Shown here: one piece after another, positions 1-64,000 of the stretch | Position numbering within the stretch: position 1 is the first letter of the stretch | Layout of the letters: the number at the start of each line of letters is the position of its first letter | Assembly: GCA_977016875.1 (NCBI GenBank) | Contig: CDRNST010000093.1 | Span: forward strand, 744,001 to 808,000 | Direction of reading: 5' to 3' | DNA length: 64,000 nucleotides | Source of the DNA: Pavona decussata | Taxonomy: Eukaryota | The notes under the pieces: generated by a model | Told to the model about the DNA's origin: nothing | Seen by the model: only the letters and a program-made list of their open reading frames with translations | Database searches by the model: none | Made by a program: the position numbers and the translations under genes

Positions 1-1536
1 AAAAAAAAACAAAAACAATTCAGGCTTGAACAATGATTCGATCCATGACTTGTGTAATTCTGATGCAGTACTCTCCCAACTGAGCTTTTAAGCCAACAGT
101 CCAGGCTGGACATTTTGTGAATCCGTATTACACCAATAAATCGGAAAAGGTTGAAGTGAAATGTATAATAAACAACTGTTTGAGCTGCAGGTGATACTTA
201 CTTTTTTTAGATTCGGATTTACAGAGTCCCATAGATATGCTAATATCTCCGAAAGCTAACCATCCAAAATACACTTAAATATCAATAACCATAAGATCCT
301 TTGTTGACTAGTTAAAAACCATCAAAGCGAGCTCGGCAAAACTTACATCAGGTGTTAATAGAAGACAAAGTACAAATTACCACTGTAATGAGAAACTAGC
401 GAACTCAGAAAGTGACCTGCACTCATGAATATAGAACTAGGTCGACAACTAATGAAAAATTCGATGTGTAAACTACAAGAAATGAAAAAAATGAGATCTT
501 TTTTTCATGATCTGGTGTCCAAATTTGTAATAGTCTCCCACTGACTTTAAAAGTACTAAGCAAATCCCAATTTAAATCCGAATAAGAGAAAGTATTTCTT
601 AAATTCCTTGAAACTGAAGATAATAATATTTAATATATCGTGGGTATATCGTGGGTATATCGTGTTATGGATGCACGCGGGAAGTTTTTGAGAGCACGTG
701 AGAAGCGTAAGAGTTGTAGCCTCTTGAATACTCTCTAAACTTCCCAAGTGCATCCATAACTCGATTTACCCACAGCTAAAAGCATCAACCAATTCTTTTA
801 TAATATAGTGAAAATAAAGTAAATGATTCCTGGAAAACAGGTTTTGTTCCTGATTAATTACAAAATTCAATGCACAAAAAAAAAAAGGTGAAAGTAGTTT
901 CTCTTATCGGTTTAATCTTAACGTTTCATTAAACTTCAAGCTCTTATAAGAATTTGAACTGCGGATGGATGCATAAATTAATAAGAGACGTTTGCAGTTA
1001 TAAAACCTATAACAAGCCTGTAGTTGCCGGTGAACATTGAAGAGTTACCTCTGTTATCATTTGAAAAGCATCTCCATTTACATTTTTGGGTGATAGCAGG
1101 CGACAGTCCGGGGGATAATTTGTGTTGGGCGGTCGAGGTAATTGAACTCTTTCCTGCTTTAATCAAAACATCCTGCCTGACTGACTTAGGACGACGGGGA
1201 ACTTGAGCTGTAGGCTATTCTCAGCTACACAGTATCCTACGGTATAACTCTCGAGAGTAACCTTCCTCTGGAACAGACCTGGTTATCAATGGATTTTCGC
1301 CAGAAACTAGCCAAAACGTCTACCTGGCCAGACGAAAACCCATGAGGACATTTCAATATTACACCAGGGAGGTTGATTTAAAGTTATAAGAGTTCATTTG
1401 CTCTACTTGTTAGACAGTAATGTAACGTACATGTCCACATAAACAGACTTTATGATCATGACTAGAAAAGTGATTTTCAATATACATTCCGTATCACTTT
1501 ATCTAGTTGTATTTGAAATTGCACGCCAGCGGAGTA

Positions 1537-2336
1537 CTTGATGTTCGTCCATCATCAATAATGATGATGACCATAAACTTGACTGGTTGGCTGAGTGCTT
1601 GCGAATGTGGCTGATTCGTCCGATAAGGGAACAGAGCTATGTGCTGCAGATTGTGCACTTTTGGCCCGCCCGCTGGGTGACTGGGTGGAGGAGCTAGCAG
1701 CTCTCGCTTTCCGTGCTGCCTGTTTGCTTTCAGCCGTGGTTCTGCGACGCTGTTCAGCTGAAGAGGCTCCACTACTGACCAGGCTGCGCCATGATGGTCG
1801 GTTTGAACCAAGGTCTTTCCAGGCTTCGACAGGAATTTCTAAGTTATTTAGGTTAGCATTTGAGGCTGTCTTTGACTCGTCCAAATTTGCGCTTTCCTTC
1901 TGTCAGTTCGCCGTATAGGAGCACTTTGGAGATACGCTGGTCATTCATGCGTGGGATATGTCCAGCTCATGTTGCCTGTGCCTTCTCTAAGAGAGTGTGT
2001 ATGCTGGTCATGCTTGCCCGGGAGAGGACCTCTATGTCGGGGATTCGTTCCTGTCATTTGTTTCTTATCAGCTTGCAGGGACAGGTTGTGTTGAAGTGGT
2101 TCACTTGTCTGGTATAGTCCAAAATTCACAGGCGTAAAAGAATGTAGTGATAATTACAATCTGGTATACCTTAAACTTGGTGGTCAGGCTGGTGCCCCTA
2201 CGTTCCCAGACATTGGTTCCAAGTCTCCCAAAGGCGCTGTTGGCCTTGGTGATTCTGCACTTGACTTCTTCGTAGATATTGGCTTGAAGGTACAGGGTGT
2301 TTCCCAAGTAAGTCAATTTATCCACATTATTGACCA
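1537..2336 (-). mobile_element. RTE-clade non-LTR retrotransposon 3' fragment (degenerate RT C-terminus)
   Basis: Broken frames give VDKLTYLG..L, KANSAFGRL..NVW..RG.SL.TK.KVY, LLYGELTEGKR, W..L...R..WR. Ends in CATCATTATTGATGATGGACGAACATC. Confidence 0.85.
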
Positions 2337-3378
2337 TTTGCTTCCTAAGTACCTAGTGCGTATTTTTGGCTTCTTAGGAAAATGAGTTTTTTCGGCTTTT
2401 CGTTTGAAGTCGAAACTTCTTCGAAACTTAGTCAAGACTATTTTATGACGGTTGTATTTTTTGGGGAAAACTCAATCTCCTGGTCAGGATCTGTCTCCTG
2501 TCAGTCGATAAAAGCAAGCGTCGTAGAAGACAATCAAGTGGTGAAGTGGTCTTCTGTAAACGTTGAATAATTGATTCCATCCAGCGATATTGCACCACAC
2601 TGATGTTTACCTTTGTTGTTATATTCTTATATTGAAGATTAGGAGAAAATCGCATGCATTGTCACGGGAAGTTATAAAAATAATAAAAATATTGTAGATG
2701 TGTATTTCAGGAAGTTATAAAGGCATTAAAGTGATCTTATCCTTTTGAATTAATAGGGAAGTTCTCTTATTATGATTCCACTCAGGAATTAGCATCTCTC
2801 GGCTAATTGGTCACAACCTTGAACACTGAACACTTATATCCTCTTATAAGATCACATAAATATCCCGCCGCATAAGCAACATATATATCGAGACATCAGG
2901 AATCATTCGCCACGGCAGTCGTTGACACAACGCATTCCTGTGAGGTTTTTCGCCGCCAGTATTCCATCTATTTAACTGATAGCAAACAACTAACCGGCGG
3001 TCTTTTAATCGAGGCTAGCACTAGAAGTCCGTTTCGCAACAGTGACCTCGTATGAAACGCAAAAACCACTGTGACGAAGAAAAAAAGCGTAATTATTGCT
3101 TCGTGATCTAATGTTGACGTCGATAACGCTATAATCTACTAAGAAAACGTCTGACTAAGGCTAAGCTTACGCAGGCAAGATTCTGGCAGATGATTTGTTC
3201 TTCGTGTTTGAGTGAAGTGAACTCCTTCACGTACAATCCAAACATTCTTCTTGGAGAGTTCAGAGGAAGAGAAGTTTAACTGTTACCTAAACCTACATAA
3301 TCTAACTACCAACGGGACTGAGAGCTGTAGTGCTTCAGCGAAATCATAAACGGAAGCGTCTTCATAGTTTCTTCAGAA

Positions 3379-4341
3379 ATGCCGTTAGACGTTCCCTTCG
3401 GTGGAAACAGCAGCAGCAGCAATTCTTCCTCTGAAGCATGTGCCATCGACGGAAAACCTGTGGGTACAAAGGAGTTGAAAATCGCCATTCACCTGATCAC
3501 ATTGGTCGTTGCCTTGGTAGGAAACAGTCTCCTAATCGCTGCTTTTGTGAGAATGAAAGAACCACTCATGCTTCTTATCGCTAACATGGCAGCCTCCGAC
3601 ATCTTGACGGCGATCTTCCTTATGCCTCGCTTACTTACAATTGAAATCGTCGGCTCGTACGCTTTCCAGATCCATGGATTGGGCGGGAGAATTCTCTGCA
3701 AAATGTGCGCCTTTTTGAGTGACATATCAGTATCCGTGTCGACCCAGAGCTTGGTAATCATCGCCGTGGAACGTTTTCTCGCTGTCGTGTATCCCTTAAA
3801 GACTCGTAGAATCACCGTGAAAACACGCCGTCTTCTAATCGCTTCAACATGGGTCATAGCCATGGCTTTTCACTCGCCATATCTTTATACAATGGAGCTA
3901 GTAAAAAACGAAAACAACGAAACAATCTGTCAACAATCAAAATGGTTTCTGGATAAAGAGTTATTCTATGGATACAATGTGTTTTTATTCTTTATACTTT
4001 TTGTTATACCCATAGTTGCCGTTTCTATTCTCTACCCCATTATTTTCATCCATCTTCGAGTGGACAAAATGTCGGCACACCGAAGCACTAGAGGAGACAA
4101 GCGAAGTCGCAGGCGCAACATGAACTTACTTAAGTTGGCCGTGGCTACTGTTCTGGCACTTTTGATCTCTTGGACAGGTTATATAACGATTTTCTTCCAG
4201 GAATTGTTTGTTCCAGAGACCCTTCCACAGTGTAGCTATAGTTTCGAAGTGGTGTATTTTGCCGCTCTCGTGCTTGCCAGTTCCTACTGTGCCATAAACC
4301 CTTTCATATGTTTCATGTTTTTGCGAAACTTTCGTACTTAG
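3379..4341 (+). CDS. Rhodopsin-like (class A) GPCR, peptide-receptor-like, copy 1; C-tail removed by a premature TAG
   Basis: Intronless 320-aa ORF with 7 hydrophobic segments, TM1 GN, TM2 LIANMAASD, TM3 ERF, TM7 NPFIC. CAG>TAG at 4339-4341 relative to copy 2; the ancestral frame continues to TAG at 4498-4500. Confidence 0.85.
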   Translation: MPLDVPFGGNSSSSNSSSEACAIDGKPVGTKELKIAIHLITLVVALVGNSLLIAAFVRMKEPLMLLIANMAASDILTAIFLMPRLLTIEIVGSYAFQIHGLGGRILCKMCAFLSDISVSVSTQSLVIIAVERFLAVVYPLKTRRITVKTRRLLIASTWVIAMAFHSPYLYTMELVKNENNETICQQSKWFLDKELFYGYNVFLFFILFVIPIVAVSILYPIIFIHLRVDKMSAHRSTRGDKRSRRRNMNLLKLAVATVLALLISWTGYITIFFQELFVPETLPQCSYSFEVVYFAALVLASSYCAINPFICFMFLRNFRT

Positions 4342-4698
4342 CTAATTATCATGTGTAAACTGAAGCGTCGAGGCACATTAAAGTTTGATGGAAAAATTAG
4401 CGGCAGGTCTCGAGCGAGCACTTCCAACACAAGCTGTCGAGTTGAATTAGTTCAGGCGACCCCAAAACTGCAGACAAGCACCCAGGACACGACTGAATAG
4501 ATGCTCGCCTGGTACACTACAGCTAGTGTCAGTCAGCTGCTTTTGTAGAAAACACCTCGCTGCTAAATATTACTACAATTCCCGTTATCACGAACAAAAC
4601 TTCGAATCCCACTGGATGTTTGCCTACTTTAGAACATTAACTTGAAAAAATAACAGCGCTATATCAAGAACTCGCTTTCAGAACAATAATAAAGTAGT

Positions 4699-4761
4699 AG
4701 AAGAAGAAGAAGAAGAAGAAGAAGAAGAAGAAGAAGAAGAAGAAGAAGAAGAAGAAGAAGA
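4699..4761 (+). repeat. (GAA)n microsatellite, about 20 units
   Basis: Directly visible. Confidence 0.95.
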
Positions 4762-7136
4762 CGAAAGTTCTGCACTGACAAGCTGTGTTGCTCTGGTTTC
4801 CAATCGTATATAAAGGAATCTACATAAAATCTTCTGGGGTATATACACTGTCATTAAAAACTCGTCGCCTTTTTGAATATGTAATAAATGTGTTTATTTC
4901 TTTGCTTGTTAGCCCATTTAATTAGTTTGGAAGGAGTTGGAGTCGTAATTAAAATACTATGAGCGTGTTACCTGCAAAGAGAACATTAAAATGAAGTATG
5001 CGCCAGTTTCTTTGTCTGTTTAATTTACGAAAATTGTACAAAAATCGATACAAAAACCTTCCCTAAGTAAAAACGTTGTGATCCATTGGTGACAAGACGA
5101 TAACGAAGGTTATGGTTAATGAAAAGGACGTTTTGCATTTTGCATTTGTCTTCTTTGGATGAAATTAATTGAATGGAGGTTGTCTGCCTCGTTGTTGGCC
5201 TGTATTTTGAGGCTTATCTTACTGAATTTTGTACTCCGTCAGTTATTTTTAACACGTGCAGTATATAATTTCCTGCCAATATTTTCCACTTCCAAAGCCG
5301 AGAGTTCAATTAATGACAAACCGTCGCAGCTCAAGAAGATACAAAAAGTACAAAGCCGCCGCCTGAATAACAATCGGTAGAATATGCAAATACGGGGAAA
5401 CTTTATCGAGATACATGTAGTCTGGGAAACACTTACCACTGAAATGAGAAAAGTTAATAACGAACTCCATTTCATCCATGAAATATATTAAATATGTATG
5501 TATGTTTGGATTGCGGATGAAAGAATTAATAAATGAGATACCATCCCAGTCATAGATGTACCCAGCTTTTAAAAGCAGCCGCGAAAAGAAAAAAAAAAAA
5601 AAAAAACAATTCAGGCTTGAACAATGATTCGATCCATGACTTGTGTAATTCTGATGCAGTATTCTCCCAACTGAGCTTTTAAGCCAACAGTCCAGGCTGG
5701 ACATTTTGTGAATCCGTATTACACCAATAAATCGGAAAAGGTTGAAGTGAAATGTATAATAAACAACTGTTTGAGCTGCAGGTGATACTTACTTTTTTTA
5801 GATTCGGATTTACAGAGTCCCATAGATATGCTAATATCTCCGAAAGCTAACCATCCAAAATACACTTAAATATCAATAACCATAAGATCCTTTGTTGACT
5901 AGTTAAAAACAATCAAAGCGAGCTCGGCAAAAATTACATCAGGTGTTAATAGAAGACAAAGTACAAATTACCACTGTAATGAGAAACTAGCGAACTCAGA
6001 AAGTGACCTGCACTCATGAATATAGAACTAGGTCGACAACTAATGAAAAATTCGATGTGTAAACTACAAGAAATGAAAAAAATGAGATCTTTTTTTCATG
6101 ATCTGGTGTCCAAATTTGTAATAGTCTCCCACTGACTTTAAAAGTACTAAGCAAATCCCAATTTAAATCCGAATAAGAGAAAGTATTTCTTAAATTCCTT
6201 GAAACTGAAGATAATAATATTTAATATATCGTGGGTATATTTAATATATCGTGGGTATATCGAGTTATGGATGCACGCGGGAAGTTTTTGAGAGCACGTG
6301 AGAAGCGTAAGAGTTGTAGCTTCTTGAATACTCTCTAAACTTCCCAAGTGCATCCATAACTCGATTTACCCACAGCTAAAAGCATCAACCAATTCTTTTA
6401 TAATATAGTGAAAATAAAGTAAATGATTCCTGGAAAACAGGTTTTGTTCCTGATTAATTACAAAATTCAATGCACAAAAAAAAAAAGGTGAAAGTAGTTT
6501 CTCTTATCGGTTTAATCTTAACGTTTCATTAAACTTCAAGCTCTTATAAGAATTTGAACTGCGGATGGATGCATAAATTAATAAGAGACGTTTGCAGTTA
6601 TAAAACCTATAACAAGCCTGTAGTTGCCGGTGAACATTGAAGAGTTACCTCTGTTATCATTTGAAAAGCATCTCCATTTACATTTTCGGGTGATAGCAGG
6701 CGACAGTCCGGGGGATTATTTGTGTAAGGCGGTCGAGGTCATAGAACTCCTTCCTGCTTTAATCAAAACATCCTGCCTGACTAACTTAGGACGACGGGGA
6801 ACTTGAGCTGTAGGCTATTCTCATCAACACAGTGTCCTACGGTATAACTCTCGAGAGTAACCTTCATTTGGAACAGACCTGGTTATCAATGGATTTTCGC
6901 CAAGAACTAGCCAAAACGTCCACCTGGCCAGACGACAACCCATAAGGACATTTCAATATTACACCAGGGAGGTTGATTTAAAGTTATAAGAGTTCATTTG
7001 TTCTACTTGTTAGACAGTAATGTAACGTACATGTACACATAAACAGAGTTTATGATCAGGACTAGAGAAGTGATTTTCAATATACATTCCGTATCATTTT
7101 ATCTAGTTGTATTTGAAATTGCACGCCAGCGGAGTA

Positions 7137-7933
7137 CTTGATGTTCGTCCATCATCAATAATGATGATGACCATAAACTTCACTGGTTGGCGGAGTGCTT
7201 AGGAAGGTGGCTGATTCGTCCGATAAGGGCACAAAGCTATCTTCCGCAGATTGTGCACTTTGGGCCCGCCCCGCTGGGTGACTGGGTGGAGGAGCTGGCA
7301 GCTCTCGCTTTCCGCGCTGCCCGTTTGCTTTCAGCCGTGGCTCTGCGACGCTGTTGAGTTGAAAAGGCTCCACTACTGATAAGGCTGCGCCATGATGGTC
7401 GATTTAAGCCAAGGTCTTCCCAGGCTTCGACAGGAAATTCTGAACTATTTAGGGTAGTCTTGAGGCTGTCTTTGAAGTGGAGCTTGAATCGTCCAAATTT
7501 GCGCTTTCCTTCTGTCAGTTCGCCGTATAGGAACACCATGGAGATACGCTGGTCATTCATGCGCGGGACATCTCCAGCTCATCTTGCCTGTGCCTTCTCA
7601 AAGAGAGCTAGTGTGTATGCTGGGCATGTTTGCTCGGGATTCGTTCCTGTCATTTGTTTTTCATCAGCTTGCAGGCACAGCTTGTGTGGAAGTGGTTCAG
7701 TTGTCTGGCATAGTCCAAAATTCACAGGCGTAAAGGAGTGTAGTGATAATTACAACCTAGTATACCTTAGACTTGGGGCTAAGGCTGGTGCCCCTACGTT
7801 CCCAGACATTGGTTTCAAGTCTCCCAAAGGCGCTGTTAGCCTTGGTGATTCTGCACTTGACTTCTTCGTCTATATTGGCTTGACGGTACAGGGTGTTTCC
7901 CAAGTAAGGCATTTATCCACATTATTGACCACT
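7137..7933 (-). mobile_element. RTE-clade LINE 3' fragment, copy 2
   Basis: ORF 7237..7560 LYGELTEGKRKFGRFKLHFKDSLK...CTICG; paralogous to 1537-2336. Confidence 0.85.
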
Positions 7934-8976
7934 CGCTTTCTAAGTACCTAGTGCGTATTTTTGGCTTCTTAGGAAAATGAGTTTTTTCGGCTTTTTGTTT
8001 AAAGTCAAAACTTCTTGGAAACTAAGTCAAGACTATTTTATGACGGTTGTATTTTTTGGCGAAAACTCAATCTCCTAGTCAGGATCTGTCTCCTTTCAGC
8101 CGATAAAAACAACCGTCGTAGAAGACAATCGAGTGGTGAAGTGGTCTTCTGTAAACGTTGAATAATTGATTCCATCCAGCGATATTGCATCTCACTGATG
8201 TACACCTTTGTTGTTGTATTCTTACTTTGAAGATTAGGAGAAAATCCCATGCATTGTCACGGGAAGTTATAAAAATAATAAAAATCTTGTAGATGTGTAT
8301 TTCAGGAAGTTATAAAGGCATTAAAGTGATCTTATCCCTTTGAATTAATAGGGAAGTTCTCTTATTATGATTCCACTCAGGAATTAGCATCTCTCGGCTA
8401 ATTGGTCACAACCTTGGAAACTAAACACTTATATCCTCTTATAAGATCACATAAATATCCCGCCGCTTAAGCAACATATATATCGAGACATCAGGAATCA
8501 TTCGCCACGGCAGTCGTTGACACAGCACATTCCTGTGAGGTTTTTCGCCGCCAGTATTCCATCTATTTCACTGATAGCAAACAACTAACCGGTCGTCTTT
8601 TAATCGAGGCTAGCACTAGAAGTCCATTTCGCAACATTTACCTCGTATGAAACGCAAAAACCACTGTGACGAAGGAAAAACGCGTAATTATTTCTTCGTG
8701 ATCTAATGTTGACGTCGATTACGCTATAATCTATTAATAAAACGTTTGACTAAAGCTATAAGCTCACGCAGACAAGATTCTGGCAGATAATTTGTTCTTC
8801 GTGTTCGAGTGAAGTGAACTCCTTCACGTACAATCCAAACATTCTTCTTGGGAGAGTTCAGAGGAAGAGAAGTTTAACTGTTGCCTAAACCTACATAATC
8901 TACCTACCAACGGGACTGAGAGCTGTAGCGCTTCAGCGAAATCATAAACGGAAGCGTCTTCATAGTTTCTTTAGAA

Positions 8977-10104
8977 ATGCCGTTAGACTTTCCCGTTGGT
9001 GGAAACAGCAGCAACAGCAGCAGCAATTCTTCTTCTGAAGCATGTGCCATCGACGGAAAACCTGTGGGTACAAAGGAGTTGAAAATCGCCATTCACCTGA
9101 TCACATTGGTCGTTGCGTTGGTAGGAAACAGTCTCCTAATCGCTGCTTTTGTGAGAATGAAAGAACCACTCATGCTTCTTATCGCTAACATGGCAGCCTC
9201 CGACATCTTGACGGCGATCTTCCTTATGCCTCGCTTACTTACAATTGAAATCGTTGGCTCGTACGCTTTCCAGATCCATGGATTGGGAGGGAGAATTCTC
9301 TGTAAAATGTGCGCCTTTTTGAGTGACATATCAGTATCCGTGTCGACCCAGAGCTTGGTAATCATCGCCGTGGAACGTTTTCTCGCCGTCGTGTATCCCT
9401 TAAAGACTCGTAGAATCACCGTGAAAAAACGCCGTCTTCTCATCGCTTCAACATGGGTCATAGCCATGGCTTTTCACTCGCCATATCTTTATACAATGGA
9501 GCTAGTAAAAAATGAAAACAACGAAACAATGTGTCGCCAATCAAAATGGTTTCTGGATAAAGAGTTATTCTATGGATACAATGTGTTTTTGTACTTTATA
9601 CTTTTTGTTATACCCATATTTGCCGTTTCTATTCTCTATCCCATTATTTTCATCTACCTTCGAATGGACAAAATGTCGGCACACCGAAGCACTAGAGGAG
9701 ATAAGCGAAGTCGCAGGCGCAACATAAACTTACTTAAGTTGGCCGTGGCTACTGTTCTGGCACTTTTGATCTCTTGGACAGGTTATATAACGATTTTCTT
9801 CCAGGAATTGTTTGTTCCAGAGACCCTTCCACAGTGTAGCTATAGTTTCAAAGTGGTGTATTTTGCCGCTCTCGTGCTTGCTAGCTCCTACTGTGCCATA
9901 AACCCTTTCATATGTTTCATGTTTTTGCGAAACTTTCGTACTCAGCTAATTATCATGTGTAAACTGAAGCGTCGAGGCACATTAAAGTTCGATGGAAAAA
10001 TTAGCGGCAGGTCTCGAGCGAGCACCGCCAACACAAGCTGTCGAGTTGAATTAGTTCAGGCGACCCCAAAACTGCAGACAAGCAGCCAGGACACGACTGA
10101 ATAG
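8977..10104 (+). CDS. Rhodopsin-like (class A) GPCR, copy 2, full length 375 aa
   Basis: Intact intronless 7TM ORF with N-terminal NSS sequons, TM3 and ECL2 Cys, ERF, NPFIC and an S/T-rich C-tail. Confidence 0.92.
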   Translation: MPLDFPVGGNSSNSSSNSSSEACAIDGKPVGTKELKIAIHLITLVVALVGNSLLIAAFVRMKEPLMLLIANMAASDILTAIFLMPRLLTIEIVGSYAFQIHGLGGRILCKMCAFLSDISVSVSTQSLVIIAVERFLAVVYPLKTRRITVKKRRLLIASTWVIAMAFHSPYLYTMELVKNENNETMCRQSKWFLDKELFYGYNVFLYFILFVIPIFAVSILYPIIFIYLRMDKMSAHRSTRGDKRSRRRNINLLKLAVATVLALLISWTGYITIFFQELFVPETLPQCSYSFKVVYFAALVLASSYCAINPFICFMFLRNFRTQLIIMCKLKRRGTLKFDGKISGRSRASTANTSCRVELVQATPKLQTSSQDTTE

Positions 10105-12713
10105 ATGCTTGCCCGGTACACCACAGTGTCAGTCTGCCGCTTTTGTAGAAAACACCTCAAAGCCTAAATATTGCGAAGATTAGCGCTATCACAAACGTTC
10201 TGCCCTGACGAAGTTGTGTTGCTCTGGTTTCAAATCGTATATAAAGGAATCTACATAAAATCTTCTGGGGTATATACACTGTCATTAAAAACTCATCGTC
10301 TTTTTGAATATGTAATAAATGTATTTATTTCTTCGCTTGTTAGCCCATTTAATTAGTTTGAAGGGAGTTGGAGCCGTAATTAAAATACTGTGAGCATGTT
10401 ACCTGCAAAGAGAACATTAAAATGAAGTATGCGCCAGCTTTTTTGTCTGTTTAATTTACGAAAATTGTAGGAAAATCGATACAAAAAGCTTCCCTAAGTA
10501 AAAACGTTGTGATCCATTGATGACGAGACGATAACGAAGGTTGTGATTACTGAGTGAAAAGGACGTTTTGCATTTTGCATTTGTCTTCTTTGGATGAAAT
10601 TAATTGAATGGAGGTTGTCTGCCTCGTTGTTGTGCCTGCATTTTAAGGCTTATCTAACTGAAGTTTGTACTCAGTCAGTTATTTTTAACACATGCAGCAA
10701 ATTATTTCCTGTCAATATTTTCCACCTCCAAAGCCGGGAGTTTAATTGATGACAGACCGTCGCAGCTCAAGAAGATACAAAAAGTACAGAGCCGCTGCGT
10801 GATTAACAATCGGTAGAATATGCAGATACGGGGTTACCTTCATCGAGATAGTCTGCATGCGACATAGTTACCGTCCACTGAGAAAGAAAAATGAATAAAG
10901 AACTCCATTTCATCCATGAAATATATTAAATGTGGATTGCGGATGAAAGAATTAATAAATGAGATACCATCCCAGTTATAGATGTATTAAAAGCAGCTGC
11001 GAAAAGAAAAAAAAAAACAAACAATTCAGGCTTGAACAATGATTCGATCCATGACTAGCGTAATTCTGATGCAGCACTCTTTCAACTGAGCTTTCAAGCA
11101 AACAGTCCAAGCTGGATATTTTGTGAATCCGTATTACACCCATTAATCTGAAAAGGTTGAAGTGGAATGTATAATAAACAACTGTTTGAGCTGCAGGTGA
11201 TACTTACTTTTTTTAGATTCGGATTTACAGAGTACCATAGATATGCTAATATCTCCGAAAGCTAACCGTCCAAAATACACTTAAATATCAATAACCATAA
11301 GATCCTTTGTTGACTAGTTAAAAACCATCAAAGTGAGCTCAGCAAAAGTTACATCAGGTGTTAATAGAAGACAAAGTACAAATTACCACTGTAATGAAAA
11401 ACTAGCGAACTCCATTTTGGAAGTAAAATATAATATATGAAACAGGTATGTATATTTGGACTGTGGATGAGAGACCTCCGCAGTCCTATATGTACGCAAC
11501 TTTAAAAAGCACGGCTGCGAAAAGAAAGTCTAAAAAAAAAATTCAGGCTTGAACAGTGATTTGAATCCATGACTTGTGTGAAACTGATGCAATGCTCTAA
11601 TGTACGATGTACACAACAACCTAGCACAGGAAAATATCCTTAACGTGTTTCAGAAAGTGACCTGCACTCATGAATATAGAACTAGGTCGACCACTAATGA
11701 AAAATTCGATGTATAAAATACAAGAAATGAAAAAAAATGAGATCTTTTTCTCAAGATCTGGTGTCCAAATTTGTAATAGTCTCCCACTGACTTTAAAACT
11801 ACTAAGCAAATCGCAATTTAAATCCGAATGAAAGAAAGTATTTCTTAAATTCCTTGAAACTGAAGATGATTATATTTAATAATTGGTTGATGCTTAGCGT
11901 GCGTATATCGAGTTATGGATGCACGCTGGAAGTTTTTGAGAGCACGTGAGAAGCGTAAGAGTTGTAGCTTCTTGGGTACTCTCTAAACTTCCCAAGTGCA
12001 TCCATAACTCGATATACCCACAGCTAAAAGCATGAACCAATTCTTTTATAATATAGTGAAAATAAAGTAAATGATTCCTGGAAAACAGGTTTTGAAAAAT
12101 TACAAAATTCAATGCACAAAAAAAAAGGTGAAATTAGTTTCTCTTATCGGTTTAATCTTAACGTATAAGAATTTGAACTGCGGATGGACAGGCCTGTAGT
12201 TACCGGTGAACATTGAAGAGTGACCTCTGTTATCATTTGAAAAGCATCTCCATTTACATTTCCGGGTGATAGCAGGCGACAGTCCGGGGGGATAATTTGT
12301 GTTGGGCGGTCGAGGTAATTGAACTCCTTCCTGCTTTAATCAAAACATCCTGCCTGACTGACTTAGGACGACGGGGAACTTGAGCTGTAGGCTATTCTCA
12401 GCTACACAGTGTCCTACGGTATAACTCTCGAGAGTAACCTTCCTCTCGAACAGACCTGGTTATCAATGGATTTTCGCCAGAAACTAGCCAAAACTTCTAC
12501 CTGGCCAGACGAAAAGCCATGAGGTCATTTCAATATTAAACCAGGGAGGTTGATTTAAAGTTATAAGAGTTCATTTGTTCTACTTGTTAGACAGTAATGT
12601 AACGTACATGTACACATAAACAGAGTTTATGATCAGGACTAGAGAAGTGATTTTCAATATACATTCCGTATCATTTTATCTAGTTGTATTTGAAATTGCA
12701 CGGCAGAGGAGTA

Positions 12714-13515
12714 CTTGATGTTCGTCCATCACCAATAATGATGATGACCATAAACTTCACTGGGTTGGCGGAGTGCTTAAGAAGATGGCTGATTCGTCCG
12801 ATAAGGGCACAAAGCTATCTCCGCAGATTGTGCACTTTGGGCCCACCCCGCTGGGTGACTGGGTGGAGGAGATGGCAGCTCTTGCTTTCCGCGCCGCCCG
12901 TTTACTTTCAGCCGTGGTTCTGCGACGCTGTTGAGCTGAAAAGGCTCCACTACTGATAAGGCTGCGCCATGATGGTCGATTTAAGCCAAGGTATTCCCAG
13001 GCTTCGACAGGAAATTCTAAGCTATTTAGGGTAGTCTTGAGGCTGTCTTTGAAGCGGAGCTTGAATCGTCCAAATTTGCGCTTTCCTTCTGTCAGTTCGC
13101 CGTATAGGAGCACCTTGAAGATTATTATACGCTGGTCATTCATGCGCAGGACATGTCCAGCTCATCTTGCCTGTGTCTTCTCAAAGAGAGCTAGTGTGTA
13201 TGCTGGGCATCTTTGCTCGGGATTCGTTCCTGTCATTTGTTTTTTATCAGCTTGCAGAGACAGGTTGTGTGGAAGTGGTTCAGCTGTCTGGCATAGTCCA
13301 AAATTCACAGGCGTAAAGGAGTGTAGTGATAATTACAACCTGGTATACATTGCACTTGGTGCTCAGGCTGGTGCCCCTACGTTCCCAGACATTGGTTTCA
13401 AGTCTCCCAAAGGCGCTGCTAGCCTTGGTGACTCTGCACTTGATTTCTTCGTCGATGTTGGCTCGACGGTACAGGGTGCTTCCCAAGTAAGTCAATTTAT
13501 CCACATTATTGGCCA
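12714..13515 (-). mobile_element. RTE-clade LINE 3' fragment, copy 3
   Basis: ORFs 12757..13143 and 13280..13504 carry RTE RT C-terminal motifs. Confidence 0.85.
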
Positions 13516-14470
13516 GTACCTAGTGCGTATTTTTGGCTTCTTAGGAAAATGAGTTTTTTCGGCTTTTCGGTTGAAGTCGAAACTTCTTCGAAACTTAGTC
13601 AAGACTATTTTATGACGGTTGTATTTTTTGGCGTAAACTCAACCTCCTGGTCAGGATCTGTCTCCTGCCAGTCGATGAAAACAAGTGTCGTAGAAGACCA
13701 TCGAGTGGTGAAGTGGTCTTCTGTAAACGTTGAATAATTGATTCCATCCAGCGATATTGCATCTCACTGATGTACACCTTTGTGTGAAAATAGGAGAAAA
13801 TCCCATGCATTGTCACGGGAAGTTATAATAAAAATATTGTAGATGTGTATTTCAGGAAGTTATAAAGGCATTAAAGTGATCCTATCCCTTTGAATTAATA
13901 GGGAAGTTCTCTTATTATGATTCCACTCAGAAATTAGCATCTCTCGGCTAATTGGTCACAACCTTGGACACTGAACACTTATATCTTCTTATAAGATCAC
14001 ACAAATATCCCGCCGCATAAGCAACATATATCGAGACATCAGGAATCATTCGCCACGGTAGTCGTTGACACAACGCATTCCTGTGATGTTTTTCGCCGCC
14101 AGTATTCCAAAGTATACAACTAAACGGCTGTCTTTTAATCGAGGCTAGCACTACAAGTCTATTTCGCAACATTGACCTCGTATGAAACGCAAAAACCACT
14201 GTGACGAAGGAAAAACGCGTAATTATTGCCTCGTGGTCTAAATAAATGTTGACGTCAATTACGCTATAGTCTACTAAGAAAGCCTCTGCCTAAAGCTATA
14301 AGCTCACGCAGACAAGATTCTGGCAGATAATTTGTTCTTCGTGTTCGAGTAAAGTGAACTGCTTCACGTACAATCTAAACATTCTTCTTGGAGAGTTAAG
14401 AGGAAGAGAAGTTCAACTGTTGCGCTTCAGCGAAATCAAGAACAGAAGCGTCATCTTAGTTACTTCAGAA

Positions 14471-15547
14471 ATGCCGTTAGACTTTCCCTTCGGTGGAAAC
14501 AGTAGCAGCAGCAGCAATTCTTCTTCTGAAGCATGTGCCATCGACGGAAAACCTGTGGGTACGAAGGAGTTGAAAATCGCGATTCATCTGATCACATTGG
14601 TCGTTGCGTTGGTAGGAAACAGTCTCCTAATCGCTGCTTTTGTGAGAATGCGGAAAGAACCGCTCATGCTTCTTATCGCTAACATGGCAGCCTCCGACAT
14701 CTTGACGGCGATTTTCCTTGTGCCTCGCTTACTTACAATTGGAATCGTTGGCTCGTACGCTTTCCAGATCCATGGATTGGGAGGGAGAATTCTCTGTAAA
14801 ATGTGCGCCTTTTTGAGTGACATATCAGTATCCGTGTCGACCCAGAGCTTGGTAATCATCGCCGTGGAACGTTTTCTCGCCGTCGTGTATCCTTTAAAGA
14901 CTCGTAGAATCACCGTGAAAACACGCCGTCTTGTCATCGCTTCAACATGGGTCATAGCCATGGCTTTTCACTCGCCATATCTTTATACAATGGAGCTAGT
15001 AATTAAAGAAAACAACGAAACAATGTGTCGCCAATCAAAATGGTTTCTGGATAAAGAGTTATTCCATCGATACAATGTGTTTTTATACTTTACACTTTTT
15101 GCTATACCCATATTTGCCGTTTCTATTCTCTACCCCATTATTTTCATCCACCTTCGAATAGACAAAATGTCGGCGCACCGAAGCACCAGAGGAGATAAGC
15201 GAAGTCGTAGGCGCAACAGGAACTTACTTAAGTTGGCCGTGGCTACTGTTCTGGCACTTTTGATCTCTTGGACAGGTTATATAACGATTTTCTTCCTGGA
15301 ACTGTTTGTTCCAGAGACCCTTCCAAAGTGTAGCTATAGTTTCAAAGTGGTGTATTTTGCCGCCATCGTGCTTGCTAGCTCCTACTGTGCCATAAACCCT
15401 TTCATATGTTTCATGTTTCTGCGAAACTTTCGTACTCAGCTAATTATCATGTGTAAAATGAAGCGGCGAGGCACTTTAAAGTTCGATAGAAAATTAGCCG
15501 TAGGTCTCAAGCGAGCACCGCCAACACAAGCTGTCGAGTTGAATTAG
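14471..15547 (+). CDS. Rhodopsin-like (class A) GPCR, copy 3, 358 aa, frameshifted distal C-tail
   Basis: ATG at 14471 matches the paralog starts. A 1-nt deletion near 15490 (GATAGAAAATTAG vs GATGGAAAAATTAG) changes the tail to RKLAVGLKRAPPTQAVELN. Confidence 0.88.
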   Translation: MPLDFPFGGNSSSSSNSSSEACAIDGKPVGTKELKIAIHLITLVVALVGNSLLIAAFVRMRKEPLMLLIANMAASDILTAIFLVPRLLTIGIVGSYAFQIHGLGGRILCKMCAFLSDISVSVSTQSLVIIAVERFLAVVYPLKTRRITVKTRRLVIASTWVIAMAFHSPYLYTMELVIKENNETMCRQSKWFLDKELFHRYNVFLYFTLFAIPIFAVSILYPIIFIHLRIDKMSAHRSTRGDKRSRRRNRNLLKLAVATVLALLISWTGYITIFFLELFVPETLPKCSYSFKVVYFAAIVLASSYCAINPFICFMFLRNFRTQLIIMCKMKRRGTLKFDRKLAVGLKRAPPTQAVELN

Positions 15548-16499
15548 TTCAGGCGACCCCAAAACTGCAGACAAGCACCCAGGACACGACTGAATAGATG
15601 CTCGCCCGGTAGACCACGACTAGGTGTCAGTCAGCTGCTTTTGTACAAACAGCTCGCTGCTTAAATATTGCGACAATTCCCGTCATCAAGAACAGAACTT
15701 CTAGTCCCATGGATGTTTGGTTACTTTAGAAGATTAAGTTAAAAAAATAACAGCACTCTTTTAGAACAATAATAAAGTTGAAGAAGACGAAGAAAGTTCT
15801 GCCCTGACAAGTTGTGTTGCTCTGGTTTCCAATCGTATACAAAGAAATCTACATAAAATCTTCTGGGGTATATACACTGTCATTAAAAACTCATCGTCTT
15901 TTTGAATATGTAATAAATGTGTTTATTTCTTTGCTTGCTAGCCCATTTAATTAGTTTAAAAGGGGCTGGAGTCGTAATTAAAAAACTATGAGCGTGTTAC
16001 CTGCGAAGAGAACATTAAAATGAAGTATGCGCCGGTTTTCTTGTCTGTTCAATTTCGTACGAAAATCGATACAAAAAGCTACTCTAAATAGAAATTAACG
16101 TCGTGATTCATTTCAGTGACTGCAATGATGACGAGACGACGACGAAGGTTGTGATTAGTGAAAAGGACGTTTTGCATTTTGCATTTGTCTTTTTTGGGTG
16201 AAATTAATTGAATGGAGGTTGTCTGCCCCGTTGTTGTGCCTGCATTTTGAGGCTTATCTAACTGAAGTTTGTACCCAGTCTGTTATTTTTTAACACATGC
16301 AGTATATAATTTCCTGCCAATATTTTGCACTTCCATAGCCTGGAGTTCAATCAATCACAGACCATCGCAGCTGAAGAAGATACAAAAAGTACAAAGTCGC
16401 CGCCTGAATAACAATCGGTAGAATATGCAAATACGGGGTTACCTTCATGGAGATACATGTAGTCTGAGACACACTTATCACTGAAATGTGAAAAATTAA

Positions 16500-16810
16500 T
16501 AACGAACTCCATTTTGGAAGTGAAATACATTAAATATATGAATGCATATTTGGATTGCGGATGAAAGAATTAATAAATGAGATACCCTTACAGTCATAGA
16601 TGTACCGAACTTTGAACAGCAGCTGCGAAAAGAAAAAAAATTCAGGCTTGAACAGTGATTCGAATCCATGACTTGTGCGATAATGTTGCAGTACTCTCCC
16701 AACTGAGCTTTCAAGCCAACAGTCCAGGCTGGACATTTTGTGAATTCGTATTCCACCCATAAATCTGAAGTGGAATGTATAATAAACAACTCTTTGAGCT
16801 GCAGGTGATA
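16500..16810 (-). repeat. tRNA-derived (SINE-like) dispersed repeat; other copies at ~1-195, ~5460-5790, ~10900-11200, ~11400-11600
   Basis: Minus strand 16642-16717 reads GGCTTGAAAGCTCAGTTGGGAGAG...GGATTCGAATCACTGTTCAAGCCTGA, i.e. degenerate Pol III A-box and B-box with tRNA-like spacing. Too degenerate to call a tRNA. Confidence 0.6.
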
Positions 16811-17668
16811 CATTGGGGTTATCTATCCCATAATTCACAGCTCACAATGGTTGCTCGAGTCAATGTTTTCGTTCGAGTGTGCTGTCAAAACTCTGATCGT
16901 TTAAGTTGTTTATTGTTATTCTACCTTCAAAACTTATACAGCTTTTTAGCCAATGCAAAAACAATGCATCTATAGCCGTTTGCGAGGCGAAAATGTGAGA
17001 AGTAAGCTTATTTATTCACCAAGAATGGGTATGTGGAGATTGATTGTACACGGGATTAGCGATCAATAAAATTGCTCTCTTGTAAGGAAAGACTTTCTCG
17101 TTTGCTATCATAACTTGAAAAAGCTTAAAGGTGACTTCGTTTGACGAATAGACTACATAAAGTATTGCATTTCAATCATTTTGTTATATTGAGAGTCAAG
17201 TAAATATATAAATCTCTTGGCGCGAAATACCCGCAGGTATCAACGCCTTTTCTTGGACTTTTTGTTGCAACCTTAACCCGTCTAATCGTTTCATGTCGAG
17301 TTTTCGTTTTCAAAACTGTGCAACGGAGATGAATTTCCCCCTTTTCCCTCTTTTCAATGTTGTCACATCGGCCGACATGTCTGTTTACCTCTGTGTTCCT
17401 CCTTGTATCGACAACCATGAATTGCGCCTGACATTGCGTGGCGTGTTCGTTAGTTGCGCACTAAAGATGCGCATAAACAATTAGCGCGAACGTCCTTAAA
17501 TATCAATAACCAAAGATCCTTGTTGACTAGTTGAAAACTATCAAAGCTGCCTCAGCAAAAGTTACATCTGGTCTTAAGAGAAGACAAAGTACCACTGTAA
17601 TGAGAAAAATTAATAGCGAACTCCAGTTTGGAAGTGAAATATAATACATGAAATATGTATGTATATTT

Positions 17669-17861
17669 AAGAATTGGTTCATGCTTAGCGTGCGTATATC
17701 GAGTTATGGATGCACGCAGGAAGTTTTTGAGAGCACGTGAGAAGCGTAAGAGTTGCTCGAGGCGTAGCCGAGAGAAACTCTAGCTTCTTGAGTACTCTCT
17801 AAACTTCCCGAGTACATCAATAACTCGATATACGCACAGCTAAAAGCATGAACCAATTCTT
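17669..17861. mobile_element. Palindromic MITE-like hairpin element; degenerate copies at ~657-797, ~6257-6397, ~11881-12046
   Basis: Ends AAGAATTGGTTCATGCT ... AGCATGAACCAATTCTT, and the ~190 bp is self-complementary (GTGCGTATATCGAGTTAT / ATAACTCGATATACGCAC). Confidence 0.75.
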
Positions 17862-18234
17862 TTATAATATAGAGAAAATAAAGTAAATGATTCCTGGAAA
17901 ACAGGTTTTGTTCTTGGCTAATTACAAACTTCTCTGCACAAAAAAAAGGTCAAAGTGGTTGCTAATGTCGGTTTAGTCTTAACGTTTCATTAAAGTTCAA
18001 GCTCTTATTAATATACATTTTTATGGTGTTGTCTCTCTGTAAAAAGTTTTATGTAAGCTTCACCCATCTGACTTGCACACGTCATCGGATGGACGCACGG
18101 CTCTTAAGCTCTAAACCGTAAGCTCTAAACTCTGCACATAAACAGAGTTTATGATCATGACAAGAAAAGTGATTTATAATATACATTCCGTATCACTTTA
18201 TCTAGTTGTAGTTGCAATTGCACGCCAGCAGAGT

Positions 18235-19815
18235 ACTTGATGTTCGTCCATCATCAATAATGATGATGACCATAAACTTCACTGGTTGGCGGAGTACTTA
18301 CGAAGGTGGCTGATTCGTCCGATAAGGGCACAGAGCTACCTGCCGCAGAATGTGCACTTTGGGACCGCCCCGCTGGGTGACTGGATGGAGAAGCTAGCAG
18401 CCCTCGCTTTCCGCGCTGCCCGTTTGCTTTCAGCCGTTGCTCTGCGATGCTGTTCAGCTTAAAAGGCTCCACTACTGATCAGTCTGCGCCATAATGGTCG
18501 GTTTAAGCCAAGGTCTTCCCAGGCTTCGACAGGAATTTCTAAGCTATATGGGGTGGTCTTGAGACTGTCTTTGAAGCGGAGCTTCAATTGTCCAAATTTG
18601 CGCTTTCCTTCTGTCAGTTCGCCGTATAGGAGCACCTTGAGGATACGCTGGTCATTCATGCGCAGGATATGTCCAGCTCATCTTGCCTGTGCCCTCTCCA
18701 AGAGAGTGTGTATGCTGGGCATGTTTGCGCAGGAGAAGACCTCTGTGTCGGGGATTCGTTCCTGCCATTTAATTTTCATTGGCTTGCAGAGACAAGTTGT
18801 GTGGAAGTGGTTCAGCTGTCTGGGATGTTTACTGAAGACGGTCCAAACTTCACAGGCGTAAAGGAGTGTATTTATAATTACAACCTGGTAGACCTTAAGC
18901 TTGGAGCTAAGGCGGATGCCCCCACGCTCCCAGACGATGGTTTGACGTCTCCCAAACGCGCTGCTGATCTTGGCGATGCTGCACTTGACTTCCTCGTCGA
19001 TGTTCGCTTGACAGGACAGGGTGCTTCCCAAGTAAGTGAATTTATCCACATTATTGACCACTTCACCCTTCGCTGAGATGTTGGGTTTCTGGTGGGGCTT
19101 GCCAGGGTAGGGTTGGTACACGACTTTGGTTTTCTCGGTGCTGATGGTGAAGCCTACGATGTCGCATGCCCCAGAAATCCTGTCTGTAAGTACTATCTTG
19201 CACTGCCCGCTCACTGGTCGAAATGAGAGCACAGTCATCGGCGAATAGAAAATCTTTGATGACTGTCTCTTTCATCTTTTGTTACTGCTAGCAGTAGACG
19301 CTAATTGAAGAGTTTCCCGTTTGTCCTGTTCCTGATGAGTATTGCTTCCTCGCTGTCTAGGAAGGCATCAGTGAGCATAGCAAAAACATGATGCTAAAGA
19401 GTGTCGGCCCTGTCTTATTCCGTTTGTCACTGGAAAGGCATCTGATGCTTCTCCATCGTGCTTTTCGGTGCTTTTCGGCCAGAAAAGATGAGATTTGTTT
19501 ATCATTCTCGTCGAGTAAGTCTTGAAAAGGGCAGACCAGTCATCCTCCGCAGGGGAACTGCCTAACTGCACGCATTCCAATTTACTGTACAGAGTAGAGA
19601 GACCAGCTGCAACATATTCCTGCTTGAGTTTAGAGACGTTCAGCTTCTTGAAGGTCTTCTTCCCGTGTTGCATTTCCGTCTCTTGGGCATAGCTTTGGAC
19701 ACAATCAGCCTGTGATCCATCCAGCAGTCAGTGCCGCGCATGGCTTTGTTGACTTTGACATCCTGTCTATCGCTCCGCCTGGTGAACACTTAGTTGCTCA
19801 GATGCCAAGCAACGT
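18235..19815 (-). mobile_element. Longest RTE-clade LINE copy, internally deleted: end of the APE endonuclease plus RT
   Basis: Minus strand 19690-19810 gives WHL...RRSDRQDVKVNKAMRGTDCWMDHRLIVSK (APE C-terminal DH motif); FPVTNGIRQG; DFLFADDCAL (RT catalytic DD); VDKFTYLGSTL. Confidence 0.9.
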
Positions 19816-20383
19816 CCTTGATAAATAAATAAATATTTTTATTATTAATTCACGGTGAACTAACACGGGGGAGCGAGCGCTGAAAGCAGTATAATCTGGG
19901 GCATGCACCGCCTGGAATGTCCTTACCTGTGTTTTCCAGGAAGAAAATTTTTCATAAATGTGAATCTGAGGACCAGACGGTCAAATTATTTGTAAACTGC
20001 ACACTGGCACCGCAGTTCTCGCTTTTATACGCCAGCAAGTGTCGCCGAATTCCTTAAGGTGCCAGTTGCAAAGGGATCAGGGAAAGGAAGGAAAGGGATA
20101 GCTTTTATTTAATACGAAATTTTATGGGTTCCATAATTTTCTTACGGCGACAAAAAACACATATATATTGGTTTTGCTGCTATTTTGGAAATTAGCTTGA
20201 ATTATTTCAGAAGCGACATTCGAATTTGCAATAAAAAAATAGATTAAATATATGTTAGTAGTTCTGTTTAGCACTCTTCTCTCTCGCCTCCCCGTTTCAG
20301 ACAAAGAAACCAATTTTAATACCAACCTCATTTTCTCCTTCAACCACTCTCTTTTCCTCCTTATATTCAGTAACAGCTAGCCC

Positions 20384-20999
20384 CAGACTCGTACACAGTC
20401 GCTATTTACGTGCTTTGCGGTGGTGTGAGAAGATTGGATACGAGGATGGATTGAGGCGCGCGGGTTGTCATGGGAAGAGGCGAAGGAAAACGAAATGATT
20501 TCGTTTGACAGATCCTTGCAATCGTGCGTGAAACCGTGCAGTGATCTTTTTCAAGAAAACGGAGTAATTTTAGACATTTCTTGCAGTCAAAATTCACTGC
20601 GGGTTCTAGTTTGGTATTTAACGAGCTAAAGCCTTCGTCCGATGAGTGATTTCTTTTTTTGTTGGCTTGTAATGTCGTGCTGCCGTAATGGCTTCTTCGC
20701 GGGAAGACGATGTGGGTGATTTGAACAGTTCTTTCCGTGAATTGTGGATCGAAGGTTAGTATCACAGTCATATTTCGTCTTCCCGCGAATATTCCCGCGA
20801 AGAAGCCATTACGGCAGCACGACATTACAAGCCAGGAAAAAAGAAATCACTCTTCGGACGAACGCCGTATTGGATCGAAATCTGCCAGTCGCTATTTTTC
20901 CTTCGCCTCTTCCCATGACACCCCGCGCGCCTCAATCCATCCTCCTATCCAATCTTCTCACCCAACAAAACACGTAAATAGCTACTAGGGACGAGTCTG
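20384..20999. mobile_element. Non-autonomous DNA transposon with ~105-120 bp imperfect TIRs and a 9-bp TSD (Mutator/MULE-like)
   Basis: Termini CAGACTCGT...ACGAGTCTG; direct repeat AGCTAGCCC at 20375-20383 and 21000-21008; second internal inverted repeat 20636-20705 / 20793-20861. Confidence 0.8.
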
Positions 21000-22663
21000 A
21001 GCTAGCCCTAATTTTCTCTCTGTTTGCGTTCCCCCTTTAATAAGAAGTAAAAGGTTCTTCAGCCTAAGTCAGAAGTGTATATCTGTTATGCTCATCAAAT
21101 CCGGCTAAGTACTCCGGCTTTGGTTGGCTTTTAACTTCTGGTTTAATATTTTCGTGGAAAAACCTGACTTAAATTTCAAGCAGCTTTCCTTAGTTCTGTG
21201 AATTGAGCTGACGATTTACATTGCACCTTTTTATCAGGTTTTCCTCATTCATCGTGTTTTGGCCGTCCGTTTGTTAGGCTTATTGCGAGCTTCCTGTCGA
21301 GTATTGCTGTTTTGCTAAACATTGCTGTTTGTCGAGTATTGCTGTTTTGGCTTATTGACCTTATTATTAGAAGGTCGGCAAACGTTCCCGATTGACGGGA
21401 AAAACTCCCTTCTGCATCTGCAGGAAAAGTAGTCTAAATGTCTGTAGTGAACAAGCGCATGCATCATTTTCGCAAAAACATACATTCAAAGCTTTCTCAG
21501 TACGAAATCATGGTTATTTTTGTTTCAAGAAAATGTTGTTTCATGGTGAAATTGAAGGGAAGTGTTCAAACCTTGAGATGTCAAGGTTTGAAAGCTTTAA
21601 TTTTGAGACTGAAACTGAAACAAGTTCTAATAGTCTGTTTACATGTATGCATGCTTTCTTTCTGCTTTTCTCTTGTTAATTTTATTTCCCGTCAACATTC
21701 CGAATTTCTAGAGCCTTTATTTGTAGGTCATATTATCAAAAGATTCTACGCGAAAAGGCATTCGGAAAACAAAGCAGCTTGGCGACCTCGGTTCTCCTTA
21801 AAAAGAGGTGAAAACTTTAATTTGTGATTTTCGTTATGGTGCAACCGAACGTGAATATGACGTGCTAGCGCAGCTGTACACCTGGGTGTAAAAAGAGAGA
21901 GACAATGTGGAACAAAGCTAGTGTTGTCTGTACCAAAAATCAGGAGCTCGTAAGATATAATATAAAGACAGCTGGGAGATAATTTTAACTGTGCTTATGT
22001 GCCAAACAATTGTAAACACTTTGTTTTCGAAATGAAGGCGGGAATAATTTCTTCTTGTTGCCTACAAGGCTTTTGACAGTTTTGCTGTAATTTGTTGCAG
22101 TGTACCGTTCAGAATGTCATTTGTAATTTTGAGTTTCCGCTTTTAATCGGGAAGTAGGTTAAAAGCTAAGTCATGTTCATATCCATTTTTAATAATAGTT
22201 TCCTTAACAAAGGCTTATTTCAATTGTTGTACCGATAGAACAGGAGTTAATGACGAATTTTAGTGTGGGCCGTAAGCCTATCCCACTGCTTGTTCACCTG
22301 TTCATCCCTTGTTTATTCCTATTTTCCTCCAATGATTAACCTCCCTCGCCTTTTTAATTTACTCTATCAAACAAAACAAATCATTTACATTCGATAATCG
22401 CGACTATCTCTGTTAAAAATGCTCCTTTGTAGGGTGATCGTTATTTTATTTTGCTTCAAAAAGAAACTAGAAGAAGGAGGAGGCGTAGTGCCTAATCAGT
22501 CTTTTATGTTGGTTACAATTAACTGAATTAAAATCTATTATTCCTTGCGTGTGAAGAATGGTAAGCCAGAAGGCTATTTTCCATTAAGCATAAATACTGC
22601 AACACTTGCTCCTGGGAAGCCAGATGGGTTTATGAAAGAAGCAACATCAGAACGTCAGCAAAC

Positions 22664-23652
22664 ATGAACACAACGGTGAATGGATCAAGCTGCTCCATTC
22701 AGTTCAATCCTAGATCAGCCAAAATTGGTAAGACTGTTGCTTTCTGGCTGATATTCGTCGTATCGCTGCTTGGGGATTTCTTTATAGGAATACTTGTTTA
22801 CAAAACTCAAACTTTGAGAAAACCAATCAACTTTTTCATTGCCAACATGGCCATGTCCGACCTGCTGTATCCAATATTCTTGTTCCCGTGGAATCTTACT
22901 CTGTTGCACGTGGGCTCCTGGCTGCTCAGGGGTTCTCTTGGCCAGGCCTTGTGTAGGCTGGTTCCTTTCCTGATAACTGCATCCAGTTTTGTGTCTATTC
23001 AGAGCCAGTTTCTAATAGCCGTGGATCGATTTGGAGCTGTGATGTTTCCACTCCGTTCCCCACTCATCAGTTCAAAGCTGTGCCCCTTCTTCATTTTCGC
23101 CACGTGGATCGTCGCGATGGCCGTCTCTTCGCCATCTTTATTCGCCAACCTGAACTTTTTGAATACCCGGGACGACGTTTCTGTCGTATGCTGTGAAATG
23201 AAGTCTTAAGAGAGTCCTCTTCGGTTGCAAATTACTTCACTGCAACATTTGTTGTATTCCTCTACATCCCCATGGCCTTGTTAGCTATACTTTACTCCAT
23301 CATCCTTATCAAGCTCAAGTCACAGAAGATTCAAGGCGAACAGTCGGCCAACACTAATGAGCAGCGTGCGAAAAGAAACAGAATTTAAGTGCTAAAGATG
23401 GTCATTGCGATCGTGTTAGACTTTGTGTTGTGCTGGGTACCCTTTAGTATTGTTAAATTGTTGAAATTCTTTGTATGGGACAACAAAGTATCCTGTGGCA
23501 TGTCACTTTACTGGTCTATTGCCTTGTTTATGGCTCGAGGAAGCAGTGCCATCAATCCTTGCATCTGTTTCATTTTCAGTGGGAACTCTCGCGGAGCTCT
23601 TAAGAGACTCCTGAATTGTTCTAGAGGCGCTCGACATGTGCAGAAAGAGTAA
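22664..23652 (+). pseudogene. Class A GPCR pseudogene of a different subfamily from the tandem copies
   Basis: TM1-4 in ORF 22664..23209 (LRKPINFFIANMAMSD, DRF); TM6-7 in ORF 23389..23652 (CWVP, NPCIC). Frameshift near 23150 and a TAA at ~23386. Confidence 0.85.
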
Positions 23653-23743
23653 TTCTTGAAAACTCCGATCATAAGATAAGACAGCGAGCAGTTAAAGCAA
23701 CCGCTCCCGGAAAAGTAACTCTCCTCGTGATTTGTTAATCTTA

Positions 23744-23941
23744 NNNNNNNNNNNNNNNNNNNNNNNNNNNNNNNNNNNNNNNNNNNNNNNNNNNNNNNNN
23801 NNNNNNNNNNNNNNNNNNNNNNNNNNNNNNNNNNNNNNNNNNNNNNNNNNNNNNNNNNNNNNNNNNNNNNNNNNNNNNNNNNNNNNNNNNNNNNNNNNNN
23901 NNNNNNNNNNNNNNNNNNNNNNNNNNNNNNNNNNNNNNNNN
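23744..23941. other. Assembly gap (N run)
   Basis: 198 N. Confidence 1.
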
Positions 23942-26369
23942 ACAATTCAAATTCACAGAAAGAACATGTGCGATTTTTGAGGAATGACTTTCTGAGTTAA
24001 AACTTAATTTAATTGTAGATTAAAAAAAAATTATGTATCATGCACCTTAATCGAAAACAATAGTACATAGGCCTATCATTCTGTAAGTTATTAGTTGAAG
24101 AAGGGTGAATAAAGGTTTTTAACTCCTCTTTGGCCGGATTTCTAATGTATTCTTGCCCGTTTCGCTAGAAATGAGGTACTTGTGATTGTGTCGTTAAAAG
24201 CTTTCTTCAGATTCTCAAAAAAAAAAAAAAAAAAATAAATAAATAAAATAATTAGAAGTTAGTGAAATCTCTACTAGCAGGTTAAGTGTCAACAAAAATC
24301 AACTGAGTAGATAACCCTCCTTTTCTTTTTTAACCCGGGCTGTCTTTTAATCATCGGTGCTTCTTTCTTTCCTTCTTGTTTTGCCAAGCATGTCTTGTTG
24401 TCCTCGAGGGAGGGACACTGAGAGGTTCCTGGGAATGAGTTTGTACAGGAGGGACGAAAAAATGACGAAAAAAGCGATCCTATATTGACATCATAGTCCT
24501 AATATAGTTAGTTATTTCCGACTTCTTGCGTCTTTGCTTGTGGTTCATTTATTCGTATTCAGTTTTTCAGACATGCCATCAGTTATGACTGTCATTATCA
24601 CGGGCAGTGATGTTTTCTTTCCGAAATGTGAACGTTGGACGAAACCCTTCCTGTGAGAGGGTTTGTTGGGGGTGTGGTTTGAATCCCTCAACAACAAAGA
24701 AAAACTGTACACGTACGGGGTGAGATACTCAACTCTATTATTGATAGGGAGGTAGGAATGAAATCAAATTCTCAAACGTCCAAAAAGTCCTGTCCAGGCT
24801 AAAGCTGGACCCAAAAACGTCCAATAGCCCAGAACTTAAACTCTTGAGCGAGTTAGCTCCTATCGGCACTGATGTACCTGAGATTCACTGAGAACCAGCT
24901 CCTACCATAGCCTTGGGCTGTGAAACTACGAAGTGTCTTCTGTGGCACGGTTATTTAACTCCAATTCAGTTGTGCCGATACGTTTGTGCCTTTTGGCTCT
25001 TCAAAAGGATACTATGACATGATGGATGCCTGCAAGATCCTGCCACCACCACCCCCCCCCCCCCCCTCCCCGGTTTGGTTAACCGGTTTGGTTTTGAGTA
25101 AAGGGCTATTTTAGAGTTTAAATACTTCCAATTGTGGGAAAACAGTCTTACCACAAGAATTTCCTCTACATCAAGAGCCGAATCAGCCCTTGGGTATCTT
25201 ACATAAGCGCTGAAAAACGTCTTGTGAATTTGGAGCGAACTGTATTTCGCGGATACGGTAGAAGAAACCAACTAAGCTGCGCAGAATTTAAGGGAATTTT
25301 AACTCATTGCATGAGTTATTGCAGGGTGCAGATTACCACGAGAATACTCGAACGCACCCGAGGTGTTACGAAGATTAGCGACGATCACTAAAACATTCAG
25401 CTATTGTGGAAGAGCCTCCATAGGTTGTCCACTATTTCCCTCTGAAGACTTTCACTGTTTTGGATAGTTTTATCAACGTCGATCACCAGTCAGTTTGACG
25501 TGGTGACTCGCTAGCTACTGAAGCGGAAGGGTCGGACTGGCACTTAAATTATTTACTTTCATGACGTTTGGCGGGGTGTTCCAAGGAGCGGGTTGCCAAA
25601 CCGTTTGGCCACGCACTGGACTGCGCTTTGCGCGGGCACCTTTGTTTTCTCGCGTTAAGAGGTACATTTATTTAGGTTATTCAGGAAAACCACGCCTCGA
25701 TTTTTCTTTCATTACTTGTTTACTGAAGTCCATGATCATCAGCTCAACATACATTAGTTGACACTGAGTATCTCAGGTGAAGACTATAGGCTAACTAGTT
25801 AACATTACAACAAATTTCTATGATTTCAGCTTTCAGTTTATATTTGGACATTACTTTCGAAACATTGTACGGCAACAGGTCATCGAAAAATAAAGTTAGG
25901 GATACAACATAATGATGATTGTCCTTAATCGGATCAACGAAAACCCATTTCCAAAACACTGGTCAACTTTTAAGCATTTCATTTACTTATTTTAAGCATG
26001 ATCGTTCCGGGCGTTATGAACTTGCATTAAGGAAGATTTATCTCTCGCCTGTAACTTAATTTAAAAGTTAAATTTTTTTACCTTACATTGGAATTACCTT
26101 TCCAAGACTAACTGAAACTTAAGAAAAATCTAGTTACGTTTGAAATATCCTTAACTGAAATGTATTCAGTACTAGTACTTATGTCAGACTTTTAATTTGA
26201 GACCCCTTTGACCATTCAGGTTAATATTTCCTAGTTGTGATCGTGAATGTTGTTTTGTATAACGTGCTTCTATCTTTTAACTCTAAATTACCCGTGATCA
26301 TTTTTGCTAATGTTTTTCGAAAGTAAATTTGGTCAAGTTTGATTTTGTGCCTCAGTGGGAGTAACTTGG

Positions 26370-28968
26370 TTAAACTCTTGTTCCAGTGTCTATTTTGGCC
26401 AAACGACAGATTCCTTGAAGAAGCAACTCTGGCACTTTCTCGATATCGAGAGAGGGCGGCTCATCATTCTCAACTGAGGCACTATTAAGGTCTGTCTCCT
26501 CTTCATCTTCTTTACCTGCGTCTTCACTGACATTCTCGGCCATTGGTGTAACTTTCTGTTGACCTGGTTTTCTATTGCTCCCTTGAGATGTGTTTCGCCC
26601 TGTCTGTTTGTCTTGTCCCTTCTTTTTTCTCTGTTTATCTTTCTTCGGTAATTTTCCCTCGCTCTTTTCTTCTGTAAGCTTTATTTCCATTGGCTTTCTT
26701 CGGACGTCGGTCAAAACAGCCATCTCAGTGGGAAAATTCGACGGAAAATCTATGGCAAACTGTCCCTTTTGGTGGTTCAAGGACAAACTTATGTCATGTG
26801 TTTTTGTATCTCTGCTTGTTCCAGTGATTTGGAAGAACTTCTGAAGAGCACCATGGATCTTTCCGAAGAGCTGCATTCCGTCCTCTGTGGAGTACCACTG
26901 CTCTGTTTTGGTCTCAGCTTCGTTCGCTGTTGCTGCAGTTGGTCCAACTACTTCCAAGGAGTCAGACACTCTTTCACTATGGTAACGGTGAAAACGACGA
27001 TCTTGTGAGAAAGGACCAGTTTCAAGGAGGCGAAAACCACTGTCTCCTTCTAGTGTTTCTGAAAGAAGAACGAGAAACCAAACATTACGTTCGCGTGGAG
27101 TACTTTTTTTTAAGAGTGGCTGAGTCATTAAGTCAATTGTAGTCAAAAAAACTAATCACCTACACATCTCAGGAAAGTTCATTACTACAAAGCTTTCAGT
27201 CGTATACAGCTTCTTACTTGCTTACGTCTACACCAGGTGTGCACTAATAGAAGTGTAATCTAATTTTTAAACATTTTACTGTAATAGATGAGTTTTAATC
27301 GGACTAATAAGTTTGCCTCGAGTACAGAAAAATTCCTAGTCGGTCTACCACCCATCGCAACCGATAACGGCATAAGAAGAACTGTATGACAATGTTTGTT
27401 TGTTTTTTTTATTTTCCTGAAAGCTGTTAGGCAATCTTGATAGTTTCATTGTCAAGAATATATCAAGAATTATATCAATTATAGATTGATCCAAGGTCTG
27501 TCAAGAGATTTCAGTATAAAAATAAATCATGGAGCGGGAAGAAGACATTAATTACCGATCACTCCGTCCAATTGTTTTTCGTGATAAGAACTTTTCTGAG
27601 AGACACGGAGCTCCACTTTCATTCTTTTCTTGTCGGAAGACAATCCTACTGTCATCTTGACAAAGCAAAGCGACTCCTCGTCGATTTCGCTCTCACCTGC
27701 AATTTAAAATATATTAAAGGCTCATGGTCTCACCAAATATAAATAAATAAAACGGTATATGGCACTCGTTACAAATAATTTACAACTGTTGTCATACTTT
27801 CGGTAGCAAATCACACTGCTGTCGTCGTTGGTATTCGCCTCTTCAAATGAAATAAAATAATAAATAAATGGGAATTTCAGTGGAAATCCGCAGAATAACT
27901 TTTTTGTCCGCTGTTTCCTGATTGAATTGGAAAGGAGATACAGTCCCTACTTGCATGTTTATAACCCCACCTTATAAGGCTAACCAGATTTGTTTTCGTC
28001 TTTCCAAACATCTCAACAAACTCGAAATCTATCAAATGTGTCTGCATTTTAAAATATAATATTTGAAAAGCACCCACTTCGATCGCAGTGAAATTAAATA
28101 CATTTTTTAAAGAACTGAAAACTAATATCAGATTCTATTGTGGTTTGTCTTTGTCGAGCCCCAAGGTAGGGCGATGGTGCTTTTAAAGTTGGGTAAAACG
28201 GCGTTAGAACTTGTAAACGGCATTTTTTTTCATTAAAATTAGCGCTGGAAATTAAAATAACCGAATGGCAGATGTGCTTTAAACTAACCCCTACAAGCCC
28301 ACTTGTAATTTGAATAGAAAAATATAAATTTCTGAGAAAATTCCCATTGAAAACACCGTTGCCATGGTAACATCAAATTAATGTAATAACACAAGCATGC
28401 AACACACTTTCAGCAGATAAATGTTCGAAAAAAAATAATCAAGTGTGGTAAATTTTGGTTGACTATCTGTCCGTGCGTGTAGACCCCCCCCTCCCCCCAC
28501 CCCACAATCCCCTTCCGGTATGGTGTGAGGGAAACTTAGGCTAGCGCTTTGCATCCTTGTTTGTCTAATACTGTCACGCTCGCTAGAAATCTCTGATTTT
28601 AGAAGGGTTTGCAGCTAAAACACTATCACCAGAGCGTGAACATATGCATGGGACAAAAACTGAAACAGGCACAGAAATCGTGGAGTTATTATGATCGGGA
28701 ACGCCGAAGTCGCTCAAGTTATAATTTAGCTTTTCTTACCTGCATCAGCAGTACTCCAGTTTCCTACATGTCGTAGACCGTGGGTTTCCTTTATATCGTC
28801 TTTTATGAGCTTCCTCTCTTTGAAGTCTGGGTCTCCAATAATATACTGAATGACTGGCTGATACGAGTGAGTCCACAGGCCGTACAGTTGTCCTTTCGTC
28901 GTCTTCGCTTCGATGAGGCGCCTGATCTGCTTCATCTCACCTTCGTGGATTGTAACTGTTACGCTCAT
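26370..28968 (-). CDS. 3-exon gene, 352 aa: degenerate JAB/MPN-like domain + Cys-less E2/UEV/RWD-like domain + charged tail
   Basis: Exons 28968-28740, 27696-27556, 27058-26370. All introns are GT-AG and phase 1, giving 1059 nt in frame. N-terminus: VTIHEGE..GQLYGLWTHSYQPVIQYIIG..HGLRHVGNWST..LEGDSGFR. Second domain: QWYSTEDGMQLFGKIHGALQKFF..QFAIDFPSNFP. Gene model is well supported; domain names are by-eye inference. Confidence 0.75.
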
Positions 28969-29108
28969 CTTTGTATTGTAGTGCTGAGGCGGCAGACTGT
29001 AAAAATTAAAAGTTAACAAACCGTCGAATAAAAGCAACAAACGGAAGAATGGTAGCAGCAGACCTGCGTTCCTGACTGAGAAACCAGGTGACCTTGAATA
29101 CCAGCTGA

Positions 29109-29148
29109 AGTTTCAGTTTCGAGCTCTTGTGGTAAACATTTCTTAGAA
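29109..29148. promoter_or_regulatory. ISRE-like element (AGTTTCAGTTTC) and GAS-like element (TTCTTAGAA) ~140-180 bp upstream of the JAB-like ATG
   Basis: Exact matches to AGTTTCNNTTTC (29109-29120) and TTCN3GAA (29140-29148). Function is inferred. Confidence 0.5.
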
Positions 29149-29579
29149 TTGAAATTTATACGCGTGACGTAATCTATTATTACCGGTTTTTCGCAGAACA
29201 GCAATATTAATTTATTCATGCATGGAATTCCAGTTGAAAAGAAACACAAATGTTCACCGAGCTCGTAGATACTGTCACATGCATTGTTATCGTCGTTCGA
29301 TCTTTGTTCTGGAAATCTTTAAGAATTCAACTCTAGCAACTTACACATCTCAATGATCTCTGTCTTTTGAACCGAAAATGATTCAGGGAAAAGTCCCATT
29401 TAGAAAATAGTGCGGGGATCATAATTCCGCTGATGTATTTAAAGGACAGTTTCGAGACTACATTCGTGATCCTGCAGCAAATTGCAAACCGTATACAACT
29501 TTTAATACAAGCTCAACCATTCTTCACCAAATTCCCCTGTGACTGAAATGTTGCAGCTGTATTTTTAGAACAAATGTGC

Positions 29580-29623
29580 GTTTCGTTTTCTCAGAAGCAT
29601 TCAGCTCCTGTGTGCATGCGCAG
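29580..29623 (-). promoter_or_regulatory. Composite cassette: TGCGCATGC + overlapping GAS/ISRE-like TTCTGAGAAAACGAAAC
   Basis: Reverse complement of 29580-29596 plus an NRF1-like palindrome at ~29614-29622. Same architecture as the cassettes upstream of E2-like copies 3-6. Confidence 0.5.
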
Positions 29624-29786
29624 ATTTGAATAAAAAATGAAACACTTCCGCCAAAGGAGTGATCAAAATAACCCATTAATAGATAGACAGCTGGGCTTGC
29701 GCATGCAGTGGTAGTTTGCTCGGGGTCGTCATCGAAAGAGCATTAAGACAGTGCTGACTTAGTAGCTTTCGCCGGGAGCCATCGTG

Positions 29787-30233
29787 ATGCCTTGGTCAGC
29801 ATCTCAGCAGAAGAGACTCGCTATGGAGAAAGAATTGCTCGAAAAATATTTCCGCAATAGGGTGACGTGGATCGATCCCGGACACCAAACCAAGGTCGAA
29901 GTACGCGTAACATGCACTAACGACAAACAGTACACGTTGAGGGTGTATCTACCGGACGATTTCCCAAACTCGTGCCCCAACATGGTTGTGAAAGCACCGA
30001 TGTTGCGATCATACAACAGATCTTTGTATCTGCACCAGTACCACGGTGACAACCACACAGGCTACAATATAGAGGGCTACTCTGGCATCTGCCACTTTAG
30101 ACCAAACTTGTGGCGATCCAACAACACTCTGTACCAAGTTTTGATGAAAGGTATGATTTGGCTGGAGGCGTATGAAGCTCATCTGCGAACTGGGCAGCCT
30201 TTGAGCAAGTACTTGAGCGAGATGTCGGGGTAG
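29787..30233 (+). CDS. Non-canonical E2/UBC-fold protein, copy 1 (148 aa)
   Basis: N-terminal helix KRLAMEKELL, strand segment ending YTLRVYLPDDFPNSCP (E2 YP.SPP-like), H...G..ICHF at the catalytic Cys position, W...NTLYQVLMKG. Five paralogs in the window. Confidence 0.85.
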   Translation: MPWSASQQKRLAMEKELLEKYFRNRVTWIDPGHQTKVEVRVTCTNDKQYTLRVYLPDDFPNSCPNMVVKAPMLRSYNRSLYLHQYHGDNHTGYNIEGYSGICHFRPNLWRSNNTLYQVLMKGMIWLEAYEAHLRTGQPLSKYLSEMSG

Positions 30234-31660
30234 ACTAAGAGGGTACACAAGCCGATTCATGGGGGAAGGCAATGATCCCAGACATGAAAAAATTGTTTCG
30301 TTTTGCAAAGTGACTATGAACCTGCTTGAACGTTAGAACTATTTTATGAAACTAGGCTATCCGACGCTTTCTAAAGAGGTCATTCTCTCTTATCAATGTA
30401 TATTTATAACTGTTCAGTTAGTGGAGACATTTTTGCGTTTGTTCTATAAGAGCTTCTTATTGTTGCAATTTTTCGTTTCGTTTCTTTTTAAATGTCTGAA
30501 ATAATGTAATGCCATCCATTCGGTGTTTCACTTGGCCAATAACAAGATTGTGAAACTGAATGTGCTATGCATGTGATTCCTCTATTTCTTGGAAATTGAG
30601 GATGTAAACATCGATCAACGAACGAATTGTTGTTAATATTTCGGTAAACTTAAAATTAAAAGCTTCAAAATAAGCTTGTCTTAGGTGAACACGCTTACTA
30701 CAACGTTTCTTGTGTCAAAACGCCTTTATATAAGATACATTTTAGGAATATTGATCACGTGATAATAAACTGAACAGCGCAACCACTTCCAACACGAAGG
30801 GAATCACTATATATGATGCCTTGAGAACAGAGAAAGGAGTAGACTATACCGATGATAGATAGGGAACTTGCTTTGTGTAGTTTTTGGGTAGATGGATTCT
30901 GTGTTCCAGAGCCAGTTCTTGTTCCTTTACTGTATCAAGTACATTTTTTAGCCTTTCACTTTCATTACCTGACTAAAATGGCCTGTCAAAGCTCGAAGAT
31001 AAAAGAAAATTCAAAGATGAAAGAATAACAAAATATGTGCGAAAAAATTGAATTATTAAACCATATCAATATACACAACAAACAGATTTATCAGCCTGCC
31101 AAAACCGTTTGAATTGAATACAAAGGAAGCAACATTATTTTCACAAACTGTTTAAAAGCTTGATTTTCCGAGAAAATTCGAGGTCTTCTTCAGAGGTAAA
31201 CAGCAGTTTCCAAGAAGTTTGTTGAAATATTATTGTATTTTGTTGCTAGTCTTTTGTCGTTGGCTTGCTGCCGTAAGAATTCATCACAAACGCTCGTGAT
31301 AAAAATCTGTGATACAATCATACTTCATTTTCAAGGAAGCTGGTGGATACGTTGAATGTGAGTGTGTTTAATGGAAATTAAAATGAAAAGGAAAAGGAAA
31401 TTAGTTGGCTAGAATGTGATATCTTTCGTCAAAAAAGGTACGTGGATGAACAACACTGTTTGCACCTCTGCAATAGCAATACCTCTTCATTATGTTTTGC
31501 CATTATATTTAACGAGGACGTCATTTATGTGTTGTAGCAGCTCTAACCTCTTACCAGCCACCCACGCATGCTCGACAGGAATCGATTCATTATTTCACCT
31601 TGAAAGCGTAAAACAGCTTTTCGCGCGCTACATTTATAGCCACGATCATATCTTTCCGTC

Positions 31661-32146
31661 ATGCCTTGGTCATTGAGCCAAAGCAGAAGGCTGGCGATTG
31701 AAAGTAGAAACCTTGAGAGAAGCTTCGACCGTGACAAAGTTAAATGGATCAAGCCGACTGGTGATACACAAGTTGAAGTGAAAGTAACATGTAGTAACGG
31801 CAAAAACTACACTATCAGAGTATATTTACCATCTGACTTTCCCAATTCTTGTCCAGAGGTGGTGGTCATCTCTCCTTCCAGCGGTCTACTTGCAAGGAAA
31901 GACGGTTCTCTGATGAGAATGATGAATGGCTACGACCACATTTTACCCAGCAAAGATGGTTACACTCAAATCTGCCACTTTCGTCCTGACTTGTGGAGGG
32001 ATAATAACACTATACACCAAGTGATCATGAAAGGTCTACACTGGCTGGAAGCTTATGAGTTGTATCTTTTGACTGGTGCTTCAATTAGTCTCTGCTTACA
32101 AGCATGTGAAAGCTTCTTTTTCGATGGTGTTGTTATGGAACTATAG
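31661..32146 (+). CDS. Non-canonical E2/UBC-fold protein, copy 2 (161 aa, divergent, extended C-terminus)
   Basis: MPWS start, YLPSDFPNSCP, DH...GYTQICHFRP, WLEAYE. Confidence 0.85.
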   Translation: MPWSLSQSRRLAIESRNLERSFDRDKVKWIKPTGDTQVEVKVTCSNGKNYTIRVYLPSDFPNSCPEVVVISPSSGLLARKDGSLMRMMNGYDHILPSKDGYTQICHFRPDLWRDNNTIHQVIMKGLHWLEAYELYLLTGASISLCLQACESFFFDGVVMEL

Positions 32147-34353
32147 AGCTTTCAAGAACTAATACGATACGTACAATCTTTTGAAAGACTCATGCCACTT
32201 CGATATGCGTATTATAATGACGATAGAAACAATGAGCTTGCTCACTCAGTTGACTCTAAATAATAGCATACTTGGTATGTTCATTGTACAGTCAATCAGA
32301 ATACATTTGTAAAGAGACTTAATTGGGAGAAGAGCAAAGCGAGAGACACTGGACAGTTAATTATTTGAGCTGTACTTCCTACCTGTGTTGTTTTCGGTTG
32401 CTACCGAGTCAGCTTTATTTCATATCTTTCATATCTTATCATATAGCAGGAAAGTGATGTGATGTTTTGATCATGTTAGCGGAACCGTTTTGTAAATCTT
32501 TTTAAATATTCCTCATATGTTTATCTAAATTATACATTTGTCTCGCTAGGAAATGATATTTCCATACATACAAACGGATCTGCATGTAAACAAAGACCGG
32601 ATGTCGACTTCTTGGAAACGGAGGAAGCAAAAAAAGTTCGTTTATATTAGTATTGAACCAGCCCTGAAAATTCAAAGCCAGGCAATATTGTAAAATAGTA
32701 TATGCAAAGACGAAACAGGAAAATAATAAAACTGAGAAAAGGTTTTACCCGGAGAAGCAACATTAGAACAAGTTTGAAATAGCAATTGTGTCAACACTTG
32801 ATCAATAAATATAAAGATTATGCAGAAGTTTGCAGAGCATCGGTGACCTTCCCTTCGATCGTAGGTTTCTCGGTTCTTGTGTTCTTAATCAAAATAGTCA
32901 TGACTTCATGACTTTGTTCGTGTCTCAGTGCCTTAGATGAACCGGTGAAGATCAAAACATAAAGCCGGTATATTTCGGTACATGTAGCAATGGGGGACTG
33001 CAAAGGGAAGTCACGTAGCGTCTGCTCAGTTGAAAGATCAACTTCATTATAACTAAAATTCGAGACCCAGCTGTAAAACAGTAATCAACTTATAGTCCTA
33101 AATCGTGTAGTGTGGCAAAAGCAACCGTATTTCTTGCACCAGTTGTGGTACTGTTTTGATAGCCTGTTATAGCCGTCGACTTAACCAACGAAGTGTATCA
33201 ACTGAAAAAAAAAGGTGATATTTTGGCTGTTTAAGCTGTTGTTTTCCTTCTTTCGTAGCCTCGTTCATTGATTGATGTATCGACCACAAATTTAATATAT
33301 TATTCAGCGTTTTTGACATTGTCGAATTATGTCCTTGACGCCTCAAATTTCCGAGAACTGAAAGGTATAACAATGCTGATAACCAAATCCGTTTTCCTTC
33401 TGCTTCAGTCCTTGAGCAATCAGCCAATCTATCTGTTACTAAAATTTCAAGAGGTTCAAACAGCCACAAAACCCATATTGCATTACCTGCTTTAAAAGAG
33501 AAAGATATTTTCATAAATTCCTGAAAGAGTTGCAGCTAATGTTAGCTTCCACAAAGTAGACACGAGCATTCTAGGTATATACAAACTCGATGTGGGTGTA
33601 TTTATCTCCATCAAGTATGATTGTAAATATGGTCTCCAAACTAAGAGACGACTTCCCTTGGCTCGTTTACAGTTTAGAATTCTCGTCTAAATCATCGATT
33701 CTTTATTCTCCATATTTCGAATACTTGTAACAGCGAATAAGCGCGGAACTTCTGGAACTTTTCAACTGGTTAGAATTTATGTACAGGTTCAAACTGCTAT
33801 CGCATTCTGAAATGGTTGGACTCCGGTCGATTTTACTCTCCAGAAGATTAACAGCGTTTCATCGCCATAAATCTTGCACTAGATCTCTAGCTTTAAAACA
33901 TTTGTGTCCCTCTATTTAACTCATCAATTGTTGAGGAGACGTATAAAGCAACTGAGGGCCTTAACATGTACACTGAATAAGAGTGGTCTTGAGTCCAAAG
34001 GAAGATGTGCAAATGTGGAGAGGTGTAAAGTTTTCCACTATTTTAGAAATAATCATAGTTTAAAGATAATAAAGCAAGTCGGGACAAAATTTGCTAAGTA
34101 CAGCGTGCTCTGTTGTTTATGCACTGAACCTTACCTTTTGATCAGCGTGAATCCGTTGATTGTAACGGCGACAGAATTGGCGAAGGAAACCTTTTTACAT
34201 GCAGAACAAATGAACCAACTGTTTTGACTCAATTTATTGTGAGTTAGTCTTCAAATAAAACCCAAACATTCCAGGAAAAGCTCAAACGTGGCTGAATTCA
34301 CCGTCTACCGCTCTTTCCTAGAACTGATGGTTAATGTTTAATTGAAAAAGTAA

Positions 34354-34563
34354 NNNNNNNNNNNNNNNNNNNNNNNNNNNNNNNNNNNNNNNNNNNNNNN
34401 NNNNNNNNNNNNNNNNNNNNNNNNNNNNNNNNNNNNNNNNNNNNNNNNNNNNNNNNNNNNNNNNNNNNNNNNNNNNNNNNNNNNNNNNNNNNNNNNNNNN
34501 NNNNNNNNNNNNNNNNNNNNNNNNNNNNNNNNNNNNNNNNNNNNNNNNNNNNNNNNNNNNNNN
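34354..34563. other. Assembly gap (N run) inside the E2-like array
   Basis: 210 N. Confidence 1.
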
Positions 34564-36397
34564 TAACTAAAGACAATTGTCAATAAAGAAAGAAAGTGAA
34601 GAATGACTTGAACAGTTTGCTAGGAAGGTCTAAGACAAACAATCTGCCGTAAGTAGTATACAACGAACCATTCTGCTGCACGCTATAAGAATTGTGAACA
34701 TTGGACTTTCACACTAGATTATGTTACGTTACGCTGTTTTTGTATATTTGTCTTTGTACACCCACCGGTACCCCGTAAAAGGTGAAAGGAGCTTGGTATT
34801 AGGCCCCTCCGTATAACCTAAGACCAAACATGTAACTAATTACAGACAATTACCAATGAAGAAAAAAAGAAAGAACGAAAAAAGAAAGAAATAACTCGAA
34901 AAAAATATAGCTCAGTTATCACTAATTTGTACGTATGAGTTTTGGATAGGTTGCGCTAATAATTTCATGTAAACATAACGGAGGAAGAAGAATAAGGAGA
35001 AGCCGGAAAGAGGTATCGAGGTTTCTTTGACAAAATTACATTATCTGGTAAAAATTTTTGCGTTTTTACTTAGGTTTTATAGCCCCTGATGAATTAAGGT
35101 TAGTTTTCTCTGAGAAAAACATTGGGGGCTGTTCGACCTGCCTTGTGTGTTAACAAAATTTAGTTCAAAGTGGTGATCTAAGGCTCCTTACCTATGTTTT
35201 TTTTTTTATATATATAATATATCGAAGATCACTATCGTTTGCTCGATTGTTAAATTGTAATGAGGAAGTTACTTTTTTTTTCTGACCAAGGATAACATCT
35301 CGTCAGTGTCTGGCTAAACAATCCGAATGATTTATTATACAAGTAAGTCTGCACATGCACTAACGTCCAAGAAGAAGAAGGCGTTCTAAAGTGTTGGAGT
35401 AAACGTGTAAAATTAAATGTTCGTCATTTAGTCTGCGCCAATTTAGAGTCTTTTAAATAGCTTTTATTAGTTTGTTCTGTTAGTATTAGCTGGACGTAGA
35501 AAATATTAGGAACTGGCAGTTTCATCCACCGCTAAATTTTCGAGGTGTTTCAAAAAATAACTTATATTGTATTCAATAAGACATTTTATCAGCCTCTACT
35601 CCCGGAAAACAAATGGCATCAATTTTATGCCAAAACGATTTTACAAGAGTTATTTAAGTATGCCTAATACGAGCCGGAAGACTTATTCACCGAAATTTCT
35701 TTAAATACCCAGATGAATTTCATTCATAGTTTATTTATTTTCCCTGTTTCATGTCTATTAAACCGTTGAAGATACCTTCTAATAGAATGATCTACGTATA
35801 CAGAAATGTCACGTGGAATGACATTATTTAATACTATTAGTGCTAATTCTGTGATTGAAATAAACAGTATGACATTCCTCTATTCCAAGTTCACAAGGAG
35901 AAGAAATTGATCATTGCATAATTTATTCATGCATTGAATAAATTTTCTACCCAAGTGCAATTAAACAAAAGCCAAATCATGAACACAAATTGTTCAATTC
36001 TTCTGTGATCAACTTGCAGATCTTGAAAATATACTCTATAAGGAACAAAGAAGCCATATTTCCAACCAGCTGGATATTGAGATAATCGTTAACATTGACA
36101 TTTAAATAAATTTTATTTCAGTTTCGCTTCACTTCCTGAATTAAATGCTCTATGGGTCACTCGAAAGTTTTAATGTTATCTTCATGCTCAAGCGAATCAT
36201 GCATCTGCTATTCTCTTCTTTGCCCATGGCGATGAAAGAAACACACACACGCATTTAATTATTTAATTTAATCACGCTTCCTTCGACAAGGTGAATGTAA
36301 AAGCTTTGTCTACATAAGACGTTTGGAATTTGGAAAACGCAATATATAATGCTTTTCTTAGAAATGTTTGTTTTCATTCAAGTGTATTTCAGACATC

Positions 36398-36430
36398 TGC
36401 GCATGCACCAAGTTCGAAGAAATCGAAAAC
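36398..36430 (+). promoter_or_regulatory. Composite cassette TGCGCATGC-N6-TTCGAAGAAATCGAAAAC
   Basis: GAS-like site starts 125 bp upstream of ATG 36538; conserved among the paralog promoters. Confidence 0.5.
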
Positions 36431-36537
36431 GGAAGCATGCAAACGGGGAATTAAAGTCTACATTGACTGGTTCAATCAATTGTCACGCGAAACAATATTA
36501 ACAAAATCATTGTTGAAAACGTCCTGACCTTCTTGTC

Positions 36538-36978
36538 ATGCCTTGGTCGGCAACACAACGGCAGAGACTTGCATTTGAGAAGTCACTGCTGGAAAAGTAC
36601 TTTCGTAACAGAGTTTCTTGGATCGACCCAGCAGGCGACGCAAAGGTTGAGGTCCGAGTGACATGCACCAACGACAAACAGTACACGTTGAGAATTTATG
36701 TACCGCAAGACTACCCTAACTCCGTGCCTCATATGATTGTGAAAACACCATGGATGACCACGCTGAAAAAGCGAGACGGAAGGGAGTTGGAAGGCATTGC
36801 CGATCACACTTTAGGAAGTCGTGATGGCTGTACCTTGATCTGCCATTTTAAGCCAGCGTTATGGAAGGATAACAACACGCTTTACCAGATTTTCATGAAA
36901 GGTTTGATCTGGCTGGAGGCCTACGAGGCTCATTTGCGCACAGGAGCAACTCTAAGTAGATATCTGGCAGAAATGTGA
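36538..36978 (+). CDS. Non-canonical E2/UBC-fold protein, copy 3 (146 aa)
   Basis: MPWSATQRQRLAFEK, YVPQDYPNSVP, DHTLGSRDGCTLICHF, WLEAYEAHLRTG. Confidence 0.87.
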   Translation: MPWSATQRQRLAFEKSLLEKYFRNRVSWIDPAGDAKVEVRVTCTNDKQYTLRIYVPQDYPNSVPHMIVKTPWMTTLKKRDGRELEGIADHTLGSRDGCTLICHFKPALWKDNNTLYQIFMKGLIWLEAYEAHLRTGATLSRYLAEM

Positions 36979-38059
36979 ACGCCTTGGTGATCTCCATCAG
37001 GCTGCTGTACCGAATTGAATAATCTTGTCTTATGACTGCCTATTCCTGCCGACTATATGATATGTGTTGGTCCGGCATTTCTTCAAAGAGAGCAGGAACA
37101 ACCTGCTCAGACATAATCATTTGACTTGTATTACAGTTTGATGTCTAGAAATTAATACCGTAATAAATAATACTAACAGCACTAAAAATGATTTTCACAT
37201 TTTTGGACGTTTGTAGTAGCGTTCTTTCGTATAGAATGAGCTCATAATTATATCAGTGTGAACCTATGAGGAAACATCTAATAGGAGATGGTAAATAGCA
37301 TAAGATGCACACAGTGTTACATGACAAACACCAACAACCACAACAAAAACAATCATAACTATATTTACCTTTGTTGTCCGAATGAAGCGATGCAGGTAAA
37401 GATAAAGTCAGTATAAGAAAGCGTGATATATTTATGCCGAAACAGAATAATTTAAAAGTGTACAATTTTCTTTCCATGAACCAGAAACTGCAAAATGAAA
37501 GGTTGCAAATTTGTCATTAATTAATAAAAGCCACGTTTCAATTCTTCAAGGATGTCAAGCTCTATACTTTTAAGTGTGTCTTATTTCTTTGAAATTCTGG
37601 ATCATATGTAATTATGCATGATCAGACTGCTTTAGTGCCAAAGTGACCAAGATTTAACTTGAACCTAAACAGGCCAACTTATACTGTTTAATGAAATTAT
37701 TACGCCATAGAAACTCTGAGTCTTTTACTTAAATGTCTCCTTACTGCGGTAGCAAACTTCCTATTTTGAATGAGGACGAATACAACCCTGATAGACCTTG
37801 ATATCCTGGCAGCGGCGATTTCGTTACTTTTCATTCGTCGGATTGAATGGCGTAAACAGTTTTCCACGAAATTCACTCGCAGGCATGATGAAACTGAGAT
37901 GTTTATCGGTATTTCTAGATAATCATAACGGCTCTTTCCGTGTGAAATTGACAGCGACCTCTTTGGTATTTTTGACACTGGGCCGGCATAGACGGAATCG
38001 AATGGTTTTTCCCAGAAGCGTTCGTTTGTTCGGCAGTCGAGCGAATCTGACAGTCAGTC

Positions 38060-38092
38060 TGCGCATGTACCAATTTCAGCGAAAGCGAAACT
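38060..38092 (+). promoter_or_regulatory. Composite cassette TGCGCATG-N7-TTCAGCGAAAGCGAAACT
   Basis: Contains the perfect ISRE-type GAAAGCGAAACT overlapping TTCN3GAA, 145 bp upstream of ATG 38220. Confidence 0.55.
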
Positions 38093-38219
38093 CCAGGAAC
38101 GTAAATAAGAAACTGAACTAAATTAAAATTCGTGTTTCTTGCTAGAAAACAGTACTGAAATTGTGTACAAATATTGAAAGAGCGTAACATTAACATATAG
38201 AAACGTCTGCAATCTCATC

Positions 38220-38667
38220 ATGCCTTGGTCAGCAACACAGCGGCAAAGACTCGCGTTTGAGAAGTCACTGCTGGAAAAATACTTCCATAACAGAGTTTCT
38301 TGGATCGATCCGACAGGCGACACAAAGGTTGAAGTGCGAGTGACATGCAGCAACGACAAACAGTACACGTTGAGAGTTTATCTGCCACAAGCCTTCCCTA
38401 ACTCAGTTCCTCCAATGATTGTGAAAACACAATGGATGACTACGCTGAAGAAGCGAGACGGAAGAACCGATTTGGGAGGATCTCAGTAGTGATCATACTT
38501 ATGGAATCCGAGATGGATGCACCCAAATCTGCCATTTCAGGCCAGAATTTTGGAAAGATAACAACACACTGTACCAAGTTGTCATGAAAGGGTTGATATG
38601 GCTGGAAGCGTATGAGGCCCATTTGCGCACAGGAGCAACTCTAAGTAGATATCTGGCAGAAATGTGA
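38220..38667 (+). pseudogene. Non-canonical E2/UBC-fold protein, copy 4, single +1 frameshift (pseudogene or sequencing error)
   Basis: ORF stops at 38489. Removing one base near TTGGGAGG (~38472-38479) restores DLEDLSSDHTYGIRDGCTQICHFRPEFWKDNNTLYQ...YLAEM* (148 aa). Confidence 0.85.
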
Positions 38668-40132
38668 ATCGCTGTTCAAGACTGACCAATGTATGTAGTT
38701 AGAGTTCAATGTGGGAAAATGTCAGTGAAATTTGCTGTCACAGTGACATAAAAACTTGTTAAAGCAAATAAAATTTCGCGATGCAAGGAAACTTTTCTCC
38801 AGCCGGAAAGCTCAACGTTCAGGACCAGAGGTCATTTTATTCTAGAGAAATAGGAAAACGATCAATGAATAAAAATGTTTGTCTAAAAATTACATGAATT
38901 CCTCAATTTATGCCGACGTGGTCAATCAGGTACGTAGGCAGACGGAGGTGAAAAGAATTCAGAATGTTAAATACAATATCAACAAATAAAACAAAACATT
39001 ATTTGTACCTTGGAACTGTAGTCTAATGGGGCAATCCTCGTATCAGATGAAATCAAAGTAGGAAAAGGTGATCTTTTTTCCACCAGTTGTTGCGATCAAA
39101 AAAATATAATGTACTTGCGTTCAATAGCAACTGACTAAATAAAAGTTGGTCCACTGAGCGGTATAGTGGTAGGTTGTAAGATCACTGTACTGAAACCGTC
39201 ATAAAATGAGGCTATAACTTGATATTTGCCAATGGCGTTTTGTGATATGTGATTTTACTCATTATGCATGATTTCTTGGAAATCCAGGATGTGTTGACAA
39301 TCATTTACATTTCAGACATTTCAACTTGAACTCTGGAACTACACCAAATCATTCCTATTATAAAAATTAGATATTCTGTTTGAGGTGGTTTGATTGCACA
39401 GAAAAGATGATCGAAATAAGTATGATATGAGCAGAAATCGGAAGACTTCAAATGTCGCTATTCAATTTGTAGGGTTCAAAGGCCACATACAAAATTTTCC
39501 ACGAAAACCACTGTGACGAATACGCGTATAATTTTACATACCTCTAACGGTATTTCTTGGAACTGAGACTTTGCATGCTAAATTATAACAGATATTAGCC
39601 TGAAGTATTTTAAATAAGAGCGGCGAATGGGTTTACTAGTTGCTAAAATTTTATTTTGTACTTTTACTTTCTATAGCAAATGAATCAGAATTAGAACGCT
39701 AGACTGAGAGAGACTGAGCGAAGCATAGGAACATGTCACGTTCGGTTCCGCTGAGAGCGTGATCTTAGTTGAGTTCCCGGCGTTTGGCTTTTGATAGCAT
39801 TATCCAAAAATACTAAAATCAGTTTGGAAAGAGAAATTCTTCTCATTCTTAGCCGGTAAACAGTAAACGCCGTTACATTCCAGGCGTATTCCTATTTTTT
39901 TTTTTTTAATCATAACTGTAGGTTTACTGAAGATCCCAGTTGATGATTTAACCGAATTCATCGATACTCTCGAATCATCAGCTTAATTGACAGTTTTCCC
40001 CCTAAAACTTACCTCAAATAACCATTCAGTGTTGCAGCAAAGGTAAAGCAATGTTAACACAGCCTGGTATTGATTATTCGAGCGCTGAGAAATTTGGTAA
40101 TCTTGGGTGTCAAGCTGTTGATCTGACTCTTC

Positions 40133-40165
40133 TACGCATGTGAGATTTTCCGAGAAAATGGATCT
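40133..40165 (+). promoter_or_regulatory. Composite cassette TACGCATG-N7-TTCCGAGAAAATGGATCT (GAS intact, ISRE half degenerate)
   Basis: 139 bp upstream of ATG 40287. Confidence 0.4.
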
Positions 40166-40286
40166 AAGTGAGTGAAACCACCAAGGAAAACAGAAACCTT
40201 ACACCTATTGCTTCTTGTCAACTAACCTTGCAAATAAGGAACCACTTGCGATTTTTTTAAGCCGGAGGGTTTTCGATTCTTTCATC

Positions 40287-40739
40287 ATGCCCTGGTCAGC
40301 ATCCCAGCAACAAAGGCTAGCGTTTGAAAAGGATTTGTTGGAGAAATACTTTCGCGGCAGAGTGTCCTGGATTAATCCAACTGGCGACACGAGAGTTGAA
40401 GTCAAAGTAACTTGCACCAACGACAAACAGTACACGCTTCGAGTGTACCTGCCTTCAGACTACCCAAGCTCTTGCCCAGAAATGGTTGTGAAGTCCCCCT
40501 ATTGGTTTGGTGGCTATTTGAAGAAGAAAGATGGCACTAAGATGAATGATGCGGATGGTGAAGATCACACCTATGGCAACCGAGATGGCTGCACGCAGAT
40601 TTGCCATTTCAACCCGTCTTTGTGGCAGGACGACAACACATTATATCAGGTGTTCATGAAAGGATTGATTTGGCTGGAAGCTTATGAGGCTCATCTTCGC
40701 ACTGGAAAATCCCTGAGCACATATCTGCGAGAGATGTAA
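40287..40739 (+). CDS. Non-canonical E2/UBC-fold protein, copy 5 (150 aa)
   Basis: True ATG at 40287 (MPWSASQQQRL); YLPSDYPSSCP; DHTYGNRDGCTQICHF. Confidence 0.87.
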   Translation: MPWSASQQQRLAFEKDLLEKYFRGRVSWINPTGDTRVEVKVTCTNDKQYTLRVYLPSDYPSSCPEMVVKSPYWFGGYLKKKDGTKMNDADGEDHTYGNRDGCTQICHFNPSLWQDDNTLYQVFMKGLIWLEAYEAHLRTGKSLSTYLREM

Positions 40740-41674
40740 CTGTGCTTCTCTCGAACTGCAGAAATAATCACTCTTTTCTGCTGCAGGTTTAGTTTATTTA
40801 AGCCATGTGAGCTAAGCCTACGTTTTGAACTGTTCCGTGAGCTAGTGTACCGTGATCAGTTATGTTTAGCGATACGATTTCTCCGTTCGGTGAAGTCTAC
40901 ACATTTAAAATTATATTAAATCAGTAGGACATGACCATGATCGATGATCAATAATATAGATTGTAAACAAACGCAGAAATATCATCATAGCTAGCAAGCA
41001 GGCTGTACTTCTTGTAATAGAATCAGCCAGTATTCTTTTATACAATCATGACAAAGAATTAAATAGGTGCAAAAACTCTATGCAGACATTTTCTTTCAAA
41101 TTTCCAAACAGTGAATCAGGGTTTAATTTAACCTGCCGCAAAATAATAAGACAGCCCTTCCCCCCCTCCCCCCCCCCCGCCCCGCCTCGGAGAAGATTGG
41201 GGGAGGGAGAGGGCTTCTTTTTGAGCTTTTTACGGGCAATTACGTAGCACATTTTGAATAAGACGCATCAGTGGCTGATTTCTTAGAACCGCTCCGGATA
41301 CAGTTAACTTAATTGAGCATAACTTAACTACAGTGCTGTTCGCAAATGATTTAATGGCATTTCTGTTTTTAGCATTTTTCACTCGAAAATGTTGACCATC
41401 GAATTTAAAAGACAATAACAACAAAACCTTCGTTTCGTGGATTGCTGGAAGCAAAGCTGGGTGGATTCCTCGTAATTAACTCCGTGGAATAATGTGAAGA
41501 TTAATAAATTTGAGTTTCCGAGGAGAATTTCTAAGATGACCACAGTGTCACCTGTAAATGTTCTAGCCGTGGATTCATAAATATATTTTCTTTTCAAAAA
41601 TATTGGCTGATCATCACCAGATCATGCGGTCACCGGTATGTAGAACATGTTGAAAATTTCACTTCCGCCTTGAC

Positions 41675-41750
41675 TTCCGGGAATCATTTGTTTACATTTT
41701 CAATCCATTCCAGCATCTACGCATGTGCTATTTTCCAAGAAAGCGTAACT
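41675..41750 (+). promoter_or_regulatory. TTCCGGGAA (STAT consensus) plus composite cassette TACGCATG-N7-TTCCAAGAAAGCGTAACT
   Basis: 41675-41683 and 41718-41750; the cassette's GAS starts 155 bp upstream of ATG 41888. Confidence 0.5.
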
Positions 41751-41887
41751 CAGTAAGTAGGGCAAAAACCCAAGCGCACACAATAGTCGACATTCGCCAT
41801 TCGAATCTTCAAGAATCTTCTTTGCTTCTGATCTAGCATAGCGGCGCTCGGTTTGGTTTTGCAATTCACATCGTTCTTCGCAGCATC

Positions 41888-42331
41888 ATGCCTTGGTCAG
41901 CAAACCAGCGACAAAGACTCGGGTTTGAGAAGGATTTATTAGAGAAATACTTTCGAGGCAGAGTGTCTTGGATTAATCCAACTGATGACACAAGAGTTGA
42001 GGTCAGAGTGACTTGTACCAACGACAAACAGTACACGCTCAGAGTGTACCTGCCATCAGACTACCCAAGCTCCTGCCCTGATATGATTGTAAGCAGCGCT
42101 TCATCCTGTTTGAGAAGAAAAGATGGTTCTTCCATGAGTGGCATGAACGGAAGTGATCACACCTTAGGAACCAGAGATGGGTGCACAAAGATTTGCCATT
42201 TCAACAATAGCCTGTGGAAGGATGACAACACTTTATATCAGGTCATCATGAAAGGCCTAATTTGGCTGGAAGCTTATGAGGCGCATCTTCGTACTGGGAA
42301 TCCACTGAGTAGATATTTGGCAGAAATGTAA
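41888..42331 (+). CDS. Non-canonical E2/UBC-fold protein, copy 6 (147 aa)
   Basis: MPWSANQRQRLGFEK; YLPSDYPSSCP; DHTLGTRDGCTKICHF; WLEAYEAHLRTG. Confidence 0.87.
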   Translation: MPWSANQRQRLGFEKDLLEKYFRGRVSWINPTDDTRVEVRVTCTNDKQYTLRVYLPSDYPSSCPDMIVSSASSCLRRKDGSSMSGMNGSDHTLGTRDGCTKICHFNNSLWKDDNTLYQVIMKGLIWLEAYEAHLRTGNPLSRYLAEM

Positions 42332-45300
42332 TTTTTCGGAGCTTTGATTGTGGAGGAAAATGTTAACAGAACAATCGTAATGTTTCCCACAGGACTCTGG
42401 TATTGTTTCGTTATAATAATAATATATCACTTGATGTTGAATATAGGCGCTTAGCGCATAAATTAACTAGAGAACGCATCCGGCCTAGCTGCACCTTCTT
42501 GTTCAAGTTAGCAAACACTAACATTGCAACTGCCCTAAGTTAACGTATAGTGAATTTTGTACAGATCTTTGAATCTCAAATAGCTAGATTGAAATACCCT
42601 GTCGCTAGTATAATTATCAAATATGAAAGTGTTTAGAAGAAACAAGGATTGAATTTTTGTGGTTGAGGGGCTTTGTTAGTAAAGTGAAACCGAATGTATG
42701 CAAATTAAGGCGTCGATTCTTGGAAATACAGGAACTTATAAAAGATAAAAATAAAAGTATTGTCAAAAGGATTGGATTTCGAGGTGACTGTGTGCGTGAG
42801 GGAGGGGATAACAAAGATTTGACAAAGGGATTAGAGCGAGCAACATAATAAATCCTTGGGGTAGGGAGGGGTGGCTTTAGCACATTGGTGACTCCGGTGG
42901 GTGGGTGGGTTGGAGCTATTGGTTCTCCCCCACAACATCATTGTTAAGTGGTTACTGTTGATCTTTTAAATCCTGGCTTCCATTCTATAGACCCTAAAAC
43001 TATTATACCGGTGACAGCTAGCTGCAAGGCCAGGGAACTTGTTTCGATGGACGACAATCCAGCTTGATCAGTAACTAACTGAATAACTATTGCGTTTTTC
43101 AGGATTTATTTCAATTCTTTCGCGTAACGCTCGAGTAGCTGGCATCAGTGAGGAAATAAATTCCCTGCAAATTTCAGGTCTGTTAGTGTGAGCTCTCGCG
43201 TCAACTGCAGCGCCATGACCAGAATTGACACACCAAACTGTTACCAAATAAATTTCGGGAAAAGTCACAAAATTTGTGCATTTGTTCACACATTGAAAAT
43301 ATTATAATTGTTTAATGCCCGCGTGAGTAAGTTCATGTCACTTTTAACCTTTTTGTCATCTTAAGAGTCACGTAATCCAAAATGTGTTCATAGTTTTGCA
43401 GAACAGAGGGATGTGAACGAACTTGTAAATTTTAGAGAAATTGAGAAAATGAAGATTGAGAAGATTTCAGGCGATTGAAAATTAAATTTGGAGGTTAATA
43501 ATTAAGTGACGAACACCAAATGGTTGGCTACCAACCTGATGTGCACAAGCGTTGCTTAAGCGTGACTGAATGTGTGCATATGTCTTTTTTTTCTTCTTTC
43601 ATGTATATCACCCCCTTCATTCGTCCGATGCTTTCCAGAGTGAAAAACCGTGGAGAAAGAAACCGGTTTACCCGCGGACATGTGCCACTACTCGGTCACT
43701 ATTTTCGACAATACTTCCATGTGTAAGCGGTGAGAGACTAATCATAGATTAGATGGGTATTTCTTTATTTCTGTGGCGTATTAAACGGGGTCGACCGGAA
43801 AGCTCTTTATTTTTAGAATGGCAGCCAACGGCTCGCTGAGTCAAGTGCATAATGTTCCGCCGACACCGCATAAATTAATTGTCCAGAATAAATTGTGAAC
43901 GGAGGGAAACGTTCAGGAACGTTTTGAGCCGCTTGAGGAAAGTTTTTGGGCCGGAAGTGAAGGACGAAGAATCGCATTACAGACTCAAACTTCATAAGGT
44001 TATTGACCAAAGAATTAAGTTTGATAATTCATTCACTTTGAGTAAATGTTTAAGCAAAACTGTTGGGTTAAAGTTTTGTTTGAGTCATCAATCAGCTGCA
44101 AAACAATCGAGGAAATATTGCTAGATCTTCCTGAATGGCAGGTTTTCGCTTTGTAAGAACAAGCAGAAGACACACGGCTTGGTATAATGGCTCATATACC
44201 ATGGCTGCTAAGCCAATCGGATCCCTGGAATTGTAGTATACAATAATTCAGTTTTCAATAATGTGTTATATTTGTTAGATGTTGTCGTTGGACAAGCAAA
44301 TACACAAACAAAGAAAACAAAAACAATGGTGATCAAACAAGATCTGCAAAACGTTCCAACATCATTTGACCAAAGAAACGTTGGCAGACGTGGTTGGACT
44401 TTGCATAGTCCGATGTTATAAAAATATTTAATTTAATATTTCAAACTCAAGGGAGTCTCTTTCATCCGATTTCCTAACACTAAGAAAAGGGTTGAAATAG
44501 GAAAGCACAGCCAAGTTTTTTCTAGAACCAACTTTGGGGTGTTTGATATAGCTTCTCAAACCATTTGAGACCATTAGAAAATTTTTCGGAAAAATTCAAG
44601 GAAAAGTTTGCCAAATTTACTGATAAAGATCATATTTCCCAACCTCGTTCACGGTAGTGATTTCCTTTGTTTTCTGCTGGTGAATTGTCAATGTGTTTTA
44701 CATTTACTAACTTTTAACTCCGGAAACTATCTGGGCAATATTGGAGCATTTATCATAACTAAAGATTCAATTTTCGTTACTATCCATATCGAAAAAGTTA
44801 CCCTTTCATTTTGGGGGTAACAAAAGTATTTGAAATTAGCGCGCACAGGTTTACACCCCGTCTTACACAAAGACTCGAAGTCCAAGAAAATAAGCCTGGT
44901 CATTGTCATTCTTAGTTGCCATTGAACTATGGCGTTTAACAAGTGATAAACAACTAGTGCAACGATTTTACGATCACTGCTATTAGAATTTGCTCACGTA
45001 TCGGACGAAATTCCTGTTAAGACATACAATTAGTTTGCTTGCTCTGTTGACATATGTTAATATAAATTTATTACACTAGACGCTCGAGGTAACAGCGTAC
45101 CATACCTGAAAGATGTCTACATTTGGATTATACGGCATGAAGGAGGTGCCATCTCTCTTTATAGCGGAGCATCTTATTTAGGTTTACTGTTAGTTTTAAC
45201 TTCATCAGCGAACTAGATTTGCAGGGCCGTGAATATATTTTCCCTATGCAGAGTCTTTCTCTGAGCGAAAACAAGTATATCCCGAGGAACATGGGTGGGC

Positions 45301-46670
45301 AGGGGCCGGTTATTTAAACTGATAGCTTTATTTTTAAGAAGCCAGGTAGAGGAAGAACTGATAACGGAGATTGCATACTGCAGTGAACTGTAGAGATTTG
45401 GACCCGATTGTTCCAAAGCGGATTGTAGCTAATCCAGCTGCCTATACGTAATGTAGGGATTAAACTTCTCATGTCGATGTTGGTCTAGAGTTTTTTATTA
45501 AGCAGAAATGGAGAAAAGTCTAAATTAAAGTTGTAGCTATTTAGGAAAATTGTTTATTGTTCAGCTATTTAAAAACATTCACCCTAACTGTCGATCAGAC
45601 CATGCAGCCTCTCTAGATAGCCAGCCCTACAGGTGGTCTGGATGTTCCGCAAAGTGCGGATAAATAACGTCTTGGAGCAAATCGGGACTACCCAATGGAT
45701 CAAATTTGTCCGCTGGATAAGGGGTTTTCCTGTTATTGAACAGACGGGATCTACTGGGAGTGGCACTGCTGAATCTGTATTGGATATCACGTGGCACAAA
45801 ATTGAATTGGAAAGACGAAGAAAATCCTCGTCTATGCGAAGATATTGTTACTTAGTTATTGGTATATAGTATCTTACTAATTGTTTCTATCTTTGGAATT
45901 GTATTTATTTAGGGTTTTAACTAAACTGGCTTTTCTCACGTAGTACGTATCTTTGTAATTGTAACGTAGTATCACATCTTGTAACAACGATTTGTTATTT
46001 TAGCCCGTGCCATATAAGCCCCTGGCTTCGGCATCGCATTGTAATTTCTAATCTGTGCTGAGTTAAAGAGTTATTATTTAAGTTATTAATAGTTATTTAA
46101 GTCCACAAACGATTACCTAACCGCCATCAAGAATATATGTTTCGGTAGATCACTTGTAAGAGATCTACAGAACGAAGAGGACACGTTTTTCCACAAGGAA
46201 TGCTTTGATAACAAAATGCCCCTAAAGTATGTCCATTGAGTTCAGTTACAGAGTAGCCCTGACAGTCACTCATATCTTATGACGGTACAGATAATAAAAT
46301 CCTGGATCATTTTTAAGGGGCTCCGATTACAAACTGTAAAATTGGATGAATAAGATCACGTGATGTGCTTTTTACCGCATTCATTCATAGCGCCGACATT
46401 TTTGTAGCAGCTACAAGACCTTGAAGGGAATGAGCTAACAAGGTAAATGATTTTTGCCAGTCAGGGGGCGCAACTTGTCCTACTTGATTAAATAATTAAA
46501 GGAGCTTGTACTCTCACTTTATATCAGCTGTAAGCTTTAAAGCTTGTGGTATCTATAAGTGGCAGGAGAAATTGAGGACAGTCAATTCATAAGCAGATTG
46601 TACTGAAACTCTAAACTGTCTTTACAAGCAAACGGAAACCTCCAAAAGGTTGGGTAATTTGTATTTTCAC

Positions 46671-47165
46671 ATAGAGCAGTTTTAATTTAAGTAAAATGTA
46701 AAACCAAACCACGAAACCCAAAGCCATTACTCTAATCAACCAGAACAGTTGTAAATGGCGCAATGAAACAATCAAAACTCGAAGCAAACACACGTCCGTA
46801 ACCGGTTACAAGAGCGGGAAAAGTTTGGTTTTCGTATGTTTCTCATTGGTTGACAGAGCGGCGGCGAGTTTTGCAAATCACAGAGTACAGTAGAGCAGTT
46901 TTCAATTGACTGTCAAAAGTAATTTGGCAATTGCATTGGTTTTGCTGTTGCTTTACTTCGCTCTGTTATTTGTTAGCAAAACGTGCGCTATTTTCTCAAG
47001 CAATAAGGAGCAAAACCAAAACTATAACCGTGACCTGCCCGAACGCGTTTTACCCCGGTTGGCGCTGGTTACATGTTTTTAGTTCTGATTACTCGTTGCG
47101 CTGTTTACATTTTTCATGATTGGCCAGAAAATTAACTTTGGTTTTCGTTTCACGACACTGAAGCA
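46671..47165. repeat. Two adjacent degenerate copies of a MITE-like repeat (TAGAGCAGTTTT... termini)
   Basis: TAGAGCAGTTTT at ~46672 and ~46891; internal segments are reverse complements (GTAACCGG..CAAGAGCGGGAAAA vs TTTTACCCCGGTTGGCGCTGGTTAC). Confidence 0.45.
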
Positions 47166-47929
47166 AAGTGAAAGAAAAAGTAGGAGATTGAACGCTGTTC
47201 TGTCTGAAGTATATCCTTTCTCTGGCGATTGAAGTAAACAACACTTGTTAAAACAAGCATTCACACATTTATAAGCTCAAAGTTGTTCAGAAAATTGCCC
47301 AGATTAGACACCATACTACTAGTTGTCGCCAACTGATTTTGGGAACAATTGTTTTCCATTTTCTCGGCTGTTACCGGGTCCACACAAGACAACTTGTATT
47401 TGCTACAACGAGTTTACTGAAAAACTTGTTGGTGGTGTGGTACCTGAATATACAACCAATAATGCTATGAGTTTAACTGAGTAAAATAAATAGACACCAT
47501 GGCGTACAACAGTGATTAGACAGAAGGCATAATTTGCGATATGAAAATATATCTCACTTTGGCTTTCTTCTCGCGCGCTAAAATAATATCCCCAAAAAGA
47601 GCGCGCTGAGGTGTCCGTTTAAATCTTAGAAAACTAATATAAATACACTGTAGATGTACAGTTCAAAAGGTACGTGCAGTTAAAAAAAAAAAAAAAACAA
47701 GAAAAAAAAGTACTGATCATGAACTGTCAAAATCATGTGAACTTTCTTTTCAACAACAATAATCTTGATTCATTTTAAACTAGTAAGTCGCACGCGTTTT
47801 AAGTTCAACCTTAATCAAATAACAGCACTTTCTAGTGCACACGCGGTACCGTGTTATTATTTTTTTTTTTCGTTTTAAAAGCGGCTGGCACTGGTTTCCT
47901 TCACTTTGCAGCACTTAAACTATGACAGA

Positions 47930-48415
47930 TTAATAGAACTATTCTTTATCACTTGTTACAACAATAATGGTATCAAAAACATGCCTTAATATTTTTGAAC
48001 AAGATATGGTCATTTTCTTGACAAAACAGGTTACCATAGCAACAGTATGACTTGTTAAAAACACCCCTTATTTTATCTTGAAGCGGTTATAACTAAAAAA
48101 CGAACTCGGTGACCCCCTATTTTTTTTTATCATGGAACTACAAATCAGCATGTTTAGATACAAGTTTTTGCAAAAACTTTGCAAAAAAAAAAAAAAAAAC
48201 GTATCGTAACACGCTGATTTCAATTCCATATTAAAAAATGGGGGTCACCGAGTTCATTTCTTAGTTATAACCACTTAAAGGTAAAACAGTAGGGATGTTT
48301 TACTGTTGTTATGGTACCCCATTATGTTGACAAAATGGCCATAACTTGTTTACTCTGCTAATGCTTTCTTGGTATCATTATTGTTCTATCAACTAATAAA
48401 GAGTGGTAGAATCGA
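47930..48415. mobile_element. Long imperfect hairpin (MITE-like)
   Basis: GGTTATAACTAAAAAACGAACTCGGTGACCCCC (~48085-48118) is inverted at ~48240-48272 as GGGGGTCACCGAGTTCATTTCTTAGTTATAACC, and pairing extends outward. Confidence 0.65.
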
Positions 48416-48718
48416 TCCGTCATCTCAGCTACATCTACATCTGCATTTATACATGGCAAAGGTTGCTCATCGCGCCCGTCAAAGTGTAAGTGCTGGAATG
48501 TAATGGAAACCGCTGCCAGCCACCTTAACTTGTACAGTATGGTTATAACATTGTACTATAGAATTTGTGCATCAGAAATCCTAGTGTAATCGTCCATATT
48601 GTTTGTGTCATATTGTGTACTATGCTGAACAATGTGGTTATGGCTTTGAAGCCTGTGGACGAGAGTATCTCCTTTTCTGAAGTTCGTGAGGCGGTAAAGT
48701 CGCATGTGACCCTTTCTT

Positions 48719-51700
48719 CTATGGATAGCCGTTGCAATACGGAGAGACAAAAGGGGGTAGATGCTTCAGAGGGGCGTCTAGCGTGAACTGTCCTGGAGCC
48801 ATTTGAAGACGAACATCTGGAACCGCACTAGGATGCGGCAAGGCTTGGTGACTGAGAGGTGCCAAGAGTTCTAGAGGCAAGCAAATAAACTTGTTTTAGC
48901 ACGAAAGATCTTTGAGAATCGCTAACACGAAGGCGCATGTATTTAAGGTGAGGGAACTCAGAATGTGTTCACACTAGAATGTGTTCACACTGTGCCGAAT
49001 CTAGTTTTGGATCCCAAAGAAATTCACAGGGGTAAAATCCTTTTGTTCAGACTGATACGCAGACGTGCATAACCAGTGTATAGCTAAAACATATAAATTG
49101 TATTGCAGTCTGTGAAAACCTACAAAGTAGCTTTTCTAATTCACTTGGGCCAAGCAAGGACGAAGTATTAGAGAACTAACTTAGCTGGATCCACTTATCA
49201 CAGCGAACTCTTATCCACTAGTAGACCATATCACTACAATTTTAGATTAAGTAACGAAAGCCCATTGTCGAGAGAGCATCTTAGGGACGATGCCTACTTA
49301 AATACCGAAGTATTTTTGCACAGTTTATGACTATGCTGAAAAAGCAGATCGAAGCAAGGGCTATGGAATCGAAAAAGAAAATTGGGGTAACCAGACATAA
49401 TTTAGCAACAACAATTCTAAAAAGCACCAAAATACAAAACAATGTATGGCATTTTTTTTTCCAAAATTAAAGCCTAATTGTCTCTGAAAAATGTGTGGTT
49501 ACCCCTAATTTTCTTTTCGGATTCCACTAACCTTTGCCAAGATCTACTTTTGCGGCATAGTTAAAAACCGCGCAAAAATAGTTTTAGCAGGCTCCGCTGT
49601 TAAAGAAACCCGACTTTCTCGGAACATCCCGAGATGCGCAGAACGTATGCGCAGTAGCAAAAGGAGGTACCGTCATTAGAATTAATAAACAACCAATTTT
49701 GAGTCACATCTTTTGAAATAACGAAGGTATAGTTTCGTAAATTCGAACAGCTTACAGACACTTGCATGATGGTCATAATCCGGATAGGTTGTCTGGAGCA
49801 TTTACAAAAAATAAAATAAAATGAACTGAACAAAAAGAACGGTGTAGCCTCTTTAAATCTGTGTAATTTCCTATATCTGGAAGTACCTTTGTGTTTACTT
49901 TATTTAAACATTTAAAATCTTCTCTTCGGTCATTTTTCTGAGATTTCCTTTGTTTTAATACCGAACCTGTTACACTGTTTCACTTTTAAGGCTTAGCAAC
50001 TCCTGAAGGACATCATCCAATTTCAGAGATATTTTTGTATTCAACTTACTGCATCTTGTCGGTATTGCATCTTTTATACAAGTGGCCCTTGCGGGTCATT
50101 AACAAGATCTAGCTGCTTTCCTAATCCTTGAATTTACGGCTACCGGTTTAAGGTTGTTTATAGCATACCAAATCCTATAATTTGAATAAGGTTAATTAAC
50201 TAATGAATCGCATTATCAATGATAATTAATAAGTGTGGGAAGCGTATCGAGAGCACGACAAACTGATTCAAAATTATATCAGCCAGGTACTAAAACTGTA
50301 ATGGCAACAACAGTGTGATAGAGATGAAAATAAAATAAAATAACGGAAATTAACCAAAAGCAAAAATTATTGAAATTTAAATACGGCTTTCCCCCCCCCC
50401 CCCCCCCCCCCACAATATGGAACTTGACAGTGAACAGGAAAACAGAAAGCAAAAATCAGGCAATCCTGGGATATTGATATTGCATTCAATATTGGATAAG
50501 ATCGAGAAGATTTATAACAATTTATTTACAAGTTGTGCTTCAAATTGGATAAGATTCGAGTGGATTACAAACGCAAAAAGTTTCGATCAACAGGTCTTAG
50601 CAGTGCTCGTGGGAAATTTTGAAACGAGCTGTGAAAGGCACCGCGATAGCTTAAATTGTTTGAAACCTTGCGGAAGGTAAGACGAGCAGCCCACAGCAAC
50701 TCTCGGAAATAAAAAAAGTGTCTGAAACTGGTGATGAATAGGCATTCAGATCATCAAAATTATCATGATAGCAAAAGCAAACCACACGCCACCTTTGAAA
50801 CATCAGAATTATACGATTTGTTTGGAAAATTCATCGGAATCACAACTAATATATCTAATTCATACGTCCAATCATTAATTCCGTCGTATAGAATAGTGAC
50901 AGATAAGTATCGAATCTGTTGGACCTTGTTTGCGTAACTGCTATCGGGCCAAATTATACTGCAATTTTTTTCAGTTCATTTCTGAAACTTGTTATGCTCA
51001 TGGAACATCAAATTAGACCTAAGGATATTTTAGAACTAACTCCGGAGAATCAGTCAGTTAAGCTTCAAGACAAAGACGCTCAATTTATAAGGTTCAAGGT
51101 TATAAAAGAGTATGGTTCTGCATTTAACCGAGATGGGGACTGGACCTACGATCGACGTGCAGCGCGCTAGAATCATCACGTGCTCAATGATCACGTGCAC
51201 CGATAGCACACACGTCTGATGAGTCGCCGTGGCAACGTCAAAATATTTTGTAGTCAACAAACGTTTGGCCCTGAGTCCGTAGATATATTGCAACTTATCA
51301 TCATCATCAAATCTCTGCGCCCCAGTAGTCGCACAAGGCCGACAACCTATAAATCAAACCAAATCGTCAGAAAAGAAAAATAGCCAGCTAACAAAGTTGC
51401 AAGACCGGAGTGAAATCTACGTCCCAGTCTTCCAACGAGTTCTTTGTATGCATTTCATTTTCATCATCTTATTCTCCAAACGTTGCCTTAAAAATAACTT
51501 CAATGAGCTTAATTTAAATTGGTTTTTCCAAATTTCCTTTTAGCATGCGATATCAATGAAGTGATAACACGATATAAAAGTTGTTCCAGAAATAACATTT
51601 AATTGATCACGTTCAATCTAACCCGGTCACCTATTATTCTTAATGCAATTAACCCCTTTTCTCTTTGCCTTCGAAGCTGTGTCAACGTCTGCCACTCTAA

Positions 51701-54700
51701 GTAAATCTGCCAAACATTGCGATATTACCAGCATACTCGCATGTAAAAAGCAAACGTGGGAGCAAGAATCGCGAGAAGAAATTGGGAAGGAGAGTGTAGT
51801 AGAAATGGGGGTCGACGCGATGCACAGTTAGAAGGTTTAGACTCCTCCGAGATGTGTTTCTTTGATACTTTGCTCTGTTTCGAAACAAATTTATGCTTTT
51901 AAAGTTATAATCTTATACTGTAGAGAAGAGATGACGATCAAAACAGAAAAGGCCTCATGACCGAACAACAAGATACAATGACTGGATGAAAAAGTGGCAA
52001 GTAAATGCCTTTAAAAAGTTAAGGAAGCTGATAAAAGGACAGAAACGAGGAAACGAAAAGATAATGAAACAAAATCGTGTGAATAAATATTTACAATAAA
52101 CTGCCCGTGTGACGTGACTTTTGACACATTTGAAAGACTTAAAGGACGTGTACACTTGCAAGTTGTCTTATGTGAGTAAACTGGAATGACCCCCTCCCTT
52201 CCCCCCTCTCCACCATTACATGTCTTTTTCTTTGAATCACAGCAAAATACACTCTCGTGCTAAGAAAAACAACTGCTATACTTAAAGGGTGTATGCCTTA
52301 ATGTGTCACTAGATGTTGTTGTTCTCACTGACAGCTTATGACTTATTTGGTCTGTGCTTAAATTTAAGTTTAATTAAACAAATACTTACTAAACAAGATA
52401 TTTTAGATAATTCGCGCGCCAAATCCTTCTTAACGTTTCCAGACGAAAAGGTGTACTGAAATCAGGACATGATGAGTAGTTACATCGGTGTAAAACTGAA
52501 TTAGAATCTGACCTCTTATAAAAGACACTTGCGCTATCTTTAAGTTTCATGGCAGGTGAGCGACGATCGAGAATTAACGTTTTCCAGAAGAACGTACTTA
52601 ACTGACATTCATCTGTGCGGGAAGTGCCGACAGTTTGCCAGTCAGTTAAAATTGGAATTTCATCTTTGTGTTATCTTGATATGTCAGGAGCCCCGACTAT
52701 TAAAGTACACCGAATTAACACTTTTCAGACGAAAAACAAAAAGGGTGAATAAACTGACCTTCATTGAGATTGGCCATGCATCCGGCGCAGTGCATCTCTT
52801 TCGGTTCCACTTGATGAGTTTGTAACACTGCGGAAGATATGAAGTGATTGGGCAGATATGGGGCTGTGATGGAGACAGGGCCGTGACCCTGGCGATACGT
52901 CAACCTATGTGGACACTCTCTATAAACAAAAAGGAGAAAATTGACTTTCCTTAGTCCTTTTTAAAACCATGGCTAACTAAGACATCTTAAAAGATCAAAG
53001 CATAGTCACTGTAGATACTTGTCTGAGACGGAAATAAGTCGATCACGGCGGTTGGTGGTATGCAACGATGTGAGACACCTCTGGGAACTAATAAGGGACT
53101 TTGTAAAGGTACCTTTAGGTCTTAAAATATGGAATCGTGTGCGCAGAGTAAAAATGTTTCATGGGATCAAGACTCTGGTTGTTCCACTCCTTGAAGACAG
53201 TCTCTTGAAACATAGTGGGAATAAAGTTACTTTCCTTAGTTCTTTGTAAATTTGTTATAAGTGATGGCGTCTTAACCACGTTGCACAACATAGTCGCTAC
53301 AGATAGGTTTCAGTCGGAAATCGTGTGGACTATGACCCTGGCGTTACACTTCAATGAATGGACACTCTAAAAACATCTCCTACAGGCGTAATTAGGTGTG
53401 TTTTCTTAGTTTCTTGCTACACATTGCTAGTTAATGCATCCTCAAAGATAAAAAAGAAGTCGTTGGATCCCTGTAAAAGCACTTACCAGAGTGCCACATG
53501 ACTATTCCACGCGTTCTTTTTTTAGCAACTTTTTTTTTCAACCCCAATATTTTCTAGGTCCTGGTTATCAACATCTGATCAATTCTTACGCTTCAACAAT
53601 TTCTTAGAAGTTGGTTCTGTCTTTATCGAGATATACTTTGCGTCAGTTATTTTTCAGCACATTGTTTCCCTTGGCTATATTAGCATTGATCATCGTTTAA
53701 GAGAACGCGTAAGAAACATTTTGCTATAAGCTGATGAAGGAGTTCCATAAACAATACGCACATGATATGCAGCCGGCTCTCAGGCCTTGACAATTCTTAC
53801 TCAGGATATATAATGAGCAGGTTATGAAGATACCCATATTACCTATGATCTTCGCGTTTATATTGGTATATAGGAATATACAAAGCAACTGGAAAGAAAC
53901 CTGCTAACAGGCGTTTTAGACAAACGTACGGTGCTTTAATTCATAGAAATGACTCAATGCCATATAAGATCGATAACAGACAGTTAATAAGCCAAGAATT
54001 CAGTTTAGATTTTTTATGTTACATTTTTTTTTTCAAGCTCTCCCTTCCCTTCCCGGACGGTATTACTGTACTAAAGGACTTATACGCGAGTTAAACAGCT
54101 TGAGCCAAGACTAATTTTTGGGTTACTGAATCTTTCTTCATTGTTAGGAAATGAAAGGTCTTTCTAAACAGCTACTTAATTAAAGTGCCCTGGAGAGGTC
54201 ACTCTATTTTGGGAAATTATAACGTTTCTTTTGATTTGATTTCAGGCTTCAATCTTTATCGAATGCGAGAACCTTCATCACATCATTCGCCGGTCTTCCT
54301 TCTCAGCGTCACTGAATCTCAAATCGACTAGTCGGTACATATTTAACGTTCGAAGTTTGTAGATGAAATTCTGTGAGATCATTCAAATAAAATCTTATAT
54401 TTGACGGTACCTTTTGTTCGTGTTTTTTGTTGTGCAATCATAATGTTTGAGATTTGTCTCTGTTTTAAGCTTGGGCAATGGCAGTAAATGGTTAATGTAA
54501 AGGGGCCAATTTCTTACAGGCTTGTCGAATGCAATGCGGGTTATCTTGGGCAGTGTAACTTTGTATTGCATAATAGTTCGCCTTGTATTTTTTTGTACCG
54601 TACAGTTTCAAGACTTAATTGCTTTTAAACGTAGTTCACATACAACAACAGTGTATCCCGTCACCAAGCCAGACGCGGCTTCATTTAGCCGCTTCAAGTC

Positions 54701-57700
54701 AGATGGTTATAGCTTAAAGCACAAAAGAGCTTCTTTGTCAGTATACCTTTTTCCCTGATGTAGAAACATTACAACCATAGCTCAACAGCTACACTGCTCC
54801 TAAAGGCCGGATGCGATGATTACAACCTCAGTTGCAACAATATTGTTACCACCTTTGAACAACTAGGCTCTTAGGCAAACTCACTACCATATAGATGTAA
54901 AATCAAATTCACTTTTCTGCAAAAATTAAATTTAAGGTTCATTTGATGGTTACGTCGCAGTGTTCTGCAATGAATGCAAACGCACTTCAGGAAGTCGTAG
55001 AGCAGCGCACGGTAGACGCAGCCCTCGAGAAGCTAATCCGTTCACAGTAAAGTGGCCTGCACTGAAGTGGTCTTTAAAGGTCATTTGTGTTTTCGTCTGA
55101 CAATATTGCCGTATTTTTCTACTTTGAATTCGTTCTTAAAGGGGCAGTGTCACCTATCTTTTTGTGTCACTTTGAATAGCCAAAAAATATATCTGAATCG
55201 ATGAAGTCGTCAAAATAATGGCTCAATTTTGTTAACAATAACCCTACTAGTGCACAGAAACGACTATTAGTTATGTTTGGTTGCAGATGGCTTGGATGGA
55301 AATGGATTGCCACTTGAAAACAATTGCCATTTTTTTCAAGTCCTTGTGTGTTGCAGAAAAGTCGCTAAAACAAGATTATGGTTTGTTTTTTTCTCAGAGG
55401 AAGCCCCTAATATTTTCTTCCTAGTGCTCTTAAATAGTAATTTCATGTTAGAAAAAAGGTCCTTTGTCAAAAAGTTGAACAGTTTTGACCAAAATACGGC
55501 AAAATTGCAAAAAAGGCAAAGAACTCCTCTGACTCAAGTTGAAAACAACGACCTAGCACAACTGTAAAAATGCTGAAGAGTACCATTTGAATGGCCACAC
55601 CATTGGGCGGATTTCACTCTTGTACAAACCAAACCATATCTGTTTCAGTTTCTGAATAGCCTTTGCAATACTGTATGTATATAGGATAATGCAAGTAAAA
55701 CTCCTTGTTGTTAAAAAGTGGTCGCGTTTGGAATTCATCCACAGACTTAAATGTTAAACCATTATGTACAACACCATAAACAGCGCTGAAAGTGCTCATG
55801 GAAGAAGAGCTTTCATCTCTGCAGTGGTCATGCGCCGAATAATTTCATACGGAGACTTAACCGGCTCAGAACTGAATGAAAACCCCGGTTCTAAAGTAAA
55901 ATTAAAAGGGCTAACTCAATAAGCGTTTACGTTTATTTTAATGTTACGTTGTACCTACCTTTGCATGGGTAATATCCTGATGGAGTCCCTGAATCCCTTT
56001 GCAAACGGGTTGCTGTCAATTTTTAGACGAGTGATCTGTAAAAATTGTTGTGACATTGTAATCGCTCTAGGGCAGAAAGATTACTTTCCTCTTTTGTTAT
56101 AATGAAGGGAATTTCACAGTGTAAAGCTGACAGAAATGCAGGAACAGAAGAGCACTAAAAACAACAACCTTTATGATAAACATACTCAGAAAAATTGGAT
56201 TAGCTGTAGGCAATGCATTTCCTATAAGAGATATGGAGGACATTCAGTTTTTGCTAAAATTGCTTCTCGCTTCGAAGAACACTTGAGAATTCGTTCTGTC
56301 TTTCCCTAATATTCCTGGTAAATAAGTCTTTGAATAAGTGTTTCCTCAACAAACGTTTAATATTTTGAAAACATTGTTGATATATCGTGACTATTGTTTG
56401 TGAGTCGAGCTCGAGGCTCTTACATACTGCATTATCCTTTATTAACCCAACCACAAAAGGGCACGAAAGATTTGCCCTACAATTTTCACTTCCGATTTTA
56501 AGGAAAATATCGGCTCTACAGGAAAGTATAACGGCTTAACGTTCTTTTGAATCGTGAACCTTAAAGATTTATTCACCCACTGACTCAAACGTCAGACCTA
56601 TAGTCAGGAAACTGTACAATAAACAATCCCATGGAAACCGACGTTTTGCGCGATTTACTCGTAGCCTTCGTTGACCTTCAGATGAATGATTAGACCACAG
56701 GAAAAGTCAAACTCTTCTGGTACTACTTAATAACCTTCATTTGAACAATCAGCACCCTTTAGAATTTCAACCGGAAAATCGATTCATTGTTAGTACCACA
56801 TCACAATACTACTGAGAGCCCATTAGGGTTAGTCCGACTTCATAGTTATTATCGAGAATATATAAATATTGGCTTTTATTGCTTGTTTCGACATATAAAT
56901 AAAGAATACCTTGAGCTTATAATAAAATAATTTATCATCCTGGTAAACAGCTTCTTGGGAGGGGCCGGTTCAATTGTGGTACGAAATAAGCAGAAACAAC
57001 ATCAATCCTTCTTCTAGGTACAACGCAAATACTAGCTCATCTTCCACAAGTTGTAAATTTTGTGAACTAAAACGGTCTACCACTAGCTGTTCTACCAAAA
57101 ATATTTCATTTAATTTGTAGGCTGTTCACAACTTTCCACGATATTCTTTTGTAAATCCGATCACCCTTCAAGTCACTTTTTTTGATCTTCGAGCTATTAG
57201 AAGCAATCATCACCTGCAACTCCAGGATCGATAGAGAATCTCAGCATATTCTTCTTACTCAGACATGCCGAAGGTTTCCGGTCTATCATTTATACTGATA
57301 AGAAAACTCATTGTAAGGTTAACATATTGCTTGCTTACCAGTTGGTTTTGATATGCAGTCACAGCGATGAAACTTGTTTCGGGAAACTTGAAGGTTTTGG
57401 CTTCTTTGGAATTAAGATCAACCACTGAGGCTGTGTGGTCTCGTTTTCTGACGATATGTACTCGAGGTTGATATTTGTGCATGGAGTTTAGAACGATCTG
57501 GCAAGAAAGTCATATTTATGACATTACATTGCAAACGAAGTTGACAAGCTGTATAGCAATGGCGCTTTTAAATTTGCGTGTCCCGTCATTCAACAAAACT
57601 CAAGAGCGGGAGAAATAAAACTAAAAGCAATGAATGTGCTTGGTTTATTCCAAAATGTTGCCTTTTAATCTGACTTAAACGAAATAAGAGGAGACGGTCT

Positions 57701-60700
57701 CTGTTAGGTTTTATCACTGAGTTAACTATATAACCTTTTCCCTTTCTGTCACAGCCCCTACCAAGATACCCGAAGCATATACATTCTTCATTACTGTCAG
57801 TTTTAATACCTGATAATCGGTTCGAAATGCCATTTGTTCGTTTATCGAAAACATAAGATTTAAAAAAGAAACATATTCATCAGGAAAAGGAATATTGTAT
57901 TGGTTGATGGAAAGCTAGAAAGTAAGACAATTTCGTGGAAAAGATTAACAAGCATTTCGTTCTACAGTACATTCCACTTAATTATAAATCGGATGAAAGT
58001 GTTTTTGACCCACTTCTTTGTACCAACAATGATGTATTTCCATTTAAAGTTGTTTGAGCTTAATTAAATATAAAAATGAAAAAAGGGCCTATTGGCCACC
58101 AATTTAGAAGGTCCGGTCGGACAAGAGACAAAAAAACCCAAGATGAATGTCATCCGCTTTGAGAACGCCGACCGTTATCTGCGTGGGAACCGAGAAGGTA
58201 GAAAAAGCCACATCCAAAGCTGGGTGCGGCAATCTTGTTCTGTGTTTGACTTCACGTAGTCCACCACGGTAGAGAAATCCATGGAAATAAATTGTTCTTT
58301 TTGTCACATCTTAGAACATTTTTATCAATATACTAGATATGGTGCACTAGCTTTATGGACGCTCATAATGTTAGTATACTTACATGCCCACTTTGATCCA
58401 TTCCGTTGTTGGTCAGTTTGACTTTCTCGAATGATATAATCTGCTTTAGAAGCTGTTCGCCAGTAAAAGGAGAATCTGGATGCATATACAGCCTAACAGG
58501 GGCTGGTGGATCTGCTTTACCTGCTACAAGCCAAGTAGAGCGGTGGTAGGCGTATCTGTAGCGTTTGTCGTCCACAGGTACAGTATCCATAAGGATCATG
58601 TAATTGGCTTTGGGATCAACGCCATTCAGTGATATCTTGAGAGTCGGGAACATCCTCCTTTGAAAGAATGTTAAAATGATTAAAACATCTTTGTTTTAAC
58701 CTTCTGCAAAGCTAGCTAACGTATTTCTACAAATTGTCTTTGCTTAATCCTTCTTAATATGCACGCACGTACGTATCAGGCTTTTCTGACCAGTGTACAT
58801 GCACAATTTAGTTCAGGATTCGTAATGAAACTAGGAAGGACACTAGGACAACAGCACTGTCTTAAGGAATATTATTTATTAGATTCCAAATTAGAACCAG
58901 AGATAACAATTGTCCAGTTCATGCTACTGACAGTTCAACTAGTAAAAGCCGTGTTCAGGTTTTAGTTCGTGATAAAGAAATAAAGTAAATTTTGTGATAA
59001 AGAAATGTTATTGTTTGGAACTTTTACTAAATTGGAAGTTTTCCGTAAATTCGAAATGTCTTCCAGTGTTCTCAAGTTTTTCTATAAAAGACAATTATAC
59101 ATGCAAGGTGTAACACTGAAGAGACCGTGTTTCACAATAAATAATTTGAACACTGACACAAGACGATTTCACAGTGCCACAGAAACAAAATTGCAGTCCT
59201 CATTGTTTACTGTTAAGTACCGCCAAAGTGTGTTAATGTGAACAAAGATTTTCAAAGCAAGTTTCAAATATAAGTATATAATTTGTACTATAAAAAAGTC
59301 GGAAAAACATCATTATTTCAGCAACTTACTACTTTTTTATGCGAATGCTCACAAGTGCGATTTAATTTCTGTTCAGCCACTAACATCGTTGCCATCACAA
59401 GTTGCTCAAGCACGATTAATTGAGATATTTGAAAAAGGTTTCCATACATGCCTATTTATTTTGCATTCTTTTAGAATCCTTCTCTTTAATTATCAGAAAA
59501 ATTTGCAATGCCCATTTTGCTGACATTGCTGGATGCCGAAAATGGATTGGGAAATTTTCCTCACTCATATTCGTGAAAATTTACAAAGAGACGACAGCCT
59601 GATGAAGGAAATTGTCGGTCGGTCTTTATGTTGAAGCCGCTAAAGACATGTTGTATGTTTTTCCAACAGGTTTAATACTTACTTAGATTGTTAGCATCAT
59701 TCTACTATGTTTGTTGATATCCGATTGCTTTTGCGACGAATCCTAACCAACGTAGATGAAAAAAACATTTGATTGGTACATGATATACTCATGCACTCGC
59801 ACAATATTTCAAGTCTTGACTCAGCAAATTCCAATTGAAATTTTCATGCACCACTATTGAAATGAAAACTGCAAAACAGTACTTTGATATCGGACGTTGT
59901 TTGTTCTCCGTTATTTTACAAGGAAGAAATTCCTTTGTTTTGAGCTTGAATGTTCTCGGGAGTGAAGATTGAGGCCAAGGCGCCAGCTGCTATCAACTTG
60001 TAAACAACACGATTATTACTTTGAAGAACAAGGACAAGAGCGTATTTTCATAACTGTAAAACATCCTTTATTACTCTCAAAAGGAACAACATAAACGAAC
60101 CCTATACAAATAAATTGTAAAATCCACCCTTGTATGATATGTTTTCTTTTTCTCGATTTCTGAGCTTCTGTAGCTTAATCGGAAAGCTTAAATGGTAATG
60201 TTAGCGAAGACAAACTGTTGACATGGTCTGTTTGCGAAATTTGTTTACATCAAAGAGTTACAACATTTTTTTACTTAAGGGCAATTATTCTAATGTTGTA
60301 ACATGACTTTTAGGAGTCAAAGATGAAAACAGTAACTAGTTATCTGTTTCGTGAGTCGGCACTGAAGCCTTCCCAAAATAGCTGTCAGTAAGCCAATAAA
60401 TAAAACACGGTGTGAAGTATCTGAATCTCTGCGGTCGGCATCTCAAAGCAACCCAACCATTTAGATCACATTATCGTACAGTCAAAATACTTCGTACATA
60501 TTGCTTGTTTTTTTCTTTACTACTCCTATTCATTAAATCGCAACGATGATTTGAGTACTGAACATTTCGGTTCACTGGGAGCCCGATCTGGTCTCCCTGG
60601 TTCGTCATATACTTCTCCTAAAGATGGCGTCCCGTCAGTAAAACCCGCCTGTTTCTTAAACCATAGAGTTCTCTTAGCCGCTCAGGCATAGTAAATGCGT

Positions 60701-61527
60701 TTTAGTCAAAAGAGTATTCCAAATCATCTTTAGACACCGGCGGTTTTGAGCGCTTGTTGTTGACAAATTGGATTGACTCTTACCTGCCTGACTTTGTTAT
60801 GATCATCTCTGTACCCAGTTCATTGAAGCGATCCCACAGATCTCGACTCTCTAAAGTTGCTGTTACACTCTCTAGATCTTCAGAGGCTTCTGAAGAAGAA
60901 ACTGTCGAGCTTCTTACGTCCGTAGAAACATTTTCTTGGCTGCTTTCCTCACATGACTTAAATCTCTTTCCATTTGCAGACCCTTCAGCAACATCTTCAT
61001 TTGTGCAAGTCTTCTTTCTCTTCGCTTCGTCTGTGCCTAAGATAAACAAATAGGTAGTTTCAAAAGTTAAAATCATGCCGAAGACACATCAGGACGGATA
61101 GGTCGTATAAAGATTATTAAATCAACAACTGCCTCCTTTCCCCTAGGAAAGAAAAACGTATTTCTTTGAGGAGAGTCATCTTGTTTACTCGTCGCTTTTA
61201 TCTCGTGGCCATCAGTTTTCATTCAAGATGTCTGAAACTCAGAGTAAGTCGAGGACATCACGTACAAAGTAGTTGATTAATTACTATGAAATTGTTATTT
61301 CTCTTCATGAGCTCTAACGTTTGAAGTTCTCAATGGCAGTTAAAGCAATCTATCTCATTGAAATGGAGGCTTGATTCATTATGTAATTGACTTCTAAAGT
61401 TCTGAAAACACGGAAGACTGCGAGCATTACATGTCAATGTACCGCTTTCATCCGAAGCCATCAAGGATGCAATCGAGAAAGCAGTGGCTTTGGAGGAGAG
61501 ATGCGACTGTGAGTTGCATTCGGCCAT
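48719..61527 (-). CDS. TBX20: T-box transcription factor Tbx20 ortholog, ~386 aa, 7 predicted coding exons
   Basis: Exons 61527-61443, 61036-60784, 58657-58384, 57497-57339, 56035-55959, 52919-52759 and (tentative) 48870-48719; all GT-AG and phase-consistent. N-terminal [14 protein letters not shown] (eh1, Tbx20-type). T-box [71 protein letters not shown]. The last two exons are less certain, and an alternative in-frame ATG lies at 61563. Confidence 0.88.
49281..49600. mobile_element. Hairpin/MITE-like repeat in the last predicted Tbx20 intron
   Basis: TATTTTTGCACAGTTTATGACTATGC..AAAAGCAGATC is inverted as GATCTACTTTT..GCATAGTTAAAAACCGCGCAAAAATA; AGAAAATTGGGGTAACC vs GGTTACCCCTAATTTTCT. Confidence 0.55.
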
Positions 61528-61619
61528 AATGGTCTTACGTCTAAAAACAAATTTTGACACCATTCATCTCACCCGCTGTTGTCTCCAAACAAGTTATAAA
61601 CAGCTATTAACGAAACTGT

Positions 61620-61657
61620 TGATTGGATCACGGCTTATTCTTTGTATAAGCCAATCA
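61620..61657. promoter_or_regulatory. Pair of oppositely oriented CCAAT boxes, putative Tbx20 proximal promoter
   Basis: ATTGG at 61622-61626 and CCAAT at 61651-61655, ~95-130 bp upstream of ATG 61527. Confidence 0.3.
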
Positions 61658-62199
61658 AAATTTCAGGTTATGATGCATGTGAAATTGAACACTGTCAAGC
61701 AATAGTTGCTAAACACTTATGGCAAACATTGGTTTGTGGGTGGCAAGGACGTGGTTTCTAAGGTACGGTTTGTGACCCAACGGGTTCTACACCGATCTGA
61801 ACGGTTTATTTTAAGGTGGTGAATGTTCGTGTAGCGCATAGCATAGAATCACGCACATACCCAAATAGGTCTAGACAATTTGACATTAGAATTCGTTATC
61901 GTACTTTACCATCACCTCTGATGACCTATCCTGTTGGACAAGAAGGTAACAAAGTACAGAATAGGCTGATGCTACTGACACTCCTACCACAGTATTTTGC
62001 CTCATCAAAAATTGCAAATATATTTCTACACAAAGCAAATGAAAAGGTTTATCAGTATGATGATAATAATATTCGCACAATGGCTTATACATTCTCAGCA
62101 CGAAGCACACTGACTTTTCAAATAAAATTGTGAAGAAAAGACCTGGAACATTCCATGACGCTTTAATAGCGTGCAGTCGGCAATCAATGGCAGTAATAC

Positions 62200-63750
62200 A
62201 TAGTATTAGTGTATTTGACTATTGTCGCATCTGATACAAAAACATCCGGCAGATACTCTCACCGGTACTTTCCCCGACAAGCTGAGTCATTTTTGTATTG
62301 CTGTTGCAAAAAATAACGCCAACCGGCATACCGTAACTCTTTTGTCTACCAACAGTGTAGCTCGACAGCTACGACGACCCTTAGAGTTGCCAGTGACGAA
62401 AGTGGTTTCAGTCTAATATAAGTTAACTAACCCGATGGTCTTCACAAAACCATACGTGTAGTTCGTGAAGAACCAAACAACAAGAATGGCATATGAATGT
62501 ATTACAAACCTGCACTATACTGTCTGCAATCACCCAGTCAATTCCAGTTATCCAACGATACCTTCCTCTGAGCGAAGAAAACAATGAACAATCGGACTTT
62601 ATAAACTCCTTCTGCAAACACATCCATCACCTCTGAATAAAGCACATTATCTTCCATCCACAAATCCAAGGAACATCCACTGCCAAGCCAAGTTTTGTTA
62701 TTGACGGGTTAAATGTTACACAGCTGAATCCTTGGCATTTTTTATAGTAAACATTGAGCAGATCCTCTTTGTCACCTTATAAATTAATTTCCTGATATCA
62801 ACAAAGAGTTCATGTAAAGAAAGGAACAGAAATGTGTTGACAACATGATACATGGTTTGTTTACCGACATCTGCAGCTAGAGATATCGACAAACTGATAA
62901 CTGTTTGTAGCATTTCCGATTCACATTTCTCGAATCCCGACCATTAACCATAAGTTGCACGAAATGTGTCAATGAATGAACGGGTTGAATTTTCTTAGGT
63001 ATCTACACAACCTACAACACTAAGAAAACAATTGTCTTTTCAGGTCATATTTGTGCTCATGGTCACATTAACTTATCTTTGTATCACTCCAATAAAATAG
63101 TAAGAATGTTATCTCTGTTGCTTTTATGAAATTACCTCATCGATGTGATAATTAAAGACCTCCTTGTGAAACGATAGGAAATTTCGCTGGTGGTTACCTA
63201 TTAACCAAATGCATATGACAACTGTAATAGGGGAAGTTGTTCACAAAAAAGAAACAACTTTGGATTCATCAAAGCGTTAATCCAAAATATCCTTTTAAAT
63301 CAAATTACGTTATCCAAATCCATATAGGTTGAAGCGCGATAAGGCATTGGGTGGCAACATATTTAAAATAATTTCCCGAGGCGATGTCTCAAAGCCATGT
63401 TATCTCTTTTTCTCGGCGAAAGAAAGTGACAAGCAGTGAAACACTTGCAGTGATATCTGAGGTCGACAAGCTCTCGTCGCAATCATCAATGACCCCTCCA
63501 TATTCTTCTAGCAATGGTGTAGTGTTTACCTCGATCCATGTTGTTGCACAAGGCCATTGATCCATATTAATTCCGGTCATCGAAACCCTATCCCAAGTTC
63601 TGTTACTCAAAGTCGCAACATAAACAGTAACAACGTATTAAAATAACATTTGTTTTGGATGGTCTAAGCACATGACCACTTAGCGAAATCGGCTAATCTT
63701 ATTAGTTTTCTTCGCTTCTAAAGTTGCAAATCATGGCACCGGCCAGATAC
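62200..63750 (-). pseudogene. Highly decayed coding relic, possibly an LRR-containing GPCR (LGR/GRL101-like)
   Basis: Collinear fragments in mixed frames: LNMLPPNALS..RNLI (LRR-like), CESEMLQTVISLSISLAA.VG (hinge/TM1), WLGSG/FLGF/YSEV (TM3), RLALFFAT..LSLSGKVPVRVSA (TM6-7). Many stops. Confidence 0.3.
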
Positions 63751-64000
63751 CTGTTCAACGCATATTTGCTTGTACTGGGCATCGGATGTTGCTGCCCGGC
63801 GTGTAAATAAAGACGTACTTTGTCGCACTTTACTTTCGCTGATGAATATTGGGGCACCGCCAACCAGAAGCAGAAAAACAGAAACGTTCGGTATAATAAC
63901 GTGGTATGCCGTTTTGCTTTCCCACGCTATCGTTTGAAAAGTACTTCAAGTGTCATCTGCTCACGCTTACGACTTTAAATTAGAGATTAAACATTTAAAG

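Follow-up and report, generated by a model that had tools for sequence, protein, structure and literature searches.

We propose, with a probability of roughly 70%, that a gene cluster of the coral Pavona decussata is a sub-cluster of a bacterial-derived four-component conjugation system, which anthozoans acquired and then expanded. The cluster lies in a stretch of 64,000 nucleotides, the whole of which we call the window, and places six E2-like genes head-to-head with a gene for a degenerate JAB/RWD protein, hereafter the partner. Because the coral parts match a four-gene bacterial operon, the proposal is that the animal acquired and expanded the whole conjugation system. A first-pass annotation of the sequence had read the locus as an E2/JAB module, and every testable part of that reading held up.

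All six co-oriented, intronless paralogs (~147 amino acids each) were found on the plus strand, counted outside the N gap between copies 2 and 3 (Table 1). Five of them are intact, and copy 4 is corrected to frameshifted. Because both halves of copy 4 are still under purifying selection (dN/dS of 0.10-0.13 against copy 3), it is either a very recent pseudogene or the product of an assembly indel. The overall dN/dS is 0.07-0.18, with 0.18 for copy 6 against copy 5, and dS between the paralogs is saturated; judged by sequence, the array is an old one maintained by purifying selection.

Table 1. Features of the cluster (positions in the window).
Feature	Position	Strand	Description
Second assembly gap	23744-23941
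Partner coding exon 3	26370..27058	-	L.G.S.FR linker, RWD/UEV-like domain, low-complexity tail, C-terminal G(T/S)xV
Partner coding exon 2	27556..27696	-	remainder of degenerate MPN domain
Partner coding exon 1	28740..28998 (CDS 28968-28740)	-	N-terminal half of pseudo-JAB (MPN-minus) domain; opens at splice acceptor
Copy 1 cassette	29571..29650	+	ISRE-like, GAS-like TTCTCAGAA, GCATGCGC motif
E2-like copy 1	29787..30233	+	148 aa, intact, Cys in ICHF motif (ORF and alignment)
E2-like copy 2	31661..32146	+	161 aa, most diverged, C-terminal end altered (ORF, alignment, RNA contigs)
Alternative non-coding first exon of partner	34135..34166	-	3' part seen; AGGTAAG donor; runs X5 and X11; unique match
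Assembly gap (N)	34354..34563	.	intergenic, separates copies 2 and 3; no family ORF touches it
Copy 3 cassette	36355..36425	+	two GAS-like sites, GCGCATG
E2-like copy 3	36538..36978	+	146 aa; copy used for modelling
Copy 4 cassette	38009..38100	+	two GAS-like sites, GCGCATG, GAAAGCGAAAC
E2-like copy 4	38220..38668	+	one frameshift between 38466 and 38487
Alternative non-coding first exon of partner	40013..40042	-	3' part seen; run X1
Copy 5 cassette	40131..40173	+
E2-like copy 5	40284..40739	+	151 aa counted from conserved ATG
Copy 6 cassette	41675..41758	+	two GAS-like sites
E2-like copy 6	41888..42331	+	147 aa

The AF2 model of copy 3 (pLDDT 93.8) shows the UBC/E2 fold, with an N-terminal helix, a four-stranded meander and a long helix 2. 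Foldseek matched it to many E2 UBC domains with a probability of 1.0, and VIA-align returned Z scores of 8-10.8, led by the UEV domain of TSG101 (10.8) and including Serratia CdnG-E2 (10.2 across 127 aligned residues), BubCD (10.2) and UFC1 (10.0). This is the UBC-like fold that had been anticipated for the paralogs. In an alignment of 42 bacterial and cnidarian sequences, R10, P63, H93, C105, W112 and W128 are invariant; all of 70 coral sequences have H103, and nearly all have C102. The Cys of the ICH(F/Y) motif sits 12 residues ahead of helix 115-135 in the model, and in weak HMMER alignments it falls no more than 1-2 residues from the active-site Cys of Ubc4.

The paralogs lack the canonical E2 motif HPN and keep its His alone, as (M/D)-H-T. 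The Pfam UQ_con model scores ~14 bits, far under the threshold, and the sole score above a cut-off is that of RWD, for copy 3 alone (24.0 vs 22.8); RWD domains are usually inactive. Together with the TSG101 UEV domain as top structural match and the UniRef label of an Exaiptasia member as an RWD protein, these observations would fit paralogs that act as non-catalytic RWD/UEV-like adaptors, which would bind a ligand or partner of some kind and form no thioester, the array being an ordinary lineage-specific expansion. However, an inactive adaptor would have no need of a Cys and an adjacent His that are invariant from bacteria to cnidarians. The cognate bacterial-type E1 is also intact in the same genome and retained across anthozoans, and the bacterial homologs match the CBASS E2 models of PADLOC (3e-9 for a bacterial member; 0.003 for a coral copy). 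We therefore consider such adaptors unlikely. The E2-CBASS family PF26395 has precomputed hits for one coral protein, one bacterial member (P0011 and P0314 in our set) and one Atlas cluster; our local Pfam scan reported none.

The partner aligns with a bacterial JAB-RWD protein (BLASTP E 6e-12) up to the point where EWHSHH becomes NWS(T/A)AD, and the two are collinear across both domains and the L.G.SPFR linker. The JAMM residues (E ... H-x-H ... S-x-x-D) are lost: ETGGD is replaced by K/A-GQ, EWHSHH by NWS(T/A)AD, and the PSxGD segment, which other JABs in the genome keep, is absent from the aligned window partner and its orthologs. Because the metal-binding residues are gone, we assign the partner to the MPN-minus type, by its sequence a JAB-RWD paralog lacking the catalytic residues. 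The first domain, whose model has a low confidence (pLDDT ~50), matches the MPN domain of CSN6 with Z 8.4 (rmsd 1.9 over 71 residues), Cap3 with 6.0 and BilC with 6.0, in line with the expected MPN/JAB-like domain. The second domain has been described as resembling the N-terminal half of the E2 paralogs. This likeness stands for the fold, as residues 175-250 (pLDDT 84-90) form the UBC-like helix and beta-meander and have no catalytic Cys, and fails for the sequence, as the profile comparison with the E2 family was not significant. Its structural matches, to Mediator, FANCL, the BRISC UEV, TSG101 and the Knl1 RWD, are middling (Z 6-7.3).

As annotated, the partner diverges from copy 1, with an interval of 818 bp between the ATG codons at 28968 and 29787. 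Its three coding exons were borne out by RNA contigs, which skip exactly 27058>27556 and 27696>28740, both bounded by GT-AG in the minus-strand orientation, and by full-length orthologs. The exon total of three was not, because coding exon 1 is spliced, at an acceptor at ~28996-28998, to non-coding first exons at ~34137 or ~40015, giving the gene at least four exons. The sequencing runs were presumed to be RNA by guess, and the intron-skipping contigs argue for RNA. With first exons at ~34.1 and ~40.0 kb, copies 1-2 (or 1-4) lie antisense within partner intron 1. In one contig, 28998 is joined to 28 nt that match 40015-40042 exactly and no other place, which supports the placement of both flanks of the gap at 34354-34563 on one strand of one transcription unit. 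This first exon lies ~240 bp upstream of the copy 5 ATG, which implies a divergent promoter region common to copy 5 and the partner. In the RNA seen, the partner is not driven from the 818-bp interval; copy 1 is transcribed in four runs from four studies, and copy 2 is also covered by RNA contigs.

The head-to-head linkage is kept in two other coral assemblies, where the partners are 49-67% identical to that of the window. Complex prediction gave a score of 0.73 for the partner and the E2 vs 0.43 for the best control. In a mostly microbial calibration, 51 of 78 solved complexes attained that mark, as did 2 of 108 mismatched pairs. The prediction, which used the partner ortholog of another coral species, had a partner pLDDT of at least 85, with runs sharing at least 71% of contacts, and its interface is formed by those segments that are best conserved in each protein. 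The modelling of a JAB-like/E2-like complex thus passes its controls and supports predicted binding of the partner to the E2. Conceivably, the array and the pseudo-JAB gene could be adjacent by descent only, as independent or decaying relics of a transferred operon that are no longer coupled: the JAB domain has lost its catalytic residues, copy 4 carries a frameshift, the partner promoter observed in RNA lies outside the 818-bp interval and the profile comparison of the two families was not significant. Against this improbable reading stand the retained adjacency, the partner linker and RWD-like domain conserved from bacteria to coral, the predicted complex, the partner first exon beside copy 5 and the low dN/dS.

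A phmmer search with copy 3 returned 382 clusters. The coral E2s share 30-47% identity with the large bacterial E2 family (E 1e-12 to 1e-26). Inspection of the neighbourhoods of the bacterial homologs revealed a conserved cassette of a JAB with an RWD-like domain, an E2, a protein of ~63 amino acids and a ThiF-type E1, seen in two bacterial loci (L003 and L004) and in ~27 of 30 GTDB loci from at least eight phyla. Both coral proteins are homologous to adjacent genes of this E1/E2/JAB operon, which bears out the suggested bacterial-type ancestry. PADLOC models of Cap2-type E1s matched the operon E1 at 4e-28, and its JAB models matched at 2e-11. No CD-NTase was found in the bacterial cassettes examined (the L003 operon proteins and the core of the 30 loci) or in the window.

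No E1 or ubiquitin-like gene had been seen in the window. The genome, however, does hold a bacterial-type E1 of 430 amino acids on the same contig, 690 kb upstream of the array, which shares 39% identity with the E1 of the operon (E 3e-68). Motif-intact JABs, which keep ETGGD...EWHSHH...PSxGD, and small-protein genes accompany the E1 at this site and on a further contig (C165). The small protein has ~60-110 amino acids and a conserved (D/E/S)-G-F-F near the C-terminal end; no ubiquitin fold was recognised in it and a terminal Gly-Gly is absent, so that the small protein as modifier is a guess. All four cassette components are thus in the coral genome, spread over at least three clusters rather than in an operon, with 30-56% identity to the bacterial proteins. 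In a tree that was midpoint-rooted only, and in which many sequences have no assigned source, the E2s of cnidarians group together (SH-aLRT 95) with bacterial clades around them.

Such similarity to bacterial proteins (30-47% for the E2s), and the intronless state of the coral E2, E1 and JAB genes, might suggest contamination with bacterial DNA, which the earlier annotation had already dismissed, or an insertion without function that entered this one assembly very recently. We reject this possibility, as it is refuted by the spliced RNA that confirms spliceosomal introns in the partner, by the 8.96-Mb contig with T-box and GPCR genes and by family members in other anthozoans (Exaiptasia, Acropora, Oculina, Desmophyllum, Actinostola and Dendronephthya). 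The G+C content of 0.38-0.42 is as in the flanks, the paralog dS is saturated, and the T-box gene (~56.0-60.8 kb, minus strand; annotated as Tbx20) indeed shares an ungapped stretch with copies 3-6.

The closest known systems share parts of this architecture. The E2 of E2-CBASS (Serratia marcescens CdnG-E2, PDB 8hsb; PF26395) and the coral E2s are both Cys-E2s of one small domain that lack the two final helices of the UBC fold, and it is the Serratia protein that aligned with copy 3 above; our family profile did not find 8hsb in a sequence search at E up to 1. Unlike E2-CBASS, the bacterial cassettes examined and the window are without a CD-NTase; what the cassette encodes beside the E2 is a dedicated E1, a JAB-RWD fusion and the small protein. 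Type II CBASS employs the same three enzyme families, and Cap2 and Cap3 are among the fold matches. However, Cap2 is an E1-E2 fusion, whereas the cassette encodes E1 and E2 separately; the cassette JAB bears an extra RWD-like domain, a fourth small protein is present, and the coral JAB beside the E2 array is, in contrast to Cap3, catalytically dead. The Bil (bacterial ISG15-like) and Bub/6E operons combine an E1, an E2 and a peptidase to conjugate a small protein (PMC10557695, PMC11601596). BilC and BubCD are also among our fold matches, but no beta-grasp Ubl gene was recognised here, the small protein ends in (D/E/S)-G-F-F instead of Gly-Gly, and the cassette E2 keeps its catalytic Cys, unlike Bub. 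In eukaryotes, CSN6, Rpn8, Abraxas/BRCC45 (BRISC) and Mms2 with Ubc13 provide inactive JAB- or E2-fold subunits that bind active partners. CSN6 is the best match to the first domain of the coral partner, and BRISC, FANCL and UEV domains match the second; the likeness is of fold only, whereas the coral partner descends from a bacterial JAB-RWD fusion.

For the coral system, the sequences, homology, folds, gene structure, transcription, linkage and conserved promoter motifs are observed; we infer that the enzymes are active, what the modifier is, that the partner binds the E2 in vivo, and that the system is inducible and serves in defence. The distant E1 would adenylate a C-terminal carboxylate, the best candidate substrate being the small protein, perhaps trimmed first by a motif-intact JAB. 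The E1 would then hand the substrate as a thioester to the invariant Cys of an E2 paralog (Cys102 in copy 3). The pseudo-JAB/RWD protein may use both of its domains and the conserved linker to bind the E2 and serve as a non-catalytic scaffold or a specificity or regulatory subunit, like MPN-minus and UEV subunits elsewhere. Multiple E2 paralogs might diversify targets or regulation.

The promoter cassette that had been proposed was confirmed across the E2 promoters. Nine GAS-like sites occur in the six upstream stretches vs ~2 expected, at positions conserved across paralogous and orthologous promoters, and GAAANNGAAAC occurs six times in the window vs 1.5 expected. These motifs, which are consensus matches only, suggest STAT/IRF-type inducible (immune or stress) expression. 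A bolder and rather doubtful idea is that anthozoans, possibly together with a sponge, domesticated a whole defence-type operon for STAT/IRF-like inducible antiviral tagging, parallel to ubiquitin/ISG15 and of separate horizontal origin. The domesticated operon would comprise the E1, the Cys-E2, the JAB-RWD protein and a small non-ubiquitin modifier, arranged in multigene clusters with dead-enzyme regulatory subunits.

We found no publication describing the coral bacterial-type E2/pseudo-JAB cluster. Animal immunity includes cGAS-like receptors, STING, gasdermins, viperin, TIR and NLR-like proteins with bacterial anti-phage relatives. To our knowledge, the bacterial E1/E2/JAB arm has so far been viewed as a distant cousin of eukaryotic ubiquitination and not as something carried by animals. 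Here, an animal genome has recognisable, transcribed and selectively maintained copies of every cassette gene, and the coral E2 and JAB families have both expanded and given rise to pseudo-enzyme derivatives. The findings also correct database labels such as 'RWD domain-containing' and 'uncharacterized', as well as 'UBA5' for the E1 homolog of the sponge Oscarella lobularis. With the coral cassette, horizontal transfer into animals on the scale of an operon can be tested on a concrete example, and what these little-studied bacterial cassettes conjugate can be asked in a tractable system; for the immunity and stress biology of corals, it is a further candidate pathway.

The first-pass annotation had described six co-oriented E2-like paralogs, and we found six ORFs of 146-161 aa in one orientation between 29.8 and 42.3 kb, five of them intact and one frameshifted (copy 4), all sharing the pattern MPWS...YP.S.P...DH....G...ICHF...WLEAYE. 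Copy 3 was modelled by AF2 with 70 homologs (pLDDT 93.8, pTM 0.89), and the top Foldseek ranks of the model are taken by ubiquitin, SUMO, and NEDD8 E2 enzymes (probability 1.0, TM ~0.5). An exhaustive structural search with copy 3 returned the TSG101 UEV domain (Z 10.8), 8hsb_B, which is the stand-alone E2 from a CBASS system of Serratia (Z 10.2, with the longest alignment, 127 residues), Citrobacter BubCD (Z 10.2), and UFC1 (Z 10.0), followed by many E2s, FANCL, and RWD domains. Unlike classical E2s, which have two C-terminal helices and an HPN motif, the paralogs lack both. The loop that precedes helix 2 retains His, Gly, and Cys, with a Trp further on, an arrangement that, judged from the sequence, is an E2 active-site layout. 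Pfam alone is nearly blind to this family: RWD scored 24.0 against a cut-off of 22.8 in one copy, and UQ_con reached ~14 bits. The local Pfam scan of our queries never reported PF26395, and NCBIfam had no match for the E2 or the small protein described below. When solved structures were searched by sequence, the queries being one protein and two family profiles, the UBC, RWD, and FANCL matches were no more than marginal, and 8hsb was not among the results.

HMMER, run in full over 1.84 billion representatives, collected 382 clusters of E2-like relatives, of which 180 lie below 1e-10. Among the close relatives, those with names belong to two stony corals, Oculina and Acropora, and to the sea anemone Exaiptasia, whose protein bears no database label beyond 'uncharacterized' or 'RWD domain-containing'. 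Relatives at 30-47% identity to the paralogs are bacterial, from Cyanobacteriota, Caldisericota, Actinomycetota, Chloroflexota, Bacteroidota, Pseudomonadota, Myxococcota, and a Treponema. In a tree of 106 rows, many of unknown origin and rooted at the midpoint only, the named cnidarian E2s form a single clade (SH-aLRT 95) nested among bacterial clades. Across 42 aligned sequences from bacteria and cnidarians, R10, P63, H93, C105, W112, and W128 do not vary. That the paralogs act purely as RWD-type adaptors is unlikely, given this invariance of Cys and His across the family and the retention of an E1 in the genome.

The same genes flank the E2 in ~27 of 30 bacterial loci, where the cassette consists of a JAB-RWD gene (290-390 aa, with a Prok-JAB domain at the N terminus and an RWD-like region at the C terminus), the E2, a small protein of ~63 aa, and a ThiF-type E1. 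The PADLOC models of CBASS type matched the cassette proteins (JAB 2e-11, E2 3e-9, Cap2-E1 4e-28), and no CD-NTase gene was present beside them in the operon checked with PADLOC. In some Bacteroidota loci (L003:6482-8934, L041, L042, and L044), an IetA/TRIP13-like AAA ATPase of 555 aa comes after the cassette; L003 also has a trailing 257-aa protein of unknown family and an upstream WYL-domain regulator. The neighbourhood in these four loci resembles a defence-island context.

The partner, the minus-strand gene adjoining copy 1, is homologous to the JAB-RWD protein of this cassette (BLASTP E 6e-12, 39% identity over 64 residues). The BLASTP alignment stops exactly where NWS(T/A)AD replaces the bacterial EWHSHH. 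In an alignment of 37 sequences, the coral and bacterial proteins are collinear from the JAB domain across the conserved L.G.SPFR linker to the second-domain helix and F..FP..FP strand. The partner and its orthologs lost the Glu of ETGGD, H-S-H, and S..D. The window exons were searched separately and not joined; the natural orthologs P0127 (341 aa), P0135 (345 aa), and P0150 (329 aa), taken from public data, served as full-length stand-ins. In the AF2 model of P0127, the second domain is good (pLDDT 84-90) and the N-terminal domain weak (~50) because few full-length sequences entered the alignment. This low-confidence first domain matched the MPN protein CSN6 (Z 8.4, r.m.s.d. 1.9 over 71 residues) as well as Rpn11/Rpn8, Cap3 (Z 6.0), and BilC (Z 6.0), and the second domain matched the Mediator RWD-like, FANCL, BRISC UEV, TSG101, and Knl1 RWD domains (Z 6-7.3). 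The partner had originally been read as a pseudo-JAB plus half-E2 fusion. This reading holds at the fold level. An hhalign comparison of the partner and E2 family profiles was not significant (11 columns aligned, probability 1.4%); the likeness of the second domain to the E2 N-terminal half is therefore supported by fold only. The last residues of the partner and of almost every ortholog are G-(T/S)-x-V (window 26370-26385; alignment A4 of partner orthologs), preceded by a conserved (E/K)(V/I)P(E/Q)LL helix, and this end looks like a class I PDZ-binding C terminus.

Both coding introns of the partner are in phase 1, and exactly the same exon structure is found in the three full-length orthologs. 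Contigs from X1, a public run taken as RNA, skip 27058>27556 and 27696>28740 with minus-strand GT-AG ends, and coverage is confined to exons, indicating that the gene is transcribed and spliced as predicted. In three runs (X1, X5, and X11), coding exon 1 starts at a splice acceptor and is joined to upstream sequence. The unique matches of the alternative first exons place the beginning of the transcription unit at least 5-11 kb further upstream, so that E2 copies 1-2 (or 1-4) lie antisense inside the first intron of the partner. The junction to 40 kb spans the assembly gap between copies 2 and 3 with consistent orientation. The previously noted distance of 818 bp between the partner and copy 1 was confirmed from ATG to ATG; one first exon starts ~240 bp from the ATG of copy 5, and a divergent promoter region would therefore be shared there, not at copy 1.

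Table. Features of the window and of related clusters in the same assembly (window positions unless a contig or locus is named).
Feature	Position	Strand	Remarks
Intronless rhodopsin-family GPCR ORFs, tandem array	3379-4341, 8977-10104, 14354-15547, 22664-23209	+	
Assembly gap	23744-23941		left unfilled
Partner coding exon 3	27058-26370	-	
Partner coding exon 2	27696-27556	-	
Partner coding exon 1	28968-28740	-	
Partner alternative first exon	34137 (unique match)	-	runs X5, X11; AGGTAAG donor
Assembly gap	34354-34563		intergenic, between copies 2 and 3; touched by no family ORF; left unfilled
Frameshifted E2 copy (copy 4)	38220-38668	+	single frameshift between 38466 and 38487
Partner alternative first exon	40015 (unique match)	-	run X1; AGGTAAG donor
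T-box gene, multi-exon	~56000-60900	-	exon motifs TEMIITK, HPDSP, MHKYQPR, NPFAKGF
Second cluster	C93:55001-92000 (L006-L009)		same contig, 690 kb upstream of the window cluster; one E2 copy; ThiF E1 (C93:71864-73153; 430 aa, intronless, bacterial-type); two JAB genes keeping ETGGD...EWHSHH...PSxGD (elsewhere given as several), one of them at C93:67852-68598; two long ORFs (484 and 714 aa) with two or three tandem JAB-like domains, some degenerate; small-protein homologs, for example at C93:74622-74957 (-)
Set near-identical to second cluster	C63:735-766 kb		
Third cluster	C165:144001-190000 (L010-L014)		JAB genes (360, 473, and 910 aa), their tails long and of low complexity; genes for the small protein
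Intronless partner paralog, 296 aa	L013:8441-9331	-	in third cluster

The partner lies beside E2 genes again in two other coral assemblies, and in one of these the two are head-to-head, 833 bp apart. Complex prediction with chains from two different coral species, P0127 residues 1-250 and copy 3 of the window, scored 0.73 (0.76, 0.72, and 0.73) against 0.43 for the best control; the score set as the mark of this test was attained for 51 of 78 complexes of solved structure and for 2 of 108 mismatched pairs. Contact agreement between runs was at least 71%, with a partner pLDDT of at least 85. The predicted interface apposes the conserved linker and both domains of the partner to helix 2, the C-terminal end, and the sheet of the E2. 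The prediction supports putative binding between the partner and the E2.

The dS values are saturated for most pairs of copies, and dN/dS is 0.07-0.18 where measurable, including both halves of copy 4, whose two in-frame parts were analysed individually and left unrepaired. These values mark the array as old and maintained, which leaves a very recent event or an error in the assembly as the source of the frameshift. A contig of 2238 nt from run X5 (window 29718-31945) covers copy 1 and the spacer and extends into copy 2; read-through transcription could explain this, as could genomic DNA among the reads. Another contig, from run X1 and of low depth (4), lacks a stretch of 419 bases bounded by GT..AG (31435-31855), which begins ahead of the copy 2 ATG and ends within the coding sequence of that copy; this is possibly a minor spliced isoform, or else an artefact.

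The E2 copies have an upstream cassette in common, as had been recognized at first reading. It lies 120-215 bp before the ATG and contains one or two GAS-like TTCNNNGAA palindromes, GCGCATG, and an ISRE-like GAAA..GAAAC. Nine GAS-like sites occur in the six 350-bp upstream stretches, where ~2 are expected. The same layout precedes E2 genes elsewhere in the genome, on other contigs, as well as in further coral assemblies; such a phylogenetic footprint would fit putative STAT/IRF-type control. Exact GAAANNGAAAC matches outside the module lie at 21611, 23567, and 55642, two of them near the last GPCR ORF. The GPCR array lies upstream of the module, its last ORF reaching the first assembly gap. 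E2 copies 3-6 share an ungapped stretch with a gene formerly named Tbx20, which by its exon motifs stands as a T-box gene. Rfam had no match in the 64-kb window.

The window, C93:744001-808000, is part of a 602-Mb assembly, which holds further clusters of the system (Table) and additional E2 copies on contig C123. The C63 set may be a haplotig or a segmental duplication. The genes of the C165 cluster are interspersed with one rhodopsin-type GPCR and with two ORFs for protein kinases. LVFDP.TG.L is common to the small proteins, as is (D/E/S)-G-(F/Y)-(F/A) near the C-terminal end, after which the variable tail is short in bacteria and longer in coral. The coral E1 shares 39% identity with the operon E1 (E 3e-68; ThiF 4.5e-35) and has homologs in Desmophyllum (70% identity), Actinostola (61% and 52%), and the octocoral Dendronephthya (55%), indicating that the system is at least anthozoan-wide. 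A homolog at 45% identity, annotated as UBA5, occurs in the homoscleromorph sponge Oscarella lobularis (P0401). A EukProt transcriptome contains another (P0451, 41%). These two sequences raise the possibility that the system predates Anthozoa or was transferred more widely. The next-best matches, and the closest present-day E1 relatives outside animals, are cyanobacterial (up to 56% identity over ~70% of the length).

The bacterial literature describes CBASS type II, E2-CBASS, Bil, and Bub/6E (PMC1779556, PMC11601596, PMC12948482), none of which as published has the JAB-RWD/E2/small-protein/E1 gene set. We found no published account of the system in animals in a search that covered few subscription-journal papers, and its novelty in animals is accordingly provisional. 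Bacterial contamination was considered as the source of the genes and excluded. The explanation with the best support, to which we assign a probability of roughly 0.7, is that an anthozoan ancestor acquired the bacterial JAB-RWD/E2/small-protein/E1 cassette, of which the E2 and JAB arms then expanded. The acquired genes would have gained eukaryotic promoters, and the partner introns as well; the expansion would have yielded active-looking enzymes together with dead-enzyme derivatives, the window representing an E2-rich sub-cluster with one such derivative. With less confidence than for the acquisition itself, we suggest that the E2s may be charged by the E1, that the small protein may be the modifier, that the partner may serve as a scaffold, and that the pathway may be immune-inducible.

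Follow-up and report, generated by a model that had tools for sequence, protein, structure and literature searches.

A conserved TTC-N3-GAA module with STAT- and IRF-type signatures at a coral cluster of E2-like genes

Introduction

Which factors switch on an interferon-like antiviral programme in an animal that has no interferon, and can the DNA elements through which they would act be recognised at individual genes? Cnidarians possess such a programme, and single knock-downs of IRFs and STAT in Nematostella were negative. The single STAT and the five IRFs of this animal, whose DNA-binding residues are conserved, are induced by 2'3'-cGAMP, and partial knock-down of each IRF or STAT left cGAMP-induced genes unchanged (PMC8713801). 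Nematostella immune cells activated with poly(I:C) raise the expression of IRF2 and of a homologue of STAT5A (PMC13319465), IRFs are expressed in Stylophora immune cells (PMC8162421), and one recent survey contains statements both for and against a JAK in cnidarians (PMC13203501). Lewandowska et al. (2021, PMC8476169) report that Nematostella promoters responding to poly(I:C) are enriched in STAT, IRF, NF-kB and ETS motifs, so that the general idea is already known and the coral module described here is a concrete variant of it. Both cases concern cnidarians, the STAT, IRF and ETS families and an interferon-less antiviral programme. The Nematostella study, on the other hand, used vertebrate matrices and statistical enrichment over hundreds of genes with expression data, whereas the coral sites are defined individually, from sequence alone, by conservation across genera and a fixed architecture.

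We focus here on a window of 64,000 nucleotides, the whole stretch of DNA analysed, which contains six E2-like genes in tandem (Table 1). A preliminary description had read the locus as an interferon-stimulated-gene-like regulon in an animal that might be a cnidarian. The host is in fact a stony coral, judged from the named matches of the E2-like family (Oculina patagonica and Acropora cervicornis).

Table 1. Genes and candidate regulatory elements in the window
Feature	Position	Strand	Description
Neighbour exon 1	28741..28968	-	ATG 28968, GT donor 28740
Neighbour promoter	29109..29198	-	TTCTGCGAA 29190-29198; CRE-like TTACGTCAC 29164-29172; TTCTAAGAA + TGTTTAC 29132-29148; GAAACTGAAACT 29109-29120
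Copy 1 inverted module	29581..29621	-	GCGCATGC (29614-29621), then TTCTGAGAAAACGAAA (29581-29596)
E2-like copy 1	29787..30233	+	148 aa, intronless; ORF, family alignment, predicted UBC fold for family
Downstream island, copy 1	30586..30606	+	TTCTTGGAAA, 3 nt, AGGATG
Copy 2 displaced TTCCAAGAA	31208..31216		at -453
Copy 2 remnant	31564..31614	+	ACGCATG (31564), GAAAGCGTAAAAC (31602); no TTCN3GAA in between
E2-like copy 2	31661..32146	+	161 aa, most divergent copy; ORF, family alignment
Equivalent downstream islands, copies 2-6	starts 32609, 37585, 39273, 41280, 42717		
Assembly gap	34354..34563		intergenic, copy 2-copy 3; in the range of the finding, part of no element
Distal TTCTTAGAA, copy 3	36355..36363		58 bp upstream of proximal, then TGTTT-type stretch
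Proximal cassette, copy 3	36399..36430	+	GCGCATG, 7-bp spacer, TTCGAAGAAATCGAAAAC
E2-like copy 3	36538..36978	+	146 aa; ORF, family alignment, AlphaFold2 model pLDDT 89.8
Distal TTCCCAGAA, copy 4	38009..38017		66 bp from proximal
Proximal cassette, copy 4	38061..38092	+	GCGCATG, 7-bp spacer, TTCAGCGAAAGCGAAACT
E2-like copy 4	38220..38667	+	broken: frame shift and in-frame stop ~38466-38490
Proximal cassette, copy 5	40134..40165	+	ACGCATG, 7-bp spacer, TTCCGAGAAAATGGATCT; second GAAA half-site lost
E2-like copy 5	40287..40739	+	150 aa; ORF, family alignment
Distal TTCCGGGAA, copy 6	41675..41683		58 bp from proximal; TGTTTAC next at 41689
Proximal cassette, copy 6	41719..41750	+	ACGCATG, 7-bp spacer, TTCCAAGAAAGCGTAACT
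E2-like copy 6	41888..42331	+	147 aa; ORF, family alignment

The proximal cassette

Copies 3 to 6 are each preceded by a block of fixed architecture. RCGCATG-N7-TTCNNNGAA has four matches in the window where 0.02 are expected, a number reached in none of 100 first-order Markov simulations, and each match lies 139-169 bp ahead of a family ATG; TTCNNNGAAANNGNAA likewise has four matches in the window against 0.44 expected. The composites described earlier as TTCNNNGAAANNG.. were verified in the sequence with starts at 36413, 38075, 40148 and 41733, as was the placing of the cassette TTC 125-155 bp ahead of the ATGs at 36538, 38220, 40287 and 41888; the accompanying caution that isolated matches occur elsewhere is also correct, with GAAACTGAAAC present at 21611. 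The cassette precedes homologues, at equal distance, in four other coral contigs. Across ~125 kb from four coral contigs, together with the short L010 and L011, all composite matches but one lie 112-191 bp before a family ATG, and the sole misplaced one, at -406 (L006 7604), seems to belong to a copy that is truncated. Of 13 cassettes, 11 have a spacer of 7 bp.

At individual genes, the copy 3 cassette is conserved in L005, L008 8408 and L010, that of copy 6 is near-identical to L008 13976 over ~35 bp between unalignable flanks, and the copy 5 orthologues L008 12007 and L015 6316 retain TTCnnnGAA(A). Of the six copies, copy 4 alone matches the ISRE consensus in full. TTCN3GAA(A) persists in the Acropora-like contig L015 even at promoters that have lost CGCATG.

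Inverted, displaced and additional sites

The inversion reported ahead of copy 1 lies on the minus strand at 29581-29596 and proved both real and ancient: it is kept across four lineages, the inverted composite being common to the copy-1 orthologues L008 2801, L006 1723 and L011 94. The inverted element aligns with the distal TTCN3GAA of other copies, and a second GCGCATGC lies near copy 1 at 29699-29706. Copy 2 had been called degenerate. Its ACGCATG and GAAAGCGTAAAAC stand as quoted, but the promoter is not simply degenerate, since it has a displaced TTCCAAGAA, and the same 9-mer occurs at -452 in the orthologue L008 4385.

Two further kinds of site were newly found. A second TTCN3GAA lies 50-66 bp upstream of the proximal one and is carried by copies 3, 4 and 6, the distal block of copy 3 being conserved in L008 8408. 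A third, TTCTTGGAAA, lies 350-610 bp beyond the stop codon of every copy; exact TTCTTGGAAA occurs 15 times in ~145 kb, where the base composition predicts about 0.5.

Only a few copies have TATA-like words after the cassette, and a search for transcripts found no transcript contigs, all Logan contigs looking genomic. Since the block lies 110-190 nt before the ATG, it could be transcribed and act in the mRNA leader, either as an RNA element or as an upstream ORF that begins with the ATG within CGCATG, rather than as a DNA binding site. Good splice-donor words directly follow the block in copies 5 and 6 (AAG/GTGAGT and CAG/GTAAGT), and an acceptor stands just ahead of the copy 6 ATG, but these words are not conserved in orthologues. 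Furthermore, neither length nor frame is conserved among the peptides read from the CGCATG start, the shortest being M-stop and the longest exceeding 40 residues, and on direct reading the variable positions do not fall at third codon positions. The block has no Rfam match, the module apparently works inverted in the copy-1 genes, and its palindromic arms point to a DNA dimer site. We regard action in the leader as quite improbable.

The divergent neighbour gene

The predicted neighbour gene is unrelated to the E2-like family, is divergently transcribed and uses the same motif vocabulary. Its promoter, newly found, contains two TTCN3GAA, a CRE-like site and a full GAAACTGAAACT, and all four blocks are conserved in L008 and L007, that is, in three genomes in all. 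The last exon lies within the ORF at 26370-27146 and is 41% identical to L007; the DNA homologous to exon 1 was located in L008 and L007 by tblastn with a query out of frame, and the L008 exon-1 translation matches that of the window by eye. The motif set thus marks at least one unrelated adjacent gene, which is the minimum for a 'regulon'.

Conservation under saturated divergence

Do these blocks reflect function, or are they alike merely because tandem duplicates have a common origin or have undergone gene conversion? The paralogues do stand in tandem, and copies 3 and 4, like L006 8010 and 10001, arose by recent duplication. Synonymous sites, on the other hand, are saturated between subfamilies, and the flanks cannot be aligned. 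Nearly all pairs of paralogues have reached saturation of dS, and dS between the window and its L008 orthologues is 0.7-1.3; dN/dS lies at 0.07-0.27. In orthologous 400-bp upstream regions 35-47% of columns align, with islands of identity at the cassette, and the cassette is the best local alignment in 54 of 66 promoter pairs. Masking it leaves no pair of promoters that aligns better than the shuffled maximum, in agreement with the earlier statement that the upstream regions have otherwise diverged. Nor is the cassette only as conserved as its surroundings, since in the 300-bp upstreams it alone aligns above shuffled controls, and information content is 1-1.9 bits within it against 0.1-0.5 outside. 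Gene conversion would homogenise the flanks and the N positions too, and subfamily-specific forms (copy 1 inverted, copy 2 displaced) are preserved between genera. A similarity devoid of function is very improbable, and the comparisons establish, at the level of sequence, purifying selection on the cassette across paralogues and genera. As for the claim that TTC and GAAA are kept while the n positions vary, it stands for the palindrome, in which the arms are invariant and the centres differ, but not for the second GAAA half-site, which is degenerate in about half of the copies.

Spacing and factor signatures

TTC-N3-GAA occurs in 19 of 23 promoters and 74 of 331 background tiles (3.7-fold), the spacings N0-N2 and N4-N5 remaining at background level (0.3-2.1-fold, not significant); GAAA-N2-GAAA occurs in 11 promoters and 20 tiles (9.6-fold, other spacings at most 3.3-fold) and RCGCATGY in 18 promoters and 5 tiles. 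As these promoters share ancestry, the p-values of the Fisher and binomial tests overstate independence. An unbiased 7-mer ranking yields the same words, with CGCATG words as the strongest signal; GCGGAAG and GAAANNGGAA are enriched as well, and NF-kB, AP-1, E-box, TATA and CCAAT words are not enriched in the 23 promoters over the 331 tiles. The spacing specificity, like the sites and their conservation under saturated neutral divergence, is established by these counts and alignments.

GAS is the STAT-dimer site TTCN3GAA of vertebrate cytokine- and interferon-induced promoters, and STAT92E sites are its Drosophila counterpart. The STAT consensus proposed for the locus is upheld, TTC-N3-GAA being the only TTC/GAA spacing enriched. 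Like GAS and STAT92E sites, the coral elements are 9-bp palindromes in which the arms are conserved and the three central bases are free, here with a bias to YNR; they also occur several times per gene, a few helical turns apart and within ~200 bp of the coding start. They differ in that further conserved letters (AAGCG or GAAA) directly continue the 3' arm, in that one site lies downstream of the gene, and in that no cytokine, receptor or JAK is established for corals.

TTC and GAA are also the building blocks of heat-shock elements, bound by HSF as alternating GAA/TTC units, and a heat response is frequent among coral genes. Such elements require 2-bp spacing (TTCnnGAA, GAAnnTTC), however, and TTCNNGAA is at background (4 of 23 promoters, 41 of 331 tiles). 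The heat-shock element, defined by nGAAn units with 2-bp gaps, was rejected on this count, and binding by HSF seems scarcely credible.

ISRE, or IRF-E, is GAAANNGAAA, with A/GNGAAANNGAAACT as the ISRE consensus. The IRF part of the earlier proposal holds insofar as GAAA-N2-GAAA is the only enriched spacing of its kind, but fails in about half of the coral cassettes, copies 5 and 6 included, in which the second half-site is degenerate. Copies 1, 3 and 4, like the neighbour gene, have tandem GAAA 2 bp apart (GAAANNGAAA, ideally ..GAAACT), whereas copies 2, 5 and 6 lack it; copy 4 and the neighbour gene match the ISRE in full (GAAACTGAAACT), and copies 1 and 3 and several orthologues nearly so. 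In many copies the second half-site reads GGAT, GTAA, GGAA or GAAT, which excludes IRF binding as a general feature. STAT2 and IRF9, the ISGF3 partners, belong to vertebrates, and a coral complex would therefore be a different one.

The palindrome of NRF1, Ewg and P3A2 is YGCGCAYGCGCR. The resemblance noted previously extends to 7-9 of its 10 positions (on direct reading 9 in copies 1 and 3, 8 in copies 4 and 6, and 7 in copy 5), but the full palindrome GCGCATGCGC is not reached, and only the left half, CT[AG]CGCATG, is conserved. The GCGCATGC core of copies 1 and 3 resembles NRF1 sites in being promoter-proximal and orientation-free, copy 1 having the reverse complement of copy 3's 10-mer. 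The GCGCATG part is lineage-restricted and absent from most promoters of the Acropora-like contig L015.

A factor assigned from a consensus is a lead and not a test, and a real cis-regulatory module might have other readers: a BCL6/Ken-type zinc-finger repressor, whose TTCCTAGAAAGC-like site overlaps STAT sites, or an ETS protein on (C/A)GGAAG together with a CGCATG binder. The role of the module would then lie in cell-type or constitutive expression and not in immune induction. The most conserved string, TTTCC.AGAAAGCG, extends past the STAT palindrome, the enrichment of GCGGAAG and GAAANNGGAA would suit such readers, an AGGA(A/T)G word comes next after the downstream island, and the strongest signal of all belongs to the CGCATG words. 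Yet both palindrome arms are kept while the middle varies, N3-only spacing is the prediction for a STAT-type dimer, and the copy-1 genes and the neighbour gene have a full GAAACTGAAAC after the palindrome instead of AAGCG. Other readers are possible but, in our judgement, rather unlikely.

A proposed mechanism

In the STAT-centred reading, a compact cis-regulatory module, maintained by selection, would drive each gene of the cluster. The invariant core of this module would be the TTC-N3-GAA(A) palindrome, of the type bound by STAT dimers, the 3' arm of which runs, in about half of the genes, into GAAA-N2-GAAA, of the type bound by IRF proteins; in most lineages CT[AG]CGCATG[CT], an imperfect NRF1-type palindrome, lies exactly 7 bp upstream of the core. 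The second TTC-N3-GAA 50-66 bp upstream and the third 350-610 bp past the stop would be further sites of the module. Which proteins bind, what signal induces the genes and where the module stands relative to the transcription start are matters of inference: we propose that a coral STAT would bind the sites, with the aid of IRF-family factors at intact GAAA repeats, and would activate all genes of the cluster jointly, most probably as part of an innate immune response, and that the CGCATG factor would supply basal promoter activity. We consider the chances evenly balanced that STAT, with IRF at the intact repeats, jointly drives the cluster in this way.

The locus offers footprinted elements of ~30 bp with natural variants (inverted, displaced, with or without the IRF half, with or without CGCATG), which are candidate switches for an interferon-like response in an interferon-less animal. 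A response to dsRNA or cGAMP would place the origin of GAS/ISRE-type cis-logic before interferon and provide coral biology with a defined immune-reporter element.

The E2-like products and their cluster

The AlphaFold2 model of copy 3 matches E2 structures (TM ~0.5, E ~3e-3), and Cys102-His103 is invariant in the family alignment; matches to Pfam UQ_con and RWD are mostly below cut-offs for the family. The products are thus predicted to adopt a UBC fold. The best family-level matches are CBASS-type E2 models (PADLOC), found for 12 of 22 members with a best E-value of 2e-7, a similarity that would fit a defence role and is no proof of one. CBASS type II E2/Cap2-like proteins and the coral products are alike in the predicted UBC fold and the Cys-His pair invariant in the coral family, and the PADLOC E2 models match best, yet with modest E-values; the coral genes, on the other hand, stand in a eukaryotic host, each with its own promoter and a putative catalytic Cys, at a locus with no E1 or cyclase seen nearby. 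With the coral products, the CBASS-type E2 family may gain a eukaryotic branch. It is a further and unlikely step that a prokaryote-type (CBASS Cap2-like) E2 cluster and its partner gene have been kept under a STAT-plus-IRF logic predating interferon, with the compact GAS-over-ISRE composite as the ancestral response element; if true, a bacterial-style conjugation defence module would have come under the control of an ancestral 'interferon-stimulated' programme of transcription.

Copy 4 is split by tblastn into 38220-38465 and 38488-38664, and its break is also present in L003 and L004, which are other assemblies of the same species as the window. The assembly gap lies 2.2 kb past the copy 2 stop and 1.8 kb ahead of the copy 3 cassette and is touched by none of the elements described; in the window sequence it adjoins no family-like coding sequence and has no flanking repeat. 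Its equivalent is spanned in L003 and L004.

Conservation of the cassette

Between 29.7 and 42.4 kb, six intronless genes of ~147 codons each stand in tandem on the + strand (copies 1-6 of the E2-like family). Every site quoted in the preliminary description, which had proposed a conserved GAS-over-ISRE cassette upstream of these genes, lies at its quoted coordinate; this confirms the observation, which proves stronger than was known when it was made. The proximal consensus reads caTCT[AG]CGCATG, a 7-bp spacer and TTTC-c-n-a-GAAA-n-CG-r-AA, the spacer being 7 bp in 11 of 13 cassettes. The 64 kb contain four instances of RCGCATG-N7-TTCNNNGAA, where 0.02 would be expected, and four of TTCNNNGAAANNGNAA, where the expectation is 0.44. 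TTCN3GAA reaches a density of 2.1 per kb between 29 and 43 kb compared with 0.66 per kb in the remaining window. Over ~125 kb and both strands, all composite matches but one lie 112-191 bp before a family ATG; the lone misplaced match, at -406 in the coral array L006, appears to serve a truncated copy.

We compared the window with homologous coral arrays (L006, L007, L008 and L015, 20 kb each) and with the short contigs L005 and L009-L012; the arrays are syntenic across contigs and orthologous subfamilies are recognisable. dS is 0.7-1.3 between the window and its L008 orthologues and 1.1-2.9 or saturated for L006 and L007; almost all comparisons of paralogues are saturated, and dN/dS is 0.07-0.27. 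In orthologous upstream regions, 35-47% of columns align, with sharp islands of identity at the cassette, which is itself the best local alignment in 54 of 66 pairs (12 promoters, four genomes); once it is masked, none of the 66 promoter pairs rises above the shuffled maximum. Masking, dS and identity islands thus agree that the cassette is conserved beyond neighbouring paralogous DNA. Descent or gene conversion alone is contradicted by flanks that cannot be aligned and by subfamily-specific forms that are retained between genera. The enrichment p-values overstate independence, as the promoters share ancestry, yet remain meaningful because dS is saturated. Contigs L001-L004, which include two other assemblies of the same species, show 2 differences from the window in ~10,400 aligned columns and, being near-identical, are uninformative for a polymorphism test.

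Other readings of the block fare less well. An upstream ORF starting at CGC-ATG is rejected, as its peptides vary between M-stop and over 40 residues in a frame that is not conserved, and the variable positions do not fall on third codon positions. An RNA element is unlikely as well, since there is no Rfam match in 27000-44000 and the module is found in both orientations. That the cassette is part of a transcribed leader exon is improbable; good splice-donor words directly 3' of it in copies 5 and 6 would speak for this, but these words are not conserved, and TATA-like words follow the cassette by 10-30 bp in L008 10001, L010 and copy 4. There is thus a hint in these words that transcription starts downstream of the cassette, although they occur in so few copies that the start site cannot be placed. 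No transcripts were found among the fetched Logan contigs (L005, L010-L014), all of which look genomic.

The sole other RCGCATG-N7-TTC in the window, GCGCATG at 21455, was rejected as a further cassette, being an isolated match with neither TTCN3GAA nor a family gene nearby. At 21455-21621, GCGCATGC-N..-TTTC and a double GAAACTGAAAC (at 21611) stand 150 bp apart, again with no family gene close; the pair has either arisen by chance or is what is left of a decayed promoter.

Features of the E2-like array and its surroundings (window positions unless a contig is named)
Feature	Position	Strand	Remarks
Family ATGs, copies 1-6	29787, 31661, 36538, 38220, 40287, 41888	+	intronless genes
Copy 4	38220-38667	+	broken: frame shift and in-frame stop near 38466-38490
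Neighbour gene	26370-29198	minus	multi-exon; ATG at 28968; divergent from copy 1
Neighbour promoter	29109-29198	minus	TTCTGCGAA, CRE-like TTACGTCAC, TTCTAAGAA with TGTTTAC, GAAACTGAAACT
Copy 1 inverted composite	29581-29596	minus	beside GCATGCGC at 29614
Distal palindromes	36355 (copy 3), 38009 (copy 4), 41675 (copy 6)		
Downstream islands	30586, 32609, 37585, 39273, 41280, 42717		
Downstream islands elsewhere	L006 2690/4819; L007 5143/11194/16285; L008 5755/14811; L015 5581/13532		
Assembly gap	34354-34563		between copies 2 and 3; 2.2 kb past copy 2 stop, 1.8 kb before copy 3 cassette

Variants and further elements of the module

The inversion before copy 1 is real and must be ancient, as its orthologues in L008, L006 and L011 share the inverted form, two of them as TTC-n3-GAAACTGAAAC. 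Copy 2 had been called degenerate; its subfamily has lost the proximal palindrome, but TTCCAAGAA is retained, at -453 in the window and -452 in L008. A distal TTCN3GAA stands 50-66 bp upstream of the proximal one in copies 3, 4 and 6 and in several orthologues, and a TGTTT(A/T)C-type stretch often comes directly after it. In the Acropora-like array L015, almost all promoters retain TTCN3GAA(A), between about -110 and -170, and CGCATG is mostly missing; across the arrays compared, the palindrome is the deepest element of the putative module and CGCATG its lineage-restricted partner.

Each copy also has, 350-610 bp past its stop, a downstream island of TTCTTGGAAA, ~3 nt and AGGA(A/T)G; L006, L007, L008 and L015 show the island likewise, and its flanks cannot be aligned. 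The exact 10-mer TTCTTGGAAA occurs 15 times in ~145 kb, against roughly 0.5 expected from base composition, and in some copies AATAAA follows the island within ~30 nt. Such an island could be a STAT/ETS-type enhancer or a 3'UTR element.

The assembly gap between copies 2 and 3 may hide an extra family copy; no family-like coding sequence abuts it and no repeats flank it. No element of the finding depends on this gap, across which continuity is not demonstrable from the window; its equivalent is spanned by L003 and L004, the other assemblies of the species, which were compared without their first 2499 bases.

Which factors the sites resemble

Resemblance was judged from defining features, namely spacing and word enrichment. 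First of all, 19 of the 23 promoters contain TTC-N3-GAA, compared with 74 of the 331 tiles, with N0-N2 and N4-N5 at background; this restriction to N3 excludes heat-shock elements, whose TTC/GAA spacing is different. Second, GAAA-N2-GAAA, the IRF spacing, is enriched 9.6-fold and is the sole GAAA spacing to be strongly enriched. Of the STAT and IRF readings, that of IRF is the weaker. Copy 4 and the neighbour gene alone have the full ISRE consensus, and copies 1 and 3 come close to it; in copies 5 and 6 and in many orthologues the second GAAA half reads GGAT, GTAA, GGAA or GAAT. To judge from the GGAAG variants, and from the AGGAAG that follows the downstream island, ETS-type factors may also use the site. 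Third, 18 of the 23 promoters contain RCGCATGY, compared with 5 of the 331 tiles; the word does not qualify as an NRF1 site, since CGCATG fits only 7-9 of the 10 positions of the NRF1 palindrome. Finally, NF-kB, AP-1, E-box, CCAAT and TATA words show no enrichment in promoters over tiles, and an unbiased 7-mer ranking places CGCATG words at the top, followed by GGGGAAT, GTTTCCG, TTCCGAG, GCGGAAG, GAAAACG and GAAAGCG.

GGGGAAT, which 6 of 28 promoters contain compared with 3 of 472 tiles, may be a half-site of NF-kB type or a word read by some other factor; it lies ~40-48 bp after CGCATG in the promoters of copy 3 (~36444) and of L008 8408, L008 13976 and L008 10001. On the minus strand at 36116-36136, ~400 bp upstream of copy 3, GGAAGTGAAGCGAAACTGAAA forms an ETS-IRF-like composite with an ISRE-like repeat behind it.

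The genes and a proposed regulon

Family proteins fall mostly under the Pfam cut-offs for RWD and UQ_con. The predicted fold of the product is UBC-like (pLDDT 89.8), its PDB matches being E2 enzymes at TM ~0.5, and CBASS-type E2 models of PADLOC give the top family-level scores (12 of 22 members match, best E-value 2e-7); fold and scores together make the label E2-like a fair one. For the six products (29787-42331), CBASS-type E2 and E1-E2 models of PADLOC outscore eukaryotic UQ_con, a hint that stony corals have expanded an E2 family of prokaryote type. A word search returned 147 relatives at 53-99% identity throughout; the named ones belong solely to two stony corals, Oculina patagonica and Acropora cervicornis, which marks the window as scleractinian. 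Copy 4 is frame-shifted at the least, if not a pseudogene; two further assemblies of this species share the break, and the frame, still open beyond it, suggests a recent inactivation. This broken copy nevertheless holds the array's best ISRE match.

The promoter of the divergent neighbour gene holds two TTCN3GAA, and L008 and L007 both conserve all four of its blocks. Searched exon by exon rather than as a joined model, the neighbour protein has no Pfam family and a single weak PADLOC JAB match (E 0.004), in its last exon; no JAMM motif is visible, and a JAB identity is tentative. Its N-terminal exon is loosely MPN-like in appearance, without JAMM residues.

Most likely, the core of the module would be a palindrome of STAT type, fused in part to a repeat of IRF type, a factor binding CGCATG would be its partner at fixed spacing, and the module would co-regulate the E2-like cluster and the neighbour gene. 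Such co-regulation would probably serve innate immunity; we infer both which factors read the sequence and that these factors bring about immune induction. In Nematostella, 2'3'-cGAMP induces the single STAT and the five IRFs, whose DNA-binding residues are conserved, but partial IRF/STAT knock-downs left the induced genes unchanged (PMC8713801). Its immune cells, when activated by poly(I:C), upregulate IRF2 and a STAT5A homologue (PMC13319465), and vertebrate STAT, IRF, NF-kB and ETS matrices are enriched in promoters of its poly(I:C)-induced genes (PMC8476169). IRFs are expressed in Stylophora immune cells (PMC8162421), and one survey is inconsistent on the presence of a cnidarian JAK (PMC13203501). 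In the part of the literature covered, no single GAS or ISRE element turned up as described from a cnidarian; the worth of the finding lies in providing defined elements for experiments.

Other features of the window

Long C-rich and G-rich runs, partly self-complementary, lie between genes of the E2-like array at 41160-41215, 28495-28520 and 42840-42910. Three tandem, near-identical rhodopsin-type GPCR genes with repeated flanks occupy 3379-4341, 8977-10104 and 14354-15547, and a fourth, more divergent and stop-interrupted GPCR-like gene (22664-23650) adjoins the other assembly gap (23744-23941). On the minus strand, 55900-61100 contains exons of a gene for a T-box transcription factor, with T-box domain peptides in the ORF 58363-58653 and near 56000. 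Between the GPCR genes are repeated retrotransposon-like fragments (12757-13552, 18669-19238, 7460-7951), one of which contains an RT-like ORF (18678-19238, minus); a full endonuclease/RT ORF is seen in L007 from 17239 on.
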